DNA from: Candidatus Omnitrophota bacterium
Lineage (GTDB): Bacteria; Omnitrophota; Gorgyraeia; 2-02-FULL-51-18
Length of the DNA stretch: 64,000 nucleotides
Direction: 5' to 3'
NCBI GenBank assembly: GCA_945877765.1
Contig: CAMDWQ010000001.1
Location: 86,253-150,252, forward strand
Shown: piece by piece, positions 1-64,000 of the stretch
Numbering within the stretch: position 1 is the first letter of the stretch
Layout of the letters: every line of letters starts with the position of its first letter
Position numbers and translations under genes: made by a program
Notes under the pieces: model-generated
What the model was told of the DNA's origin: nothing
The model's input: only the letters and a program-made list of their open reading frames with translations
The model's database searches: none

Positions 1-483
1 TCAAAAACATAAGCTTGCGCGTAAAAAAATATTTGAAATTAACAAGTTTAAGATTGCCTTTGATAACCCAGTTGGGCTCCTGTTCAAACGGCAGCATGAT
101 ATTCAAGCCAAAACTGTGTTCGGCGCCGGCACCCACCATCGCCGCCTCCATGATTCCGCTGGCGCCGCCCGTCGTCACCATCCAGCCTTTTTTCACGACC
201 ATCTGGCCAAACGCCTCGGCCATTTTATAATTGGGATGAGTGGGCTTGGTGCGAGCCGATCCAAACACCGCGACTTTAGGAATTGAGCGGTAAGGTTTAA
301 AAATTTTCATCGCGTGGCGCAATTCTTTAAATGCTGTATTCAAAAGCCGGATTTCGAGCGTGTTTAAATTTTCATCACGCAGCTTGGCGATGTTAAAAAG
401 CATGTCACGAAAAATCTCATCATCCGAACTGGGCGGGAAATCATTGCCCAGGAGACTGGTGATATCCTTTTTAAAACGCAGCA
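1..483 (-). CDS. LOG family protein (TIGR00730-type Rossmann fold; cytokinin riboside 5'-monophosphate phosphoribohydrolase-like), 3' end beyond window start
   Basis: Not in the ORF track because it runs off the window. Manual reverse-strand translation from the ATG at 483-481 gives MLRFKKDITSLL...PKVAVFGSARTKP...WMVTTGGASGIMEAAMVGAG..., the hallmark LOG motifs. An AGGAGG lies about 36 nt upstream. Confidence 0.6.
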
Positions 484-501
484 TGTCTTTTTCGGTAATC
501 T

Positions 502-1293
502 TCAAAACTGAATTCCTCCTAAAAAATCTGGCGGTGGGGACGAATATTCAACCGTTTTGTAGGTTAACGGATGATTGAAGCTTAAAGTTTCTGCGTGCAA
601 TGCTAGACGTCTTAATTTTAGCCGTGCGAGCATTTCCTCGTCAATCCCATTCACCACGTATTTTTGAAAAATAGAAAGGTCGATATAAATTTTGTCGCCC
701 ACGACCGGATGCCCCAAAAAAGCAAGGTGCGCGCGTATCTGATGTGTGCGACCGGTCAAGGGCTCGACCTCCAAATAGGAGTAAACAGCACGTCCAGCCC
801 CAACCCCTTCGTGGACAGAAAGTACTCGGTACTTGGTCTGTGCCTCTTCCCCATTCTCAGGGTCGTGACTGCGCACCGTTTGGAACCCGGAACTTGTGTC
901 GCGCCCCAGACGATATTCCATCATTCCTTCGACCGCTTCGGGACTTCCAAACACCAGTGCCCTGTACTTTTTTTTCACCCGCGCAGCCAAAAATTCCTTC
1001 CCAATAAAACGCGCCGCTTCATAATTTTTGGCGATGAGAATCACACCACTTGTCTCCGCATCCAGGCGATGCATAAAGCGAAGAGTAGCCCCTTCCCACC
1101 GAGGATCTTTTTTTAAAAGTGTGTGCAGATTTTTTTCAGCGTAAGAACCTACCGGGTGGACGGCCAGCGGCGCTGGCTTATCAATGACAAGAATCGCTTC
1201 ATCCTCATGAATCAAGCGATAATTGGTATCGACATAAAAATTGGCCGCTTTGACCCGTTCTCTTGGATAGATAGGCAGCGTCGCTAGAGACAA
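502..1293 (-). CDS. RluA-family 23S/tRNA pseudouridine synthase
   Basis: Motifs ILVIDKPAPLAVHP, HRLDAETSGVILIAK and HQIRAHLAFLGHPVVGD. The track ORF runs to 1506, but its first 70 codons overlap the downstream end of the neighbouring gene. A TTG at 1293 placed immediately after that gene's stop gives a typical roughly 264-aa RluA size. Start is uncertain. Confidence 0.75.
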   Translation of the reverse strand: MSLATLPIYPRERVKAANFYVDTNYRLIHEDEAILVIDKPAPLAVHPVGSYAEKNLHTLLKKDPRWEGATLRFMHRLDAETSGVILIAKNYEAARFIGKEFLAARVKKKYRALVFGSPEAVEGMMEYRLGRDTSSGFQTVRSHDPENGEEAQTKYRVLSVHEGVGAGRAVYSYLEVEPLTGRTHQIRAHLAFLGHPVVGDKIYIDLSIFQKYVVNGIDEEMLARLKLRRLALHAETLSFNHPLTYKTVEYSSPPPDFLGGIQF

Positions 1294-1294
1294 A

Positions 1295-2329
1295 TTATTG
1301 AGTTGCCAAGACGTAGGCAAAAACAAGGGGCGCCACAATCGTAGCGTCTGACTCAATGATGAATCGCGGAGTGTTGCCGTCCAATTTTCCCCACGTAATT
1401 TTCTCGTTGGGAACCGCGCCGCTGTACGAGCCGTAGGAGGTGGTGCTGTCCGAAATCTGACAGAAATAGCCCCACAGACTGACTTTTTCTTTAAGATCCT
1501 GCTCAATCAGCGGAACGACACAGATTGGGAAATCTCCGGCGATGCCGCCGGCTATCTGGAAAAAGCCAATCGATTTTGTTTTTGTGTTTTCTTTGTACCA
1601 TTCAATCAGGTACGCCATCTGCTCAAGACCTGACTTTACCACCTGAAAATTAGACACTTCTTTGCGCATAACATTGGCGACAAAAATATTTCCCAGCGTC
1701 GAATCTTCCCAGCCCGGCGTAAAAATGGGTAAATTCTTTTCGCAAGCTGCTAACAGCCACGAGTCTTTGGGATCAATTTGATAATGTTCTTTAATCACTC
1801 CGCTGTTCAAAAGCTGATACATGTACTCGTAAGGAAAATACCGCTTTTTCTCCTGGTCGGCTTTTTGCCAAAATTTCAGCACCTGCCGCTCGATACGGCG
1901 CATCGCCTCTTCCTCGGGAATACAAGTATCGGTGACGCGATTCATTCCCTGTTCACGAAGCTCTACTTCTTGTTCGGCGGTCAGGTTGCGATATTGCGGC
2001 ACACGCTTGTAGTGGTCATGCGCGACGAGATTGAAGACGTCTTCTTCGAGGTTGGCTCCGGTGCAGGTGATCGCATGGACTTTGCCTTCACGAATCATTT
2101 CAGCAAGGGTGATTCCTAATTCCGCGGTGCTCATTGCGCCGCCCAAAGTCACCATCATTTTATTGCCGTTTCTCAGATGCTCGCAATAAGCCTCGGCAGC
2201 ATCGATGATCACCGCGGAGTTGAAATGACGAAAATTGTGCGTGATAAATTCTTTGACCGCTTTGAAATCAGTAGCTTTGGTAGCCATGCCGGCTTTAGAA
2301 ATTTTGGGTGACTGCGTCTGTATCGCCAT
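1295..2329 (-). CDS. deoxyhypusine synthase-like protein (DHS/homospermidine synthase family)
   Basis: 344-aa ORF with DHS-family stretches (MVTLGGAMSTAELG, AITCTGANLEEDVF, IAGGIAGDFPICVVP). Length and order are typical of bacterial DHS-like proteins. Confidence 0.8.
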   Translation of the reverse strand: MAIQTQSPKISKAGMATKATDFKAVKEFITHNFRHFNSAVIIDAAEAYCEHLRNGNKMMVTLGGAMSTAELGITLAEMIREGKVHAITCTGANLEEDVFNLVAHDHYKRVPQYRNLTAEQEVELREQGMNRVTDTCIPEEEAMRRIERQVLKFWQKADQEKKRYFPYEYMYQLLNSGVIKEHYQIDPKDSWLLAACEKNLPIFTPGWEDSTLGNIFVANVMRKEVSNFQVVKSGLEQMAYLIEWYKENTKTKSIGFFQIAGGIAGDFPICVVPLIEQDLKEKVSLWGYFCQISDSTTSYGSYSGAVPNEKITWGKLDGNTPRFIIESDATIVAPLVFAYVLATQ

Positions 2330-2358
2330 ATTCCCTCTCGTGGGTTCTATTTTTCTAC

Positions 2359-2485
2359 GTCATTCCCGAAAGTTTTAATCGGGAATCAAACCTCTGATCA
2401 TGTCATTCCCGAGGGCTTTAATCGGGAATCAAACCTATGTATGATCCCCGATAAATAATCTCGGGGATGACACTGTGGGATGACA
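2359..2485. repeat. Cluster of 1.5 copies of a palindromic foldback (MITE/RPE-like) repeat
   Basis: Unit is gtcattcccga-N9-tcgggaatcaaacct...atgatccccgata-N7-tctcggggatgacactgtggg. Two short hairpins are bounded by an outer gtcat/atgac inverted repeat. The same unit recurs at 2849-2938, 42219-42286, 42778-42843, 47802-47829 and 56282-56378. Confidence 0.8.
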
Positions 2486-2561
2486 AACTATTCCAAGTCA
2501 TTTTATAGCATTAATATATAACACGAATAGCGCTGGCGCCACAAGACAAATATGGGCCGTC

Positions 2562-2822
2562 TTAAGTTTTTCTAGATAAATTACGAACAAACGCCACTAG
2601 GAGCACGACCGCAACTACCGGAATGACGACATACACAAAAAAGAAGACAAAGAACACCAGCAATCCGACCCCCAAACAAATCCCAAAAATCTTCGTCAGG
2701 AAATTTTGAGGCACCACAAAACTGGACGCTTTGGGCGTGGCGGAATAAGTATAACGGATTTCACCCTGGTCGGGTTTTTCGGGGTGTAATTCAATAATTT
2801 GTTTATTTTCAGACGAAGCCAT
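2562..2822 (-). CDS. hypothetical small membrane protein (86 aa, C-terminal hydrophobic helices)
   Basis: ORF flanked on both sides by copies of the foldback repeat. It contains a strongly hydrophobic stretch LGVGLLVFFVFFFVYVVIPVVAVVLLVAFV. No recognisable family. Confidence 0.4.
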   Translation of the reverse strand: MASSENKQIIELHPEKPDQGEIRYTYSATPKASSFVVPQNFLTKIFGICLGVGLLVFFVFFFVYVVIPVVAVVLLVAFVRNLSRKT

Positions 2823-2848
2823 TAGAGCCCTCTACATCATTCCTACCT

Positions 2849-2938
2849 GTCATTCCCTATGTCATTCCCGAAAGTTTTAATCGGGAATCAAACCTGCACA
2901 TGATCCCCGATAAGAGATCTCGGGGATGACACTGTGGG
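2849..2938. repeat. Foldback (MITE/RPE-like) repeat copy
   Basis: Near-identical to the 2402-2480 unit: gtcattcccgaaagttttaatcgggaatcaaacct...atgatccccgataagagatctcggggatgacactgtggg. Confidence 0.8.
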
Positions 2939-2953
2939 TACTAGTAGAGACAT

Positions 2954-5218
2954 TCAGTTACCTTTCATCAAATTCAGTGCACTGCCCGCTTTGAACCACT
3001 CCACCTGTTCTTGTGTAAACGAGTGTGTGAGCTCAGCGGTATCTTTTGACTCGTCCGCATGCGTTATCGTCAACTTGAGATTTTTTCCGGGCGCCAGGTC
3101 TTTTAGGCCTGTAATGGCCAGCTTGTCATTTTCTTGAATTTTTTCATATTCCATAGGATTCGCAAATCTCGCCGCCAAGACTCCCTGTTTTTTGAGATTG
3201 GTTTCGTGAATGCGGGCAAAGCTCTTGGCAATTACGGCTTTGCAGCCCAAAAATCGCGGAGACATTGCCGCGTGTTCACGGCTGGAGCCTTCTCCGTAAT
3301 TCTCGTCTCCAATGACAACCCACGCCTTGGCGTGCTTTTGATAATCCCGTGCAACCGCAGCAGGGGGCATCTCTTCGGCGCTTTTGAGCCAGTTCTTCGC
3401 TGTGCCAGGTTTGCTGGTAAAAGCGTTGTTGGCGCCTAGAAACATATTGTCTGAAATTTTATCCAGATGACCGCGATACTTTAACCACACACCCGCAGGA
3501 GAAATATGATCCGTGGTGCATTTGCCTTTGGCTTTAAGCAACACCAGCATATTTTCGAAATCATTTCCGTCCCAAGCTTTAAACGGTGCCAACTTCTGCA
3601 AGCGGTCGCTTGAGGGGCTAATCACCACCTCTTTATTTTTTCTCTCGTCCATCGGAAGCGGCGCAATAAATCCCGCCTCACCCGGCGCATAACCTTTGGC
3701 GGGCAACTCGTCCGCGTGGGGGGCTTCCAAAAAGATTTCACGTCCATCCGCGGTTTTTAATTTATCCTTCATCGGATTAAAATCCAGCCGCCCAGCAATC
3801 GCGTAAGCCGTCACAATCTCAGGGGAACCAATAAACGAAAGCGTTTCGGCGTTGCCATCATTGCGTGCTGGGAAATTACGATTAAACGAACTCACAATGG
3901 AATTGGATTCTCCTTTTTTGATGTCATCACGTTTCCACTGGCCGATGCAGGGACCGCAAGCATTCGCTAGCACCGTGCCGCCAATACTTTCAAGCGCTTG
4001 GAGCTGTCCGTCGCGGCGAATCGTATTTTGAATTTGATCGGAGCCCGGAGAAATCAAAAAATAGCTGGCCGCTTGGATGCCCGCTTTCTTGGCCTGCGTG
4101 GCAATGTTGGCAGCGCGTCCTATGTCTTCATACGAAGAATTGGTACAGCTTCCGATGAGTGCCGCTTTCACGGTGACCGGATAGCCCTTCTCTCTGACTT
4201 CTTGGGCAAATTGGGATACAGGCCGCGCCAAATCCGGCGTGTGCGGGCCGACGATGTAAGGCTCAAGCGTCGACAGGTCTATCTCTACCACTTCATCATA
4301 ATATTTCCTGGGGTCCTTTTCGACTTCCGGATCCGCAACGAGAAACTCGCGGTATTCATCGGCAAGTTTGGCGATACCTTCACGCTGAGTTGCGCGAAGA
4401 TAAGCAGCCATGCGCTCATCATAAGGAAACACCGACGTCGTTGCTCCGAGTTCGGCGCCCATATTGGTAATCGTGCCTTTACCGGTACAACTGAGCGACT
4501 TGGTTCCGGGGCCGAAATACTCGACAATTTTATCCGTGCCGCCCTTGACGGTCAAAATGCCGCAAAGTTTTAAAATGACGTCTTTGGCCGATGCCCAGCC
4601 ATTCAAAGAGCCGGTCAATTTGACGCCAATGAGCTTAGGACATTTGACTTCCCAGCTAAGTCCTGCCATCACATCCGCCGCATCCGCTCCGCCCACACCA
4701 ATCGCCAGCATGCCAAGTCCACCGCCATTAGGCGTATGAGAATCGGTTCCTATAATCAAAGCACCCGGAAATGCATAATTTTCAAGCACCACCTGGTGAA
4801 TAATTCCTGAGCCAGGCTTCCAAAATCCCATCCCATAACGCGCCGCCGCCGAACTTAAAAAATCATACACTTCACGATTAATCTCAAGAGCATTTTTCAT
4901 GTCCTCCGCCGCGCCGCTACGCGCCAGAATTAAATGATCGCAATGAATCGTGGACGGCACCGCCACCGTCTCTCGCCCCGCCTGCATAAACTGCAAAATC
5001 GCCATCTGCGCCGTCGCATCCTGCATCGCCACTCGATCCGGCCTTAAAATTAAATAGCTCTCCCCCCTCTTGAATTCTTGCGAGGCTAAATTATCCGCAT
5101 GCGCCGCCAATATCTTTTCAGCAAGCGTCAGAGGCCGCCCAAGCTTCTTGCGAAGCGCTTCAACCGCCGATTTAAATTTAGCGTAAACAGCTTTCACTTG
5201 GGCTTCCATTTCGTTCAT
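2954..5218 (-). CDS. acn: aconitate hydratase (mitochondrial-type, about 754 aa)
   Basis: Aconitase family throughout (Fe-S cluster Cys region [19 protein letters not shown], swivel domain). The track start at 5257 is a TTG. An internal ATG at 5218 (MNEMEAQVK) is preceded by aaaggtaaaaaa and gives a typical length. Confidence 0.9.
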
Positions 5219-5423
5219 TTTTTTACCTTTCGATGAATAAAATTCTTGTGAGAACAATGGTGGTTATTATATCACGCCCCGCCATCCCGAGCGAGCATAG
5301 CGAGGAGGAAGTAGCTCCCGCGAGCGTCGTAGGTTTGCAGCTTGTGTGATCAATAGACACTATAAATTTGACTAAAATTGCCCCACCAAAATTGCTTAAA
5401 TTTGATTTTTGACATTCTCCATA

Positions 5424-5437
5424 CAATATTGTATAGT
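5424..5437. promoter_or_regulatory. Perfect 14-bp palindrome ATACAATATTGTAT in the aconitase upstream region (candidate operator)
   Basis: Seen directly. It lies about 200 nt upstream of the acn start, between acn and the DUF3800 gene. Function is not established. Confidence 0.25.
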
Positions 5438-5533
5438 TGCGTAGGTCGCTACTATTGTTGAACCCTGCACCTTATGGTGCAGTCCCCGCAAAGGGGTGCT
5501 TCCGAAAGGGAGGTAGACAATAGAGCGGCTTTT

Positions 5534-6313
5534 TTATTTATTGCCTCTGGGTGTGCTAGCTTTCCGCTTTGTCAGTGCCACTTCCACGTCAAATGTCCAG
5601 ATATTGAATGGAGCTCCCGCACGAGTATCATATTGGAGCCCCGCCCCCAATAGCTTTTCAATATAATGAATCATCTCTTTCTTGGCCTCTGAGGCATTGG
5701 CTTCTAACGCAAAGTTGTTCCGCACATAACCAATCGCCCCGATCAACACATCTACTATTTGAATGAACCCTTCAGGATGCTCGCCGCTAGAATGTCTGGG
5801 TTCCACGGTTGCTATGACATTCTTCAATTTAAGTTCCCTGGAAATCGAGGCATTTAAAGTTTTCTTAAGCACATCCAATCTGAATGGGTAGCGGTTCTTT
5901 TTATCATCCAACAAAATCAAAACATTGCTCCCATCCTCCTCAATCGCAAGCCTTTTGACAGATTGGAAAAGCAAGTGGAAAAATACTTTGTAAAACGAAT
6001 GCTCTTTATCTCCATCTCCATATTTTCTATATTCTTTTTTATAGGTATCAATCACATGCGCTCTAAATTGAAAATGATTGGCTTTTAAATGTTCAAAGAA
6101 CCATGCCACAAGCTTCTTGTATTTTTCAAGATAAGTTTTGCTTACTTTTGCCCACTTCACCTCACCCTGCCATTTTAATTGAAGGGATTCTTTTAAAGCT
6201 TTTAGTTCTTCGACTAAAAGAAGATGATTGTTCCTGGAAATAATAAGGGCGCCAATAATCAAATGCTTTTTATTAGTGCTACTTTCATCACATACGATTG
6301 TGTACTTCATCAA
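5534..6313 (-). CDS. DUF3800 domain protein
   Basis: N-terminal YTIVCDESSTNKKHLIIGALII matches the DUF3800 signature (hydrophobic-x-x-DES-G/S near the N-terminus). 259 aa. It lies in an AT-richer accessory segment. Confidence 0.65.
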   Translation of the reverse strand: MMKYTIVCDESSTNKKHLIIGALIISRNNHLLLVEELKALKESLQLKWQGEVKWAKVSKTYLEKYKKLVAWFFEHLKANHFQFRAHVIDTYKKEYRKYGDGDKEHSFYKVFFHLLFQSVKRLAIEEDGSNVLILLDDKKNRYPFRLDVLKKTLNASISRELKLKNVIATVEPRHSSGEHPEGFIQIVDVLIGAIGYVRNNFALEANASEAKKEMIHYIEKLLGAGLQYDTRAGAPFNIWTFDVEVALTKRKASTPRGNK

Positions 6314-6487
6314 TTACCCTCAAACTTTTTTTGGGGAGCAATTTTGATAATTATATCACAGGAAGATTTTAATAAGAGGTTCGAGCACCTCACACCTGCG
6401 GGGTGTGCCGCCGCATTTGGCGGTACTCCCCGGAGGTGTGTACACGGTAACACGGTGTTCAGTTGGATGTTGCATCAAATCCAGCAA

Positions 6488-6937
6488 CTACTGGGAGGGC
6501 GTCAAAACCTTTATCTCAAACATAAATTTTTTTTGATGAAAGGATATCTCTTCGACCTGCTCAAAAAAATCTCTCCCAAGAACCCCAATACTATGGTTAT
6601 TCATTTTCTCGGTAAAGGCTGCCTCGCAGGGAAAAACCCGCTCTTCGTTGTTGATGGAGATAATAATATTTATTTTGCGATAGTAACACTTCACGCTACC
6701 GCCAAAACCGGACCTGATGATGCCCGGAACTCCATCCACCACCACACCAATTTTTTCACCAAATGAGGAAGGAAACACAGAATGACGCGAACCGGAATCT
6801 ACCAGGGAGGGAAACAAAAAACTGGTTCTTATGCCCTTGTGCTCTATGGCGGTCTGGACCATCGGGAAATACACCACTTCTTGACTAGCGATAGGGTCCC
6901 CTATTTGGGTATAGGGAATTTGGTAGGTCTTGATCAA
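6488..6937 (-). CDS. retropepsin-like (clan AA) aspartic protease
   Basis: LVDSGSRHSVFP contains the D-S/T-G catalytic triad context of retroviral-type aspartyl proteases. 149 aa is typical of single-domain bacterial retropepsins. Confidence 0.65.
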   Translation of the reverse strand: MIKTYQIPYTQIGDPIASQEVVYFPMVQTAIEHKGIRTSFLFPSLVDSGSRHSVFPSSFGEKIGVVVDGVPGIIRSGFGGSVKCYYRKINIIISINNEERVFPCEAAFTEKMNNHSIGVLGRDFFEQVEEISFHQKKFMFEIKVLTPSQ

Positions 6938-7140
6938 AAGAAAAAAGAGATATCGGCGATATTAGGTACTTTGATCAAAAAAGGATTTGACTCACCCTTG
7001 ATCGTGGCTTCATTTAAAGCCTCATCCATCGTATTCCCTGATCCTAAAACGGTCTTTTCATCACGAGTAAGAGTTACCCACTTTCCTTTGAATGGCTCTA
7101 AAATGTGAGAGAGGTTGATAGGGATCATCGTGTGTTCCAT
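6934..7140 (-). CDS. small DUF5678-like protein, translationally coupled upstream of the retropepsin gene
   Basis: 68 aa. GKWVTLTRDEKTVLGSGNTMDEALNEA resembles DUF5678 small proteins. The 4-nt overlap with the 6488-6937 ORF suggests an operon. Confidence 0.4.
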   Translation of the reverse strand: MEHTMIPINLSHILEPFKGKWVTLTRDEKTVLGSGNTMDEALNEATIKGESNPFLIKVPNIADISFFF

Positions 7141-7361
7141 TTCTTAGGGATTAGGTACGTGCCCCAAAACTCTGTTCCACATCCCCTAATCTCTCCATAT
7201 CACGAAGAACTTCTAAAGAAGATTCTTTTACAAGAGCAGATTCCGTATGCAAGCATTTTTTCAGCATTTTACGATGGCTTAATTTATTGAAAAAACCTAA
7301 CGCTGTATTTCTATGGAGATTTCGTTTCATTTTCATCTGACGGGTACATCTTCGATATCTT

Positions 7362-7568
7362 TTAAGTGCCTACCGGAATCTCAACAAAAGAAGACTGTTG
7401 CATGCGAAACCGCGCCTCAAAATCATGGACGATAGCGCCGACAACTTTTTTGTTATCTTTGTGGTATTTAAGCAGGAGGCCGTTTCCCGCGTCCCGCGCA
7501 ACTGTGTTGGCCTGGTCTCCGAAAAAAACATACAGCGTATCTGTTTTGTCATCATAGGATATTTTCAT
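7362..7568 (-). CDS. DUF2283 domain protein (putative antitoxin-like partner)
   Basis: MKISYDDKTDTLYVFFGD is the characteristic DUF2283 N-terminus. 68 aa. Confidence 0.8.
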   Translation of the reverse strand: MKISYDDKTDTLYVFFGDQANTVARDAGNGLLLKYHKDNKKVVGAIVHDFEARFRMQQSSFVEIPVGT

Positions 7569-7900
7569 GTTAGGAAGTCCTTTGTCTCTTTAAACCACAC
7601 AATGTTGCCGCCCTTGATTTTATCGCTGATGTGCGCTGATTTTACGTGACTCTTCTCAACTTCCACATAAGCGACATGCACTAATGGCTTCTTTGCTCTT
7701 TTATGATAAATAACGGTATTCGGTAATTCATCCTCGGTCAATAATATTGGATCCTTCAATATAGCCTCTACAAATAGAAACGGCTCCCCAACATCAGGAT
7801 GAGACTGACGAATATGATCGATGGTGTGGTCATAAATTTTGACGGATTTCCCCTGAAAATCGACGATAACTCTAAAATCCTGGGATGTTTTTTCTTTCAT
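7565..7900 (-). CDS. DUF4258 domain protein (putative toxin-like partner)
   Basis: 111 aa, overlaps the DUF2283 gene by 4 nt. The DUF4258/DUF2283 pairing is a recurrent two-gene module. Confidence 0.7.
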   Translation of the reverse strand: MKEKTSQDFRVIVDFQGKSVKIYDHTIDHIRQSHPDVGEPFLFVEAILKDPILLTEDELPNTVIYHKRAKKPLVHVAYVEVEKSHVKSAHISDKIKGGNIVWFKETKDFLT

Positions 7901-8000
7901 TGCGCACCAATAGGTTGATATAAATTAACTTGTGTTAATTATGCCATATATTATATGCGCATTCAAATTCTCTAGGCGAGTCTTCAAAACCCCCAGCTTC

Positions 8001-9791
8001 TTACGCAGACTGTTCCGCCATGCGGGCGGCCTGAGAAAGGAGTCGTAGGGCGTTGTCTAGTTGCAGGAGAGGCAGAACCACGTAATGACTCAGATTGGGT
8101 ATCTCGTCGCCTTTCAAGGCTTTAATAAATGCCGCAATGTTACCAATCTTATGTCCCAAAAGAGTCTCGTAGACGCGAACTAACCTCTCGAAATAGCCCT
8201 TTCGCTCAGGAGTCAGCTCAGGAACTCTCGCCGCAAGCCTTGCGGCTCGATGAACGGCAGGATGCATAATGTCATTTTTATCCAATACTTTCACTATAAA
8301 GTGTCGAGCGGGGGTCTTGCCAATGATAGGCAGTTTGGCGGTGATTACTTTACCATCTTTAAAGCCGTCCATAGAAATAACTCTCACATTGTCTATGTCA
8401 TCCTTGTAGGGTTGGGGCAGGTCGGCTGGTTTGCTAATAAAAAGCTTCTGAACGTCAACCGGTAGATCATAAACCTCCGCCATCGCCTGTTCAATTTTCC
8501 AAGAATCTCCACCAAACAGCACTACAAAATTGGGATCCTGTTTCTTTTCCAGAATATAACGCCTTAACAAATAAGTCAGGTTGGGACCAAAAGCCTCTTG
8601 TGGAAGAATATTAAGATCAAATATCTCTACCACTTTAGTCTGGGTGATAGATTCGGGGAGGTCCTCGAAGAATTCATTGACACTTCTATCAGCCTCACCC
8701 AGCATCCTCGTGTAGTCGGACATCGGTAGCTTCACCTGGACTTTCTCAGGACTCAGCAAATCAGTCCCAGCGGGGATAATATTCTTGGGATTAATGACGC
8801 GGGGCATTCCTAAGCCCTTGAGCCAATACCTGCCCTGAGCATCAAGCACCACATGTAAAAGGGTGTCACCCACCACTATATCCCCGGCCCTGGTACGGTT
8901 TTGTTCTCTGATCACGCGCGCAACAAACGTAACTAATTCGCTTTCTTGGGCGGCGGTGCGAGTACTTGTTGGGATAGAAGTAGCAGTAACTGGTTGGGTT
9001 GTAGGGGCAAGACGGGCGGCAGTCGCCACCACTTTTCTAACAAGAGCAGCTTCTTCACCGTCGACCTCAACAAACTCAAATTTCTTTCTAAAATCCGTGA
9101 GATTATTTGGTGCATTGATTGCAATAAACGGATCACCCGTCACCAGCCCCCCATCTGCCATCATGCTATAAAGCTTATCCCACACCGCATCCAATCGATC
9201 TTCCCAAAGCTCGATACGAATCACTCCCGATGCAAAAATCAGTTTAAACTGAGTACCGGTGGGGGGCTCATAATCTAAAATATTATCTCTGACCAAAGTA
9301 ATCCTAGATTTTACGTCATCTTCCATGCGAATAAACGCCCGGATTCTTTTAATTGTATTCTGTAAATCAACATCCAGCGACGTGACGTGAGTCGCCTGGG
9401 CATGCTCTATGAAATACCGCGTTTCGGAGAACCCATCACCCTCCCCTAGCACCAACACGCCGTTATTGAATAAAAGGTTCTCGAGATTATCCAAAGCCAA
9501 GCTCTTTAAATATGCGCTTATGGTTGATTCGAAACGAAATAGCGACATAAAAGACCCTGAACCATCCTGTAGAACGGACGCAGAACGGTCGAGCTCGTCG
9601 TCAGTACGTCGGGATAATTGCACGAGAGTGGCTTTTTCGGTCAGAACATACTGCCTTGAAGCGCTCTCATAACTGACGCTAAAAGCCTTGCGTTTGTTAT
9701 CCCAGCTATCAACGTGTTGGGCATCACCACAACAACAACGAATCCCGTCAATAGTGTTGTCGCCGATGTCTTTCGTCTGACACCCCTGCAC
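8001..9791 (-). CDS. hypothetical two-domain protein; N-terminal class-I SAM-methyltransferase-like fold, C-terminal domain of unknown function
   Basis: VLVLGEGDGFSETRYF (GxGxG motif I), VTSLDVD (acidic end of beta-2) and FKLIFASGV (beta-4) fit a Rossmann methyltransferase. A low-complexity linker ATAARLAPTTQPVTATSIPTSTRT follows, then roughly 330 aa with no recognisable family. The track start is a GTG, so the true start is probably internal. Confidence 0.45.
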   Translation of the reverse strand: MQGCQTKDIGDNTIDGIRCCCGDAQHVDSWDNKRKAFSVSYESASRQYVLTEKATLVQLSRRTDDELDRSASVLQDGSGSFMSLFRFESTISAYLKSLALDNLENLLFNNGVLVLGEGDGFSETRYFIEHAQATHVTSLDVDLQNTIKRIRAFIRMEDDVKSRITLVRDNILDYEPPTGTQFKLIFASGVIRIELWEDRLDAVWDKLYSMMADGGLVTGDPFIAINAPNNLTDFRKKFEFVEVDGEEAALVRKVVATAARLAPTTQPVTATSIPTSTRTAAQESELVTFVARVIREQNRTRAGDIVVGDTLLHVVLDAQGRYWLKGLGMPRVINPKNIIPAGTDLLSPEKVQVKLPMSDYTRMLGEADRSVNEFFEDLPESITQTKVVEIFDLNILPQEAFGPNLTYLLRRYILEKKQDPNFVVLFGGDSWKIEQAMAEVYDLPVDVQKLFISKPADLPQPYKDDIDNVRVISMDGFKDGKVITAKLPIIGKTPARHFIVKVLDKNDIMHPAVHRAARLAARVPELTPERKGYFERLVRVYETLLGHKIGNIAAFIKALKGDEIPNLSHYVVLPLLQLDNALRLLSQAARMAEQSA

Positions 9792-9871
9792 CGGTCACGG
9801 TGATTTAACACATCAGCCTTGCTTTTGTAGGATCCGGAATTTTAAAGCTCTTGACCGGTCTCAAGACGAAT

Positions 9872-10552
9872 TTAGTTTTTTGGTTGCCTATAGGATTTTC
9901 CCTCCAGTGTTAAAAAAGTTCCTTTAAGATTCAATCTGTCGAGAATTGCTGTGGCTGTCGCAGGGTCAAAGATCTTGCCCCACTGAGAAGGAATGAGATT
10001 GGTCGTCACAAGGGTAGATCCGATCTCCGAGCGTTTGGAGATGATCTGAAAGATATCGTTGGCCTCTTCCAGAGACGGGAATACGTAGCCCAACTCATCT
10101 AGGCACAAGACTCTGACGCTTGCGTAGTACTGTATAAGGCTGTGTTTACTCCTGGAATTCTTGAGTTTTCCCACAAGATCGAAGCAACTGATAAAAATCG
10201 CTGTTTCGCCCTCCTGGATCGCTTGGTAACAAAGCGAGGTGGCAAGATGTGTCTTTCCCACCCCTGCCGGACCCACCAGAACGAGATTCTTGGCCTGCTG
10301 TATCCAGGGGGATTTGGCAAACTCCAAAAAAGATTCCCTTGGAAGCTTGGGGCTCATCTTCCAGTCGAAGTCTTGAAGACACTTGATTCTTTTGATGCCT
10401 GAACGATTCAGAAGGTATTGGATCCTCCGGCATTTTCTCTGACGGCACTCCTCCTCAAGGATGGGTGTTAGTGCTTTTATATCCTCTACAGAGAGGTCTT
10501 CGGGGTTTGATACGAACTTCAAGTCCTTCCAGAGTTCAGTTATTTTGGTCAT
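9872..10552 (-). CDS. istB: IS21-family helper ATPase IstB
   Basis: Walker A VLVGPAGVGKTHLA, Walker B VLCLDELGY and the IstB_IS21 family throughout. Start placed at internal M (MTKITELW), which overlaps the istA stop. Confidence 0.9.
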   Translation of the reverse strand: MTKITELWKDLKFVSNPEDLSVEDIKALTPILEEECRQRKCRRIQYLLNRSGIKRIKCLQDFDWKMSPKLPRESFLEFAKSPWIQQAKNLVLVGPAGVGKTHLATSLCYQAIQEGETAIFISCFDLVGKLKNSRSKHSLIQYYASVRVLCLDELGYVFPSLEEANDIFQIISKRSEIGSTLVTTNLIPSQWGKIFDPATATAILDRLNLKGTFLTLEGKSYRQPKN

Positions 10553-11963
10553 ATTCTTCAAGGCTCCTTGGTTGGTAGTGAATATCAAGAAGTTTTTGGT
10601 CGCTTGGGAAGACTTGGTCCGGATCTTTCTGTGCTGGCAGATTCAAAAGGCTAAGAAGAGCTTTTGTTTTATAGGTCCCCATAGACAGAAGTTCGGCAAC
10701 CGCCGAGACCAAGACAGAACGGTTGTGGTTTTTAAGGAGCTTAAAGATCTGATAAGCGCATTCAAGGCGCGCCGAATCATCCTCTCCCTGGGCCCTTAGG
10801 AACTTATAAAACACTGGCTCCATGGATTCGATAAGCCTAAGGATCCTTTGACGCTTAAAAAGAGGGGTTCTATTTAAAAGACTCTCTATGTGAAGAGGAT
10901 TCTGGAATATTTTGTGTTTTTCAAAAGATCTTTTATGCCGTGCCACAATTTTTGAGGCATGCGTAATCTCGATTCTATCCGGATAAATCAAAAGCCCGCA
11001 AGGCTTCTGGGCCAAAGAGGATGGGACGGAGTAGCGATTGGTTTCAAACTCGACAAGTGCTGTTTTTGAGACCACCCCTTGCGCGATTCGCCGCGGCGCG
11101 AACTCGATGCTGGGAAGTTTTAAAAGATTTTCTGATTTAAGCATGTCCATAGGCATCTTACCGGTGGAGCGGTGTATCAGGCTGTTGCGTCCTACAAGCC
11201 ACAGCCTGAAGCACTCGTTTAGGTCTTGGGCGTTTTTAAAAACCTGCCCGTATAGAAAGGAGGCTCTCACATCGCGTCCTAAGCGTTCGACTCTGCCTTT
11301 CTCATTGCCTTTGTAGGGATTGCAGGCGTGGATCTTGAATCCGTAGTGTCTGGCGAATTCCAAGAACTGCGGATTGTATTCGATCTTTTCCGGTGTGTGC
11401 TTTAAAACAACGCTCTTTAGATTGTCATACCGGTGGGTGCGGGCAAGACCGTTTAAGTGCTTGAAGCATTCCAGGTGTCCGTCTAAAAAGAACTCAAACG
11501 ACGTCTTGGGATAAAACTTCCCCCAAGCATATCTGGAATACGAGAGTACGTACAAAAAGAGAGCGACCCGTCCCACATTTTCAAGGTCCGCGAAGAACCA
11601 GTCCACCTGGGCCTCCTCTGAAGGCATAAAGTCCAGGGCATAATAAGTGACAGGCTTTTTTACTCTCCAGGATCTTGTGAAGCGCTCCACACTTGAGAGA
11701 CTACCAGCATAACTATATCCTTGGAGTCTTTTGTAAATCTGAATCGCCTGAAGGCGCGGATACTGCCGGTACCACTCATCCAGAAGATGCCGGTAAGCTT
11801 CCAAGGGTGAGGATTTCTGAGGATTTTGAGAGGGACACTGTTTATCCAGGATGCGTTTTAATCGCCTGTATCCGATATGAAGATGTCCGATCACCTGGCG
11901 GCGGCTTAACCGTTCGACGTCCAAGAGGTAGAGGATTTTTTCTTTCAGCGAGGTATCGTCCAT
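10536..11963 (-). CDS. istA: IS21-family transposase IstA
   Basis: 475 aa with an N-terminal HTH followed by a DDE integrase-core region. Typical IstA size and position upstream of istB. Confidence 0.9.
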   Translation of the reverse strand: MDDTSLKEKILYLLDVERLSRRQVIGHLHIGYRRLKRILDKQCPSQNPQKSSPLEAYRHLLDEWYRQYPRLQAIQIYKRLQGYSYAGSLSSVERFTRSWRVKKPVTYYALDFMPSEEAQVDWFFADLENVGRVALFLYVLSYSRYAWGKFYPKTSFEFFLDGHLECFKHLNGLARTHRYDNLKSVVLKHTPEKIEYNPQFLEFARHYGFKIHACNPYKGNEKGRVERLGRDVRASFLYGQVFKNAQDLNECFRLWLVGRNSLIHRSTGKMPMDMLKSENLLKLPSIEFAPRRIAQGVVSKTALVEFETNRYSVPSSLAQKPCGLLIYPDRIEITHASKIVARHKRSFEKHKIFQNPLHIESLLNRTPLFKRQRILRLIESMEPVFYKFLRAQGEDDSARLECAYQIFKLLKNHNRSVLVSAVAELLSMGTYKTKALLSLLNLPAQKDPDQVFPSDQKLLDIHYQPRSLEEYDQNN

Positions 11964-12110
11964 AAAGTCCTTATTTTTTCTTCTTTGTTTAGGGCGGAGG
12001 TCTTTTTTCCGTCACGATTTGTCCAAGGTTGTACATCGCCTGTCCGAAAGGCCGAACGATCCTTGGCGTATGACCCAGATCCTGGCATGCTCTGCCATAT
12101 TCGGTATATC

Positions 12111-12220
12111 GAGTTTGTTTTTTCAAACGCAGATGCACCCACCCTGATCGCGTGTTTAAGAAGCATCTATCGCTTTTGTTTTCAAGTACTTCCAAGAACA
12201 TTGAGTTTGTTTTTTCAAAC
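12111..12220. repeat. Pair of 18-bp direct repeats (gagtttgttttttcaaac) near the istA-proximal IS end
   Basis: Exact copies at 12111-12128 and 12203-12220, seen directly. Consistent with the reiterated terminal repeats of IS21-family ends. Confidence 0.5.
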
Positions 12221-12827
12221 AGCTTCTGGCTACGGATGCCTCTCATACGCAGTCTTGTGTCTTGGCGATTTTTGAGTGTTATCTTTGGATGATTAGCCCG
12301 GTAGCGCTTTCGATAATCGGGATGGCTTAAAAACCACTGCCGCGTGAGATCTTGCTGGTAGGTGAGGCAGTCGGGATTTTTGAGGTACCACCTTCGATTG
12401 TTTTGGCTATTGCGTTTGGATTGGCAAGAAGGACGGCCACAGCAGTGTTGCCGGTCTTTCTGGCGGCAATCCGGATAAAACATCTCTCGACAGATACGGC
12501 AAGTACGTTTACGGCGTCTCATAGCATCCTCACCCCCTTATAAGGGAAAGAATACTGGACTTTAAAGCAGGTTATCTCGGGAAGGAGGGGCTCTTCATCT
12601 TATCCACAGAATGAAGAACAGAGCTACTACTGAAAATTCTTTAACTAAAATCTAAAACACAACCCCGATAACACCCTGCCGGGATTCGTTATCATTTCTA
12701 TTACGCCCAACAATGATTTAGGGCAGCGCGCAGACGATGACCTTATTTAGGGGTGAGGCGCTAGGGCAGGTTTTGTTAATGATTACGTGACGATTTAGGA
12801 AAAATTTTCTGAAATAAAAAGGAATTT

Positions 12828-13325
12828 ATGGGCAGGCAATCATACTCAAGCCGTCTAACAACGAACGACTGCAAATCCATCTCTGTGAAGTTCTTGAAAA
12901 GTAACCTCTATTTCTATAAGGGCGGTTCCGACGGGATGAAATGGAAAAATACTAAGGGCGCAGAGACGGGGAGTATTGGTTTTTCGGTGTCCATGATTGC
13001 CGGCAACGAGCATATCCGGCTTGTGTATACAAGGGTAGTCGATTTTTCTGGAGAGAAATTCGATCTTGATTACACCGTCCGATTGAGCTCAACGCCTTGT
13101 TACTTCGGAGGCAGACGGTGGTGGTTTCGATGTCCACTAGAGGAGGATGGGCGGGTCTGCAATCGTCGTGCGGGGACATTGTATCTAGCTGGAGACAAAT
13201 ATTTTGGGTGCAGGATTTGCTATAACCTCACCTATGAAAGCTCACGGGATAGTCATAGATTTGATGGTGTGGTCCAGAGGATGGGGTATGCAGACTATAA
13301 GATCTTTAAAAAAATACTTAGATGA
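12828..13325 (+). CDS. hypothetical Cys-rich protein (putative zinc ribbon; CYFGGRRWWFRCP...CNRR...YFGCRICY)
   Basis: 165 aa, good RBS (aaaaggaatttATG), 4-nt overlap with the downstream HTH gene. No family recognised. Confidence 0.5.
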   Translation: MGRQSYSSRLTTNDCKSISVKFLKSNLYFYKGGSDGMKWKNTKGAETGSIGFSVSMIAGNEHIRLVYTRVVDFSGEKFDLDYTVRLSSTPCYFGGRRWWFRCPLEEDGRVCNRRAGTLYLAGDKYFGCRICYNLTYESSRDSHRFDGVVQRMGYADYKIFKKILR

Positions 13326-13522
13326 TGGATAAACTCCTAACCCCCAAACAACTCAGCGAGCTTTTGCAGGTCGATCAAAGCACCGTTTATTGGTGGTCGC
13401 ATACCGGCTTTATCCCGCATATAAAGATTGGAAAACTTGTTCGGTTTAAAGAAGTAGAGGTTGAGGAATGGGTTAAGCAGAGATCAAGACAGGGAAGAAA
13501 ACAGATAAAATATAATTCCTAA
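13322..13522 (+). CDS. AlpA/excisionase-family helix-turn-helix DNA-binding protein
   Basis: LTPKQLSELLQVDQSTVYWWSHTGFIPHIKIGKLVRF matches the Xis/AlpA MerR-like HTH (PF12728-type). 66 aa. Confidence 0.75.
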   Translation: MMDKLLTPKQLSELLQVDQSTVYWWSHTGFIPHIKIGKLVRFKEVEVEEWVKQRSRQGRKQIKYNS

Positions 13523-13644
13523 TATTCTTAAGTACGTATAACATTTGCTTTTTATCAAAGAAGTAGCTAAACTACTTATATAACAATATCTAAGTTAATA
13601 AGATTTAGTACATTTATTAACAAATTTAGCAAAAGGAAAAACTT

Positions 13645-13929
13645 ATGGGATTAATTTCAGTTCGCTGCTATGTAACCATTGGATCCTTTTCTACTGAGTA
13701 TATTGTTCAAGTGAAAGACGGAAACGATTTAAAATGGGAAGGGCCTGTTAGTAGAAAGATGGTTGATATAACTCAAGCAGTAAAACCAGAAGAAGCTGTT
13801 TCCGGAAGAATTAAAGCTTATCTTATAAACTCTGATGAAAAATCAGGGTTGGTAGAAATGCCTAATGATAGTTGGGTTCATGGAAGCAGAGTTAGAATAC
13901 CTCGTGCCTTGTTTGAAACAGCTAAATGA
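13645..13929 (+). CDS. hypothetical small protein (94 aa), translationally coupled to the downstream dCTP-deaminase-family gene
   Basis: Strong RBS aaaaggaaaaacttATG. Stop overlaps the next start (ATGA). Lies in a very AT-rich stretch. No family recognised. Confidence 0.45.
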   Translation: MGLISVRCYVTIGSFSTEYIVQVKDGNDLKWEGPVSRKMVDITQAVKPEEAVSGRIKAYLINSDEKSGLVEMPNDSWVHGSRVRIPRALFETAK

Positions 13930-14513
13930 TTCTTAGTGATATAGACATAAAACAAGCAATTAAAGCCAAAGAAATTATCATTGATCCCCTCCCAGATGAA
14001 ACCCAGTACGGGTCTTCGTCGCTTAATCTTATAGTTGGAAACGAATTTAAAAAGTGGAATCCCGCTCTATTAGGATCTGGAGGCACGAAACCCAGTCACC
14101 AAATACTAATTAATTTTATGGATTTTAATTATTCAACATTTTCAAAAAATTACCTCATTGATGTTCCGCTTGAAAGTGATGGTAGTATTATTCTTGCGCC
14201 AAATGATTTTATGCTTATTCTTTCAAGAGAATATGTTGAATTGCCACGAGAGGGATTGCTCGCAGCCAGAGTCGAGGGTCGGAGCACAATGGCCAGATTA
14301 GGGTTTACAGCGCATCTCTCTGCCCCTACAATCCATGCGGGTTTCGGCGGAAACATTACCTTAGAAGTGAAGAATTTTGGCCCATTTCATATAAAACTAA
14401 CTCCGGGGAAAGACCAAATCTGTCAGTTGATTTTTGAAAAAGTTCAATCCATTGCCGAAAAGACTAATTCTACAATTTTTCAAGGGCAAAAATCAGTCAC
14501 TGGAACTAAATAA
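13926..14513 (+). CDS. dcd: dCTP deaminase family protein (Dcd/dUTPase-fold)
   Basis: Aligns by eye with E. coli Dcd. [21 protein letters not shown] matches [33 protein letters not shown] matches [46 protein letters not shown] matches [34 protein letters not shown]. Confidence 0.85.
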   Translation: [195 protein letters not shown]

Positions 14514-14744
14514 CTTTTGTGACCAATTTGTGTCCAAACAACTTCAAATCCCTTCGAAATACTAGACTCATTCGACATACTCGAAAACTTTTTTAGATCG
14601 ATTCCTCGAGGGAGAAGTGGTAACTTAATGAAACAAAGAGGGTTGGGAGAAAATTAAGTTCAGGACTCCCAGTCTCTCCTCTGGAAATAATCCTCGTGTA
14701 GGTTTTTGACTATGCGAGGGTTTTTTTTGCGCTGATTCCGGTGT

Positions 14745-16373
14745 GTGTTCCTTAGAATGTCGTGTGGTAAGATGAAGCCTTGTTGTGAAAAAAAAGACAG
14801 TTCAGTTGATACGATAGGGCCCCTTTTGATAGCTGCGTTGATACGTCCCCATCAAAAATTCTGGAAAGAATTTTTCCCTCTTATTTTTCTGCTTCTTTTG
14901 AATGCCTTTTTTCTAAATTATAATTTTTTGCGCGGGTTTATTTTTTATGACATGGGTGTTTTTTTGGATGCGAGCTGGCGCGTCACCATCGGTCAAAAAC
15001 CACACATCGATTTTTATTTCATTTCGGGCCCGCTGCATTTGTACATGAACGCGTTTTTCTTTAAATTGTTTGGATTTGGAAAGACAGCGCTTGTCTCACA
15101 TCTTGTTGTTGCCAGCACTTTGGCGATCTTGGCGACTTATTGGGCGGCGCGCGGGAAAATGCCTTGGACCGCGCGTTTTCTCGTCACGACGCTGACGATG
15201 GTCTCATTTTACTGGCCTGTCTCTCATCCCTGGTACAACCAATCGGCGCAGCTTTGGGGGCTCTTGGCAGCCGCGTTATGGATGCGGACGATTCCTTTTC
15301 AAAATTCTCGCCGTGCTTTTTGGATCAGCGCTCTCGGTGGCGCTCTTGCCATGATTTCTTTCATGACAAAAACGAATATCGGCTTCGCTTTTCTTTTCGC
15401 TTTCTTCGTCATGCTTCTTTTTTCTCCTCAAAGAAATCGCGCAATATTGGGCTATTTTCTCGGAGCTATTTTGGCGCTCGGGATCATCACCATTTTATTT
15501 ATTCCCGATTTCAAGCTATTTTTCGAGCAGTCTTTTTTGGAGTATGGTATTGGTCAACGAGGTCGTCTTTTAATCTTACTGAACCCGAGCTATTGGGCTC
15601 AGAATTACTACTGGCCGATTGTCCTTTTTACGGTTTTAGGAGCTTTTTTTTGTTTTAAAAATAATAAAGAACGAGTTGTGCTTTTCGCGGGATTTTGGTT
15701 GATTGCGGTTATCTCAATTTTTACGAGTTCCCTGTTTAACTTAAAAGGGGAATTTCCCCTGATAGGGATTTATGCGGCTCTTGGTTTTATTTTGTTGTAC
15801 GATGCGACGCCGGCAAATTCTTCATGGTTGAAAAATCTAAACCATTTTTCAAAAGCGGCTTTAACGGCGGTATGTTTTTTGCTTATCTTTGTTTGCGTGC
15901 AACAGAGTGTGGTGTTTGGCTGGTGGCGTAATCCTGAGTGGTATAATTACCCGCTCCATGCTGCGCCGCTTCGGGGACTGCGAAGCGATCAAACTCACAT
16001 TCGTACTTTAGATGGATTGGTGGAGTTTTTTGAGAAAGTCCCCAAGAATGAAACGCTTCTGATTTTGACTGACATGCAAGTTCTTTACCCTTTGACCGGC
16101 ATGGAGCCTTACCGTGGAGTTCCCATTGGTTTTGTCGTGGATCTTATTCCTCCGCCGGGAAAACCGCTGGATGCGTTAAAAAAACGTCTTCGGGAAGATC
16201 CGCCGGTATGGATTGTCACTCATAAAAGATTTACGCAGGCCAAAGAGCTTCTTGAAATCGTTCACTATTTAGGGTTTACGAAACAACTGGAAACCAATTA
16301 TATTTTTGCCAAGGAGATTGGTACGTGTGTCGTTTTGCGAAGGAATGATTTTAAAAAGGAATTGCTAAAATGA
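14745..16373 (+). CDS. polytopic integral membrane protein, probable GT-C-type glycosyltransferase (ArnT/PMT-like)
   Basis: 542 aa with at least 10 hydrophobic helices in the first two-thirds and a soluble C-terminal region. First gene of the sugar operon. Start uncertain. Confidence 0.55.
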   Translation: MFLRMSCGKMKPCCEKKDSSVDTIGPLLIAALIRPHQKFWKEFFPLIFLLLLNAFFLNYNFLRGFIFYDMGVFLDASWRVTIGQKPHIDFYFISGPLHLYMNAFFFKLFGFGKTALVSHLVVASTLAILATYWAARGKMPWTARFLVTTLTMVSFYWPVSHPWYNQSAQLWGLLAAALWMRTIPFQNSRRAFWISALGGALAMISFMTKTNIGFAFLFAFFVMLLFSPQRNRAILGYFLGAILALGIITILFIPDFKLFFEQSFLEYGIGQRGRLLILLNPSYWAQNYYWPIVLFTVLGAFFCFKNNKERVVLFAGFWLIAVISIFTSSLFNLKGEFPLIGIYAALGFILLYDATPANSSWLKNLNHFSKAALTAVCFLLIFVCVQQSVVFGWWRNPEWYNYPLHAAPLRGLRSDQTHIRTLDGLVEFFEKVPKNETLLILTDMQVLYPLTGMEPYRGVPIGFVVDLIPPPGKPLDALKKRLREDPPVWIVTHKRFTQAKELLEIVHYLGFTKQLETNYIFAKEIGTCVVLRRNDFKKELLK

Positions 16374-17089
16374 GTAAGCCAATTTTAGCGGATTGCACCC
16401 CCGTCATTCTAGCGGGGGGCTTGGGCAATCGTCTTCGCTCGGTTGTTTCGGACCGGCCCAAAGTGCTTGCCGAAGTAAACCAAAAGCCGTTTTTAACTTA
16501 CCTGCTGGAGCAGCTTCACCGAGCAGGTTTTCGGAAGACAGTTTTATGCACGGGCTATTTGGGAGAGCATATTGAAAAAAATTTCGGATCCCGTTACAAG
16601 CATCTAGCTCTTTTTTATTCTCAAGAAACCAGGCCGTTGGGTACTGCCGGAGCGCTTCGCCTGGCTTTGCCGCTAGTCCAAACAAAGTCAGCTATCATTC
16701 TTAATGGAGATTCTTTCTGCGGGGCTTCTTTAGACAAATTTTATTTCCACTATCAAAAAAGAAAAGTGAGCGCGGCGATAATCCTGGCGCACGTTTCAGA
16801 CGCGCGCCGTTTTGGAAAAGTCTTTGTGGACGCGCAAGGCAGAGTCCTTCATTTTCTGGAAAAGGATAAAAAAGAGGGGAGCGGGTGGATTAATGCCGGT
16901 ATTTATCTAGTGAAAAAGGAGCTTCTCCGGTCGATTCCTTCCGGAGGGCCTGTTTCGCTCGAAAAGCAGCTATTTCCCCAATGGATACAGCAGGGAATTT
17001 ATGGGCATCAAAGCCGTGCCCGTTTCATGGACATTGGCACGGCAGAATCGTATAATTGTGCGGATAATTTTTTTTCGCCCAAAAAATAG
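16370..17089 (+). CDS. sugar-1-phosphate nucleotidyltransferase (HddC-like)
   Basis: N-terminal VILAGGLGNRLRSVVSDRPKVLAEV NTP-transferase motif. 239 aa. Lies with an HddA-like kinase in the same operon. Confidence 0.8.
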   Translation: MSKPILADCTPVILAGGLGNRLRSVVSDRPKVLAEVNQKPFLTYLLEQLHRAGFRKTVLCTGYLGEHIEKNFGSRYKHLALFYSQETRPLGTAGALRLALPLVQTKSAIILNGDSFCGASLDKFYFHYQKRKVSAAIILAHVSDARRFGKVFVDAQGRVLHFLEKDKKEGSGWINAGIYLVKKELLRSIPSGGPVSLEKQLFPQWIQQGIYGHQSRARFMDIGTAESYNCADNFFSPKK

Positions 17090-17098
17090 GACACGCTT

Positions 17099-18058
17099 TT
17101 GAAAATACTGATCACCGGAATTACAGGCATGGTCGGCAGCCATCTGGCCGAGTATGTTCTTGCGGATCATCGGGACGTGGAAATTCATGGGTTGGTCCGC
17201 TGGAGAAGCCCGCTGACGGCGATTCAGGGGCTCGTGCCCCGGGTGACTCTTCATCAGGCGGAATTAAGAGATTTAAATTCTCTCATTCTTTTGTTAAAAA
17301 AAGTACAGCCGGACCGGATTTTTCATTTAGCGGCGCAATCGTATGTGCCGGCAAGTTTTGAAGCGCCTGCCGACACGCTGGCGACCAATGTGATCGGCAC
17401 CACCAATTTGTTGGATGCGGTAAGGCACGCGAAGCTGGATCCCAAAATTCATATTTGCAGTTCCTCGGAAGTGTATGGCCAGGTCACCCAGGAAGAAACG
17501 CCCATCAAAGAAACCAATGCGTTTCGTCCCGCCAGCCCTTACGCGGTTTCCAAAATCGGGGAAGATATGATCGCGCTGCAATATTTTTTATCGTATGGCG
17601 TGAAAACGATCCGCACGCGGATGTTTACGCATACAGGCCCCCGGCGCGGGGATGTTTTTGTTGAGAGCGCTTTTGCCAAACAAATCGCCCAGATTGAGGC
17701 GGGCGTTCGGCCAAATCCGATGAAAGTGGGAAATTTAAACAGCATACGGACCTTCGCGGATGTCCGAGATGCCGTCAAAGCTTATTGGCTCTTATTAGAA
17801 AAGTGTCCGGCGGGGGAAGTTTATAATATCGGCGGGGAAGAAACGATGAGCGTCGGCCAGATGCTGGAGATGCTCAAAAAAATGGCGCGTTGTCCTATCC
17901 AGCACGAGGTGGATGCGTCGCTGTTGCGGCCGTCGGATGTGACGCTGCAGATTCCTGATTCTTCAAAATTTCGCGCCGCGACCGGTTGGAAACCCGAGAT
18001 TCCTTTGCAGACTACGCTGCGCGATTTACTCGATTATCACCGGAACAGGATAAAATAA
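17099..18058 (+). CDS. NAD-dependent epimerase/dehydratase (GDP-mannose 4,6-dehydratase/Rmd-like)
   Basis: LITGITGMVGSHLAEYVL...EIHGLVRWRS closely matches the Gmd N-terminus LITGITGQDGSYLAEFLL...VHGI. 319 aa, SDR extended family. Confidence 0.8.
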   Translation: MKILITGITGMVGSHLAEYVLADHRDVEIHGLVRWRSPLTAIQGLVPRVTLHQAELRDLNSLILLLKKVQPDRIFHLAAQSYVPASFEAPADTLATNVIGTTNLLDAVRHAKLDPKIHICSSSEVYGQVTQEETPIKETNAFRPASPYAVSKIGEDMIALQYFLSYGVKTIRTRMFTHTGPRRGDVFVESAFAKQIAQIEAGVRPNPMKVGNLNSIRTFADVRDAVKAYWLLLEKCPAGEVYNIGGEETMSVGQMLEMLKKMARCPIQHEVDASLLRPSDVTLQIPDSSKFRAATGWKPEIPLQTTLRDLLDYHRNRIK

Positions 18059-18067
18059 AACTATAAA

Positions 18068-19078
18068 ATGCTGATCTCCAAAACCCCTTTTCGTATTTCT
18101 TTTTTTGGCGGCGGCACCGATTATCCCGCTTGGTATACGAAAGAGGGCGGCGTGGTTTTATCGACGACGATCGATAAGTATTGCTATCTCAACTGCCGTT
18201 TTTTACCCCCTTATTTTAATATCAAACACCGCATTGTCTGGTCCCACATCGAAACCGTGATGTCGATTAAAGAAATCTTGCATCCGGCGGTCCGCGAAGG
18301 GCTTCATTTTTTAGGATTTGACGACAGCATGGGTCTGGAGATTCATCATCAAGGGGATTTGCCTGCCAGGGCCGGCATGGGATCCAGCTCCGCTTTCGCG
18401 GTGGGGCTGATTAATGCGCTGACAAATCTCAAAGGCACCTCTATTGAAAAAAAATCACTGGCGTTGAAGGCCATTGAGCTGGAACGCGATATTTTAAAAG
18501 AACATGTCGGGTCTCAGGACCAGGTAGCTGCCGCTTATGGCGGATTGAATCTTATCTTATTTGACCGCCAGGGCGATTTTCGTGTGGAGCCGATGGCGCT
18601 TTCCACGACCCGTTCGTCGTCTCTGGAGTCTCACCTGATGCTTTTTTATACCGGGATGAATCGAATGGCTTCCGAGGTGGCTCAGGGGGTGATCGAAAAT
18701 ATTCCTCACAAGAAGCAGACTTTTTTAAAAATTCGGAATCTTGTGGACCAAGCGTCCACTCTTTTGAAAGGTTCCGGAGATCTGGACGATTTTGGACGCC
18801 TGCTTCATGAGGGATGGAATTTAAAATGCGATTTAAGCGCCGCGGTGACCAATGCGCGCATCGATGATATCTATCAACGGGCATTAAAACACGGCGCGTT
18901 GGGCGGGAAACTTTTAGGCGCCGGCGGCGCCGGATTCATGGTTTTTTATGTGCCTTTGGGAAAACAGGAAGAAGTCAAGCAGGCGCTCAAAGACCATCTG
19001 TATGTTTCATTCAAATTTGAAAACCACGGCAGTGTCGTGACCGAAAGCAAACAGGTTTGGAAAAGCAATGGCAACTAA
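18068..19078 (+). CDS. GHMP kinase, D-glycero-D-manno-heptose 7-phosphate kinase-like (HddA-like)
   Basis: PFRISFFGGGTDYPAWY N-terminus and GHMP motif PARAGMGSSSAFAVGLI. 336 aa. Confidence 0.8.
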   Translation: MLISKTPFRISFFGGGTDYPAWYTKEGGVVLSTTIDKYCYLNCRFLPPYFNIKHRIVWSHIETVMSIKEILHPAVREGLHFLGFDDSMGLEIHHQGDLPARAGMGSSSAFAVGLINALTNLKGTSIEKKSLALKAIELERDILKEHVGSQDQVAAAYGGLNLILFDRQGDFRVEPMALSTTRSSSLESHLMLFYTGMNRMASEVAQGVIENIPHKKQTFLKIRNLVDQASTLLKGSGDLDDFGRLLHEGWNLKCDLSAAVTNARIDDIYQRALKHGALGGKLLGAGGAGFMVFYVPLGKQEEVKQALKDHLYVSFKFENHGSVVTESKQVWKSNGN

Positions 19079-20054
19079 AACAAGCCCCGAGCTGGAGCTC
19101 AATCTCGCTTTATACAGGAAGCTCTATCTCATCCGAAAATCCGAACAGAAGATCATCGAATATTACCCTGAAAATGAAATGAAGACACCGATGCATATGT
19201 CGATGGGGCAGGAAGCGATCGCGGTGGGAGTCTGTGCCGCGTTGGGCGACCGGGGACAGATTTTTTCTTCTTATCGCAGTCATGCCGCTTTTTTGGCCAG
19301 AACCGGCAACGTGGAAATGTTTTTTATGGAGATGTACGGACGCGGAGGCACATTGACCGGTGGCAAGGCGGGATCCATGCATTTGGCAAGCCCTTCGGAG
19401 GGTGTTCTTTGTTCATCCGCTATTGTCGGCAGCGCGATCCCTCTGGCGGCAGGAGCGGCGTTTGCGAATCGATACAAGAAAAATGATTTACTGGCTTGCG
19501 TATTTTTTGGCGACGGGGCGTTGGAAGAAGGAATTTTCTGGGAAACTTTAAATGCGGCGAGCGCCATGAAACTGCCCGTTTTATTGGTGTGTGAAGATAA
19601 CGGCTTTGCCGTGCATACATCCAAGCAAGCGCGGCACGGTTTTCGTTCCATCACGGAAATTGTTCGTCATTACCAGTGCCATGTTTTTCAGGAAGATACG
19701 ACGGATGCCGAAAAAATTTATCAGTTAACGCGGCAGGCGGTCACGGCAATGCAGCGTGATCCGCGTCCCGTGTTTTTACATCTTCAATGTTACCGTTATT
19801 TGGAGCATGTCGGGATCAACGAAGATTTTGATGCCAATTACCGCCCGCGCGAGGACTATGAGAATTGGTTGAAGAGAGACGCGGTGGCGCTCGGGCGAAA
19901 AAAACTTCTCGAAAGCGGTTTGGCGGAAGCCGATATTTCCCGGGAAGAGCGGAAGCTTGACGAGGAGATTGATCGTTGCGTTCAAAAAGCCAAGAACGCG
20001 CCGTTTCCCCAAAAGCAGGAACTGTATCACGGAGTTTTCCATGAGACAAATTAG
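19068..20054 (+). CDS. ThDP-dependent dehydrogenase E1 component, alpha subunit (pyruvate/acetoin dehydrogenase E1-alpha family)
   Basis: ThDP-binding GDG...N region (VFFGDGALEEGIFWETLNAASAMKLPVLLVCEDNGFA). 328 aa. Confidence 0.85.
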   Translation: MATKTSPELELNLALYRKLYLIRKSEQKIIEYYPENEMKTPMHMSMGQEAIAVGVCAALGDRGQIFSSYRSHAAFLARTGNVEMFFMEMYGRGGTLTGGKAGSMHLASPSEGVLCSSAIVGSAIPLAAGAAFANRYKKNDLLACVFFGDGALEEGIFWETLNAASAMKLPVLLVCEDNGFAVHTSKQARHGFRSITEIVRHYQCHVFQEDTTDAEKIYQLTRQAVTAMQRDPRPVFLHLQCYRYLEHVGINEDFDANYRPREDYENWLKRDAVALGRKKLLESGLAEADISREERKLDEEIDRCVQKAKNAPFPQKQELYHGVFHETN

Positions 20055-21081
20055 TTTCTGCGAAGCGCTCAACGAAGCGATGTTTCAGGAGATGGAGCGG
20101 GATCCGTCGGTTTTTGTGTATGGCATCGGTGTGCCCGATCATAAGAAAATTTTTGGTTCCACCGCGCGGTTGTCCGAGCGCTTTGGGGAACAGCGCTGTT
20201 TTGACACGCCTCTTTGCGAAGAAGCGATGACGGGGTTTGGTTTGGGCGCCGCGATCAACGGCCTTCGGCCCATTCATATCCATATCCGGATGGATTTTCT
20301 TCTGCTGGCCATGAACCAGCTGGTCAACATGGTTTCCAATTTTGTTTATTCCACCAATGGGACGCTAAAAGCGCCGCTGGTGATTCGCGTGGTGGTGGGC
20401 AGAGGCTGGGGCCAGGGCTATCAGCACAGTAAATCACTCCATTCTTATTTTGCGCATATTCCCGGCTTGAAAGTCGTGGTTCCGACGACGCCCAAAGATG
20501 CCAAAGGTCTTCTGGCATCCGCCATCCGTGACAACAATCCGGTCGTTTTTATCGAGCACCGCTGGCTTTATTGGGCGGTCGGTGAAGTGCCGGAAGAGCC
20601 TTTTACGATTCCTATCGGCGAAGCGAATATTATAAAAGAAGGCAGCGATCTGACGGTGGTTGCCGTTTCATGGATGAATATTGAAGCGCTGAAAGCGGCC
20701 GAAATTCTCGCCAAACGAGGCGTTCACATTGAGGTCATCGATCCCAGAACACTTTCTCCTTTAGACGATACGCTGATTATCCAATCGGTGAAAAAAACGG
20801 GCCATTGTTTGGTGGCTGACAATGATTGGGTGGATTGCGGTTTTGGCGCGGAAGTGGCGGCACGTGTTTCTGAAAAATGTTTTGGTCATTTGAAATCACC
20901 CGTCAAACGGATTGGGTTCGCGTTTACCCCTTGCCCGACGGTGAGAGTTTTGGAAAATGAGTTTTATCCTAATGCGGTGACGATTATCCGGTCGATTGAA
21001 AAGACGCTGGGGCTTTCTCCGACGGATATTTCCGACGAAGATTTTTACAGCCATGAAAATCGTTTTCAGGGGCCTTTCTAA
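20041..21081 (+). CDS. ThDP-dependent dehydrogenase E1 component, beta subunit (transketolase-like)
   Basis: Transketolase pyrimidine-binding and C-terminal domains (ISFCEALNEAMFQEMERDPSVFVYG...). Start placed at the internal ATG at 20041, which overlaps the E1-alpha stop. Confidence 0.85.
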   Translation: MRQISFCEALNEAMFQEMERDPSVFVYGIGVPDHKKIFGSTARLSERFGEQRCFDTPLCEEAMTGFGLGAAINGLRPIHIHIRMDFLLLAMNQLVNMVSNFVYSTNGTLKAPLVIRVVVGRGWGQGYQHSKSLHSYFAHIPGLKVVVPTTPKDAKGLLASAIRDNNPVVFIEHRWLYWAVGEVPEEPFTIPIGEANIIKEGSDLTVVAVSWMNIEALKAAEILAKRGVHIEVIDPRTLSPLDDTLIIQSVKKTGHCLVADNDWVDCGFGAEVAARVSEKCFGHLKSPVKRIGFAFTPCPTVRVLENEFYPNAVTIIRSIEKTLGLSPTDISDEDFYSHENRFQGPF

Positions 21082-21740
21082 TGACGTTCACGCTGTTTAT
21101 TCTCATGCGCAACGAGATTGAAGCGCTCCGCGTGATTTTGCCGAGGATCAAAAAAGAATGGGTGGATGAAATTCTTTTGCTGGATGGCGGTTCGACCGAC
21201 GGCAGCATCGAATACGCCGAATCCGTGGGCTTTAAAGTGACGCGGCAAAAAAGCAAAGGCCTGCTGGAGGGCACCAAGGAAGGCCATCGGATGGTCCGCA
21301 CCGATTATGTGATCCAATTTACACCCGACAACAACATGATCCCTGAAAAAATCCCCGAATTAACGGCAAAGGTGAGGGAAGGGTATGACATGGTGATCGT
21401 TTCGCGCTATTTAAAAGGCGCTAAGAGTCATGATGATAATGTGATTACCGGTTTTGGCAATTGGATGTTCACGACCATGGTCAATGTGCTTTTTGGCGCG
21501 CATTACACGGATGTGCTGGGTTTTTACAGAGCTTTCCGCACCAACCTTTTTGAAGAACTTGGATTTGAAATCAAACTTTCCGTGGATACGCAACTTTGTA
21601 TCCGCTGTACGAAAAAGAAATTGAGAGTGGCTGAAATTCCAGGCGACGAACCCAAAAGAATCGGCGGCGCGTCCAGCCGCAGTATTTTAAAAAACGGTTG
21701 GATTGAGTTGACAACGATCTTGGGAGAATTTTTCGGATGA
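21081..21740 (+). CDS. family 2 glycosyltransferase
   Basis: GT-A fold signatures (LLLDGGSTDGS, acidic DxD-like region). 219 aa. Confidence 0.65.
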   Translation: MTFTLFILMRNEIEALRVILPRIKKEWVDEILLLDGGSTDGSIEYAESVGFKVTRQKSKGLLEGTKEGHRMVRTDYVIQFTPDNNMIPEKIPELTAKVREGYDMVIVSRYLKGAKSHDDNVITGFGNWMFTTMVNVLFGAHYTDVLGFYRAFRTNLFEELGFEIKLSVDTQLCIRCTKKKLRVAEIPGDEPKRIGGASSRSILKNGWIELTTILGEFFG

Positions 21741-22945
21741 AGAAACTTTCGGACGCCGCGCATCATATTCACGGGCAACCGATGTTCCAGCTTCTTGAAA
21801 AAGCGGAAGCGTTGGAGAAGCAAGGGCGTCGTATCTTGCATTTTGAGATCGGCACTCCCGGTTTTGAAAGTCCCGCTAATGTGGTGGGTGCCGCGATGGA
21901 GGCGCTTCGAGCAGGCAAGACGCGTTATGTCAGCTCCTGGGGTATTGAAGAATTGCGGCAGGCTATTTGCAGGGATGCCGCTGCGGACTTGGGGTTCCAG
22001 CCGACGGACCGCCAAGTCCTGATTTTGCCCGCCAACGCCGGCATTTATTTTTTAATGCGCTGTGTGGTGAATCCCGGCGAAGAGATTCTCGTGCCGGATC
22101 CGGCGTTTTCCAGTTACTACTCGGCGATAGAATTTATGGGCGCCAAGGCGGTCCGTATGCCCTTAAAGGATGAGAACGCGTTTCAGATTGATCTGGAGGA
22201 TCTGGCCAAAAAAGTAAGCGACCAAACCCGCCTTCTGATCGTCAATTCGCCGCACAATCCGACGGGTTCGGTCTTGCAGCCGGAAAATATGCAAAAACTC
22301 GGGGCTTTCGCCAAAAAAAATGACCTCTATATTTTGAGTGATGAAGTTTACCGGAAAGTCCATTATGGCGAGAAAGCGATTGATTCTCCCTCGAGTATCG
22401 ATCATTGCAAGGAGCGGACAATCGTGCTGAATAGTTTTTCAAAATCTCACGCCATGTCGGGCTGGAGGCTTGGTTATGTGATCGGTCCGGAACCAGTGAT
22501 TGAAAAAATGGCGTTGCTGCTTCAGACGATACTTTCCTGTGTACCGCCGTTTATCCAATACGCAGGTATTGCCGCGTTGCGGCCCGAAACCGATGTTTCG
22601 GTCAAAACCATGGTAGCGGAACTAAAAAAAAGAAGAGATGTGATTGTGCGCGGACTCAACTCGATTCCCGGCATTACTTGCCGCGTTCCGGAAGGCGCTT
22701 TTTATGTTTTCCCGGATATTCGCGGCACAGGCCTTGACGCGGGACAATTTGCTTCGCTGATTCTGGAAAAAGCGGGGGTCGCTCTTTTGCCAGGGACGGA
22801 TTTTGGAAAATACGGAGAGGATCATGTGCGCCTCTGCTATTCCACGACAGAGATTTCGGTGATCGAAGAAGCGATTGAAAAAATGAAAGCCGCACTCCAG
22901 CAAGCGGAAAAGCCTCTTTTAAATAGGCAGGAACGGCGGTCTTGA
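21737..22945 (+). CDS. PLP-dependent aminotransferase, class I/II (aspartate/aromatic aminotransferase fold)
   Basis: LIVNSPHNPTG and SFSKSHAMSGWRLGY (Schiff-base lysine motif). 402 aa. Confidence 0.85.
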   Translation: MKKLSDAAHHIHGQPMFQLLEKAEALEKQGRRILHFEIGTPGFESPANVVGAAMEALRAGKTRYVSSWGIEELRQAICRDAAADLGFQPTDRQVLILPANAGIYFLMRCVVNPGEEILVPDPAFSSYYSAIEFMGAKAVRMPLKDENAFQIDLEDLAKKVSDQTRLLIVNSPHNPTGSVLQPENMQKLGAFAKKNDLYILSDEVYRKVHYGEKAIDSPSSIDHCKERTIVLNSFSKSHAMSGWRLGYVIGPEPVIEKMALLLQTILSCVPPFIQYAGIAALRPETDVSVKTMVAELKKRRDVIVRGLNSIPGITCRVPEGAFYVFPDIRGTGLDAGQFASLILEKAGVALLPGTDFGKYGEDHVRLCYSTTEISVIEEAIEKMKAALQQAEKPLLNRQERRS

Positions 22946-24666
22946 GAGTCGCCGACTACATCGCCAAATTTCTTGTCCGGGAGGGAGTGCGCGATATTTT
23001 CGTTCTGACAGGTTACGGAGCGATGTATTTGAATGATGCGATTACGCTGCAGCCCGAGCTTAAATATTATTGCGCGCGCAACGAAGCCGCGGCGCCGATG
23101 ATGGCCGAAGCTTACGCGCGCGTGAAAAAAAGTTTGGGTGCTGTCTGTTTGACCAGCGGTCCCGGGAGCACGAATGCCATTCCGGGTTTGGCGGAAGCTT
23201 GGGTGGATTCGGCCCCGATTCTTATTTTCTCCGGCCAAGTTCAACGCAGCCACACGACGTATGCCGCAGGGCTTCCGGGCCTGCGAACTTTTGGCACCGC
23301 CGAAATCAATATTGTTCCGATCGTGCGGACACTCACCAAATATGCGGAAATGGTCATGGAAGCCGAATCGATCCGCTATCATTTAGAAAAAGCAGTTTAT
23401 TTAGCGACCCACGGCCGGCCGGGACCGGTGTGGTTGGATATCCCGATGGATATTCAAAGCGCTGAAATTGATGAAAATAATCTTCGGCCTTTTATCGCGC
23501 CTGAGGAATCTTTTTCTGCCTCGGATCTGGAAGCTGGTGTAGAAAAAACAGCCAAGCTTTTACTGTCTTCGAAAAGGCCGCTGCTTCTGGGCGGCCATGG
23601 AATACGGCTGGGAAGCGCTATCGAAGAATTCCGCGCTTTATCCGAAAAACTTCAAATCCCTTTTATTCTTTCGCGTTTCGCTCAAGATATTATTCCTTAT
23701 TCGCATCCGCTCAACATGGGCCAGGCCGGCATCAAAGGCGTGCGTTATTGCGGAGCCGTGATGAAATCCGCGGACGTCGTGCTTTCGCTGGGCTGCCGCA
23801 TGGCGGTCCAATTGGCGGGTCATCGTTTTGATGCGTTTGCACCGGATGCCAAAATTGTCATGGTGGATATCGAAGAGGATGAATTAAAAAAACCCGGTGT
23901 CCCGCTGCATCTGGCGGTGCACGCCGATGTGAAAAAGTTCCTGCATAAATTATTAAAATATCTTCCATCGGCATCGTCTGCCGTCGGAGAAAAAAAATGG
24001 CTGGAGGATTGCGCCCAGCTAAAAAAGGATCATCCGATGGTCACGGCTGATTTTAAGAGAAACCCGATAGATCTCTATTATTTCATGTCGAGGCTGGACG
24101 CGCTTTCCGGATCCGAGCATCTGTTTACGACCGATGCCGGGTCCAACTATTACGCGGGAGGGCAGGTGTATCATTTTGAAAAAGGTCAGCGTGAGATTAC
24201 TTCCGGCACTTTCGCGGCGATGGGGCTGAGCATCCCCTTGGCGATAGGAGCGGCGATCGCGGCGAAGGACTCGCAGATTCTCGCGGTCACCGGCGACGGA
24301 TCTCTGGAGCTTAATATTCAGGAACTCAAAACCATTTCCTATTACAAGCTGAACATAAAACTTTTTGTCATCAACAACGGCGGTTATCTTTCGATGAGAA
24401 ATTGGCAGGACGGTTTTTTTGAGGGCCGCCGTATCGGGTCGGATGATGAAACGGGCGCTGAATCACTGAATTTGAAAAAAGTAGCGGAAGCTTTTGACTT
24501 AAAATATGAATGCATCGCGCGCTGCGAAGCGATTGATGACCAATTAAAAAAAATCATGAAAGAAAAAGGGCCCTTGTTTGTGGAAGTCATCTGCGACAAT
24601 CGCCAAAAGATCATCGAGCCGATCAAGGATTTTTCATCGCAGAAAGCGTCTTCGGCATGCAAATAA
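22942..24666 (+). CDS. ThDP-binding acetolactate-synthase-like enzyme (possible YerE-like sugar C-branching enzyme)
   Basis: N-terminal ThDP pyrimidine domain (MRVADYIAKFLVREGVRDIFVLTGYGAMYLNDAI), central and C-terminal ThDP domains with GDGS...NN motif (VTGDGSLELNIQELKTI...INNGGY). 574 aa. Confidence 0.8.
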   Translation: MRVADYIAKFLVREGVRDIFVLTGYGAMYLNDAITLQPELKYYCARNEAAAPMMAEAYARVKKSLGAVCLTSGPGSTNAIPGLAEAWVDSAPILIFSGQVQRSHTTYAAGLPGLRTFGTAEINIVPIVRTLTKYAEMVMEAESIRYHLEKAVYLATHGRPGPVWLDIPMDIQSAEIDENNLRPFIAPEESFSASDLEAGVEKTAKLLLSSKRPLLLGGHGIRLGSAIEEFRALSEKLQIPFILSRFAQDIIPYSHPLNMGQAGIKGVRYCGAVMKSADVVLSLGCRMAVQLAGHRFDAFAPDAKIVMVDIEEDELKKPGVPLHLAVHADVKKFLHKLLKYLPSASSAVGEKKWLEDCAQLKKDHPMVTADFKRNPIDLYYFMSRLDALSGSEHLFTTDAGSNYYAGGQVYHFEKGQREITSGTFAAMGLSIPLAIGAAIAAKDSQILAVTGDGSLELNIQELKTISYYKLNIKLFVINNGGYLSMRNWQDGFFEGRRIGSDDETGAESLNLKKVAEAFDLKYECIARCEAIDDQLKKIMKEKGPLFVEVICDNRQKIIEPIKDFSSQKASSACK

Positions 24667-25487
24667 AGCAGCTTCAACAAAAAGCGGCCTGGGTGAGAAG
24701 ACAGGTGCTGGAAGCCATCGCGGCCAAAGGAAAAGGGCATATTGGGGGGACTTATTCTTGCACGGATGTTCTGGTAGCGCTTTATTATGCCGGAATTCTG
24801 CGGATCGATCTGAAAAATCCGCGTCAGCCGGACCGCGACCGTTTTATTTTAAGCAAAGGCCACGCCTGCCTGGCGCTTTATTCTATTTATCTGGATCAGG
24901 GAATTTTCACTCCTGAAAAATTTGCGGAATATGGAGTCGACGGGGGAAGTTTGGGGGGACAGCTGGACATCCACATTCCCGGCGCTGAATACAATACCGG
25001 CTCGCTCGGCCACGCGCTTGGCATCGGCTGCGGAATGGCGCTGGCGGCCAAAATGGATGAGAAAAAATATAAAACCTATATTTTGATGGGAGACGCCGAA
25101 TGCCTGGAATGGTCCGTATGGGAATCGGTGATGTTTGCCTCTGAACATGGGCTGAATAATTTGATAGGAATTGTGGATCGCAATCGTCTTTCGGTCACGG
25201 ATGTCCTGGACGACGAACATGTGTTTAGAAATTTTAAAGAGAAGCTTCAAATGTTTGGCTGGAACGCGCAAGTGATCAACGGGCACTCTTTCGAAGAAAT
25301 TTTAAGTGCCTTTGAAGCGGCTAAAAATTCCGACAAACCTTTCATGCTATTGGCCAATACGATTAAAGGAAAAGGCATCTCTTTCATGGAAAACGGGATC
25401 AAGTGGCATCATTCGGTGCCAACACCGGCGGAGCTAGACAAGGCCCGCGCAGAGCTCAAAAAAAATGAAGACGCGCTGTCATGCTAA
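24657..25487 (+). CDS. transketolase, N-terminal (ThDP-binding) subunit of a split transketolase
   Basis: GHIGGTYSCTDVLVALYY, GHACLALYS and GSLGHALGIGCGMA transketolase motifs. 276 aa. Confidence 0.85.
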   Translation: MQIKQLQQKAAWVRRQVLEAIAAKGKGHIGGTYSCTDVLVALYYAGILRIDLKNPRQPDRDRFILSKGHACLALYSIYLDQGIFTPEKFAEYGVDGGSLGGQLDIHIPGAEYNTGSLGHALGIGCGMALAAKMDEKKYKTYILMGDAECLEWSVWESVMFASEHGLNNLIGIVDRNRLSVTDVLDDEHVFRNFKEKLQMFGWNAQVINGHSFEEILSAFEAAKNSDKPFMLLANTIKGKGISFMENGIKWHHSVPTPAELDKARAELKKNEDALSC

Positions 25488-26422
25488 AACTCGCCGAACT
25501 TGATATCCGGGACGCGTTTTTTGATGAGATCTATAGAATCGCCGCCGCGGACAAAAATGTCGTGTTTTTGACCGGCGATATGGACGCCTTTTCACTCCGC
25601 AAATTTAAACAGGATTTTCCTTCACGTTTTATCAATACCGGAGTCGCCGAACAGAATATGATCTGTGTGGCGTCCGGCCTTGCCGCCTGCGGGAAAAAAG
25701 TTTTTGTGTATGGGATCAACACCTTTGTGTCGATGCGGTGTTTTGAGCAGATCAAGATCAATATTTGCAGCATGAATCTTCCGGTGGTGATCATCGGCGC
25801 GGGGGCAGGGTTCTCTTTTGGGTTTGACGGCCCGACGCATCATGGCACGCAGGACGTGGCGGTGATGCGCGCCTTGCCGGAAATGGAAATTTGGAACCTG
25901 GCGGATGCCGGAATTGCCGCCGCTTGCGCGAAATTAGCCGCCAAAACAACTCATCCCATGTATATTCGCCTCGACAAGGGAAAATTTCCTGATTTTTATC
26001 AACCAGAAGAAAATATATCTGCCGGTTTTAAGCTATTAAAACCTCTTCAAAAAATAAATCTTGTCAGCACCGGTTTTATGACCCAGCAGGCGATGCAAAC
26101 CGCCCAAGCATTGGAACTTCAGTCGGTCTCCGTCGGGGTCGTCGATGTTTCACGACTCAAACCTTTAAATCAAGATTTAATCAAACAACTGATTGCTTCA
26201 TCCCATAAGATCTTCACGCTGGAAGAACATTGCCTGACGGGCGGCCTGGGATCTATTTTAAATGACGCGCTGGCTTCCCACAAAAACTCTATCACGCTTG
26301 AGCGGCTGGCGATCCCAGACCTTCAGTTTTTAGCTTACGGCAGCCGCGAATGGTTTCATCAAAGCAACGGGTTGGATGTTCAAAGCATCACCAACCGTAT
26401 CCAAAAATTGATTTCACGATGA
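25481..26422 (+). CDS. transketolase, C-terminal (pyrimidine-binding plus C-terminal) subunit
   Basis: FINTGVAEQNMICVASGLA and GPTHHGTQDVAVMRALP. 313 aa. Overlaps the N-terminal subunit gene. Confidence 0.85.
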   Translation: MLKLAELDIRDAFFDEIYRIAAADKNVVFLTGDMDAFSLRKFKQDFPSRFINTGVAEQNMICVASGLAACGKKVFVYGINTFVSMRCFEQIKINICSMNLPVVIIGAGAGFSFGFDGPTHHGTQDVAVMRALPEMEIWNLADAGIAAACAKLAAKTTHPMYIRLDKGKFPDFYQPEENISAGFKLLKPLQKINLVSTGFMTQQAMQTAQALELQSVSVGVVDVSRLKPLNQDLIKQLIASSHKIFTLEEHCLTGGLGSILNDALASHKNSITLERLAIPDLQFLAYGSREWFHQSNGLDVQSITNRIQKLISR

Positions 26423-27354
26423 ACAACGAGATCCAGTGCCTGGGTTTATCGGAATTTGCCTCTCTTTTTGGATGCAAGGCGGAGGAGATTCCTCAAGATT
26501 GCGCGCAGCTTATCGCCGAAAATGATTTTCGCTATCGTGTGGCAGAAGGGAAGGAATATGAGGAAATTCTTCAAGGAGTTCTCCATAAAATTGATTCCGG
26601 CGGATTTTCAATTGCCGGGGAAGAACGCCTTCCCAATTGGGAAAAGGGATGGGGCGAAAATCTGGAAGCTTTTTTAAAAACTAAAAATATTCTGGAGCTC
26701 GTCCCAAAATATTTCAGGCCCGGCCTGCCGCTGAGGCTTTTTCAGCAGTACATTTTGCCGCTGGATCCTAATTTTGAGATCAACTGGTATTCTGTTTTCA
26801 GGCTGTGGCTTTTTAAAACTTACTTCAAGAGTAGCGGCGCTATTTATGAATTCGGCTGCGGCTCCGGTTTCAACCTTCCGGTGTTAAGCAGCCTTTATCC
26901 GGACAGGAAAGTATTTGGTTTGGACTGGTCCCAAGCATCGGTGGATATCGTCAACCAAATGGCCAAAGCCTGCCGCTGGAATATGGAAGGCCGGCGTTTT
27001 GATTTTTTTAAACCCGATAAAAGTTTTATTCTCGAGCCGTCGAGCATTGTCACCACGATCGGAGCTTTAGAACAAACCGGCCAAAAATACATGGATTTTT
27101 TGGATTATCTAGTGGATTCCAAGCCGGCGCTGGTGGTGCATGCCGAACCTACGGTCGAGTGGTATGATAAAAACAATCCCGTGGATGAGGCGGCGATACG
27201 ATTTCACAAAACACGGCGCTACTGGGAAGGATTTATCGACAAACTTCGCCAACTGGAAAAACAGGGCCGTGTGCAGGTCATAAAAACCAAAAGATCGTAT
27301 TTTGGAAGCCTGTACGTGGAAGGTTATTCTCAAACGATTTGGAAATCCGTTTAA
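26419..27354 (+). CDS. class I SAM-dependent methyltransferase
   Basis: YEFGCGSGFNLPVLS motif I and VFGLDWS. Start placed at the internal ATG at 26419, which overlaps the previous stop. Confidence 0.6.
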   Translation: MNNEIQCLGLSEFASLFGCKAEEIPQDCAQLIAENDFRYRVAEGKEYEEILQGVLHKIDSGGFSIAGEERLPNWEKGWGENLEAFLKTKNILELVPKYFRPGLPLRLFQQYILPLDPNFEINWYSVFRLWLFKTYFKSSGAIYEFGCGSGFNLPVLSSLYPDRKVFGLDWSQASVDIVNQMAKACRWNMEGRRFDFFKPDKSFILEPSSIVTTIGALEQTGQKYMDFLDYLVDSKPALVVHAEPTVEWYDKNNPVDEAAIRFHKTRRYWEGFIDKLRQLEKQGRVQVIKTKRSYFGSLYVEGYSQTIWKSV

Positions 27355-27371
27355 AAAAAAGGGCCCCGACG

Positions 27372-28154
27372 ATGGATCTTGGGATCAAAGGAAAATACGC
27401 GCTGGTGACGGGGGGAAGTCACGGCATCGGCTTGGCGGCCGCACGGGCGCTTGCGTCCGAAGGTTGCCATGTGGCAATTTGCTCTCGGGACCCCAAGCGC
27501 CTTTCCACGGCTTTAAAAATTTTAAAAAAAGAGGGCGTGAAGGTTTTGGCGGTCCAGGCGGATGTGTTGGTGGCCGAAGATATTATCAACGCCACCAAAT
27601 TCATCGATAAATCTTGGAAGAAAATCGATATCCTGATTAATAACGTGGGTGGGGGCGGCCGCTGGGGCAGCGAGTCGATGGAAGAAACCTCTGAAAAGGT
27701 GTGGAGCGATGTGTTTGATAAAAACGCGACTGCTGCGGTGCGTTTTACGCGCTGGGCGATTCCACATATGCGGCGGCAGAAATGGGGCCGTATTGTCACG
27801 GTTGCTTCGGTTCACGGGAAAGAAGGCGGCGGCCGTCCGTGGTTTAACATGGCGAAGGCGGCGCAAATCAGCCTGATGAAATGCCTGTCTCTGAAGACGG
27901 ACCTGGTGCGGGATGGGATCACATTTAACACGGTGGCACCCGGCGGTATTCTGATCCCGGACACCGGCTGGGATGAAGAAAGAAAAAAGAATCCGAAGTT
28001 ATTTAAAAAAAAGGTGCTGGAAAATTTTCCGCTCGGCCGGTTGGGCACGCCGGAGGAAGTGGCTGGGGTCCTTTTGTTTTTATGCTCAAAAAATGCAAGC
28101 CTTGTGAACGGGGCGTGCATCACGGTGGACGGCGGCGAAAGTAAAAGTTTCTAA
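27372..28154 (+). CDS. short-chain dehydrogenase/reductase (SDR)
   Basis: ALVTGGSHGIGLAAARAL (TGxxxGxG) and the YxxxK region. About 260 aa. Confidence 0.85.
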   Translation: MDLGIKGKYALVTGGSHGIGLAAARALASEGCHVAICSRDPKRLSTALKILKKEGVKVLAVQADVLVAEDIINATKFIDKSWKKIDILINNVGGGGRWGSESMEETSEKVWSDVFDKNATAAVRFTRWAIPHMRRQKWGRIVTVASVHGKEGGGRPWFNMAKAAQISLMKCLSLKTDLVRDGITFNTVAPGGILIPDTGWDEERKKNPKLFKKKVLENFPLGRLGTPEEVAGVLLFLCSKNASLVNGACITVDGGESKSF

Positions 28155-28162
28155 AAAATCGA

Positions 28163-29161
28163 ATGATCCCTGAAAAAATCTTAAATTCTTTAAAAAATTC
28201 AAATGCGCTGGTGACGGGCGGCACGGGTTTAATCGGCCGGCAGGTCGTAGAACTCTTGGAAGAGGCCGGCGCGCATGTCCGCATTGTTTCTCTAGATCGC
28301 CTGAGGGTGAGCGGGAAAGCGGAACACGTTTATGGGGACCTGACGGATTTCTCTTTTTGCCGGGACACGGTCAAAGGAATGGATTATGTGTTTCATTTGG
28401 CCGGCATCAAGGGCTCGATTGAAGTGACCAAGGCCCGGCCGGCAAGTTTTTTTGTGCCGCTTTTGATGATGAATACGAATCTTCTGGAAGCCTGCCGCCT
28501 CCAAGGCGTCAAAAGGACGGTTTATACCAGTTCCATCGGCGCTTATCCCAGCGCTGAAATTTTTCGTGAAGACGATGACCACGCGGACGCGCCGCCGATG
28601 GATTTTTTCCCGGGGTGGGCCAAAAGAATGGCGGAGCTTCAGTTAAAATCCTATCAACTCGAATACGGCCATGAAAATTTCGCGGTGGTCCGGCCTTCCA
28701 ATGTTTACGGTCCCGGGGATAATTTTGATCCCGAAAACGCTATGGTGATTCCGTCTCTGATCGCGCGTGTTTTTCGCAAGGAAAATCCCGTCATGATTTG
28801 GGGGGACGGCTCGGCGGTGCGTGATTTTGTGTATAGCCGTGACGCGGCCGAGGGCGTCATTCTCGCCCTTATCCACGGCACCGCGCCGGGTTTTGTGAAT
28901 ATAGGCAGCGGCGAGGGAGTTAGCATCCGTGGGCTGGTTGAAACCCTGCGAACGGTCACCCCTTTTGAATACCAATTTGATATCGACAAATCTTCCGGTT
29001 TTCCACGGCGCGTCATGGATATCACGCGAGCCCGGCAGAAAATCGGTTACGCGCCCAGCGTCTCATTGGCGGAAGGGCTGAAGAAGACCTGCGATTGGTT
29101 TATGGCCCACAAAGATGAATATCTTTTAAGAAAAAATTATTTTGCCGATGCCGCTTCCTGA
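28163..29161 (+). CDS. NAD-dependent epimerase/dehydratase (GDP-L-fucose synthase-like extended SDR)
   Basis: ALVTGGTGLIGRQVVELL, YPSAE... and the PSNVYGPGD region. 332 aa. Confidence 0.8.
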   Translation: MIPEKILNSLKNSNALVTGGTGLIGRQVVELLEEAGAHVRIVSLDRLRVSGKAEHVYGDLTDFSFCRDTVKGMDYVFHLAGIKGSIEVTKARPASFFVPLLMMNTNLLEACRLQGVKRTVYTSSIGAYPSAEIFREDDDHADAPPMDFFPGWAKRMAELQLKSYQLEYGHENFAVVRPSNVYGPGDNFDPENAMVIPSLIARVFRKENPVMIWGDGSAVRDFVYSRDAAEGVILALIHGTAPGFVNIGSGEGVSIRGLVETLRTVTPFEYQFDIDKSSGFPRRVMDITRARQKIGYAPSVSLAEGLKKTCDWFMAHKDEYLLRKNYFADAAS

Positions 29162-30140
29162 TTTAAAAAAATCAAAAATCGTTGTCGCCGGAGCCTCGGG
29201 GTTCATCGGCTCTAATTTGGTGCGGTATTTTTTGAATCAAAATTACTCGGTCCGGGGGATTTTACGTCAGCGGCCTCCCGTGGTTGTCGATGACCGTATC
29301 GAATATGTTCACGCGGATCTTGCGACCAAGGAGGGCTGCCGCCTGGCGGTTCGTGACGCGGACTATCTGTTTATGTGTGCGGCTCAGACGGCCGGCGCGG
29401 CGGTAATGGCCGCCGACCCGCTCTCGCAAGTGACCCCGAATGTGCTGATTAATACACAACTTTTACAAGCCGCCTATGAGGCGCGGATCAAAAAAACCGT
29501 TTTTATCTCCAGCAGCGCCGCCTATCCTCCCACAGGCATTACCCCGGTCAAGGAGGAGCAGATGTTCGACGGTGATCCGCATGAAGTTTATTTTAGCGTG
29601 GGCTGGATGAAGCGCTATGCCGAAATTCTCTGCAAGATTTACGCTCAAAAAGTTCCCAACCCCATGCCGGTCGCGGTGGTGCGGCCATCCAATATTTACG
29701 GGCCTTTCGATAAATTTGATTTTAAAACTTCCCATGTCACCGCCGCGCTCTTACGGCGCGTCGTCGAACGCCACCAACCCCTGGAAGTATGGGGAGACGG
29801 TTCGGATATCCGGGATTTGATTTTCGTGGATGATTTTATAGAAGGAATGATGAAAGTATTTCATGCGCCCGACCCTTACGTTGCGGTCAATCTAGCATCC
29901 GGTCAAGGCACCACTGTTCGGCAAATCCTTGAGACTTTGCTGGAGGTCGATGGTTATAAAGACGCGAATATTCGTTATCTTAAGGATAAACCCCGAACGA
30001 TTCCGGCACGTTTTGTCGATACAACATTAGCTGAAAAAAAATTTGGATTTAAACCGGCCCACTCTCTCAAAGAGGGCTTTAAAAAAACAATTTCCTGGTA
30101 TCGGATGAACCCATATGGAGGTGACCGTGTCCGCGCTTGA
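29142..30140 (+). CDS. NAD-dependent epimerase/dehydratase (second extended SDR)
   Basis: VVAGASGFIGSNLVRYF and PSNIYGPFD. 332 aa. Confidence 0.8.
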   Translation: MPMPLPDLKKSKIVVAGASGFIGSNLVRYFLNQNYSVRGILRQRPPVVVDDRIEYVHADLATKEGCRLAVRDADYLFMCAAQTAGAAVMAADPLSQVTPNVLINTQLLQAAYEARIKKTVFISSSAAYPPTGITPVKEEQMFDGDPHEVYFSVGWMKRYAEILCKIYAQKVPNPMPVAVVRPSNIYGPFDKFDFKTSHVTAALLRRVVERHQPLEVWGDGSDIRDLIFVDDFIEGMMKVFHAPDPYVAVNLASGQGTTVRQILETLLEVDGYKDANIRYLKDKPRTIPARFVDTTLAEKKFGFKPAHSLKEGFKKTISWYRMNPYGGDRVRA

Positions 30141-30660
30141 AGTAGAAAAAACAGATTTGGACGGGGTGCTTTTGATTAAACCGTCGACGCATTTTAAAGA
30201 TTTCCGGGGTGAATATGTCGAGACGTATAATGAAAAACTTTATCAAGAAGCCGGGATTGACCTCCATTTTGTGCAGGATGATATTTCGACATCCAAAAAA
30301 AATGTGCTGCGCGGTATCCACGGGGACCAGAAGACGTGGAAGCTGGTCACCTGTCTTTACGGCGAGTTTTATATGGTTGTCGTTAACTGGGATCCGGCCT
30401 CCCCTCAATATAAAAAATGGACCTCGTTTGTTCTTTCCGATAAAAACCGGCATCAAGTTTTGATTCCGCCTAAATTCGGCAACGGGCATCTGGTTTTGTC
30501 GGAACAAGCAGTGTTTCATTACAAACAATCCACCTACTATGACCGCGCGGGTCAATTTACACTCCGTTGGAATGATGCTGATTTAAACCTTCGCTGGCCT
30601 ATCCAGAGCCCTATCTTGTCCGAAAGAGACGGCGGAATACCCACCATGTCGTCTGCCTAA
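30115..30660 (+). CDS. RmlC-like cupin, nucleotide-sugar 3,5-epimerase (dTDP-4-dehydrorhamnose 3,5-epimerase family)
   Basis: LLIKPSTHFKDFRGEYVETY..., RGIHGDQKTWKLVTCLYGEFYMVVVNW and PPKFGNGHLVLSEQAV match the RmlC family. 181 aa. Confidence 0.85.
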   Translation: MEVTVSALEVEKTDLDGVLLIKPSTHFKDFRGEYVETYNEKLYQEAGIDLHFVQDDISTSKKNVLRGIHGDQKTWKLVTCLYGEFYMVVVNWDPASPQYKKWTSFVLSDKNRHQVLIPPKFGNGHLVLSEQAVFHYKQSTYYDRAGQFTLRWNDADLNLRWPIQSPILSERDGGIPTMSSA

Positions 30661-30814
30661 ATCTCGGGGATTTAAATTTACCTCGGGTTCATATGATTGT
30701 TACATTGACTGGCTATACTCCCATTGAAGTCGCAAGAGGGAATAAAGCAGTTCCCTTGCAGTCATTGAAGAATAAAATTTAAAATACGGCTTCGATTAAT
30801 TGAGCGCGGTAAAG

Positions 30815-30852
30815 TAGCCGCTCCCTGTAGGGGGAGCGTTTTTTTTATTTTC
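30815..30852 (+). terminator. Rho-independent terminator ending the sugar operon
   Basis: GC-rich hairpin gccgctccc-tgta-gggggagcg followed by an 8-T run at 30839-30851. Confidence 0.6.
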
Positions 30853-30906
30853 CAATTGGGCGGAGCTTATTTTAAGTTTTAAAAAAGTAGGGGCCATTGG
30901 ATAGCA

Positions 30907-33900
30907 ATGGATGAACAAAAAAAATTCAAAACTCAATATGGAAATAGACTGAAAGCAGTCTCTGCCTTCCTGGTAGTAGCTTTTTTATCTCAGGACGTGG
31001 CTTATGCGATTGGCGGCATTAATTTTAATGCAGATTCCGCCAAGGTAGCCTCTAATCCAATAACATTCTCAAATGACACCGCCATCGTCCGTAAATTTTC
31101 TCAACGTTCGGACGAAATGGTGATCAACATCCAAGACGCCCACCAGAAGCTGGGGGCACAGCAAAGCATTTCCTCTATTCTCGATCGGCTTGTCTGGCAA
31201 TACGATCTTAAGCTCATCGCGGTAGAAGGAGGTAGTGGGGATGTCGATACCTCTGCTCTATCTAGTCTGCCCGATGAGGCGCTCCGGAAAAAAACGGGTG
31301 AGCACCTTCTCAAGGAGGGCCTTATTTCAGCCGCTGAGTTTTATTCGATTGTTTCGGGTAATCAAGTGCGTCTCTACGGCGTCGAAGAGGATGCTGTTTA
31401 CCGAGAAAATTTGGAAGTCTTTAAAAAGTTAATTGACGATAAAAAAGACCTTCGGCGCGAGTTGACACTTTTGCAGGGCGCGCTACGCTCGCTGGAAGAA
31501 AAAATTTATAGCCCCGCGCTCAAGGAGCTTGAAGCCAAAAAGATGAAGCATTTCCGCGGCCAGATGAAGTTTGCCGAGTACTGGGAATATTTTAGTAGCC
31601 TTGCGGCGCGTCTGGGGATTGCATTGGACCCATACCCCAATCTTGAAAAAATTTCAAGCACGGTGGTCTTGGAAAAAAATATCAATTTCTCTGCCGCTTC
31701 CGCAGAGCGTGAGTCTCTTATCAAAAGACTTAGCGCTGAATTACCAAAGCTATCGCTTGAGAAGCTTATTTTTGCTCTGCTTGAATTCAAACAAGGGAAA
31801 ATGGCCTCTGGCAAGTTTTACAAGAACCTCGTGGAGATGGCCGAAGCGGCGTCGATTGAGCCAACAGCATACAGCAATATGAGCACTTATTCGCGGTATG
31901 TATCACTCTACGAGGCGATCGATCTTTTGGCGGTATTTGATGAAGCGGAGCGTTTTGAAAGTAAAATCCGGGAGGCTCTTTTTGCCAACTTAGAGGAACG
32001 CAATCTCTGGGTCCTGACCCATCGAGTGGGCATTGTTTCAAGGCTTTTGGATGTGACGCTGGATTCGGCGGATTATGAACAAATCAAATCCCACAAGGCT
32101 GATTTCCAGATCAAGAAACTAAAAGAAGATCTTTTTTCTCTGGGTGTGCGGCATGGATTTTCCACAGCAGGGGACGTTGATTTTGACCGTCTTGAAAAAA
32201 ATATGCCCCTGGCTCTGCGCTTTTATGAACTAGCGTCGCAGAGAAACCAGATTCTTTTAGCCAACACACTTAAAAAAATGCGCCGGGAAAAAATTCAGGT
32301 GGCGGCACTCGTGACAGGAGGTTTCCATTCGGACGGTATCGCCAAACTCATGGAGGAAGAAAAAATTTCCTGTCTTGTGGTGATGCCCAAGTTTGATGAG
32401 AAGTCGCCGGACCGGCCTTATATCTCAGTATTAACTAAAAAGCCTAAAGAATATGAGCAGCTTTTTAAGGATTCTGATTTTTATCTGACCGCGGAAGTAT
32501 TTTTTAATCATTTTCCTGATTACGGCGAAGATCGGTTGGCGGCGCTGGTGGCAAGTCTAGACCGAGTCAGCGGAAAAAATCATTTCACCTCAGGCGTGGT
32601 CCATCAACGCGATTTTGTCAGGCGCTGGGTGCGTGGTTTACGCGCACGGACGCGTGATATACAAAACCCTGCGGTTTCTGTCAAAAAATTAAATCAGGCC
32701 CTGCGAGGTGTGTCTGCAGTCAGGCGCGAAGGCGATTTTTACCGTGTGAAAGTAGGCGAGCGAGAATTTAACGTACCACTGGATCAAGCTAGCCGTGAGA
32801 TTGATGGTAGTCCGATAGAAATCACAGCGGTCAAGGCGCCCGCTTCATTTTTGATAGAGACCGATAGCCGGCAAGCCACTGCCCAAGACGTCTCGGCGTT
32901 GGTGAATCAGTTTTCATCCAAAGTTTCTGTGTGGACGATGCCTGGTTCCACGCCAAGAACGGTGCGGGTTGCTGTCAATCGTGAAGTGGAGCGGTTTGAA
33001 AGGGCGCGGAAGGTTCGCTTTACTCCCCAACAGAAAAGAAGTTTTCAAACGGTGGGCGCGCGTCTATGCGGGCCGAATCTTACCGCCCGGCTCCGAGCGC
33101 TTCCTGAGAATCAACAGCCAAGTATTCGATTCCAGCCGTCTAAAAAGCCGTCGATCGATGTTATTCGATCTCCTCGACAAAGAGAAGTTGTCCGGGCACA
33201 GCTTGAGATTGCCGAGCTTCGTGGAGGGCAGTCGGGAGGCGCTGCCATCATGGCCCTTGATTCCAAGACTGGGCATGTGGTGGTTGTTTTTGGAAAAACT
33301 AAAAAACGCAAGCGTGAGAGTCCCTCTGTGGCCGTGGATGCGGCCGTAGAAAAACTTGTTTTAAAAGCAGCTAACGCCGGGATTGTCAGTCTTCCGGAAT
33401 ATGACGCCGAGATGTCTCATTTGCGCTGGGCCACTGGTGGTGAAAGTACCTGGGATAATGCTCAGCCACACTGGCATGAAGAGCCCAAAAACGTTGCCGT
33501 TTTTGGAGTTTCCCGTCAGGAACACGGGGGTCTCAAGCTAGGAAGCAAGATTATGACCGTTTTTAATATTATCCAACACAACGGCGACCTGGATTATCTG
33601 AAAAAATCATGGCTTGTTAACGGTATTCAACAGGTGGTGACTTTGCCTTTCAGAAAAGCTCGCGAGATTTATGTCAGGCTCATGCCGCGCTCCAAATCAC
33701 GAGGTACGTCCGACTCCAAAACGATCGCCGAAGACGTTGATTTTGAGCTCACCCAAGGGCAGGTTTGGAAATCGGTGCGTTATGCTTATGGAAAAAATTT
33801 TCATGACAATAGCCATCAAGATCTCCCTTTTAGTGAAAAAACGATCAATGATGCCTCTGCGATTGCCACCAGATGTATTGAGGAGGTTGGTCTGGATCTG

Positions 33901-36900
33901 GGGGATCGGTTTTTCAATCCTGGCGCAGTCACGCTAACCGATGCCAGTCCAGAAGCCGTGCTCGCGGTCAAACAGAGAGTGTTTGACCGGTTTAGAGACG
34001 AAAAAATATTTAATAAAAACTCTGAGCTTGAAGAATTTTCTGATGCTTTCACCAAGGCATTTTTCTATCACGACATGGCTTTTGTGATGCGTTATCTTAG
34101 CTTTGCTTTTGTGGGCACGGCGGTGGTTAATGTTATGTCGACGCTTGAGCCGCGGTGGGGGGTATTTGCCAAGACGCAGTCTTTCTCGATTGGTTTTAAC
34201 AGTGAGGGTGTTCTAGGAGCCGCCGAGCCCGAAGCGGTGACGGTACCCCTCATGCAAGATGGGGATTCAACGGCGCGGCAGATGTTTGTCCCCGATGGCT
34301 ACTACGGGACGATTGAGCAGGACCCCAGGGCGAACAATCTAATTCGTTTGCATGCCCCTTTGGTTGAATTTGACGATCTCTACCAGAGGCCAGCACCTTT
34401 ATCCGAAGGAGAGTTACACCTTTTTCCTGTCATTGGCAACCCCAAAATTGAAGTCGCCTCGGGAGATATTCGCCAGCTGGCCAGTGTGGAAAATAAAAAT
34501 GCCATCGAGGACATTCCTTCGGTGCTTAAGCGCGTGCGCGAATCGGTATTGCCCGGCGGCCGCAATCGAAAAGCACTCGATCATTTAAAAGCGCTCATCA
34601 CACGACAGGCCCAGGAGTGGATTTCGGATGAGGAGACGCTGATAGCCAAACATGCCCAAGAAGGCCGGGTGCACGAAGCTCATAAGGGAGGAAACTACAA
34701 TCTTGTTTTGTATGGCTCTGATTTTAATCTCGATCTGATTCGCCGTGTCGCCGACCAGATGCATGGCGGTATGATGGATTTGAACGTGGCTGTCATGGAT
34801 TCGGGAGAGCTTGTAGAGCTTTTTAAGAAAAAAGCCGCCGGCCGTGAAGTGCCTATCGGACCCAACACGATATTTCTAGCGGTCAGTAACTCGGGTCAGA
34901 CGCAGGCGGTCAAAGCCGCTCATAGCGAAATAGTCAAAATGCAGGAGAGGGGCCAGCTCAGAGAGGGAAACAATCTTGTTTTGACGCAGAAACTTTTCAA
35001 CGCGCTTAGCTCGGAAGGGGGCCAGGGCTATCAGCTTGAGGATGAGGTTTTGCCTTATACGTTTCTTAACCTAAGCCACATCCGTCCAGACGGTAGTATT
35101 ACCCGACGCAATTCCGAAGCAGCCAGCGTGACCACGGCGGCGACGGAGGCTGTGCTGACTGAAATGATGATCGGTGCTTACCAGGCCGTGAATGATTTGG
35201 CGCACAACTCTGCGCAGAATCCACAACAGCTAAGACCCTATAGACTCGCCAAAGATTTAACCAGCGAAGATTTTTTGGCTTTCCGTGAATTCCAGCTAGC
35301 TCACTATGAACAACAGGCGGCCAATCGCATCGGTGTCGATTCCGAAGGTCAGCCCATCACGGATTCGCCCGACCAGAAGGCACTCGGTCTGGAAGTTGAG
35401 TACCGCACTCAGTCGGTGACCGAATGGATCAAGGGATTTATGATATTCAATCTTGGCTACATCGCTTTGATTGCGTGTGTGTTGCAACTTCCTCTTTTCG
35501 GAACGGCACTGGGAAGCATTTTCAACGCCCGTTTTGACGGTGCTCTTGATGCAGTTTTCTACTTATCAGGTTTTTGGCTGACGGTGGTTTTGATTCGCTG
35601 GTGGGAGGGGCGTCCCTTGTGGGATCGTATCTTGCCTCGCGTGGAAATATTCGCCGATCACGTGGGTTATTCGAGAATCATCGAAAGATTCAATGTGGCG
35701 CTTCTTGCCAACGCGCAGGGTTTCTTGAGTCCGCTTTTTTATTCGGCGAATGTGGTGCGCGATGTATTGCACCGCTATTCGATTCGTGGCTGGCGCGGCG
35801 TCTTGTTTTATATTTATAGTCCCGACGAAACCATGGGTTTAAAAGAAGCCGGGGATGCGGACTCCGCTGGCATGGTGGCTAGCCAAGTGCGTTTTAACAC
35901 GTTCAATGCCGGCGGCCCGCACACGCATAAAATTCTTCTACAAAATTCTGCGTACAACCGTGGCATGTCCAAAAAAAGCGGTCACCAAGATGTGGGCCTG
36001 TCAGACGTTACCGATGAATTGAAGAGGAAATATAGCGGCAAAATATCCGAGACGATGCAACACTTAATCAACCGCCGCTTGGGGGATCTAAGCAATTATC
36101 TGATTCCGGAAATCGTGATCGGCTACCGGCGCGCGGTTAATCTCTCGCGTTTTTTTAATCATGTGCTGGACGAAATTTTCCTAAGCTCTCTTGTGGGTAA
36201 GTGGCCGGCTTCCGTGGTACGAAAAACTTTGGTGCTTGTGGGTTTTGGATGGTTTCACGAGACGTTTCCTATCGGCGAAAGCTCAGGACGCGCGGGGATT
36301 CTTTCTACCTCTCACCCGGTGAACTCAAGCCTTCCAGGTGAAGACTCCGCCCGGATGTTGACTCGACGGGAAGCTGCTCAACAAAACCGTAAAAAAGTTT
36401 TAAGTGAGCTTGTCAGTGCTGGCGCCAAGGAAATGGAGCAGTCTCAGATTTTGGAAGAGATAGAAGCTGAGGCCATTGTAATCCAAAAAGTAGCTGAGCG
36501 TACCTATCAGAGAGAAATTGCAGAGGCGGAAGAAGTTTTTGCAAATAAGGTGAGGACGATAGAGGAGCATTTAACTAACGCAAAAGCTTTGACAAATAAT
36601 CCTCTTATAGACGATTCTTTCTCCCCAAGTCTTGATGCGAGAGCGGATCGTGCTCGCGAAGCGGCAGTGGCAGTGAGGGAAGCCACGATGGAACAAGCGG
36701 GAAAAAGAAGAGAAGCGGCGTCAGAAAATGCAATTTTGGACGCGGCTTCACCCAAAATCAAGGCGCTGAAAGCTAACCGGCATTTGCCTGTCCCGGGGAA
36801 TCCGGATCGTATCGAGCTTAGCCAGACATTTGACGTGGTGCAGGCCGATGGGGGCATGGATGTCTATTTTCCTGGTGGAAAAAGAATCTCATTTAGTCTT

Positions 36901-39900
36901 GCGCCCGGCGGCCAATATTATCAAGGCGACAACTCACACCCTTCGGTGAAAGCGGTACGGCAGGTATACAAGGGACAACCAATGCTCGTTATTAGTGGAG
37001 ATCTTTCTTCGGTATGGAAAGAGCATAATCCTGAATATGATCTTGTGCTTCCTCTCGTCGACCAGGGTTCTGCTACCGGAGCTCGTCTGAGTAGCGGCGC
37101 TTTTCTTATCAAAAAAGGCATGCTTTTAGACCCAACCGAATTGGTAAGACCGCAAGAGGTAATCCCAAATGAAGTGTCGGGCAAAGCATATCTAGTCAAA
37201 AGATCCCCCGATGCTGTCGTCGCGGAGTCTTCGATCCGTCCATTCACAAGCGAGCCTTCTGCCGCGTTAAAGAGTGTCATTGCTAAACGTAAAGCATGGT
37301 TTTCAGAAGGAGCGCTCCGTTTATTAGGGATATCATTTCTCTCCGTTGTCATCTGGATTTTTGTGGATATGAACAGCCGCTCAACTAGAAAATCGTTAAG
37401 CACTTCAGCGCATGAAAATAATCCTCCGGCTGCCGCGGCTCTGGAAGAAAAGCCTTTAGTGCCAGAGTCTTCCCCGGTCGTCCCCTCGATAAACCAGGTG
37501 CAGGTTGTGGCAGGGGAGCACTTAAGAAAGGACTTGGCATCCGTGCTAGAAAAATCAAAATCGGAAGAAGAGAAAGCCGAGGAGCTAAAAGCCGCAAAAG
37601 AAATAGCCGAGACGGAACTGGCTTTGCTGGAGCAAGAAAAAAAACAAACTCAAGATGAGCTTGCGATTGTCTTTGCCAAAGAGCAAGTGGCAGAAGAAGA
37701 AAAAAATTCTGCTAGCCATGCACTGGAGGCGGCAAACACCCAGCGCGAACTATTCATCAAGCAAGCCTCACTCGTGGATCAGGAGATAGCGGCCATGGAC
37801 GAGGCGCAATTGCAGAAAGGTGCGGATGTACCGGTTAGTATCAAATCAGAAAGAAAAAAATTGTCGGCCGCCGATCTTGATCGGGCCGCAAGATCTACAG
37901 AGGAAGTTTTGAAATTCCAACCCGCTTTAAGTCCTTATACAAAAGAGCTTCTGTCTAACGGTGTGCTTCACAAGATCAATGAGAAATGGTCTTTTAAGCG
38001 ATTTGAAAGTCCTCAAAGAACCACTTGGTGGCCGTTGACCGAGCAACATCTTGAAGGCGTTAAAACACTTGAGCAGCATTGGAGAGATTCACGTCAAACG
38101 CTGACCGATGCTGGAGTCAACCGCAAGGAAAATGGCGAGTTTTGGGTCTCGGTAGATGGCACCAATTTCAAAATGCCCTTATTGGGAACCGATTTAGTAG
38201 GCATTTATTATCCCCAGAATAAAACAAAAGGTCAGCCTCAACTTTATTTTGTACAACTGGGCCGTGCGGCTTCTGCGAAAATCACACAACAAATCGCTAC
38301 CGAGAATTCTTTGGCGAGAATCGAGGCTGAAAAGAAAGCCCAGGAAGCTATCGAGAGTCACCGTCTTTTAATCGAGAAGAAAGCAGCGATTGATGTTCAA
38401 CATTTAGTGGTCGAGCAATCGATCAAGAGTTTTGGTGAGGAGATTCAAACAGCGGACGAAAAATGGCTAGGATTGAAAAACAAAGAGACCGAGCTCCAGC
38501 GGCTGATTCATTCTATTCAGATCGAAGAAGGTCGGGAAAAGCTGTTACAGCTTACTCACGAGGAAGAGAAGTCGCGTTCCGATGCCGATGAGTTGAAGAC
38601 TCAAGCGAAAAACCTCCAGCGGCAATTAGACGAAGCCCAAAAAAATATTCAATCAACAGAAAAGCCGAACACCTCAGAGACAACGCCGCCCGCCACTGCT
38701 TCGGTTTCGGAGCTTGCACCGCTTTTCAAAAAAGCTCTACAGGCTGATAATTTTATTCAATTCAGAGATCTTGAAAATAAATTTCTGGAACGCCTAGCCA
38801 AACTAAAACGAGGCGACAAAGACAAATTTTCTAAAGATGTCTTGGTGCTGCGCCAATTTCGCCAGTGGCACCTGTCCGTGAAGCGGATTAATGAGGCGAA
38901 GGCCCGAGCAAAAAATGCGGCAGCCACCGGTGATCTTGCGGCTTATCGCCGGGCACTCGGGCAATTTTATAATCACTTGGAAGTTTTGCGCGGTGTCGAA
39001 GAAAAGCTCCCGCCCGGACACCACTTTGTTAACTTCGACAAGGCGGCCAATAGCATTGTTTCGGCGGGAAAAGTATTTGGGGGTCGTAGTCCCGCGTCAC
39101 AGAAAATTGCCCGTCAAATTTTATCGCTTGCCGTCGCATCGACGGCGTCGGGAGGCCGTCTTGCGGCATCTTTTTCAACGGTAAACAACAGGAAATTTAA
39201 TCTTCTATTTCTGGTACCGCCGGGGGTCAGTGTCCAACAATTCTCGCGCCAAAATATCGATTTTAGAACCAGTCTTGGTCCAGCGGCATCGCGATTTAGC
39301 ACGCGCTACGCGCCAACGAGTGTTTATACCGAGCGTTTTCTCCGAGATAAAAATTACCCCGTGGATGCTATTTTGGACAGCACCTCGTCAACGCCTGAAA
39401 GTACTTTGCTACTTTTGACCAAACTTGCCGAAACGGATGCGCGGACGTTTTCAACACTCTATCCTTTCGTACAGCGTCTTCTGGCTCGTCCGGAAAATAT
39501 TTCTCGCTTGTCTTGGGCGGAGGAAGCGCTTCTGGCGGTGTGGGTTGAACAAACTCTACCCAATCCTGCTCCAAGGAGAACATTTGTCTCATCGGGACGT
39601 CTAGTCGCTCAACCTGAAATATTAACCAATCAAGCCGAGCAGGGCGGGCATTCTTCAGAAGTGCTTGCCTCGATACTGGATCAGGCGATGGCTCATACGA
39701 TACTTGCAGAAACTAAAGCAGAAAAAAATTCTGCACGGATCGACCTTCAAACGGCAACTGAAAATATTCTTCAATATCTTTCCCCATCATCCGCCGAAGA
39801 CGGAAGACTCGTATTTTCCGGCAAAGCCAATGCTTTGGCGCTTCAACTGGCTTCGACACAGCGCTCGCGCTATGCGCTTGTGGATCCCAGCTATCGCGTG

Positions 39901-40476
39901 GTTATTCCGGACGTTGCAGGCCAAGCGCGTAAAACGATTGTGACAGAGCTGGATGTGTTTGCCAAAGACGGGGCAGGAGTGCCTTGGAGTTACCGCATGG
40001 AGAATTTAGACCGTAAAGTTCCCGGAGTTTTTAATCACGTCTTATGGGTCAACGATTCTTCCATCCGCTCTCTGGCCGAATTGATCCGGCGGTATCCGCA
40101 GGCGGCGATTTTTGGAGACCAGGTGATTTTTGCGCCAAGCGCCAAAACACACAAAGATATTTACCAGGCACGCGGCACCGTCGCCATCGACGGCGAATCT
40201 ATCGTCCTTACGTCTAAGCCCGGCATGCTCGATGAGGGAACTCAGTCCGTTAGCGATGTCAGGCCCGCGATGGTTTTGGCTTTGGATGCGCAGGCAAAAT
40301 CTACCATCCGGTTTATGGAGGCCGGGGCGAGATACTTGCTGAATCATTCAGCATTGCCAGCATACGTATTTCGTCAACCCGACGGAAGCCTTGTTTTCAG
40401 ACTTCCGAATATAGTGCCTCTGGATTATATTCTTGAAAATCAGAGAGCTGCCCGAACCGCTGAAATGTCCGCTTGA
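30907..40476 (+). CDS. giant secreted protein A (3189 aa); conserved N-terminal module shared with B and C, GlmS-like segment, TM hairpins, long coiled-coil region
   Basis: Signal peptide MDEQKK...AVSAFLVVAFLSQDVAYA. Motifs IQDAH, LVEGGSGD and TGGFHS are shared with the two paralogues. HLRWATGGESTWDNAQPH (Ntn amidotransferase-like) and LAVSNSGQTQAVKAA (SIS-like) occur internally. Hydrophobic stretches around aa 1510-1570. E/K/A-rich heptad regions around aa 1850-2550. Confidence 0.8.
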   Translation: MDEQKKFKTQYGNRLKAVSAFLVVAFLSQDVAYAIGGINFNADSAKVASNPITFSNDTAIVRKFSQRSDEMVINIQDAHQKLGAQQSISSILDRLVWQYDLKLIAVEGGSGDVDTSALSSLPDEALRKKTGEHLLKEGLISAAEFYSIVSGNQVRLYGVEEDAVYRENLEVFKKLIDDKKDLRRELTLLQGALRSLEEKIYSPALKELEAKKMKHFRGQMKFAEYWEYFSSLAARLGIALDPYPNLEKISSTVVLEKNINFSAASAERESLIKRLSAELPKLSLEKLIFALLEFKQGKMASGKFYKNLVEMAEAASIEPTAYSNMSTYSRYVSLYEAIDLLAVFDEAERFESKIREALFANLEERNLWVLTHRVGIVSRLLDVTLDSADYEQIKSHKADFQIKKLKEDLFSLGVRHGFSTAGDVDFDRLEKNMPLALRFYELASQRNQILLANTLKKMRREKIQVAALVTGGFHSDGIAKLMEEEKISCLVVMPKFDEKSPDRPYISVLTKKPKEYEQLFKDSDFYLTAEVFFNHFPDYGEDRLAALVASLDRVSGKNHFTSGVVHQRDFVRRWVRGLRARTRDIQNPAVSVKKLNQALRGVSAVRREGDFYRVKVGEREFNVPLDQASREIDGSPIEITAVKAPASFLIETDSRQATAQDVSALVNQFSSKVSVWTMPGSTPRTVRVAVNREVERFERARKVRFTPQQKRSFQTVGARLCGPNLTARLRALPENQQPSIRFQPSKKPSIDVIRSPRQREVVRAQLEIAELRGGQSGGAAIMALDSKTGHVVVVFGKTKKRKRESPSVAVDAAVEKLVLKAANAGIVSLPEYDAEMSHLRWATGGESTWDNAQPHWHEEPKNVAVFGVSRQEHGGLKLGSKIMTVFNIIQHNGDLDYLKKSWLVNGIQQVVTLPFRKAREIYVRLMPRSKSRGTSDSKTIAEDVDFELTQGQVWKSVRYAYGKNFHDNSHQDLPFSEKTINDASAIATRCIEEVGLDLGDRFFNPGAVTLTDASPEAVLAVKQRVFDRFRDEKIFNKNSELEEFSDAFTKAFFYHDMAFVMRYLSFAFVGTAVVNVMSTLEPRWGVFAKTQSFSIGFNSEGVLGAAEPEAVTVPLMQDGDSTARQMFVPDGYYGTIEQDPRANNLIRLHAPLVEFDDLYQRPAPLSEGELHLFPVIGNPKIEVASGDIRQLASVENKNAIEDIPSVLKRVRESVLPGGRNRKALDHLKALITRQAQEWISDEETLIAKHAQEGRVHEAHKGGNYNLVLYGSDFNLDLIRRVADQMHGGMMDLNVAVMDSGELVELFKKKAAGREVPIGPNTIFLAVSNSGQTQAVKAAHSEIVKMQERGQLREGNNLVLTQKLFNALSSEGGQGYQLEDEVLPYTFLNLSHIRPDGSITRRNSEAASVTTAATEAVLTEMMIGAYQAVNDLAHNSAQNPQQLRPYRLAKDLTSEDFLAFREFQLAHYEQQAANRIGVDSEGQPITDSPDQKALGLEVEYRTQSVTEWIKGFMIFNLGYIALIACVLQLPLFGTALGSIFNARFDGALDAVFYLSGFWLTVVLIRWWEGRPLWDRILPRVEIFADHVGYSRIIERFNVALLANAQGFLSPLFYSANVVRDVLHRYSIRGWRGVLFYIYSPDETMGLKEAGDADSAGMVASQVRFNTFNAGGPHTHKILLQNSAYNRGMSKKSGHQDVGLSDVTDELKRKYSGKISETMQHLINRRLGDLSNYLIPEIVIGYRRAVNLSRFFNHVLDEIFLSSLVGKWPASVVRKTLVLVGFGWFHETFPIGESSGRAGILSTSHPVNSSLPGEDSARMLTRREAAQQNRKKVLSELVSAGAKEMEQSQILEEIEAEAIVIQKVAERTYQREIAEAEEVFANKVRTIEEHLTNAKALTNNPLIDDSFSPSLDARADRAREAAVAVREATMEQAGKRREAASENAILDAASPKIKALKANRHLPVPGNPDRIELSQTFDVVQADGGMDVYFPGGKRISFSLAPGGQYYQGDNSHPSVKAVRQVYKGQPMLVISGDLSSVWKEHNPEYDLVLPLVDQGSATGARLSSGAFLIKKGMLLDPTELVRPQEVIPNEVSGKAYLVKRSPDAVVAESSIRPFTSEPSAALKSVIAKRKAWFSEGALRLLGISFLSVVIWIFVDMNSRSTRKSLSTSAHENNPPAAAALEEKPLVPESSPVVPSINQVQVVAGEHLRKDLASVLEKSKSEEEKAEELKAAKEIAETELALLEQEKKQTQDELAIVFAKEQVAEEEKNSASHALEAANTQRELFIKQASLVDQEIAAMDEAQLQKGADVPVSIKSERKKLSAADLDRAARSTEEVLKFQPALSPYTKELLSNGVLHKINEKWSFKRFESPQRTTWWPLTEQHLEGVKTLEQHWRDSRQTLTDAGVNRKENGEFWVSVDGTNFKMPLLGTDLVGIYYPQNKTKGQPQLYFVQLGRAASAKITQQIATENSLARIEAEKKAQEAIESHRLLIEKKAAIDVQHLVVEQSIKSFGEEIQTADEKWLGLKNKETELQRLIHSIQIEEGREKLLQLTHEEEKSRSDADELKTQAKNLQRQLDEAQKNIQSTEKPNTSETTPPATASVSELAPLFKKALQADNFIQFRDLENKFLERLAKLKRGDKDKFSKDVLVLRQFRQWHLSVKRINEAKARAKNAAATGDLAAYRRALGQFYNHLEVLRGVEEKLPPGHHFVNFDKAANSIVSAGKVFGGRSPASQKIARQILSLAVASTASGGRLAASFSTVNNRKFNLLFLVPPGVSVQQFSRQNIDFRTSLGPAASRFSTRYAPTSVYTERFLRDKNYPVDAILDSTSSTPESTLLLLTKLAETDARTFSTLYPFVQRLLARPENISRLSWAEEALLAVWVEQTLPNPAPRRTFVSSGRLVAQPEILTNQAEQGGHSSEVLASILDQAMAHTILAETKAEKNSARIDLQTATENILQYLSPSSAEDGRLVFSGKANALALQLASTQRSRYALVDPSYRVVIPDVAGQARKTIVTELDVFAKDGAGVPWSYRMENLDRKVPGVFNHVLWVNDSSIRSLAELIRRYPQAAIFGDQVIFAPSAKTHKDIYQARGTVAIDGESIVLTSKPGMLDEGTQSVSDVRPAMVLALDAQAKSTIRFMEAGARYLLNHSALPAYVFRQPDGSLVFRLPNIVPLDYILENQRAARTAEMSA

Positions 40477-40519
40477 TTCGTACGCGAAGAAAGTCGTTTG
40501 AATTCACAGCTTCTTTTAT

Positions 40520-40978
40520 TTAAGGATGGTATTCCTGGACCCACTTTTGAAGTTTAGAATCATGAGGATCGTGCGAGAAATATCCTTTGATAACGAATTT
40601 TTTAAATTCTTCGTAGGGGTCCGTTTTGGAACAGGCTTTGCGAAGATGCTTTTCATCGTTTAGATAGAGGTAAAGGATTGTTTTGGGTTGATTTGAAAAA
40701 CAAAAGAACAGCCGGTATCGTTGCAAACCTTGTTTGTACCGCCGGTATTTTTTAAGCTCACCAGCTAGACGGTATTCAGGTCGGTCAGGATCTCGCGGAA
40801 TAATCTCCTGGTCCGCTTGCCGGATACGATAAGCAAATTTAACCACCTCGTGTCGTTTAAATTCCTCGTCGCTTAAATCACGGCGCAGTTCTTTGACTTG
40901 CTCTTTGAGCTTTTCAATCCTCTGGTAGTAAAATTCGTGGTAGCGGACAAGGTAACTATTTGTCATCAGCCGTGACAC
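40520..40978 (-). CDS. yhaV: type II toxin YhaV family (ribosome-dependent RNase)
   Basis: RYRLFFCFSNQPKTILYLYLNDEKHLRKACSKTDPYEEFKKFVIKGYFSHD aligns with E. coli YhaV RYRLFFRYSEKEKVIILAWMNDENTLRTYGKKTDAYTVFSKMLKRGHPPAD. Confidence 0.8.
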   Translation of the reverse strand: MSRLMTNSYLVRYHEFYYQRIEKLKEQVKELRRDLSDEEFKRHEVVKFAYRIRQADQEIIPRDPDRPEYRLAGELKKYRRYKQGLQRYRLFFCFSNQPKTILYLYLNDEKHLRKACSKTDPYEEFKKFVIKGYFSHDPHDSKLQKWVQEYHP

Positions 40979-41252
40979 CTTTAAGAAGCTCGTCCCATTC
41001 TTTACTCCAAACTTCTTTCGCTTGGCGAAGTTTTTCTGGGTGCTTCATGGCATCGGCCGCCAATGCTTGAATGAAGGTTGCAAAGAGAGGTTCGGACTCC
41101 ATCGTATCAAGTTCTGTTTTGTGGGAAATACTGATTTTTTGACCAACAACTTCCAAAATTACGTCATGACTTTTTGTCTGTCTAGCAAAACCAATGGGAA
41201 TATCTACGGCGTAGCTTCCGCCGTGTTTGAATAATTTCTTAAGTAGAATCAT
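40956..41252 (-). CDS. AbrB/SpoVT-type antitoxin (PrlF-like), partner of the YhaV-like toxin
   Basis: KHGGSYAVDIPIGFARQ is a SpoVT/AbrB swapped-hairpin motif. Start placed at the internal ATG at 41252, which has aaggag 8 nt upstream. Overlaps the toxin start. Confidence 0.65.
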   Translation of the reverse strand: MILLKKLFKHGGSYAVDIPIGFARQTKSHDVILEVVGQKISISHKTELDTMESEPLFATFIQALAADAMKHPEKLRQAKEVWSKEWDELLKGVTADDK

Positions 41253-41298
41253 GGCAAGGTCTCCTTTTCTATAGGAAGTATACATATAAATATATACT

Positions 41299-44200
41299 AT
41301 GTCAATCGTTGAAAAATTTGCTTTTTACCTGTTTATCAGCCATATTTTATGCATAGTTAAGCAATCTTATGTATGGGGTTCACTAGGCTATAAACAAGGG
41401 GATTTTGTATTGAATAATCGTAGTCTTTTAATAAGACATATCTCATTGGTGCTAATCGCGACTTTTTTGTGCCAAGAGTTGTCTTACTCAGCACCTGCTA
41501 TTCTGACACCAGCCGCACTTAGCGATTCCGTGGCTTCCTTTCAAGCCCCCACTGAGTTTTGTTCCCTGAAAGAATTTCACCAGGGGCAGGTAGGCAAACC
41601 CTTGATCATTCATATCCAGGATGCCCACTCCAATCTTTCCGGCCAGGAAAATCTCGCTAAGACCCTGGATCAAATCATGACCAAGTACAGTGTCTCCACT
41701 GTGCTCGTCGAGGGCGGTGGCACTGACGGCACGCTGGATCCTCTCAAGCAACTAGCGTCCCCTGAAATCATCCGGCGTATCGCCAAAAAGTTACTCATCG
41801 AAGGCAAGCTTGCAGGCGAGGAATATCTAAATCTGACTTCGGATCACCCAATGAAGATTCAGGGAATCGAAGACATGACCCTCTACAAAAAAAGCGTTGA
41901 AAACTATGCGAAGCTCGCCGATAGACGTGAGGCGATACAGGACTATCTGTCGGTTATTGAAAGATCTGCCGAGAAACTAAAGCGTAAATTATACCCCCAA
42001 GAGCTAATTTCCTACGAAGCGCAAAAGCAAAAGGACACGGATGGAGCTCTGGGATTTAAGTTCAAAGAACTTTTGAGCCTGGCAAAATTAAAAGAGGTGG
42101 AGATCACCAATTTCCCCAACCTTCAAAAACTGTCAGCTCTCGAGGAAAAGGAAAAGAGCATTGATTTCAATCTTGCGAATTTGGAACAGGCGGCGTTGAT
42201 GGAAAAAATCAACACAACGTCATCCCCGAAATCTTTAATCGGGGATCAAACCAAGTATGATTCCCGATTAAAACTCTCGGGAATGACGGTAGATCAATTT
42301 ACCTTCTTTCGTAACATTTTAAATATCGCCAAAGAAAAGAACATTGCCACTGAAGAATATCCCAACCTTCTGCGTTATTTTAATTATTTAAAAGACTTCA
42401 CCGATTTAGATCTGGAAGAAGTCCTAAATGAGTTTGAGCATCTAGAGGATAAAGTCTACGTAGCATGGCTCCCTAAAGAGGACTCGCGCCTTCTTCGCGC
42501 CATTGACCGCTACCTCGCCCTCTTAAAAATTGCTTACCGCATCCAGATGTCCACCAAGGATTTTGAATTCTTTAAAGCCAACGAGCCTGATTTTTCTACT
42601 GCGTCTTATCAGGCATTTTTGAACCGAAAATTAATAGAGCTTGGGTATTTTGAGGATGTGATTCCGTATAAGAATATCTTGGAAGAAGGCAAAAAAGCGT
42701 TGGAGGATTTTTATGATTCGGTGAGCCAGAGAGACCTTGCGTTTATTCAAAACACGAAACGGATATTGGGAGATTCTGTCATCCCCGCGAAAGCGGGGAT
42801 CCGTTCATCACTCGGTGCAGATTCCCGCTTTCGCGGGAATGACAACGCTAACATAGCTGTCCTCATCACTGGCGGTTACCACACGTCTCACTTGAAAAAA
42901 CTTTTTCAACAAGAAGGTTTCTCCTATGTAGTTCTGACACCGATCGTGACCGCCGAGACCAACCAGAAAAAATATGAAAATCTCCTTCTCTCAAGTGTTC
43001 GGAAGGAATCTAAAACAATCGAGGTCGTGCAGGGAGAATCCAAGCAAAATAAAACCTCAGTTCAATTGGATGTAGATTTATTAAAGATTGCAAAAAAAGA
43101 GGGTGCGCGTTTTGCGGGGGCGGTGATGACGCCTGCGAGGCTTGCTCAGACGTTGGAATCGTTCGGAGGATTAAATGACAGAGCGCTTAATACAATTCAA
43201 AAGGAATTCGCGGCAAGACTCGCGAACAACATCTCCGAAGAGACAAAAACTCCGGCGGCGACGCGGTTGGCGAATGAGCCAATCGCATCCTCAAACAACC
43301 CCTCTAGGTTGGGCTTGGTAGCTTTAACTTTAAATCTCAGGGTGGCGCTGTGGAAGCTTTCCTTGTACAGCGGATTTTCATTTGGACGTCTGCAGACGTT
43401 TTCATGGTTGGAAAAAAACGATCAGGGGTATTCGAATAGCTATTGGTTGTCGCCTCGGAAAACCGCGACATGGCAGGGAAAACAGGTCATCCCAAATTCC
43501 CGTTTAAGAAAATCCGGAATTCAACTCCATACTTTAGCCCTGACGCTTCTTGATCTTATGGACCAGGGGTTGTCCGATCCTTTGAAAGAGGAACTATTTC
43601 GTTTACTGGAAAAATCCGTTGCGCAACATAATCTATTGGCGCAATCAGAACATGATCCCGGAGCCAAGATGTCTTTACCGCTTCTACTTGTCAGAGCAAC
43701 GAGTGTCTTAATCAGGCCGGATAGTAATTATGTTCGATTGTCGCGCGCCATGATGCAAGCACCGAAGCGCTTTTTAAAGCCCATAGCCATTCTTCAGCTT
43801 AGAGCTAAGCAGATCCATCTCAACTTTATTTATTTATCGCCCGACATAGTGGATTTTTACGCTAGCCATGAGGCTATAAAATTTATTCTTGAGCCCGAAA
43901 ACATAGAAGACCCAAAACTTAAAAGCGCACTCATTGGATTTTTGGCAGGTGTTTTTAAAAAAAAGACTTGGCAGGACCTAGCGAAGATGGTGGAGGAATA
44001 TGGTTTGGGAGAGTTTGATGTTAACTCTGACGATTCCAAAGCGATGTTTGATGATTTTAAGACTCTCCTAAAAAAGCATGATATCCAGATGGTGAATTGG
44101 ATGAAAAGCCAAGCGTTGTCGACGGGATTGGAAAGAATCGGGGTTCAGTTTCTTCCCTATCTTGAGTTGTCGCGGCTTCTCACATCGCATTCGGAAAATT

Positions 44201-47200
44201 TAGAATCTTTATTGTTGGATCCGCAGAGCGCTTCAAATCAATCATTTTTTTTAAAAATATCCAAGGATGTCACTTTTGGTCTAGAGCCCAGCGCCCGGAA
44301 TATTGTTGAGGGCATTTACATTCAAGAGGACATAGATGTTGACCAATACTATCAAGACGTTTCCAACAACTTCATGACTTTCGAAAATGTCGGCGCGCGG
44401 TCGGCGAATAGTTTAAGCGACCAGATTAATTCTATACAGATTGATCAAGCTTTAGAAGATCAGGCTGGGCTGATTCGTGATGTCTTGCAAAAAGCCATGA
44501 CCAATCTTTTTGAGGTTGACTCTCCGGAGTATTTACGCGTTCTTGAAAGCCTGAAAAAACTAAGGTTTATGCGAGCGTATCAAAAGCGCGGTCATGAAGG
44601 TGCCAGCAGCCACTATGTGCCTAATTATATTTCTTTGATGTCATTCGCCGATGAACATACGATTATTCATGAATTCGGCCATCACCTAACCTATGCTTTA
44701 AAATTAAATGATCCAGTATCTGTGATGGGAAATATCACCGAAGCTGTTTATGATGCGGGAGAAAATCAACGTGATCCTACACATTTCCAAATCGGGGCAA
44801 AGTTTGTCGATGATTTTTCAGCGGAAAAAATTACCGACCCCGAATTCAAACTGCAAATAATGCGGCTTTGGAGTGAACGCGAATATAGGGAGGGGCCTAT
44901 GGGTGATATCAAGGAAGCATATACCTCGGCAACTATTCTCGCGGGCATTCTCTATGAACTAAATGGCAGAGATAAGAGAAAAGCTATGAATGCCGCTATT
45001 CACCTTTCTAAAGAAGACTGGTTCACGAGAGCGCTTGCCGTGGATCGCAAGCTTGAATTTTTTAAAAATTTGGCGAGTCTTGGATTAATCGCCCCGCTTG
45101 CGATGGGATCCTACAGAGCTGCATTTGTTGCCTATCGAGCGACGAATTCGGTTTTATATGGAGCCCTTGCTTTTATGGTGCCCATTATTTCTGTGCTGCC
45201 TTTTTTATTTTATTTAGGCCCAAAACTTTTTACTTACTGGGAAAACAAATTTTTTCAATCCATTGATTGGGGGCCTCCTTTTGTTGTGAACGCTAAAACA
45301 AAAGCGACTTTGTTGCAGGCCGAGGGACCAGAGAATGTGGGGGCGCGGTTGGCAGTTAGAGATGAGTTGGCTGGTGAAATCTCTCGCGGTGAATGGGATT
45401 TATTTGAGAGGCGCTTCGAAGCTTATGACAGGGACACATTACTTAGTTTGCTTACAACCTTAAGCCAAATGGCTCACGATTCAAATAAGAATGTGACGAC
45501 TGAGATTTCTGGGGATGCCGCGAGAAGAATATTTGGGATTCTGTCGGATTCATATCTAATTGAGTATTACCAGGATCCCTTCATCATGGCTTGGTATACG
45601 ACTCTTGCCCAATCCCTGATGGTTTTGATGCCTGACCAGGGTGACGAGAATACTATACTCGCGCGAAAAACACACGAGGAAACCACAGAGATGGTTCTGA
45701 TATCTGTGCTTGCTCATGTCAAATTTTCAGATCTATTGAATAGGCTGGTTTCTGATTTTGAGCCTGTCCGCCACCGTCGAGTTGTCCAGGCATTGTTCAG
45801 CAAATTTGAAAGTGAAGATGAGAGCGCAGAGGATATCGTGAGGGTTTTGCAGGATGATTTCACAGGTGGCCATATGTTCCGGCTATTTTTATTTATTTGG
45901 CAACATTTTGACCAGCCATTTGCCCAAAGCGTCGCAAGGCTTTTGAGGAAATTAAATAGGTATTTAAAGCTTATAGGTCAAAGTGAGGCGATGTTGTTGG
46001 ACGCGCAGATTGAAATTTTTAGAAGCGCTCTGTTTTCTGATAATGTAGCTGAGAGAAAAATTGCGATCGCCTTCTTTAGTGAGTTCATCCAAGGGGGTGT
46101 CACCGATACGCCTGAATTTGTAAATCGCTTGAAGAAATTGTACTGGAGCGTGGCGGAAAGTCTTGATATTTACGATCAGAGTACGGCGTCATATATTCGG
46201 AATATATTATTTTCCCAAACACATTCAATTGATGCCGCCGACTTAAAGGAGCTGGACGCTGATAGACTTGATCACCACCGTTTGGAATATCGAGATCAAG
46301 GGGTTATCGACATGGTTTTATATCATCTCTATGACTCTTTTGGTTTCGACATTCGAAGAAAGGAAATACGCGAGCAAATCATTGCCAATACCTATTTTTC
46401 GGACATCCTTGATATCGTTCTGACCAATCTTTCCGACGACGATTCCCCTTTTGCCGCCAATTTTAACTATGCAACTAAACTACTGGCCCTTAGAGAGCTT
46501 TTTGGTTCTCGAGGTGAAGGTATGACCCCGACTGGAGCCCAGGAGATGATTATCGACATCGTAGTGGATATCACGGCGGAGAGGATGGATGATGCCGCGC
46601 GGCTTGCCTCGCTAAACATTCCCTCCGGCTGGAAAAGATGGGCGCCGGCTGGGGCGGTGGTGATGGGACTTATTTTTTCGTCGAAGGGTAATACCCTTTC
46701 ACAAGTTAATCAACAGCCTGCGTCAGCGGTTGCTCATGATGGAGTCGGGGCGCCTGAGGTAAACAGCCTTAAGCAAATATTCAAAGTTGCTGGTGGCCCT
46801 ATGAAGAGCGCAAATGAATCTGATATCCTCAACATCGACAATGAATCGGTTCAATTGATCACCCGGTGGTATGTGGGGATGCACGGAAACACGCAGGGTC
46901 CAGCCTCTGTTATGATACAGACCAAACACGCGCTTATTACCTTTGTCCATGAGGAGGGAGATCCGGAGATTCAGTTTCGCGATGTGGCTAATACAGCGGA
47001 GATTCTTGGACGCATTCCTCTTTCTGTGGACATGCTAAATGCCGCTAAAACTGCCAATGAAGAGGCGAAGGCGCTTCCTACCGAACAAGTTATGAACGTT
47101 GAGGCCGAAGCTCTCGCGGCCGCGGTTAAGACAAGAAGTATTAATCACCTGGTGGTTAAGCGCCTATTTCCTTGGATACTCAAAAATATTTTAGAGGATC

Positions 47201-47784
47201 AGCAGGTGGTGATTTTCCAGGCAATTGACCGTGATCGTATCAGTCAAGATCCGATCGCCAAGGCGCAAATGGACCTTATCGAAGCGACGATCAAATCCAT
47301 CCAAAATTTGCTTGGCGAAGAAAAGAAAAAATTCGTTCATTTTGTATTTACGGATCCAAAGGGAGTTGCACAATCAGATGTATCTAGATTTAACTCCAAA
47401 GAATTTAGAAAGATTTATGTCGCCCAGCCAAACACAGATGTTCTCCATCAGGCTTATCTTGCGCAAGCAGGATTTTTTGCGTTACCGGACCTGTCCAAGG
47501 GAGATGGTGTTGTTCCACTACAAGCCTTGTATTCGGGAGCGCTTGGTGTGGCTTTGTCAGAAACAATGACCGATCCGCTAGCCTGGAGCCTGAATAAATT
47601 AATTCGTCCGGACTCTTCGTCAACACTGGATCCTCAAAAAGACTACCCAAGACTCAAACAAGTGACTAACGAGAAGGATAGAGATTACTTTGGGAATCTT
47701 ATGATCAGGCCGCTTGCTATCAATATTCAGGCATACCTCACCGCCGCTCGCTTGGCCATCCAGTATGTGGAGAGCGCGGCTTAA
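41299..47784 (+). CDS. giant secreted protein B (2161 aa); shared N-terminal module, HEFGHH zincin motif, two in-frame foldback-repeat insertions
   Basis: N-terminal signal-like LIRHISLVLIATFLCQELSYSA. The real start is possibly the TTG at 41410. Motifs IHIQDAHSN, LVEGGGTDG and ITGGYHTSHL. HEFGHH at 44668-44685. Hydrophobic hairpin around 45080-45240. Confidence 0.8.
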   Translation: MSIVEKFAFYLFISHILCIVKQSYVWGSLGYKQGDFVLNNRSLLIRHISLVLIATFLCQELSYSAPAILTPAALSDSVASFQAPTEFCSLKEFHQGQVGKPLIIHIQDAHSNLSGQENLAKTLDQIMTKYSVSTVLVEGGGTDGTLDPLKQLASPEIIRRIAKKLLIEGKLAGEEYLNLTSDHPMKIQGIEDMTLYKKSVENYAKLADRREAIQDYLSVIERSAEKLKRKLYPQELISYEAQKQKDTDGALGFKFKELLSLAKLKEVEITNFPNLQKLSALEEKEKSIDFNLANLEQAALMEKINTTSSPKSLIGDQTKYDSRLKLSGMTVDQFTFFRNILNIAKEKNIATEEYPNLLRYFNYLKDFTDLDLEEVLNEFEHLEDKVYVAWLPKEDSRLLRAIDRYLALLKIAYRIQMSTKDFEFFKANEPDFSTASYQAFLNRKLIELGYFEDVIPYKNILEEGKKALEDFYDSVSQRDLAFIQNTKRILGDSVIPAKAGIRSSLGADSRFRGNDNANIAVLITGGYHTSHLKKLFQQEGFSYVVLTPIVTAETNQKKYENLLLSSVRKESKTIEVVQGESKQNKTSVQLDVDLLKIAKKEGARFAGAVMTPARLAQTLESFGGLNDRALNTIQKEFAARLANNISEETKTPAATRLANEPIASSNNPSRLGLVALTLNLRVALWKLSLYSGFSFGRLQTFSWLEKNDQGYSNSYWLSPRKTATWQGKQVIPNSRLRKSGIQLHTLALTLLDLMDQGLSDPLKEELFRLLEKSVAQHNLLAQSEHDPGAKMSLPLLLVRATSVLIRPDSNYVRLSRAMMQAPKRFLKPIAILQLRAKQIHLNFIYLSPDIVDFYASHEAIKFILEPENIEDPKLKSALIGFLAGVFKKKTWQDLAKMVEEYGLGEFDVNSDDSKAMFDDFKTLLKKHDIQMVNWMKSQALSTGLERIGVQFLPYLELSRLLTSHSENLESLLLDPQSASNQSFFLKISKDVTFGLEPSARNIVEGIYIQEDIDVDQYYQDVSNNFMTFENVGARSANSLSDQINSIQIDQALEDQAGLIRDVLQKAMTNLFEVDSPEYLRVLESLKKLRFMRAYQKRGHEGASSHYVPNYISLMSFADEHTIIHEFGHHLTYALKLNDPVSVMGNITEAVYDAGENQRDPTHFQIGAKFVDDFSAEKITDPEFKLQIMRLWSEREYREGPMGDIKEAYTSATILAGILYELNGRDKRKAMNAAIHLSKEDWFTRALAVDRKLEFFKNLASLGLIAPLAMGSYRAAFVAYRATNSVLYGALAFMVPIISVLPFLFYLGPKLFTYWENKFFQSIDWGPPFVVNAKTKATLLQAEGPENVGARLAVRDELAGEISRGEWDLFERRFEAYDRDTLLSLLTTLSQMAHDSNKNVTTEISGDAARRIFGILSDSYLIEYYQDPFIMAWYTTLAQSLMVLMPDQGDENTILARKTHEETTEMVLISVLAHVKFSDLLNRLVSDFEPVRHRRVVQALFSKFESEDESAEDIVRVLQDDFTGGHMFRLFLFIWQHFDQPFAQSVARLLRKLNRYLKLIGQSEAMLLDAQIEIFRSALFSDNVAERKIAIAFFSEFIQGGVTDTPEFVNRLKKLYWSVAESLDIYDQSTASYIRNILFSQTHSIDAADLKELDADRLDHHRLEYRDQGVIDMVLYHLYDSFGFDIRRKEIREQIIANTYFSDILDIVLTNLSDDDSPFAANFNYATKLLALRELFGSRGEGMTPTGAQEMIIDIVVDITAERMDDAARLASLNIPSGWKRWAPAGAVVMGLIFSSKGNTLSQVNQQPASAVAHDGVGAPEVNSLKQIFKVAGGPMKSANESDILNIDNESVQLITRWYVGMHGNTQGPASVMIQTKHALITFVHEEGDPEIQFRDVANTAEILGRIPLSVDMLNAAKTANEEAKALPTEQVMNVEAEALAAAVKTRSINHLVVKRLFPWILKNILEDQQVVIFQAIDRDRISQDPIAKAQMDLIEATIKSIQNLLGEEKKKFVHFVFTDPKGVAQSDVSRFNSKEFRKIYVAQPNTDVLHQAYLAQAGFFALPDLSKGDGVVPLQALYSGALGVALSETMTDPLAWSLNKLIRPDSSSTLDPQKDYPRLKQVTNEKDRDYFGNLMIRPLAINIQAYLTAARLAIQYVESAA
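42219..42286. repeat. Foldback (MITE/RPE-like) repeat copy embedded in-frame in giant gene B
   Basis: gtcatccccgaaatctttaatcggggatcaaaccaagtatgattcccgattaaaactctcgggaatgac. Translated in the gene frame as SSPKSLIGDQTKYDSRLKLSGMT. Confidence 0.8.
42778..42843. repeat. Variant foldback repeat copy embedded in-frame in giant gene B
   Basis: gtcatccccgcgaaagcggggatccgttcatcactcggtgcagattcccgctttcgcgggaatgac (two GAAA/TTTC-looped hairpins). Translated as VIPAKAGIRSSLGADSRFRGND. Confidence 0.8.
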
Positions 47785-47801
47785 AGATTCTATCATTTTA
47801 A

Positions 47802-47829
47802 GTATGATTCCCGCTTTCGCGGGAATGAC
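47802..47829. repeat. Half-copy of the variant foldback repeat immediately 3' of giant gene B
   Basis: gtatgattcccgctttcgcgggaatgac. It generates the spurious antisense ORF 47620-47868 (TPGVIPAKAGI). Confidence 0.7.
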
Positions 47830-47954
47830 ACCGGGAGTTGTTCGGACTACAACGGACAAGCCGATCAATCAATCACTGAGTAGTTTTACTCAGTCATTGA
47901 GTAATATTGACAACGCGGCAGTAGCCCAAAATTTATTGCATGCCGGGCTATTTT

Positions 47955-48692
47955 CTAGGGAAGACTTCTTTCGATCTCGGTAAGAAGTGTGGATTTAAAA
48001 TTTTTAAGCAACACATGCTGGCCAGTGGGCAAGAATCGCTTAAGTTCGCTTCGTATATCGAGTTTTTGGCGGTCAATCATGGCTAGAAGTTTCGTCTTCA
48101 ATGTTTTATCCTTCGAAAAAGTTTCCTTGAACGCCATGCGGCTTCGCAAGATAAAATAAACGTCGTAGAAATCCCGGGCTTTGGCGCGGGTCAGGCAAGC
48201 TTGAATCTTCTCGGCAACCAATCTCTTTTGGTCAAGATGCACCAACGTGTAAGGCGGCAATAAATCTGAATTGACCAGAGAGGCGACACCGGCATCTTTT
48301 GGCTGGGCTCGAAGAGAAACTTCCACTTGAATGCCGCTTTCGTATTCGTCCGTTTTGAAATGGAAAATGGCAAGATAGCCGCCGGATGTTTTCTTGGATT
48401 CTTCGATATCTGTTTTAATCCCTTCGCTTTCAATCTTTTTCAGGACAGCTTCCATCAGCGATTCAATTCCGGCGATGGAAATTTTTGAACCCGTAAAATC
48501 CAGATCCTCGGAAAATCGGGGACTTCTCCAAACAAGCCGCAACGCGGTTCCTCCTTTGAAAAGAAGAGATTCGGATTTCTTTTCCTGATACAGAAAAGAA
48601 AGAAAAAGGTGCTGGAGGTATTCCCTCACAACGTTATCCATTGTCGTTTGGTAGCGATCCGAAAATTGTTTAAGAGTTTTTGCCTCAATCAT
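47955..48692 (-). CDS. abiEii: AbiEii/AbiGii-family nucleotidyltransferase toxin (DUF1814, type IV TA)
   Basis: LLFKGGTALRLVWRSPRFSEDLDF is the nucleotidyltransferase motif of AbiEii. 245 aa. 4-nt overlap with the upstream AbiEi gene. Confidence 0.85.
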   Translation of the reverse strand: MIEAKTLKQFSDRYQTTMDNVVREYLQHLFLSFLYQEKKSESLLFKGGTALRLVWRSPRFSEDLDFTGSKISIAGIESLMEAVLKKIESEGIKTDIEESKKTSGGYLAIFHFKTDEYESGIQVEVSLRAQPKDAGVASLVNSDLLPPYTLVHLDQKRLVAEKIQACLTRAKARDFYDVYFILRSRMAFKETFSKDKTLKTKLLAMIDRQKLDIRSELKRFLPTGQHVLLKNFKSTLLTEIERSLP

Positions 48693-49282
48693 AGAATGCT
48701 CTTTACAAGTTTTGTGAGGCTTTTTCTTTTAAAAAAATGGGCGTAAGAAAGTACCGACTTTTTATTGATGTTTCGGAGATTCAACCTCTCGTTTAGAGTT
48801 CTTCGCTTTAAATCAACGAAATAAAGGTAATCAATCAAGGCTTTCTCAGGCTCGGCAATGAAAATTACTCCTTGCCCTTTTTTCTCGGATCGATACCCTC
48901 GGTAGGCTTCGATTTTAATTCGGTAGTATTCATAGGATTTTTCTTGCGCTGTAAATTCCCTCGTGATTTTCGGCGTCGCTGAGGTGATTGTATAGACGGA
49001 TTCGGGGATGATACGGTAGTGAGCCAGTGCATACTCAAAAGATACGTAGGAAGGAAAATAAAGCCGGTTGGCTATTTCAAGCTCTGCCGGAGGATCCGAT
49101 TTAAGTCCATAGAGACCATTGCGAAGTTTGATAAAAATATCTTTCGTATGGTTCTTGATAAAAGCTTGAGCCGCCCATTCTTTAACCGAAAAAATACGAC
49201 GAAACTCTTCAGGTGAAAAGAGCCGGAGCCCCTTCGCCCTCAGTGTTTCCTGGACTTTTATAGGTTTCAGTTTTTGTGTCAT
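48689..49282 (-). CDS. abiEi: AbiEi-family antitoxin / transcriptional regulator
   Basis: 197 aa. N-terminal winged-helix-like region and C-terminal AbiEi_4-type domain. Canonical position upstream of AbiEii. Confidence 0.75.
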   Translation of the reverse strand: MTQKLKPIKVQETLRAKGLRLFSPEEFRRIFSVKEWAAQAFIKNHTKDIFIKLRNGLYGLKSDPPAELEIANRLYFPSYVSFEYALAHYRIIPESVYTITSATPKITREFTAQEKSYEYYRIKIEAYRGYRSEKKGQGVIFIAEPEKALIDYLYFVDLKRRTLNERLNLRNINKKSVLSYAHFFKRKSLTKLVKSIL

Positions 49283-49473
49283 ATAGTACTAAAAGTGAAA
49301 TGTATATTTAAGCCAATTATAGCTTATTTCCAGCCGGATTCAAGCGCTTTTGGAAAATCGGTAAAAGTGCTTTTGCAAGGGGTAATTTGACTTTTCACCT
49401 GTTTAGAGGTAACCTCATGAAATCATTGATGATACAAAAATAGGTTGCGCCCTAAAAAAAGGATTAATCCACG

Positions 49474-49704
49474 ATGAGAAAAAGAAGCCATTCCGAAGTG
49501 ACCAAGCAAAAAATGAGCCGCAAAGCCAAGGGGAAAAACAACGCCATGTTTGGCAAGAAACACACCCAAGAGGCGCTCAAAAAAATTCAGCGGGCCAGCA
49601 AGGGTAAAAATAATCCGATGTTTGGCAAGACTCACTCGGTCGCCGCGCGCAAGAAAATCGGTTTGGCGGCCCGCAAGCGTTGGAGCCGGGTCAATTCCAA
49701 ATAG
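49474..49704 (+). CDS. small basic protein made of three NUMOD3 DNA-binding motifs
   Basis: Three repeats of the K-G-K-N-N-x-M-F-G-K-x-H-(S/T) pattern (GKNNAMFGKKHTQE, GKNNPMFGKTHSVA, RKAKGKNN...), as in homing-endonuclease NUMOD3 modules. 76 aa, no nuclease domain. Confidence 0.55.
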   Translation: MRKRSHSEVTKQKMSRKAKGKNNAMFGKKHTQEALKKIQRASKGKNNPMFGKTHSVAARKKIGLAARKRWSRVNSK

Positions 49705-49788
49705 AACATCGTTTTTTAAGTAAGTCTTTTCAAAATTAAAAGCCAGCCGGTCTCTTCTTTGCCGCCTACTCCCCAGCGGTTTTATTTT

Positions 49789-50868
49789 ATGGATGCTTTG
49801 CGTGCAGGAGCGATGATTGCCGTCGTCTTTCTGCATGCCTCGATTACTTACATGACCATCCGGATTCCGGATCTTGCCTGGCATATACAGGAAGCCTACG
49901 CGGTGCCGTTTTTTGACGGCTTTTTTTTATTCATCCAGGGATTTGTCATGCCTCTTTTTTTCATTCTTTCAGGATTTTTTTCCGAGTACTTAACGCAGTC
50001 TGCGGGAGCTTCCGGTTTTCTGACCAATCGGAAAAATAAAATTTTATTCCCATTTCTCTGGGGATGCCTGATTCTTTTGCCGGTGATTTATTTTATCTGG
50101 TCTTACGGATGGTGGATGTCCGGCCAGTGCGAATTGGGTGAAGTTGTAAGAGTGAATTTTTCTAGCCCATTTCTTAAAAAAAATTTGTATGGCCCCGCTC
50201 ATTTATGGTATCTCGAGTATCTTTTAATTTATTCCATTGTTTTTTTTCTATGGCGAAAAACACGAAAGCTGCCGGCTGTCCCTGCTTTCCTTTTTGTGCC
50301 GGCAACGGCGCTCATTCTTTTCTTTGGGCCGAGCGCGATGTTTAACTTTAAAAATTCTTTTGTGCCGGACCCGATGCGCCTTCTTCACTACGCTGTATTC
50401 TTTTATTTTGGGGCATGGTTTTACGCTTTTGGCCAAAAGTCGGACCGCTGGGTGCGTCTGGCGCCGCTGTGTTTGGTTTTGTCGCTTGTCGCTTTTTTGG
50501 TAGAGATGAGTTGCTTTCTACAGCAACAACCCATCGTTGCTGGAAGCATCGGATCAGCGGGCTTGGCGGTGTCGACGGCTTTTTTCACTTGGTTTTTTAT
50601 CGTGGGATGCCTGGGTCTTGGCTTTAAATTTTTTAACCGGCCCATCAAGTGGATCCGCTATCTCTCGGATGCCTCCTACTGGGTTTACTTGATTCATCTA
50701 CCGGCGGTGGGCTTGGCTCAGGTGATATTATTTCAATTTCATCTATCTTCCGTTTTAAAATTTTTAATCGTTGCTGTGTCGGCCATGGTTTTTAGCTTGC
50801 TCAGCTATCCTATTTTTGTCCGCGGTTTGGGCAGGGTAGGTTTTTTTAAAAGGAAGGCTGTGTTATAA
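49789..50868 (+). CDS. acyltransferase family 3 (OafA/OatA-like) integral membrane protein
   Basis: MDALRAGAMIAVVFLHASITY, typical of the acyltransferase-3 N-terminus, followed by about 10 TM helices. Start placed at an internal ATG. Confidence 0.8.
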   Translation: MDALRAGAMIAVVFLHASITYMTIRIPDLAWHIQEAYAVPFFDGFFLFIQGFVMPLFFILSGFFSEYLTQSAGASGFLTNRKNKILFPFLWGCLILLPVIYFIWSYGWWMSGQCELGEVVRVNFSSPFLKKNLYGPAHLWYLEYLLIYSIVFFLWRKTRKLPAVPAFLFVPATALILFFGPSAMFNFKNSFVPDPMRLLHYAVFFYFGAWFYAFGQKSDRWVRLAPLCLVLSLVAFLVEMSCFLQQQPIVAGSIGSAGLAVSTAFFTWFFIVGCLGLGFKFFNRPIKWIRYLSDASYWVYLIHLPAVGLAQVILFQFHLSSVLKFLIVAVSAMVFSLLSYPIFVRGLGRVGFFKRKAVL

Positions 50869-50875
50869 TTTGTCC

Positions 50876-51847
50876 ATGAAAACTATTTTAGTGACGGGTG
50901 GGGCAGGCTACATCGGTTCGGCGATGGTCCATGAATTGATTGCCGAAAAATACAGGGTCGTTGTGCTGGATGATCTTAGCATGGGGCATCGGAGGCTGGT
51001 GCCAAAACAGGCGGAATTTTTCAAAGGCGATTTAAAAAATATTACTGACTGCCGACAGATTTTTAAAAAATATAAAATTACCGCGGTGATGCATTTTGCG
51101 GCGTCGGCTCTAGTGGGTGAGTCGGTTGCCAAGCCTCTTCTTTATTATCAAAATAACACAGCAGCCTGCGTGAATCTTCTTAATGCCATGCAGGAAGCCC
51201 GCGTTCACCAGTTTATTTTTTCATCCACCTGCGCCACTTACGGGGAGCCCAAGACGATTCCGATGCCAGAGTCTCATCCCCAGGATCCGACCAATCCTTA
51301 CGGCCGGTCGAAGCTTATGATTGAGTGGATGTTAAGAGACCTCGCAAAAATCTCCAACTTTTCTTACATTGCCTTGCGGTATTTTAATGCCGCGGGCGCG
51401 CATTCATCGGGGTTGACGGGGGAAATTCACGAACCCGAGGCTCATCTAATCCCCAACATTCTTAAAGCGGTGCGCAACCCCAAAAGAAAATTGGTGATTT
51501 TTGGAGGTGATTTTGACACGCCAGACGGTACTTGTATGCGGGATTATGTGCACATTCAGGATATTACCCACGCGCATTTTTTGGCGCTTAAGGCGCTGGG
51601 GAGGGGCGTGAAGAATGAAGTGTTTAATCTGGGGCTTGGACGGGGGATATCCAATCTTGAGATTTTAAAAATGGCTGAAAAGGTGACGGGTAAAAAAATT
51701 GGCTACAAAATTGGAGCGCGGCGTCCGGGGGATCCCTCTCGGCTGGTGGCTGATAACTCCAAGGCTAAGAAAATACTTGGGTGGACTCCTAAGCGCGGAT
51801 TAGAGGAGATTATTCGGTCGGCGTGGGAGTGGGAGTTATCACTGTAA
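50876..51847 (+). CDS. galE: UDP-glucose 4-epimerase
   Basis: MKTILVTGGAGYIGS, the YGEPK.. region and YxxxK. About 324 aa, GalE family. Confidence 0.9.
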   Translation: MKTILVTGGAGYIGSAMVHELIAEKYRVVVLDDLSMGHRRLVPKQAEFFKGDLKNITDCRQIFKKYKITAVMHFAASALVGESVAKPLLYYQNNTAACVNLLNAMQEARVHQFIFSSTCATYGEPKTIPMPESHPQDPTNPYGRSKLMIEWMLRDLAKISNFSYIALRYFNAAGAHSSGLTGEIHEPEAHLIPNILKAVRNPKRKLVIFGGDFDTPDGTCMRDYVHIQDITHAHFLALKALGRGVKNEVFNLGLGRGISNLEILKMAEKVTGKKIGYKIGARRPGDPSRLVADNSKAKKILGWTPKRGLEEIIRSAWEWELSL

Positions 51848-51851
51848 TTTT

Positions 51852-51872
51852 CCTCCCCTTTCGAAGGGGAGG
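51852..51872 (+). terminator. Perfect palindromic hairpin after galE (cctcccctttcgaaggggagg)
   Basis: Seen directly. It lies 5 nt after the galE stop, in a convergent intergenic region. Confidence 0.45.
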
Positions 51873-51958
51873 TGCCAGAGGCGGAGGGGTTGTAAGGTCT
51901 GTTGTAGGAACTATGTTTGAAGCGCGACGTGTCAACCACCCCGTCGCCTTCGGCGCCA

Positions 51959-51979
51959 CCCCTCCTTCGAAAGGAGGGG
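51959..51979 (-). terminator. Perfect palindromic hairpin after pepF (cccctccttcgaaaggagggg)
   Basis: Seen directly. It lies immediately 3' of the pepF stop on the minus strand. It mirrors the galE hairpin and shares its TCGAA centre. Confidence 0.45.
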
Positions 51980-51982
51980 AAA

Positions 51983-53776
51983 TTAACCAGCCAAACTTTC
52001 CGTTTGGATTACTAAATCTTCCAGAATTTTTAATCCCGACTTCCAAAAATCTTTATTCTTAATATCTAGCCCTGCAATCTTGGCGATGTCTTCGGGTTTT
52101 TTGGAGCCGCCAAGAGAAAGCATTTCAAAATACTTGGGAATAAATTCTTTGGGGTTCTCTTTGTATTTTTGGTAGAGGGAGAGGACAAAAAGCTGGGCAA
52201 AGGCGTAGGCGTAGCAATAAAATGGTGAGTGGACAAAGTGTGGAATGTACTTCCAGCCGTGGCGGTAATTGTCCGTGAGGACGACACTTTTTCCATAAAA
52301 GCCTGCGTTAACCTGTATCCAAAAATCGCTTAGGCGGTCGCTTGAGAGCTCGCCTTCTTTTAAACCTGATTCATGGGCCAGAAGCTCAAAATCGGTCATG
52401 GTGATCTGGCGAAACACTGTCGCAAAATTATCATCGATTTTTCCGCACAGAAGTGCTAGTCGTTTTTTGGGATCTGTTTCTTTTTCGAGAATTTTTTCAA
52501 AAATAAGCATTTCACCGAAAACGGAAGCGCATTCGGCCATTGTCAGCGGCGCGCCTGATTCCAAAATCCCCGAGCGGCGGGCCAGGTACTGGTGCATGCC
52601 GTGGCCGAGTTCGTGGGCGACGGTCATGACGTCGCGGAGACTGCCGGTGTAATTGACGAGAATGTAGGGGTGGAGTGACGGGGTAGTTTCACAACAGAAA
52701 CCACCGCCTTGTTTTCCCTCGCGGACTTCGGCGTCGATCCAGCGGCGTGTAAAAAACTGCTCGACGATTTTCCCAGCCTCCGGCGAAAAGGCGTTGTATC
52801 CATCCAAAACAATTTGGCGGCACTCGGAAAAATCAATTTTAGTTTCCTCAGCTTCGACGGTGGCGTAGCGGTCGTAATCGTACATCGTATCCAGCCCCAA
52901 GAGTTTTTTCTTAAGCGCATAATAGCGCTGTGCTAGCGGAAAGGCCGCGTGGACGTTCTCGATGAGATTGCGCACACTTTCTAAATCAATCTCATTGGAA
53001 AGGTTCATGGCGTCCATGGGGTGTGCGTAATTGCGAATCTTAAGCGACGAGCGGTGATCGGCGAGAATCATATTGTAGATATAAGTCAGAAGGTGCGTGT
53101 TTTGCGAAAGGCCCTCGGCCAGACTGTCAGAGGCTTTTTTTCTTTCGGTGCGGTCGGCGCTGTGAAAAAGAGACAGGACTTCGCCCTCGGTTTTTTTGAC
53201 GCGCTGGCCCTGGCTTTCGATATAAAAGGGAATGTTGTTCATTACCTCATCAAATAGCCGCGAGAAGGCACTGCCGGACGTATTGGATTTGATGGACATG
53301 ATTTTTTCCTCGCCCTCGGCGAGTGTGTGAGGCGCCCAAACGCGCATTTTTTCAAGAAAATGGCGGTCGTTTTGTACGGAGGCATCGCTCATCAGCCGGT
53401 CGGCTATTTTGGCGTCGAGTTTATTCCAGCGGACTTCAAAAAAAAGTAGGTGGGCGTTGATATCCGTGAGTGTCACCTGGATTTTTTGCATGAAGGCGCC
53501 GATTTTGGCGTCGTTGGTTTTTCCGGCAAAGGACAGATGAGAAAAAACTCCCGGTTTAGTCAGGAGCTCGATGATTTCTTTGTAGTCCTTGAGCAGATCC
53601 GCCAGAGGGAAAGCGCTTTTTTCATCCAAAGAATCAAAAAGTGGCTTGTATTGACTTTCAAAGCCTACTGCCCGCGACTGTGCCAGATTCAGGTCGGACT
53701 GAATCTTGGGGTCCTCCATAGAAGCATAAAGATCAGACAAATCCCAGCGGATACCCTTGGCAAAATTTTCTGACAT
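51983..53776 (-). CDS. pepF: oligoendopeptidase F (M3B metallopeptidase)
   Basis: HELGHGMHQY zinc-binding motif, M3 family length (597 aa) and conserved C-terminal region. Confidence 0.9.
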   Translation of the reverse strand: MSENFAKGIRWDLSDLYASMEDPKIQSDLNLAQSRAVGFESQYKPLFDSLDEKSAFPLADLLKDYKEIIELLTKPGVFSHLSFAGKTNDAKIGAFMQKIQVTLTDINAHLLFFEVRWNKLDAKIADRLMSDASVQNDRHFLEKMRVWAPHTLAEGEEKIMSIKSNTSGSAFSRLFDEVMNNIPFYIESQGQRVKKTEGEVLSLFHSADRTERKKASDSLAEGLSQNTHLLTYIYNMILADHRSSLKIRNYAHPMDAMNLSNEIDLESVRNLIENVHAAFPLAQRYYALKKKLLGLDTMYDYDRYATVEAEETKIDFSECRQIVLDGYNAFSPEAGKIVEQFFTRRWIDAEVREGKQGGGFCCETTPSLHPYILVNYTGSLRDVMTVAHELGHGMHQYLARRSGILESGAPLTMAECASVFGEMLIFEKILEKETDPKKRLALLCGKIDDNFATVFRQITMTDFELLAHESGLKEGELSSDRLSDFWIQVNAGFYGKSVVLTDNYRHGWKYIPHFVHSPFYCYAYAFAQLFVLSLYQKYKENPKEFIPKYFEMLSLGGSKKPEDIAKIAGLDIKNKDFWKSGLKILEDLVIQTESLAG

Positions 53777-53802
53777 TTAAGCTCCTTTAGACGGCTGGCG
53801 GT

Positions 53803-54273
53803 TTAGTGGGAATGGCCGTGTTCGCCGTGCGCGTGGCCGTGTTCAAGCTCTTGCGCCGTGGCTTCACGAAGGCCTGTGATTTCGATCGCAAACGTCAAAT
53901 CCACACCTGCCAGCGGATGATTACCGTCCAAAGACACCTCGGTGTCATGGATTTCGGTGACGGTAAAAACCGGCGAGTGGTCGTCGGCGCCTCCACGGAA
54001 TTTATCCCCGAGCTTTATTTCTTGGGTCGGAAGGGAAGATTTGGGGGCCTTGATGATCAATTCCGTGTCTTTTTCGCCGTACGCATCAGCGGCGACGACA
54101 TTAATTTGTTTCTTATCGCCAATGTTTAATTGTAGCAATTCTTTTTCAAGTCCCGGAATAATTTGTCCCGCCCCCTCCATAAACGTAAGGGGTTCGCGGC
54201 CTGCGGACGAATCCATGGTGGCACCGAAAGCGTTGGTCAGTGTGTAATGGAAGGAAATCACTTTTGGGGTCAT
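53803..54273 (-). CDS. slyD: FKBP-type peptidyl-prolyl cis-trans isomerase SlyD-like with His-rich C-terminal tail
   Basis: MTPKVISFHYTLTN...FMEGAGQIIPGLEKEL is the FKBP/SlyD fold. The C-terminus ELEHGHAHGEHGHSH is a metal-binding tail. Start placed at the internal ATG at 54273. Confidence 0.85.
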   Translation of the reverse strand: MTPKVISFHYTLTNAFGATMDSSAGREPLTFMEGAGQIIPGLEKELLQLNIGDKKQINVVAADAYGEKDTELIIKAPKSSLPTQEIKLGDKFRGGADDHSPVFTVTEIHDTEVSLDGNHPLAGVDLTFAIEITGLREATAQELEHGHAHGEHGHSH

Positions 54274-54403
54274 CGACGTCTCCTGTTTATTTAACGGCGA
54301 TAATTCTACCACACAATCTTTTGGGGGAGGTAAGGCCTTTATTTGTAGGATTTTTTTGGGACGGGTGATAAAATACCGTGCATGTTCACCCGAGGGCATT
54401 CCG

Positions 54404-55120
54404 ATGCATAAATCTTTTTCAATTCTAAGTGCGGTGGTGTTCTTTACCGCTTTGTTTCCTGCGTCCGTCATCGCCGCTGAGGCTCCCTATTGTGAAGTCG
54501 TGCGTGTCGCTGGAAGTGTCCAATTAAACCGCCGCGGTCAGGCTCCGGCGGATATTCAGCAGGGCATGATGATTTTGAAAGGGGACAAGCTGGTTGTCTC
54601 GAAGGCTTCTTCGGCGGATCTTGCTTTTGACCCACAGTGGCAAAATGTCGCTCACTTAAATGAGAACACGCGCGTGGTCGTGCGCTATCTCAACCCCACC
54701 CGCCTTGAAATGGTGTCCGGCGATATTTATTCGAAGCTGGACAGCCTGCCGAAAGGATCTAGTTTTGAAGTCGTTACGCCGACCGCGATTGCTTCTGTGC
54801 GAGGGACCAAGTTTAGGACCACGCATGAAAAGGGGACAACGACCGTTTACAATGATTCAGAGACTTCTTTGGTTTACGTGTATCGCCTGGATGAAAACGG
54901 AAATCGCTCCGGCCGCGCTGTCGTTCTTAAGCCGGGAGAATCTACGACGTTGATTGGTGAGGTAGAGGTCTATGATTCTATGATTGAAGATCTTCAAGAC
55001 TCTCGTGACCGAGAGGACCAGGATCAGCTTAATGATGATCTTAAAAATCGCGTAAAAAATGAAGCTTCTTCTGGTGACGGTGAACAATTCGGAGACGGGG
55101 AAGGGGATACTCAGCGCTGA
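54404..55120 (+). CDS. FecR-domain protein (secreted)
   Basis: Signal peptide MHKSFSILSAVVFFTALFPASVIA. TAIASVRGTKF matches the FecR-family motif. Acidic C-terminus. Confidence 0.55.
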   Translation: MHKSFSILSAVVFFTALFPASVIAAEAPYCEVVRVAGSVQLNRRGQAPADIQQGMMILKGDKLVVSKASSADLAFDPQWQNVAHLNENTRVVVRYLNPTRLEMVSGDIYSKLDSLPKGSSFEVVTPTAIASVRGTKFRTTHEKGTTTVYNDSETSLVYVYRLDENGNRSGRAVVLKPGESTTLIGEVEVYDSMIEDLQDSRDREDQDQLNDDLKNRVKNEASSGDGEQFGDGEGDTQR

Positions 55121-56226
55121 TGCCTACAAAAAATTTGAAAATGAAGAAGCTGTTATTTTTAGCCCCCAAACTTTTAAAAACAGCAGGAGTCTTTGGGCTT
55201 CTAACAATTTTGACGGTCACTTCCGTCGTGGCGGCGAATCTTTCTGATGAAGAAAAAGCACAAAAGCGCCAGGATCTTGAGAAATTTTTCTCCAACGCTC
55301 TTATCCAGACCAAACCCGAGGCCGTCAAAAAAACCTACCAAACTTTACAGATGACTGGTAGTGGCTCCACTCGCTATGGTTATGACAGCAATGTCGATCT
55401 TGACAGCAGTGAAGAGGGTGATTTTTTCTACCAAGAGAAAATTGGCGGTAAATTGGAGTACGCGCCGGAGGGGGCCTCGCTTTGGGGGATGCCTATCTTA
55501 GGAGGCGTTGAAGGCCGCTATGATTATTGGGGGTACTTTGACCGCGATGATATGAATCGCCAGACGATTTACGGCGCGCCTTATCTTCAATTAAACATCA
55601 ACCAGGATTTGGAGCTTCAAGCCGCGTATGAGTTCCGGGCGCGCCTCTACGATACGCGTGATGATTTAAGTTATTTTTCTAACGGCGCCAAGACTTCGTT
55701 GACTCACCGAATTATCCCTGGCTTGACGCAAAAAGGCACGTTTAGCTACGAACGTCTGGATTATACGGATCGCGCCGCGCTTTTACCCGATGGAAATTTT
55801 TCAGCCAGCGACCGGCAGGATAACCGGTACGAAGCATCTTATGGAATTAGAGACCGGATAGGGCCTTGGACCATTGACCTAGGAGGAAGTTGGCTCTGGA
55901 ATGATTCCAACGATCAGTATTTTGATTACAATGATTTCAACGAAGCGGGAATTGACGGGTCCGTGTCCTACCGCGCGACAGAGAGACTAGTGTTGACCGG
56001 CTTCGGCGGCTGGCACAAAAGAGAGTATGACTCCCGTTTAATTTCGCCAGAGTTTACCACGGTGCAGAGTGACGATTGGTATTATGCCGGCGCAAGGGCT
56101 TTTTATGCCATCAATGCCTGGTCGGGCCTGGATGTGACTTTCACCTACTATCAAAATGACTCCAATGACCCCAACCATGAGTACGACTCCATGATTACTA
56201 GTGCTGGGTATCATATTTATTTTTAA
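55120..56226 (+). CDS. putative outer-membrane beta-barrel protein
   Basis: Signal peptide. Alternating amphipathic strands rich in Y/G/D. C-terminal ...GYHIYF ends in an aromatic residue, as OMP beta-barrels do. Start overlaps the FecR-like stop by 1 nt. Confidence 0.5.
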   Translation: MPTKNLKMKKLLFLAPKLLKTAGVFGLLTILTVTSVVAANLSDEEKAQKRQDLEKFFSNALIQTKPEAVKKTYQTLQMTGSGSTRYGYDSNVDLDSSEEGDFFYQEKIGGKLEYAPEGASLWGMPILGGVEGRYDYWGYFDRDDMNRQTIYGAPYLQLNINQDLELQAAYEFRARLYDTRDDLSYFSNGAKTSLTHRIIPGLTQKGTFSYERLDYTDRAALLPDGNFSASDRQDNRYEASYGIRDRIGPWTIDLGGSWLWNDSNDQYFDYNDFNEAGIDGSVSYRATERLVLTGFGGWHKREYDSRLISPEFTTVQSDDWYYAGARAFYAINAWSGLDVTFTYYQNDSNDPNHEYDSMITSAGYHIYF

Positions 56227-56227
56227 A

Positions 56228-56420
56228 GGGGGTCCAAATTTGTAACCCCTTAGCATTTCCGAACGATTAATGAGCGCCCATGTCATCCCCGAAATTTTTA
56301 ATCGGGGATCATGTTAAAGGGACAGTCTATGGATTATTTTAAGTATGATCCCCGATTAAAAATTTCGGGGATGACATTAGGGGGAGTTGTTCGGAGATGC
56401 TAAGGGGTTACCCAAATTTT
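56228..56420. mobile_element. Composite MITE-like element: roughly 33-bp terminal inverted repeats enclosing a perfect foldback copy of the repeat family
   Basis: ggtccaaatttgtaaccccttagcatttccgaac at 56229-56263 is the near-exact reverse complement of gttcggagatgctaaggggttacccaaattt at 56386-56420. The core 56282-56378 is gtcatccccgaaatttttaatcggggat ... atccccgattaaaaatttcggggatgac. The motif gggagttgttcgga is shared with 47827-47840. Confidence 0.7.
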
Positions 56421-56539
56421 CTCCCCAAGATCTAATTCAAAATTGCTTATATAAGCTTTAAATTAATCACTAAAGTTAAAAAATATTTAATTTAAAATTT
56501 TTAGAAATAATTTTTTTTGTCCTATTTTTGGTTCTTCTA

Positions 56540-56568
56540 TTGTATTTGTACAAAACCTCAGGTAAAAT
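56540..56568 (+). promoter_or_regulatory. candidate sigma70-like promoter for giant gene C (ttgtat-N17-taaaat)
   Basis: Seen directly in an AT-rich leader about 45 nt upstream of the gaggag RBS and the ATG at 56611. Speculative outside model organisms. Confidence 0.3.
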
Positions 56569-56610
56569 TTCGATGTCCAAATCCCGCAAACTCATTTCGA
56601 GGAGAAACTA

Positions 56611-59600
56611 ATGAAGTTATTCAATAAGTCGTATTCGGTTCGTGTGATGAAGGCATTTAGCTTCATTCTTCTTGTTTCTTTCGCGGGTTCTGAGATTGCC
56701 CAAGCGGCTTCTCTTTCCGGCGTTTCTAGTTTGCCGGCAGCTTCTAAAATTTCTTCACCTCTTCTCGATGTTTCGTCTTTCCAGGTTCCTGGCGCCTACA
56801 GCCAATATAAGGAAAGCCACCAAGCTCCCTTACAGAACGGTTCCCCTGCGCCGCTGATTATTTTGATCCAGGATGCGCATGCCAATTTGTCCAGCCAGGA
56901 AAATCTTGCCAAGACTCTCGATGACTTGATGGAACGCTACCAGTTTAGCGATGTTCTGGTGGAAGGCGGAAGCGGGGATGTGTCGCTTAGTCCCTTGCGC
57001 GAACTGATGGATGCCGCGTCGATGAAGCGTGTGGCAGGACGCTATCTGCGCGATGCTGAGATTTCCGGGGCAGAATATCTCAACCTGACTTCTTCTCGGC
57101 CGATGAATCTGAAGGGCATTGAAGACTTGGATCTCTACGTACAAGGACTTAAAGCCTACGCCCAGTTGGCGGATCAGCGAGAAAAAATTCTAAGCTATCT
57201 AGATAAAAGCCGCATAGCCGTGGAAAATCTTAAGAAAAGACATTACCCCTACGCTTTGTTGTCCTATGAAAAATCAGCCAACAGAGCGGTTTCGCCTGAA
57301 AAATTGGTGGAAGTGGCCCAAAAACAGGGCATCTCATTTTCTGAATTTGCCGAACTAACAAAACTTTCTTTTCTGTTGATCGAAGAGAAGCAAATTGATT
57401 TTAGCCTCGCTCAGCTTGAGCTGGGGTCGATCGTCGAGAAGATCGGCGCTAAAGATGCTGGCAGTCTTGTGCGGGAGCTCTCCCTCGAGCCCAAGCAAAA
57501 GGGCGCGGGGCAGTATGCCTATTTTAGAAAGATTATCGAAGCAGCTAAAGCTCACAACGTCGACCTCTCCTCGATGAGCCAATTTCAAAACTACACCGCG
57601 TATCTAGAAAAGTTTTCAAAACTAGACATGGCGGTACTTCTTGAAGAGGCCGAGAAATTTGAGCAAATCGTTTATAGCCGCCTGCTCGATCATGAGACCG
57701 CCCATACGCTGCGTGCCGTGGACCGCTACCTCGAGCTTCTAGAGACGGCCTACCGCATCCAGATGACCTCGTCTGAATTCGCTTTGTTTCTTGAAAATAC
57801 ACCCGATTTTCCGACGATCTCCTGGCAAGCTTTTTTAAATCGCAATCTTTTGGAAGAAGGCTTCAACGAAAGCCTCGTGCCCCTTGAAAAATATCTCGAA
57901 GAGGGCCGTGTGGCGCTGGAAGCGTTTTATCGCGCGGTAGACGCAAGAGATCTTGCGTTTATCAAAAATATAGAAAATTGGAAAAAGGAAAATCAGGCTA
58001 ATACACAATCCAAGATTTGTGCTTTAATTGCCGGAGGTTATCACACCAGCCACCTGGCCAAACTTTTGAAGGAAAAAGGTTATTCATATGTAGTGATCAC
58101 CCCCATTGTCACTTCCGCGACCAACCAGGCCAAGTATGAAAAAGTACTCCTAGCGCCTTTAAAATCCGAAACCAAGATCGTCCAGACCGTCAACGGCAAA
58201 GCGCATATTGCCGGGGTCGATGGACAGGCGACCTATGCCGCTTTCGCGGGACAGGTTCCGGTTGCTATTGTCAGAGAATCCGGAAGGACGCGGCTTTCTC
58301 CACGCGTGGAAGGTTTTGTTGGTCAGACGACGCGGGCGAGACGCAATTTCCAAGGCGCTCTTTTGAAAAATACAGGCGTATCGTCTGCGACAACTTTAGC
58401 TCCGGCGAGGTTGGCGGAAGTCCGTTTCGGTTTCGAAAACGCAGAAAAACAGACAACTCATTCTTTTGCTTCTTTCAATATTGGAAAATTGCTGAATCGG
58501 CAGCTTTCGATTCTTCCTGATGCGGCAGTCGATGCTGTGCGCGAATATCTGCAGAGAGCCTATGATAAAAAATGGATCAAAGGGTTTAAAGTTGTGGATT
58601 TGACGGCCTCCCAGATTAACATTCATATTTCTCACAATCATGGAGAGAACAACGCGGATGTGCACCGGATCATGCTTGAAGCTATTCGTGCAGGTCTTGA
58701 AACCAAATCAATGAAGGGTCGATTAAATATTAATCCTTCCGCAATTAGCGCGCTTGAGTTGACGAAGGCGCTCCAGGTTTCTTTTGCGGATCACCGTTTT
58801 CTGGAAAGGCCCGGAGTTTCTGAGAGCGTTGAGGTGGCGATGGGTGTGAATGTGGACATTTCCGCGTTCAACAATACAGCCTATGATCTTTTCGGCAGCC
58901 TTGATTTCAATCCCGCCCCGACGCTCAGCGGAGACAAGATCCGTGGTGTCCGGTTTTACTTCCAAAAACGTGCAGATATTCTTCGCGGGATCACCAAGAT
59001 CAGTGTTTTGGAAGTCTCTAAAAAAGAAGAAGGCGGGTATGATATTAACCAGCTTGATAAAATAAAAATAATGCTCTCGCAAAATGAAAATATTGTCACT
59101 GCAGTGTATCCAGTTCGGGGGGCTGCGTTTAAAGATCCAAGCGAACCATTGATGACGGTGACATTCCAGCCAGTGTTCGGTTCCGACGGCGAACCTGCTC
59201 TCAATCCCATCGCTATTTTTCGTGGACAAAGCGGGGGCCCTCCTGTTGGCGCGATCGGGCATACGGTCGCTAATACGCGCTATGTTTTAGGGGGACCTAA
59301 AGCAGACCGCTATGTTGCGGTTAGACCTTATACGCTTAAACAAGCGCGCAAACCTATCAGAGAAAAGGGTATTGGCGGCTTTGTGATGTATGGTTATGAA
59401 CAAGCGGGCAACGGGTATATGCCACGAAATGGCTATATCTCAGATTATTTTGGTTTAAGCGTGACATTTCTTTATGCCTACATTCAAAAAGCAAGAAGGT
59501 TTGCCAAGGTGATGCTTGCACACGAAGGATTCCAGCCTTTTCTTCACCCGCGTGCAGCAGCCAAGTACGCTGAGCCCGTCAGACATGAGCTCAATGATCG

Positions 59601-62600
59601 ATTTGTCGATGTCGTCAAAGACTTCGAAACGGATCCATTTTATACGGACGTCGACCGTCGGGTGGCGGCCGGAGAATTGGTTAAATTTACATCCGGTAAA
59701 GTCGATTTTGGTGCGACCAATGGGCATACGAAGGCACCCGCCATATACACAGCACTCCAGAGAGCATATTTAGAGGTAATGAAAGAACGCGGATTGATCA
59801 CGGACTACTTTACTCTTGGACAGGATACCGATGACAAAATGAAGCGTGTAAGTCTGGAAGCTAATTATGGGACGGGCGATGATACTCACGTGACTGTCAT
59901 TGGAGGAGAAGCCGAGGACGTCCAGTTGATCATCAAAAGAGCCCTGGGGGCGGGACCTGTTTTTCATATGCTTGCTTTTAAAGATACGGACCAGAAAGAG
60001 AAGCCCGGTGTCGGCACTTACGGTCTTTTGCAGGATCTGCAAGGCTCGGACGCGGAGGCTGTTAAAAAGAATCCTTTCGGCTGGCTGGGACTAGGAGACA
60101 AAGCTGTTGCTGAGAGATTTTTTGAACTGGCCAATCAATTGGCGGATGAGCGTGATATCAAAGCCGGCGTGATCGAGTCCCTTTATAACCAATGGAAAAC
60201 TTGGAACCTGACGCAAGATCAAGAAGAGCAAGAGCTCGTTAGGGGAAGCGGTAATACTTCCGCCCAGGGTATCGGAGTGGCTTACCAATACATGGATGCT
60301 AAGAGGGACAAGGGCTACGCGGAGTTGAATGCCGATAAAATGGGGCCGCAATCCAAGAATGTCCTCTGGGCCCACGTGATCCAGCAGGATGTGCCAGCCA
60401 ACGGCCGAACGGTTGAAATTTGGGATGTAAAGGCTTTTGATGAAAAGGGCAATATTGCAAGTAAAGATCTTCCCAGAAGCTGGTCGGATTTAAGCTATCT
60501 GGTTCTTTCCGCTCTAAAGGCGAAAGAGCAGCGTATTACGCCCGCGGATGCTGAATGGCTTGAAAAAACAGCCTATGCGGGTGGCACGCTGTCAGACGCT
60601 GCGAAATATGACCGTTTGAATACTATTTTAAAGCACATTGGTTATGTGCCCTCCAAACGCATTTTCATGGATGTGGAAACAGAGCTTGAGCAGATCAAAA
60701 CCATCCTCGGAGACTCTGATCGTTTTAATGTGAAGGCGCTTTGGGACAAGAAGCAGTCGGGTTGGGATCCTAGTCGCGCTGAGGATTATCTGGACCGCCC
60801 TGTTGCCATGTCTACCGTATCCCGTTTGGGACTTTTGGCGGGCGGAGAATATGTCGGAAAAGATGATGACAAAATTATGGGTACCCCTGACGTGATGCAA
60901 CATTTTTTTGATTACTTGGAAAAGACTCCATGGATGCTTCAGGGGGATATGAATGGCTCCCATCAGCTTCAGGCATTACTTCTTCCTTTAGACGAAGCGG
61001 TGGCCACGATCAATAGCGCTCCTATTGCCGTAGCACTGATTAATCACTTTGACGAAAATGGCCGGCCGACAGGAGTGACAGACGTCTTCAAAAGCAAAGC
61101 ATTTCAAAAACGAAGCAAGCAAGCCGCTGTTTTTAATCTTGATTTTATTTTGGCGCAACGAGCCACCAACCCTCATCTAGCACATCGGGAACAGGTAGAA
61201 GGGGCTTATGCCATCGAAGCTATCTCTCGGGCATTGGATTCTCCCGATAGCCCGTATTGGCTTGATAAACTACAAGCTCAACATCCGGGAGAGTACCCAC
61301 GGCCGGTATCTGCTGATGCATCGATGCTCTATACCGCGGTGGGCGGAAATCGGGTGGCTTCCTATCTAGAGCTTTCCGCTGCGCGACTTGCTGTCAATAC
61401 TGTCCAATTAACTCAAGATCGCCTCAACACCATCTCACTTGATTTTACCGATAACACATCGGATGCGGTGATTAACAGGGCGATTGAAAATGGAGCTACT
61501 GAAGTGACCACCAACCCATTCTCTATCGCCACTTCTCTTGTGAAGGGAAATGATCCAGCACTGTCCGCACTTATCGCTGCGGCTCCACCAACTTTAAGAG
61601 GGCGGGAGCTTTTGAAGTGGGTGTATTGGAATCGCGGCAAGCAAATTGCCAAAAATCCACAGCTCGTGAAATTTTTTAAGGAAAGCAAGGGAGATCATGG
61701 CTGGGTCACTGTCGAAGTAGATCCGACGTTCTCTTATCTTTGGGAAGTGCAAACCACCGACGGCATAATAGTCACGCCTGTCCTCGATGAAAAGGGTATT
61801 TTTATCCGTAAGGAGCTCCAAGGTGTGCTTGGGGAACAAGTTGAGAGTTTGCAGGCTCTTGAAAGAATGTTGTCTGATGGATCTCTTAGAGTACAAGTTC
61901 ATAATGCGCTTGTAAAAGCAATACTTCTTGAAGTTAAAGAAATTGCAACGTATGCCCCCAACATCGCGGTCACGGTAGGCAATACTCGTGGTTTAAAACA
62001 ATACCTCGGAGAAGACTTGGCTCTGTCGGTCGGGCTTACAGTTCTTGAGGAAGCCACAGCCCTAGGCATTTCGACTAATTTTACGCGGATTTTTGGCCGT
62101 GTGGATGCCCAAGCTAACCAGGCCGCCTGGCGGCAAGGCTATCTTCGTGCACAAAATGTAGGCTTGGTCAGTGCCGATAACCCTGTTCGCGGGCATAACA
62201 GTGTTTTTGTCAGCCCTGTCGAGCCCTACACACTTGCCAACATTAGGGATAAAGGCGATTTGGACTATGCTCAAGGGATGGTAGGTCTCGTGACAGCCGT
62301 GGAAACTTATTTGCGAGGTTACAGTGAAAACCTGACCAATGATAGTACTATTAATAGGGATCAAAATTTAATTATTGCAAGTCTCGAAAACGAAGGTGAT
62401 GGTCCTCCCGATTTTAATATGTCAGCGCTGATTGGCGGCGGTGAACGGGCGGTGTTAACTATCACGCCGGATATTATTGATAGTTTTAATCAAAATGACC
62501 CAAATAGTATAACGCCCACTCTTGGTGAAGCCAGGACGATATACCAGAGCACGAGGTCTTTGGAAGCTGCCATAGTCCCTCTCATTACTCCTTTTTTTAA

Positions 62601-64000
62601 GATGGCTGATAGACTCCAACCTCTTTTCAATACCGGATACATGGTTGATTTAAAAGAGGGACGCATCAATGCTGAAATGGCCGCCGTGCGTGCCTACAGA
62701 GAATACAATAGATTTAGGACCTTGTCTTCCAGTAAAACCATGCTTGATACTCTTTCTGTTGAGGGAGACGTCAAGTTTGCTGGTCTATTCCTTCTGGCTA
62801 TTTCAAAAGTTGACCAGGCTGGTGCAGCCGCCAGACTTGCTTCAAACACCAACCAATTAAGTGACGCTGGCCCCAATGCAGATCTTGCATCAACCATCAC
62901 CGTTAATTTAGCGAATCAAAGCTCCAGCCTAGCTGCCGCAAATGTAACTGCGGCTCCCGCAGCGGCAGGTCTGGTATCCACTGGCATTGATGGTTTAGCT
63001 CCTAATGGCAGGAACCTAGTTAGCAGCACAAGCACAGTTGAGACTTCCGCGTCAATCATCCATTTCGCTTCGGGTGAGGTGCGCATTCCACCAAGTCAAT
63101 TAACGGCTGAGCAGGCAGAGTCTATTCAATTCACCCAACGTGACAGCGCGGCTTTGGCTCAACTAGCGGAAACACCAACTACCTTATCCACGTCGTTCGC
63201 TTTTTCTTTAGAGAGTGTAAATGGATTGGCTGTGACCGCTACACCGACGTCGGCTGTTACGGTTGTTATTACCACCAATCAAGGCAGTGCACGTACCGAA
63301 TTTCGTTCAACTTCTCAAGACCGCAGCGCCGCACAAGGTCAAGCTAGTAGCCTCCGGAATGTGTCTAGCGCTGTTTCAAATGAGAGTCGGTATATCGAAC
63401 AAGCCAGAGATGTTTATCATAGCGAAGTCCAAGCTGCGGGAGGCATCAAAAAAATCGAAGCTCGTATGATTGATATATCGCTATCTCGATACGCCACAGG
63501 ATCTCCAGCGCTTCAAAAAGAGCGAATCTTTAATCTGTTGGAAGCGCTTCTTCAAGTTGCCAACGCTGAAGGTGACAGTCTCTTTATGCACCGCTTTGTA
63601 GACGTGGAGAGTGTGAATGCAAATGTTCTAAACGACAGCGCTATTCAGGTGCTTGTGGATATTTTAGTAAGCAAGAATGTTTTAGCTCCAGACCCATTGT
63701 CTGGCACCATGTCTCCTTACAAGGATGCGGTCACGGGGCTTGCGGTAAAGGAATTTACGATGGCTTCCTCTGTGAACTTAGCCGAGGTGACCACAGGTTA
63801 TTTGCCTTTTGCTCCATATAGCGCAGATGGTGGAGGATATGCCAGAGAGCTAGCTTGGCTGTATCTGATTAGGACAGCGAGTATTCAGGATGCCAACGAC
63901 CCTTCCCAGGCATTTATGGAACTGTATCTATCTTATTTACCTCTGGCACAACGAAATGATACCAATCGGACCGCTCGTATTAAAGCCTTCTTAAGGGGTG
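56611..64000 (+). CDS. giant secreted protein C (more than 2460 aa, 3' end beyond window); paralogue of A and B
   Basis: Not in the ORF track because it has no in-window stop. Manual translation from the ATG at 56611 (gaggag RBS) gives signal peptide MKLFNKSYSVRVMKAFSFILLVSFAGSEIAQA, then LIILIQDAHANLSSQENLAKTLDDLMERY...LVEGGSGD and ALIAGGYHTSHLAKLLKEKGYSYVVITPIVT at 58021-58110. These are in frame with, and collinear with, giant gene B. A Ser/Thr/Ala-rich low-complexity tract lies at about 62860-63360. Confidence 0.8.
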   Translation, partial: MKLFNKSYSVRVMKAFSFILLVSFAGSEIAQAASLSGVSSLPAASKISSPLLDVSSFQVPGAYSQYKESHQAPLQNGSPAPLIILIQDAHANLSSQENLAKTLDDLMERYQFSDVLVEGGSGDVSLSPLRELMDAASMKRVAGRYLRDAEISGAEYLNLTSSRPMNLKGIEDLDLYVQGLKAYAQLADQREKILSYLDKSRIAVENLKKRHYPYALLSYEKSANRAVSPEKLVEVAQKQGISFSEFAELTKLSFLLIEEKQIDFSLAQLELGSIVEKIGAKDAGSLVRELSLEPKQKGAGQYAYFRKIIEAAKAHNVDLSSMSQFQNYTAYLEKFSKLDMAVLLEEAEKFEQIVYSRLLDHETAHTLRAVDRYLELLETAYRIQMTSSEFALFLENTPDFPTISWQAFLNRNLLEEGFNESLVPLEKYLEEGRVALEAFYRAVDARDLAFIKNIENWKKENQANTQSKICALIAGGYHTSHLAKLLKEKGYSYVVITPIVTSATNQAKYEKVLLAPLKSETKIVQTVNGKAHIAGVDGQATYAAFAGQVPVAIVRESGRTRLSPRVEGFVGQTTRARRNFQGALLKNTGVSSATTLAPARLAEVRFGFENAEKQTTHSFASFNIGKLLNRQLSILPDAAVDAVREYLQRAYDKKWIKGFKVVDLTASQINIHISHNHGENNADVHRIMLEAIRAGLETKSMKGRLNINPSAISALELTKALQVSFADHRFLERPGVSESVEVAMGVNVDISAFNNTAYDLFGSLDFNPAPTLSGDKIRGVRFYFQKRADILRGITKISVLEVSKKEEGGYDINQLDKIKIMLSQNENIVTAVYPVRGAAFKDPSEPLMTVTFQPVFGSDGEPALNPIAIFRGQSGGPPVGAIGHTVANTRYVLGGPKADRYVAVRPYTLKQARKPIREKGIGGFVMYGYEQAGNGYMPRNGYISDYFGLSVTFLYAYIQKARRFAKVMLAHEGFQPFLHPRAAAKYAEPVRHELNDRFVDVVKDFETDPFYTDVDRRVAAGELVKFTSGKVDFGATNGHTKAPAIYTALQRAYLEVMKERGLITDYFTLGQDTDDKMKRVSLEANYGTGDDTHVTVIGGEAEDVQLIIKRALGAGPVFHMLAFKDTDQKEKPGVGTYGLLQDLQGSDAEAVKKNPFGWLGLGDKAVAERFFELANQLADERDIKAGVIESLYNQWKTWNLTQDQEEQELVRGSGNTSAQGIGVAYQYMDAKRDKGYAELNADKMGPQSKNVLWAHVIQQDVPANGRTVEIWDVKAFDEKGNIASKDLPRSWSDLSYLVLSALKAKEQRITPADAEWLEKTAYAGGTLSDAAKYDRLNTILKHIGYVPSKRIFMDVETELEQIKTILGDSDRFNVKALWDKKQSGWDPSRAEDYLDRPVAMSTVSRLGLLAGGEYVGKDDDKIMGTPDVMQHFFDYLEKTPWMLQGDMNGSHQLQALLLPLDEAVATINSAPIAVALINHFDENGRPTGVTDVFKSKAFQKRSKQAAVFNLDFILAQRATNPHLAHREQVEGAYAIEAISRALDSPDSPYWLDKLQAQHPGEYPRPVSADASMLYTAVGGNRVASYLELSAARLAVNTVQLTQDRLNTISLDFTDNTSDAVINRAIENGATEVTTNPFSIATSLVKGNDPALSALIAAAPPTLRGRELLKWVYWNRGKQIAKNPQLVKFFKESKGDHGWVTVEVDPTFSYLWEVQTTDGIIVTPVLDEKGIFIRKELQGVLGEQVESLQALERMLSDGSLRVQVHNALVKAILLEVKEIATYAPNIAVTVGNTRGLKQYLGEDLALSVGLTVLEEATALGISTNFTRIFGRVDAQANQAAWRQGYLRAQNVGLVSADNPVRGHNSVFVSPVEPYTLANIRDKGDLDYAQGMVGLVTAVETYLRGYSENLTNDSTINRDQNLIIASLENEGDGPPDFNMSALIGGGERAVLTITPDIIDSFNQNDPNSITPTLGEARTIYQSTRSLEAAIVPLITPFFKMADRLQPLFNTGYMVDLKEGRINAEMAAVRAYREYNRFRTLSSSKTMLDTLSVEGDVKFAGLFLLAISKVDQAGAAARLASNTNQLSDAGPNADLASTITVNLANQSSSLAAANVTAAPAAAGLVSTGIDGLAPNGRNLVSSTSTVETSASIIHFASGEVRIPPSQLTAEQAESIQFTQRDSAALAQLAETPTTLSTSFAFSLESVNGLAVTATPTSAVTVVITTNQGSARTEFRSTSQDRSAAQGQASSLRNVSSAVSNESRYIEQARDVYHSEVQAAGGIKKIEARMIDISLSRYATGSPALQKERIFNLLEALLQVANAEGDSLFMHRFVDVESVNANVLNDSAIQVLVDILVSKNVLAPDPLSGTMSPYKDAVTGLAVKEFTMASSVNLAEVTTGYLPFAPYSADGGGYARELAWLYLIRTASIQDANDPSQAFMELYLSYLPLAQRNDTNRTARIKAFLRG

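Follow-up and report, generated by a model that had tools for sequence, protein, structure and literature searches.

Gene B of this Candidatus Omnitrophota genome has an open frame through two foldback elements, which we assign, with a probability of roughly 85%, to head-head dimers of CGTC-type REP units: selfish DNA tolerated in B and filtered by purifying selection, not adaptations. The 64-kb window (the whole stretch of DNA analysed) contains 12 hairpin units of this family at six loci. A regex scan and an nhmmer scan agree on this set, and neither revealed decayed extra copies in the window beyond the 12 units. The features concerned are as follows, with positions given in the window.

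2358..2472, no strand assigned: cluster of three 9-nt-loop REP units, a single unit plus a head-head dimer; intergenic
2860..2931, no strand assigned: head-head REP dimer of 70 nt; intergenic, with stop codons closing 5 of 6 frames
30907..32436, plus strand: N-terminal domain of gene A, a paralogue of the B N-domain without the repeat (BLASTP); internal "empty-site" reference
41299..47784, plus strand: gene B, the host ORF of 2161 aa, open through both foldback elements
42218..42288, plus strand: copy 1, head-head dimer (tags outside) of two CGTC-type REP units with 9-nt loops
42777..42844, plus strand: copy 2, head-head dimer of two CGTC-1-like REP units with GAAA tetraloops
47800..47830, minus strand: single CGTC-1-like REP unit, TGTC-ATTCCCGC-GAAA-GCGGGAAT-CAT, 16-46 nt downstream of the B stop codon
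56281..56376, no strand assigned: head-head REP dimer; intergenic, its 33-nt arms matching at 100% complementarity across a 32-nt spacer

The two copies and the repeat family in the window

Each of the 12 units opens with a C/TGTC tag (CGTC in three, TGTC in nine) and continues into a perfect 8-bp stem starting with AT (ATYCCCGN/NCGGGRAT), in which T/C variation at stem position 3 is always compensated by the partner arm. The loop is 9 nt long in nine units, both units of copy 1 among them; a GAAA tetraloop closes the other three, of which two make up copy 2. A short unpaired tail beginning with C (CAA, CAT, CCG or CTG) ends every unit. All five dimers are oriented head-head with the tags outside. 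Folding of REP doublets gave single long hairpins, with z between -5.9 and -11.8. Their flanks read TCTA/CTGT, CCTA/CTGT, ACAA/GTAG, ATTC/ACGC and CCCA/TTAG, and no target-site duplication is present at any of the five; classical MITE identity was rejected for this reason. A role of the hairpins of copies 1 and 2 as intrinsic terminators was also rejected, since no T-run follows either of them.

In copy 1 the left unit is CGTC-ATCCCCGA-AATCTTTAA-TCGGGGAT-CAA and the inverted right unit CGTC-ATTCCCGA-GAGTTTTAA-TCGGGAAT-CAT; the arms of 34 nt are 82% complementary and sit 3 nt apart. The core (42219-42287) is 69 nt or 23 codons long and is read as SSPKSLIGDQTKYDSRLKLSGMT, appearing in the B translation as ...INTT-SSPKSLIGDQTKYDSRLKLSGMT-VDQF... 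at aa 308-330 (nt 42220-42288). Copy 2 consists of a left unit TGTC-ATCCCCGC-GAAA-GCGGGGAT-CCG and an inverted right unit TGTC-ATTCCCGC-GAAA-GCGGGAAT-CTG, with arms of 25 nt, 92% complementary and 18 nt apart. Its core (42778-42843) comprises 66 nt or 22 codons and is read as VIPAKAGIRSSLGADSRFRGND, giving ...GDS-VIPAKAGIRSSLGADSRFRGND-NANIAVLITGGYH... at aa 494-515 over the same nucleotides. As RNA, each copy folds into a single long hairpin (-38.1 kcal/mol, z -8.0 for copy 1; -46.7 kcal/mol, z -9.3 for copy 2), and 0 of 200 shuffles was as stable in either case. The first-pass annotation had stated that the frame of B stays open through both copies, and indeed no stop interrupts its 2161 codons from 41299 to 47784. 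The two peptides it quoted are exactly encoded; its coordinates for copy 2 are exact and those for copy 1 (42219-42286) are off by 1-2 nt.

Eight of the 12 units are intergenic. The dimers between genes measure 70 and 94 nt and are closed in five to six of the six frames, the 56281-56376 dimer (which is nested in a larger inverted repeat) in all six; the intragenic dimers measure 69 and 66 nt and are open in the frame used. We note that the single unit at 47800-47830, just 3′ of B, occupies the usual extragenic place for a REP. One nt in 30 separates the left unit of copy 1 from the intergenic unit at 56281, and the 24-mers of copy 2 occur three times in the window against an expectation of 0.00, on which count coincidental palindromy was rejected. 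The intragenic units are nearly identical to the intergenic ones, which makes the repeat the source of the peptides and not their product. The opposite reading holds that the peptides are ancestral to the B protein and their palindromy coincidental or secondary. It can point to a segment of similar length at the copy 1 site in homologues (see below), but that native segment is unrelated in sequence, and near-identical units turn up between genes of the window as well as inside unrelated genes in other MAGs. With the chance expectation for the 24-mers at 0.00 and copy 2 missing from most homologues, we regard an ancestral origin as next to impossible.

No Rfam family matched anywhere in the window at gathering thresholds. 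Pfam identified an IS21 pair and toxin-antitoxin/Abi genes among 20 window ORFs, and no Y1/RAYT or IS110-type transposase in this set.

Gene B and the placement of the repeat peptides

The B protein has an N-terminal hydrophobic segment. Next, at about aa 81-570, comes a ChaN/TraB/EreA-like domain that holds a large helical insert. The C-terminal region is long and contains an HEFGHH motif at aa 1124. Full-length A and B gave no Pfam domain. Both copies sit within the ~500-residue N-terminal ChaN/TraB-like domain of B; nhmmer with the unit profiles located no repeat copy in the 3189-aa gene A or in the other ~1600 residues of B. BLASTP aligns the N-domains of A and B over 529 positions at 24% identity (E 2e-42), with a gap of 22 aa opposite copy 2 and one of 3 aa opposite copy 1.

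The alignment of B with its paralogue and homologues was run as the first-pass annotation had proposed; it is a comparison at the protein level, with homologues at most 63% identical to B. Copy 2 is missing from A, and its site is empty in 11 of the 15 homologues displayed (RILKEE-NQK-VAVLITGGYH). Deleting 42778-42843 in silico joins RILGDS directly to NANIAVLITGGYH, colinear with the homologues and with no duplicated residue. Judged from these alignments, copy 2 is a clean 22-codon insertion, missing from the paralogue and most homologues. At the copy 1 site, A and all close homologues carry a native segment of about 19-20 residues (KGGKE..L..L.K..QMKNQK). Copy 1 is, by the same comparison, a replacement of this ~19-residue segment by a 23-residue repeat peptide, with a net gain of about 4 residues, and an extra deletion event is therefore needed beyond the insertion. 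The earlier view of both copies as insertions thus stands for copy 2, with its 22-aa gap in A, and fails for copy 1, which replaces native sequence.

In the AF2 model the only internal segments with pLDDT below 50 are residues 231-251 (copy 1) and 415-436 (copy 2). The copy 2 peptide is modelled as coil between helix 380-413 and strand 439-445. Copy 1 encodes a peptide with a GRAVY of -0.78 and copy 2 one with -0.36; together with the low pLDDT, these values agree with the previous description of both peptides as hydrophilic and structure-free. The predicted structure suggests that the two repeat peptides are most likely floppy loops added to the B protein.

We propose that the repeat is dispersed through the Candidatus Omnitrophota genome, mostly between genes, and that two dimers landed in the N-terminal domain of B at places where length variation would be tolerated. 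The copies would have persisted because 66 and 69 nt both divide by three and the frame used contains no stop. Ribosomes would read through them, adding one segment of 22 and one of 23 residues, both flexible and mildly hydrophilic. Copy 2 would lengthen the loop directly before the conserved GGYH strand, and copy 1 would stand, within the helical insert, in place of a linker of low conservation; both are presumed neutral. Movement of the repeat was presumably hairpin- or single-strand-based or a matter of recombination, alternatives that are under debate for REPs at large.

Protein on either side of each copy is conserved in one frame, at 45-63% identity to homologues, and the two halves of the ChaN/TraB-like fold flank the copies; a functional domain thus needs read-through. 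The same flanks bear on the suspicion that B is a pseudogene, or a metagenomic mis-join at dispersed repeats. The window appears to derive from a metagenome-type source, mis-assembly classically occurs at repeats, and we found no record of the exact B sequence in public assemblies. Against this, the sequences before and after each copy follow on from one another, in the right order and a single frame, within one conserved domain, the ORF is open over its whole length, and in-frame copies of like kind occur in independent assemblies of other organisms. An artefact of this sort is very improbable.

Relation to known palindromic elements

The CGTC-tagged REP superfamily includes Neisseria dRS3 and, in R. 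conorii, RPE-4 (= CGTC-4) and RPE-6 (CGTC-1) (Di Nocera et al. 2013, BMC Genomics 14:522, PMC3733652). Its units are defined by an unpaired terminal CGTC (with TGTC and CCTC variants) and a stem of 8-9 bp with A-T at the first and second positions; the loop has 4 nt in family 1 or 5 nt in families 2-4, families with deviant loops being noted, and the 3-nt tail has the consensus CCA (PMC3733652). Head-head dimers predominate and are mostly extragenic, just 3′ of ORFs, and a minority lie wholly within ORFs, where they encode 20-30 aa, sometimes two per gene, with uvr genes among the targets (PMC3733652). Intragenic GTAG REP dimers of this coding length have been published too. Omnitrophota is not among the phyla given there for CGTC REPs. 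The window units share with these elements the tag, the 8-bp stem, the AT start, the short tail, the head-head dimers and the multiple dispersed loci, and the units of copy 2 have the 4-nt loop of CGTC-1. They differ in the 9-nt loop of nine of the 12 units, where the CGTC families have 4-5 nt, and in their tails, none of which is the consensus CCA. Another difference lies in the intragenic share, which is about 20-30% of the units sampled. Copy 2 fits ATTCCC-N8-GGGAAT, which we take to be the dRS3 consensus. We know of no dedicated transposase for CGTC REPs.

RPEs (RPE-1 and others) are palindromic repeats in frame in unrelated genes, compatible with the fold and thought to be surface-exposed (Ogata et al. 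2000, Science 290:347; Ogata et al. 2002; as recounted in PMC10969869). The copies in B, like those in other genes described below (IspH, UvrC, AlaDH, aminotransferase and SecA), are likewise in frame in conserved genes and at fold-compatible positions. In the present case a hairpin of 24-29 nt makes up dimers of 66-69 bp, and the link to RPEs runs through the published CGTC assignment, not through sequence comparison. The likeness to Rickettsia elements that had been proposed for these copies is borne out: they are dispersed foldback repeats in frame in a conserved gene, with the anatomy of a CGTC-tagged superfamily that includes RPE-4 and RPE-6. The accompanying remark that such behaviour is rarely documented elsewhere was overstated, as intragenic REP dimers have been catalogued in several species and phyla and in-frame MITE fusions have been reviewed.

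REPINs, which RAYT/TnpA(REP) mobilises (Bertels & Rainey 2011; Ton-Hoang et al.), are tagged GTAG, and REPs flank the single-copy RAYT gene with which they are associated. The dimers resemble them in having two inverted REP hairpins with a short spacer, in folding as one long hairpin and in lacking a target-site duplication. They differ in the tag, which is C/TGTC and not GTAG, and there was no Y1_Tnp match in the 20 window ORFs scanned. Among MITEs, ERIC, BOX, Correia and Coxiella QMITE1 form in-frame fusions (review PMC10969869). The shared features are those of small, non-autonomous, hairpin-forming repeats that occasionally lie within ORFs and give peptide segments. MITEs, however, end in IS-derived terminal inverted repeats and are accompanied by target-site duplications, whereas the arms here are REP hairpins and the five dimers show no duplication.

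We found no literature on the repeat peptides, or on palindromic or REP elements in Omnitrophota. Intragenic palindromes have already been described in Rickettsia and others; our results add the phylum Omnitrophota and the 9-nt-loop variant to the CGTC REP/RPE phenomenon.

Other genomes and the wider domain family

In related MAGs the 9-nt-loop REP lies in frame within Pfam-matched regions of IspH, UvrC, AlaDH/PNT and class IV aminotransferase, AlaDH/PNT holding two REP dimers. SecA of a related MAG carries it in frame in the C-terminal linker. By an ORF criterion, 15 of 73 REP units in other MAGs are deep inside long ORFs, as are four of the 12 in the window. The Omnitrophota MAG JACPXL01 has 11 REP loci, and a near-identical 9-nt-loop CGTC REP is common to genomes of Omnitrophota, Nitrospirota, Bacteroidota and Thermodesulfobacteriota.

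We surveyed B and 79 metagenomic homologues of its domain for lineage-specific insertions of at least 12 aa. Foldback DNA, scored where an insertion folded below the 5th percentile of the controls drawn from these same genes, was present in 30 of the 36 insertions (Mann-Whitney p 4e-21 for insertions against controls). The insertions cluster at 3-4 sites only, and the repeats inserted at each site belong, by their peptide signatures, to different and unrelated families. At the copy 1 site REP-derived sequence is found in three diverged homologues (B, P0009/L083 and L011). This recurrence, taken with the perfect, "fresh"-looking intragenic stems, could reflect target preference or selection and not pure neutrality.

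Exaptation would go further: the mRNA hairpins would pause ribosomes at sub-domain boundaries or serve as RNase processing or stabilising sites in the 6.5-kb message, or the peptides would be functional linkers, and selection would keep them. Both copies fold strongly (-38 and -47 kcal/mol), the stems are perfect with compensated variation in all units, and RNA-level roles for REPs have been considered in the literature. The recurrence at one site in three diverged homologues and the restriction of insertions to 3-4 sites point the same way. Clustering, however, is also what a filter for permissive loops predicts; unrelated repeat families at each site run contrary to a sequence-specific function, most homologues are without any insertion, and stems would be just as perfect if the units had been copied recently from master elements. 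We therefore consider exaptation unlikely and retain the reading of the copies as tolerated REP dimers, which mark insertion-tolerant loops in a ChaN/TraB-like domain, as yet uncharacterised, that is found N-terminally in very long Omnitrophota proteins.

The first-pass annotation had suggested that such elements are a route by which giant genes acquire loops. The supply of new loops is supported by the 30 foldback insertions; the restriction to giant genes is not, as housekeeping genes carry the repeat. A wider proposition is that, far from being rare oddities, foldback REPs are the chief source of new protein loops in Omnitrophota and the groundwater phyla neighbouring it. It draws on the fifth to a third of sampled REP copies that are intragenic, on the share of foldback insertions, on the several unrelated families indicated by the peptide signatures, on their recurrence at 3-4 sites and on the occurrence of the REP in four phyla. 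We put it forward tentatively, as a possibility with the odds somewhat against it; if true, it would imply horizontal spread, or a conserved mobilising enzyme preferring transcribed or coding DNA.

Claverie and Ogata are said to have proposed that palindromic repeats contribute to protein evolution, and the family-wide insertions could be used as a test of that proposal. Most loop-length variation in the domain family is foldback and falls at few sites, so that uncultured lineages offer many independent events. The repeat also explains the recurrent strings SSPK.LIGDQ...DSRLK.SGMT, VIPAKAGI and RFRGND in proteins predicted from these metagenomes. Annotators should treat such strings as products of the repeat that can obscure an alignment, the linker replaced by copy 1 being an example. 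The predicted tryptic peptides from the junction regions of B are INTTSSPK, SLIGDQTK, LSGMTVDQFTFFR, ILGDSVIPAK and GNDNANIAVLITGGYHTSHLK.

The two foldback copies in gene B

The first-pass annotation placed two foldback copies in frame inside gene B and quoted a peptide for each. The translation of B is free of stops across both segments, both peptides are present exactly, and the arms, the folds and a repeat family bear the claim out.

41299-47784, + strand: gene B, an ORF of 2161 codons
42218-42288: copy 1, encoding B residues 308-330
42777-42844: copy 2, encoding B residues 494-515
2358-2472, 2860-2931 and 56281-56376: intergenic REP loci, seven units together

The arms of copy 1 are 34 nt each, 82% complementary and 3 nt apart; those of copy 2 are 25 nt each, 92% complementary and 18 nt apart. 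Each copy folds as RNA into a single long hairpin, of -38.1 kcal/mol for copy 1 (z -8.0 against dinucleotide shuffles) and -46.7 kcal/mol for copy 2 (z -9.3). For the 24-mers of copy 2, three occurrences were counted in the window, where 0.00 were expected. Coincidental palindromy is effectively excluded.

Regex and nhmmer scans both gave 12 short hairpin units at six loci in the window and no further unit: four inside B, one 16 nt past its stop and seven intergenic. All 12 follow the consensus, tag first, C/TGTC - ATYCCCGN - loop - NCGGGRAT - C-N-N, with a perfect 8-bp stem. The T/C at stem position 3 is always paired by A/G in the partner arm, and this compensation indicates that the hairpin of the unit is maintained, rather than the long one of the dimer. 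Three units, including copy 2, have a GAAA loop; the other nine, copy 1 among them, have a 9-nt loop such as AATTTTTAA. The arrangement of the five dimers is always inverted, tags outside. Target-site duplications are absent from the flanks of all five, and a MITE identity was rejected for this reason.

Further features of the intergenic copies were observed. A 23-nt outer inverted repeat (56242-56264 and 56389-56411, 96% complementary) surrounds the dimer at 56281-56376, and the two nest as a composite foldback of about 170 nt. The motif GAGTTGTTCGGA adjoins the REP tag end at 47830 and at 56376 (47835-47854, 56384-56400); upstream of B, at 41085-41104, there is a weaker copy (80% identity), so that the motif is found on either side of B, which may be chance. 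The same right flank, CTGTGGG, borders the clusters at 2358-2472 and 2860-2931 and suggests local duplication; between the clusters is an 87-aa ORF (2562-2822, - strand) with a hydrophobic C-terminal half.

Relation to CGTC-tagged REPs and occurrence elsewhere

CGTC-tagged REPs have an unpaired CGTC/TGTC tag, a stem of 8-9 bp whose first pairs are A-T and T-A, a loop of 4-5 nt and a 3-nt tail; 'HH' dimers (tags outside) predominate and the transposase is not known (Di Nocera et al. 2013, PMC3733652). Copy 2 agrees with CGTC-1 on all tested features but the exact tail sequence, whereas copy 1 is a variant with a 9-nt loop. CGTC-1 comprises Neisseria dRS3 and R. conorii RPE-6, and CGTC-4 is RPE-4 (PMC3733652). 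The analogy with Rickettsia palindromic elements drawn from the sequence is therefore more than a resemblance: by tag, stem and dimer arrangement the window elements belong to one published superfamily with RPE-4 and RPE-6. Strict REPIN identity was rejected, as the tag is wrong and no RAYT gene is present among the 20 window ORFs scanned. An IS21-family element (9872-11963, - strand) encodes an IstA-like transposase (rve and Mu-transposase C-terminal domains) and an IstB ATPase.

An exact-pattern scan for the 9-nt-loop unit, one genome per species, found 32 loci. Their hosts are MAGs of Omnitrophota, one of which has 11 loci, two MAGs with the label Planctomycetia, Nitrospirota, closed chromosomes among them, and Bacteroidota and Thermodesulfobacteriota. 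Under a conservative ORF criterion, 15 of 73 units at these other loci lie deep inside long ORFs, as do 4 of 12 in the window. In-frame dimers were found as follows.

In-frame dimers in other genes
IspH/LytB, Pfam-matched region
UvrC, Pfam-matched region
Class IV aminotransferase, Pfam-matched region
Alanine dehydrogenase/PNT, Pfam-matched region, two dimers in one gene (L022 560-864, Omnitrophota MAG JACPXL01)
SecA, C-terminal linker
Three more homologues of the N-domain shared by B and giant gene A

The two dimers in the JACPXL01 gene parallel the two copies in B. A 30-mer fitting the search pattern also occurs in closed genomes of other phyla: L015 and L016 (Nitrospirales chromosomes OZ244992.1 and OZ243124.1), L019 (Bacteroidota OY969815.1), L005 and L035. 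In L016, REP pairs about 290 nt apart form a periodic array repeating every ~620-780 nt.

Published REPs wholly inside ORFs are mostly dimers or groups coding for 20-30 aa; some genes hold two, and uvr and rec genes are over-represented (PMC3733652). Intragenic palindromic repeats have been known since 2000 in Rickettsia, and intragenic REPs across phyla since 2013 (PMC3733652). New are the host phylum, the variant with a 9-nt loop, the occurrence of this variant across phyla and the quantification at family level. Two Omnitrophota giant-gene papers are silent on the terms palindromic, inverted-repeat, MITE, REPIN, extragenic and hairpin, and a wider literature search for palindromic elements in Omnitrophota gave nothing relevant.

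Insertion, replacement and predicted structure

Homologues of the N-terminal ~500 residues of B, 45-63% identical, occur in Candidatus Omnitrophota MAGs and in metagenomes; judged by these, B is a real gene. Giant gene A (30907-40476) has a paralogous N-domain (24% identity, E 2e-42) with a gap of exactly 22 residues opposite copy 2. Of the 15 homologues displayed, 11 have no residues at this site (RILKEE-NQK-VAVLITGGYH). Without nt 42778-42843, B reads RILGDS|NANIAVLITGGYH, a reconstructed empty site colinear with the homologues. On this alignment copy 2 is a clean insertion. At the copy-1 site, a native segment of ~19-20 residues (KGGKE..L..L.K..QMKNQK) is present in A and in every close homologue; in B it is gone and a 23-residue repeat peptide is present, a net gain of ~4 residues. 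By the same comparison copy 1 is a replacement, not added length alone. With 1 mismatch in 30 nt to the intergenic unit at 56281, its DNA is unmistakably repeat-derived, so the event was insertion with loss of the native linker. The original proposal of two in-frame insertions thus holds cleanly for copy 2 and has to be amended for copy 1. Pseudogene formation or mis-assembly is very unlikely, given the ordered in-frame conservation on either side of the copies and an ORF of this length (2161 codons).

Intergenic dimers measure 70 or 94 nt and stops close 5-6 of their 6 frames, whereas the two within B measure 69 and 66 nt and the frame used is open. This contrast is what would remain after purifying selection had filtered the insertions. 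In an AlphaFold2 model that covers B residues 81-694 (mean pLDDT 74.9, core above 85-90), internal pLDDT falls below 50 only at model residues 231-251 and 415-436; these stretches correspond, within one residue, to the peptides of the two copies. In the large helical insert, copy 1 falls between two helices; copy 2 is coil, preceded by a long helix and followed by a strand with the conserved GGYH motif. As both halves of the fold flank the copies, a functional domain would require translation through both.

The best explanation, to which we give a probability of roughly 0.85, is that the REP dimers would be selfish DNA tolerated in B, filtered for frame and permissive loops, and translated passively.

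Insertions across the B-domain family

In a metagenome scan 80 homologous loci were recovered, of which one, with many stops in the matched frame, was excluded. In a MAFFT alignment of the remaining 79 with B, lineage-specific insertions 12 aa or longer number 36. They are found in B and 22 of the 79 loci and cluster at three sites, following B residues ~244-267, ~393 and ~494-518. Compared with equal-length segments from the same genes, 30 of the 36 have folds below the 5th percentile, 22 of them below the 1st (Mann-Whitney p 4e-21); foldback repeats are thus the main source of loop-length variation in the family. Judging by peptide signatures, several unrelated families of palindromic repeats are represented. 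The gene of homologue P0009 contains two dimers and one unrelated palindrome, and P0009 and locus L011 both have REP-derived sequence at the copy-1 site in a frame or composition different from that of B.

Such recurrence at the same sites, together with the perfect stems, leaves room for the main rival, exaptation of the copies as RNA structure or functional linker. We regard this as improbable, because the same sites are taken by unrelated repeat families and most homologues have no insert at all; tolerated, passively translated dimers remain the preferred reading. The suggestion that such repeats give giant genes new loops gains some substance from the family result as regards the loops, but giant genes are not special in this. 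No copies were found by nhmmer in A or in the remaining 1600 residues of B.

Other palindromic families are predicted to be translated within B-domain homologues at the same few sites, in the P0009 gene (L001 7206-7282) and in many of the metagenome loci L036-L115. GGAGAATGGAAAATGG-type repeats yield the peptide WRMENG...FHSPF; other repeat peptides are EIAS..PRND, TKQS.., LPLTPSLNKEGG and HSERSE. A separate foldback family in the window (51844-51874 and 51957-51987) has 31-nt arms, 81% complementary, each a hairpin of CCTCCCC-TTCGAA-GGGGAGG type, and sits between convergent epimerase (50870-51847) and M3 peptidase (51983-53776) genes. A YhaV-like toxin gene (40520-40978, - strand) lies between A and B, and an AbiEii nucleotidyltransferase toxin gene (47955-48692, - strand) directly follows B. 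In the genome with homologue P0001, the B counterpart is two overlapping ORFs of 618 and 622 aa (L002 236-3945), near pseudouridine synthase and aconitase-family genes that are also in the window at 505-5257.

Follow-up and report, generated by a model that had tools for sequence, protein, structure and literature searches.

Among the closest described counterparts of the locus analyzed here are the giant proteins of the Omnitrophota, presented as "Archaeovorins" by West-Roberts et al. 2023 (bioRxiv 10.1101/2023.11.21.568195) and as "multi-enzyme metabolic clusters" by Nielsen and Lui 2026 (bioRxiv 10.64898/2026.06.07.730766). The former proposes, in the passages used here, that giant proteins are cleaved, at points that are unknown. 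Most of the giant and large modular proteins of this phylum are unannotated, and they may act whole or cut into pieces. According to the portions of the two preprints considered, the published giants resemble the protein family described below in their Omnitrophota origin, their membrane anchoring, their mosaic of unrelated enzyme modules, and their many unannotated stretches; glycolytic enzymes, methyltransferases, HATPase, HEAT, and peptidases occur as modules in both. The HExxH module at the center of this analysis is also present in proteins of 4.8-6.7 kaa. In contrast, protein B (2161 aa) and its paralogs A (3189 aa) and C (2502 aa) fall well short of the 7-10-kaa thresholds of the catalogues, and B is therefore outside the 7,000-10,000 aa or more that defines an "Archaeovorin". 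The passages used of bioRxiv 10.1101/2023.11.21.568195 and 10.64898/2026.06.07.730766 make no mention of the shared N-domain, the C terminus of the form ...G(A/S)AA, the GARLA delimiter, or the HExxH module.

Open reading frame B (41299..47784; this and all other features are on the forward strand) is located in the window, i.e., the whole stretch of 64,000 nucleotides that was analyzed, and encodes a modular, membrane-anchored protein of the Omnitrophota type that is identical to database protein P0001. The base composition is even along the whole of the frame, and the opposite strand contains no overlapping open reading frame of at least 150 aa. A hydropathy scan revealed an N-terminal hydrophobic segment (aa 43-61, LLIRHISLVLIATFLCQEL; 41425..41481) that we interpret as either a signal peptide or a signal anchor and by which B would be exported; the N terminus of P0105, a relative of the HExxH module, resembles it. 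The family-defining N-terminal domain (aa ~81-600; 41539..43098) follows, with invariant IQDAH, EG, RD, and GGxH. At the other end, the conserved C-terminal family domain (aa 1820-2161; 46756..47781) finishes in ...ESAA, a type of tail conserved in the family, and is 48% identical to the C termini of P0002 and of the open reading frame at L001, a locus that also carries the HExxH module. B thus possesses both marks of the giant family, a ~550-aa N-terminal domain with IQDAH...GGxH and a C-terminal domain ending ...G(A/S)(A/S)A.

A total of 101 other proteins matched B, nearly all of them via aa ~80-620 alone and with E values down to 6e-267, and both A and C aligned to this same N-terminal domain. 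Judged by its sequence, B is one of more than 100 membrane-anchored modular proteins that make up an Omnitrophota-type family with shared termini and varied cargo. The original prediction, that B is a giant secreted protease or toxin, gives way to a membrane-anchored modular protein in which the HExxH part is one ~310-aa cargo cassette of 2161 aa, situated between the shared N- and C-terminal domains. The cassette was absent from the 101 other family proteins matched by B and from A, and C has a FBP aldolase/phosphatase domain in its place, so the paralogs do differ in cargo, as had been anticipated. When searched against the PDB, a profile of the N-domain found no match and the other three modules of B found nothing significant. 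Scanning the complete proteins A and B against Pfam and NCBIfam likewise yielded nothing useful.

The HExxH module (aa 1038-1347; 44410..45339) was delimited from homologs, alignments, and an AlphaFold2 model, and comprises a ~200-aa soluble domain followed by a membrane hairpin of helices and a tail with DWGPP. A GARLA-type delimiter, GARSA (aa 1032-1036; 44392..44406), is immediately upstream, and a GARLA delimiter (aa 1348-1352; 45340..45354) closes the module; the close similarity to L001 starts right after GARLA of L001 and stops at its GARLS. HEFGHH (44668..44685) was confirmed within the peptide ADEHTIIHEFGHHLTYALKLNDPVSVMGNITEAVYD, in frame in B as residues 1124-1129, and is part of predicted helix 82-96 of the model. 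The residue that precedes it is Ile1123 (TII-HEFGHH) rather than the small residue that had been proposed. A predicted beta-strand region, YISLM (44626..44640; model strand residues 73-76), with an invariant I1111, is found just before the motif helix. The hairpin (aa 1240-1320; 45016..45258) is formed by two long helices (203-245 and 248-283 of the model) with a hydropathy peak at aa 1285-1303, and it is a feature of all relatives. It is followed by the conserved DWGPP (aa 1323-1327; 45265..45279), whose first residue, D1323, is D or E in 7/7 of the HExxH-bearing members.

Six true relatives of the module emerged when 1.84 billion representative proteins were searched exhaustively with phmmer, and a scan of GTDB genomes added one more, L001, which is the closest (~67% identical across the aligned module, 64% by tblastn). 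Two of the seven are stand-alone exported proteins and the others are cassettes in proteins of 2.9-6.7 kaa. The stand-alone forms are complete genes, P0103 (427 aa, on 5 contigs) and P0104 (529 aa), each with an N-terminal hydrophobic segment resembling a signal peptide or anchor. Two additional candidates, P0108 and P0110, were rejected as repeat proteins that match the hairpin or the motif only, with per-domain E>0.01. Word-index protein searches with the module and with the eight-sequence profile gave no matches, not even B, a result we interpret as a limitation of the index and not as absence because the exhaustive phmmer search did find relatives. A scan of metagenome contigs with the B/L001 alignment detected no relatives. 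The HExxH module is an autonomous unit of a previously uncatalogued small protein family.

A single HExxH in one sequence is weak evidence by itself, and HEFGHH could have arisen by chance within a helical spacer without enzymatic function, in a region that Pfam and NCBIfam do not recognize. Such accidents evidently happen in these proteins. The statement that neither A nor the visible part of C has an equivalent motif is correct for A, which lacks HExxH, but C contains HETAH at aa 361; this site is inside the shared N-domain, is not conserved in other family members, and looks like a chance occurrence. For B, an analytic estimate from its amino-acid composition gave an expected count of 0.052 for HExxH and 0.001 for HExxH-x(17-21)-ExxxD. 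Conservation of the motif in orthologs had been set beforehand as a test, and the outcome argues against coincidence: H, E, and H are invariant in seven of the eight homologous modules at 21-32% identity, and the eighth, P0109, has lost all three together (RDYGY). Of the 214 B-referenced alignment positions, only 13 do not vary among the seven HExxH-bearing members, and three of these are H, E, and H, although with a family of only eight sequences such conservation statistics are coarse. The motif accordingly has the clan MA attribute of an HExxH that is on an alpha-helix (predicted, 82-96) and conserved in homologs (7/8 members). The region also folds confidently in the model (pLDDT 81). Coincidence was thus already disfavored, and we regard it as extremely unlikely.

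The putative third metal ligand is less clearly defined. The original prediction of a Glu about 20 residues on was borne out in position, as E1148 (44740..44742) is at H1128+20 in the ExxxD form (EAVYD) on the helix after the motif helix, but not in conservation; this candidate is E in only 4/8 members and A, R, G, or W in the remainder, including Ala in the closest relative, L001. The best conserved downstream acidic residue is E1206 of the sequence E1206-A-Y1208 (44914..44922), which is E in seven members and D in one, and which may be an alternative third ligand or a catalytic helper. D1323 of DWGPP, D or E in the seven HExxH-bearing members, is a further acidic candidate for this position. 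Y1208 is invariant in the seven HExxH-bearing members.

The AlphaFold2 model of the module (pLDDT 81.2, pTM 0.75) was built from seven sequences, with the L001 row left out; a single-sequence model of aa 1028-1287 (pLDDT 41) was unusable. Its elements are ordered as strand 9-10, helix 13-33, helix 39-48, strand 52-55, strand 73-76, HExxH helix 82-96, and helix 106-114. The succession of a short strand, a long helix, two strands, the HExxH helix, and a next helix resembles that of the minimal zincin catalytic core. A metallopeptidase fold around the motif, as the original prediction implied, was not recovered by Pfam, NCBIfam, PDB sequence searches, or Foldseek. Pfam and NCBIfam had nothing relevant for B or any of the eight modules; at E<=10, Pfam gave no match for four pieces of B or for the module and its relatives, and PDB profile searches provided nothing but irrelevant matches when the hairpin was included and no matches when it was left out. 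Foldseek with the pLDDT-81 model had best E values of 1.1 (PDB) and 0.41 (BFVD), with no peptidase among the credible matches. No solved zincin was recovered with this query, which contained the long hairpin; the hairpin may dilute a small catalytic core.

The nearest resemblance is to the M3 peptidases of clan MA(E) (oligopeptidase A, PepF, thimet oligopeptidase). The best PDB sequence matches by phmmer were to M3 oligopeptidase A, in register and with E 0.6, where the query ISLMSFADEHTIIHEFGHHL aligns HEFGH in the same local context. When the module was compared by hhalign to the genuine M3 PepF encoded in the window, 67-70 columns covering its strand-loop-strand-helix stretch aligned in register (P ~0.002, probability 11-14%), the best non-self score among all pieces of window open reading frames. 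Other HExxH-containing segments equaled this score, but over only 8-20 columns, which indicates that the score is largely driven by the motif itself. The module and PepF also share a Glu on the next helix, at H+20 in B versus H+23 in PepF. The differences are substantial: the soluble part of the module is ~200 aa versus ~600 aa for PepF, a membrane hairpin is present at its C-terminal side, the module family has not kept the Glu at H+20, and PF01432 gave no Pfam match at E<=10 for pieces of B or the eight modules. Comparison to the thermolysin-type M4 peptidases (HExxH-x19-ExxxD) was similarly mixed. B reads HEFGH-x19-EAVYD, whereas ExxxD is absent in L001, P0104, and P0105 (Glu replaced by A, R, or G) despite an intact HExxH, so that the M4 signature is not conserved across the family. 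HtpX/Ste24 (M48) and BlaR1 (M56) have, like the module, an HExxH domain joined to transmembrane helices at the cytoplasmic membrane, and the 78 residues between H1128 and E1206 are presumably within the range for the third ligand of M48. Unlike in those enzymes, the hairpin comes after the catalytic domain and not between HExxH and the third ligand, and Pfam and NCBIfam returned no PF01435 or PF05569 match.

Because a conserved, real motif in a small uncatalogued family makes a zinc hydrolase the best guess, we propose with moderate confidence that aa ~1038-1347 of B are a zinc-dependent hydrolase, probably a zincin-type peptidase. The module is probably a new, very divergent zincin-like family for which we would predict a catalytic role. 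In favor of this reading, HExxH is itself enriched across the giant-protein family (31 observed versus 6.0 expected), and recognized M48 domains (PF01435) occur as cargo in the sister proteins P0011 and P0042. We infer metal binding, catalysis, substrate, and membrane topology along the following lines. Zn2+ would be bound by the putative ligands H1124 and H1128, both on one helix, and E1125 would be the putative general base that activates a water molecule. Either E1148 on the next helix, at a spacing like that in thermolysin and the M3 enzymes, or E1206, which is better conserved, could supply the third ligand, and Y1208 may stabilize the transition state. The edge strand YISL, just ahead of the motif helix, is a candidate surface for the substrate. 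Helices 1240-1320 would anchor the domain in the membrane, with the conserved DWGPP segment coming back to the same side, and the module would sit on the outer side of the cytoplasmic membrane.

A distinctly less probable reading, which still merits consideration, is that the HExxH binds metal without a role as a peptidase, in another hydrolase (acting on peptidoglycan or envelope components or on nucleotides) or at a structural or regulatory metal site. In keeping with this possibility, neither homology nor fold searches matched the module to a peptidase, and its third ligand is not invariant; the sister proteins hold mostly metabolic enzymes and not proteases; the literature, in the passages used, calls these Omnitrophota proteins multi-enzyme clusters. 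Two points speak against it. The module has an invariant Glu directly behind the first His, on a helix that follows a strand, an arrangement that in clan MA marks catalytic zincin hydrolases as opposed to purely structural sites, and the only weak similarities were to M3 peptidases, aligned in register. If the zincin-type module is active, the peptidase catalogue would gain a new zincin-like family and these scaffolds a protease arm. One dark module is now defined by its boundaries, stand-alone homologs, invariant HExxH, hairpin, and confident model, and P0103 or aa 1038-1240 of B would be a small, expressible test object.

The delimiters on either side of the HExxH module, in B as in L001, are common in the family. 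GARL was observed 166 times versus 9.9 expected (~17-fold), and 32% of homology-block starts were within 20 aa of a GARLA-type motif versus 9% of random points (n=60, binomial p ~1e-6). Together with the cleavage of such proteins put forward in the passages used of West-Roberts et al. (bioRxiv 10.1101/2023.11.21.568195), this enrichment, the clustering of block starts, and the flanking motifs in B and L001 would be compatible with a role of the module as a processing protease, with B and its giant relatives cleaved at GARLA motifs for a polyprotein-style release of individual modules. We consider that reading very unlikely, since the occurrences of module and motif disagree. The module is very rare, being found in none of the 101 other family proteins nor in A; HExxH is intact in P0105, P0106, P0107, and the two stand-alone proteins, none of which has a GARLA motif; P0109 has 13 GARLA motifs but a dead HExxH; and GARLA motifs are also missing from more distant members of the family, for example P0081 and P0067. 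As a general mechanism, a universal GARLA-processing enzyme was rejected on these grounds. A broader conjecture, also unlikely in our estimation, is that GARLA-type motifs are processing or recognition sites where the Omnitrophota giants are cut into or organized as separate modules, and that the HExxH module is a new zincin-like family for that system, either as a processing enzyme or as a membrane-tethered effector released by it. The GARLA delimiter and the shared N- and C-terminal domains provide a rule for splitting these proteins for structure prediction and proteomics, and this by-product may outweigh the HExxH motif in importance.

The sequence HEFGHH occupies residues 1124–1129 (bases 44668–44685) of B, a 2161-residue protein encoded at 41299 to 47784 on the + strand, and falls inside the exact peptide in which a zincin-type motif had been predicted. 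The original observation is confirmed, and its interpretation is partly supported. The residue preceding the motif is Ile1123, not the small residue that had been described; E1148, located 20 residues after H1128, is followed by D1152 to give an ExxxD pattern. For the composition of B (41 His and 144 Glu), the expected numbers of occurrences are 0.052 for HExxH and ∼0.001 for HExxH-x(17-21)-ExxxD; the base composition is even along the gene, and its opposite strand contains no sizeable ORF. A chance origin of HEFGHH is scarcely credible. The claim that no equivalent motif is visible in the paralogues holds for A, which contains no HExxH, but the visible part of C has HETAH at residues 361–365 (57691–57705), inside the shared N-terminal domain. 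This copy is not kept in family members, the equivalent place in B has a KEDSR-type sequence, and on such comparison it looks accidental.

Word-index searches with the HExxH region returned no match. Exhaustive phmmer searching of 1.84 billion cluster representatives with the module (B residues 1038–1347, 44410–45339) yielded six true relatives among database proteins: P0103 (427 aa, E = 6.5e-21), P0104 (529 aa, 1.8e-15), P0105 (6685 aa, 4.1e-15), P0106 (2911 aa, 1.4e-06), P0107 (4782 aa, 1.5e-06), and P0109 (5514 aa, 2.0e-05). Two other hits, P0108 and P0110, were rejected as repeat-protein artefacts. A scan of GTDB species genomes revealed another relative, L001, a 6734-aa ORF from a MAG whose label reads "uncultured Planctomycetia"; the L001 module is 64% identical to that of B in the tblastn match, about 67% over the aligned stretch, and 70% in the pairwise comparison of the eight modules, whose other pairwise identities are 19–32%. 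B and the L001 ORF have only two blocks in common, B residues 1016–1357 (the module) and 1820–2161 (the C-terminal domain), and in both proteins the close similarity begins directly after GAR(S/L)A and stops at the next GARL(A/S); the module is thus a cassette that has been shuffled. In P0103 and P0104 it forms a complete gene of its own, with an N-terminal hydrophobic segment that resembles a signal peptide or anchor, so the module is an autonomous unit with a probable location outside the cytoplasm.

As the prediction required of a genuine motif, HExxH is conserved in seven of the eight modules, as HEFGHH (B, L001, and P0107), HELGHH (P0106), HELGH (P0105), HETGH (P0104), or HEVAH (P0103); in the exception, P0109, all three key residues (H, E, and H) are replaced. 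Of 214 B-referenced positions, only 13 do not vary among the seven HExxH-bearing members (F1071, L1088, I1111, H1124, E1125, H1128, P1139, G1144, G1166, Y1208, L1214, L1221, and W1241). That H, E, and H are invariant together within a confidently folded domain, and that P0109 has lost all three, argues that the motif is functional. In the P0109 module (residues ∼1149–1443), where RDYGY replaces HEFGH, the remainder of the domain is preserved together with the hairpin and a final GARMA, and this copy is probably a pseudo-enzyme that has lost its activity. The Glu proposed as a possible third ligand ∼20 residues downstream is indeed present in B, P0103, P0106, and P0107, but position 1148 is A, R, G, and W in L001, P0104, P0105, and P0109, respectively, so E1148 is not a family constant. 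Position 1206 is Glu in seven members and Asp in one, and of the candidates E1206, paired with Y1208, is the better conserved; B has both third-ligand candidates. D1323, within the DWGPP/DFGPP motif that follows the hairpin, is Asp or Glu in 7/7 HExxH-bearing members.

A single-sequence model of the module region was useless (pLDDT 41), whereas an AlphaFold2 model from a seven-sequence alignment reached a pLDDT of 81.2 and a pTM of 0.75. In this model (residue i = B residue i+1037), a short strand (9–10) precedes helices 13–33 and 39–48, strand 52–55, a low-confidence loop, and strand 73–76 (the YISL region); HExxH lies on helix 82–96 and E1148 on helix 106–114, after which come three more helices, a low-confidence loop, and helix 171–184, beginning just past E1206. 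The predicted order (strand, helix, strand, strand, motif helix, helix) resembles that of the zincin catalytic core. The membrane hairpin is modelled as two very long helices (203–245 and 248–283) and would tether the module at the membrane face to which the signal peptide leads. Foldseek with this model, hairpin included, gave no significant match (best E 1.1 in PDB and 0.41 in BFVD) and thus did not find the metallopeptidase fold anticipated around the motif; in such a search, a core of ∼115 residues may be outweighed by the hairpin plus the helical C-terminal half.

Links to known peptidases were also sought by sequence. Pfam and NCBIfam contained nothing relevant, even at E ≤ 10 for Pfam on the module and on each of the eight modules, and PDB profile searches with the module gave only irrelevant matches with the hairpin and none without it. 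By single-sequence phmmer against PDB, the top two entries were M3 oligopeptidase A (E 0.6), aligned in register (ISLMSFADEHTIIHEFGHHLTYAL against a 23-residue stretch of oligopeptidase A). The window encodes a genuine M3 oligopeptidase F (PepF; 51983–53776, − strand; Peptidase_M3, Pfam E 5e-50, plus an M3_N domain), adjoined by an FKBP-type isomerase gene (53803–54471, − strand), and PepF served as an in-genome reference zincin for hhalign. The family profile aligned with PepF in register over 67–70 columns, a stretch that opens with the helix preceding the strands and extends past the motif helix (probability 11–14%, P ∼0.002), the best non-self score of all window ORF pieces; because HExxH windows of other giant proteins reached the same score over just 8–20 columns, the PepF signal comes mostly from the motif. 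The Glu of PepF is at H+23 (TMAECAS), and E1148 of B is at H+20 (GNITEAV). Membership of M3, M4, M48, M56, or another catalogued family was tested and not found, and the most fitting description of the module is therefore a zincin-like family that is new and very divergent. A zincin-type zinc hydrolase is the most economical reading, toward which we lean slightly; that the same residues form a non-peptidase metal site or belong to another kind of hydrolase is considerably less likely.

A search with whole B gave 102 proteins (B and 101 others, 1.3–3.8 kaa), almost always from Omnitrophota or Omnitrophica where the source names the organism. By BLAST coverage, nearly all relatives match only B residues ∼80–620, a few also match the last ∼340, and residues 750–1850 are common to none of the 101. 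The ∼550-aa N-terminal domain (B 41539–43098, A 31060–32499, C 56701–58329; 23% identical in A) occurs in >100 Omnitrophota-type proteins and matched nothing in Pfam, in NCBIfam, or among PDB sequences, PDB profile searching included; its invariant residues (IQDAH, EG, RD, and GGxH) are reminiscent of the TIKI/TraB/erythromycin-esterase superfamily. The conserved C-terminal domain (B 46756–47781, residues 1820–2161; the C-terminus of A near 40440–40473) typically ends in ...(V/I)G(A/S)(A/S)A, with QYVESAA in B, AVGGAA in the L001 ORF, and VQAAA in P0109, an Ala-rich tail that recalls C-terminal recognition tags. The middles of the relatives contain very different Pfam domains: GAPDH, PGK, and TIM together in P0081; phosphoglucomutase (PGM), PFK, and PGI in P0067; an M48 peptidase with ABC1 in P0011 and P0042; and kinases, methyltransferases, HEAT repeats, or HATPase domains in others. 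C (56611–64000, + strand, running beyond the window; 2502 aa, identical to P0046) carries FBPase_3, an FBP aldolase/phosphatase domain, at residues 1348–1532. The cargo of C, P0081, and P0067 indicates that central-metabolism enzymes are fused into proteins whose N-terminal segment resembles a signal peptide. With constant terminal domains and variable cargo, B is a member of a modular family, and its description as a giant secreted protease or toxin-like protein is not borne out. The suggestion that the paralogues carry different effector domains stands to the extent that a module profile found no further copy in A, C, or the remaining giant proteins of the 102-member set, and that C has FBPase_3.

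HExxH occurs 31 times across the 102 proteins against 6.0 expected (∼5-fold enrichment), mostly as a hydrophobic residue followed by zincin-like HE[LFI]xH (e.g., DTIIHELAHW in P0004, NMAHELGHH in P0014, and TVFHEFGHA in P0016). These regions align neither with one another nor with the module of B, suggesting that the family has several small HExxH cargo modules unrelated to each other. The B family matches the "Archaeovorin" and "multi-enzyme metabolic cluster" proteins that two preprints describe for Omnitrophota, in catalogues beginning at 7–10 kaa or more; the passages searched make no mention of the B-family features noted here, GARLA included (bioRxiv 10.1101/2023.11.21.568195; 10.64898/2026.06.07.730766).

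GARLA, the short motif (A/S/T)-G/A-A-R-L-A, recurs between modules: in B at 43102–43116, 43210–43224, 44392–44406, 45340–45354, 46594–46608, and 47743–47757, and in A (ORF 30907–40476) at residues 717, 2058, 2749, 2896, and 3140. GARL was observed 166 times in the 102 proteins against 9.9 expected, and GARLA stands on both sides of the HExxH module in B and in L001. Homology blocks start within 20 aa of a GARLA motif in 32% of cases versus 9% of random points (n = 60, p ∼1e-6) and end near one in 22% versus 9% (n = 18, p 0.08); remoter members, P0081 and P0067 among them, lack the motif. GARLA could serve as a signal for processing or recognition, or could mark module boundaries. That the flanked module is itself the GARLA-processing protease is very improbable, as motif-bearing and module-bearing proteins fail to coincide.

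Directly downstream of B lies a gene for an AbiEii nucleotidyltransferase toxin of a type IV toxin-antitoxin system (47955–48692, − strand; Pfam E 4e-29), overlapped upstream by an ORF without a Pfam match (48689–49282, − strand) that may encode an AbiEi-type partner. The giant genes have as neighbours several genes for NAD-dependent sugar epimerases/dehydratases and one for an acyltransferase_3 (28163–30140 and 49759–51847, + strand), which belong to an extended series of genes on one strand between 14745 and 30660, suggesting that envelope polysaccharide synthesis adjoins the giant-protein genes.
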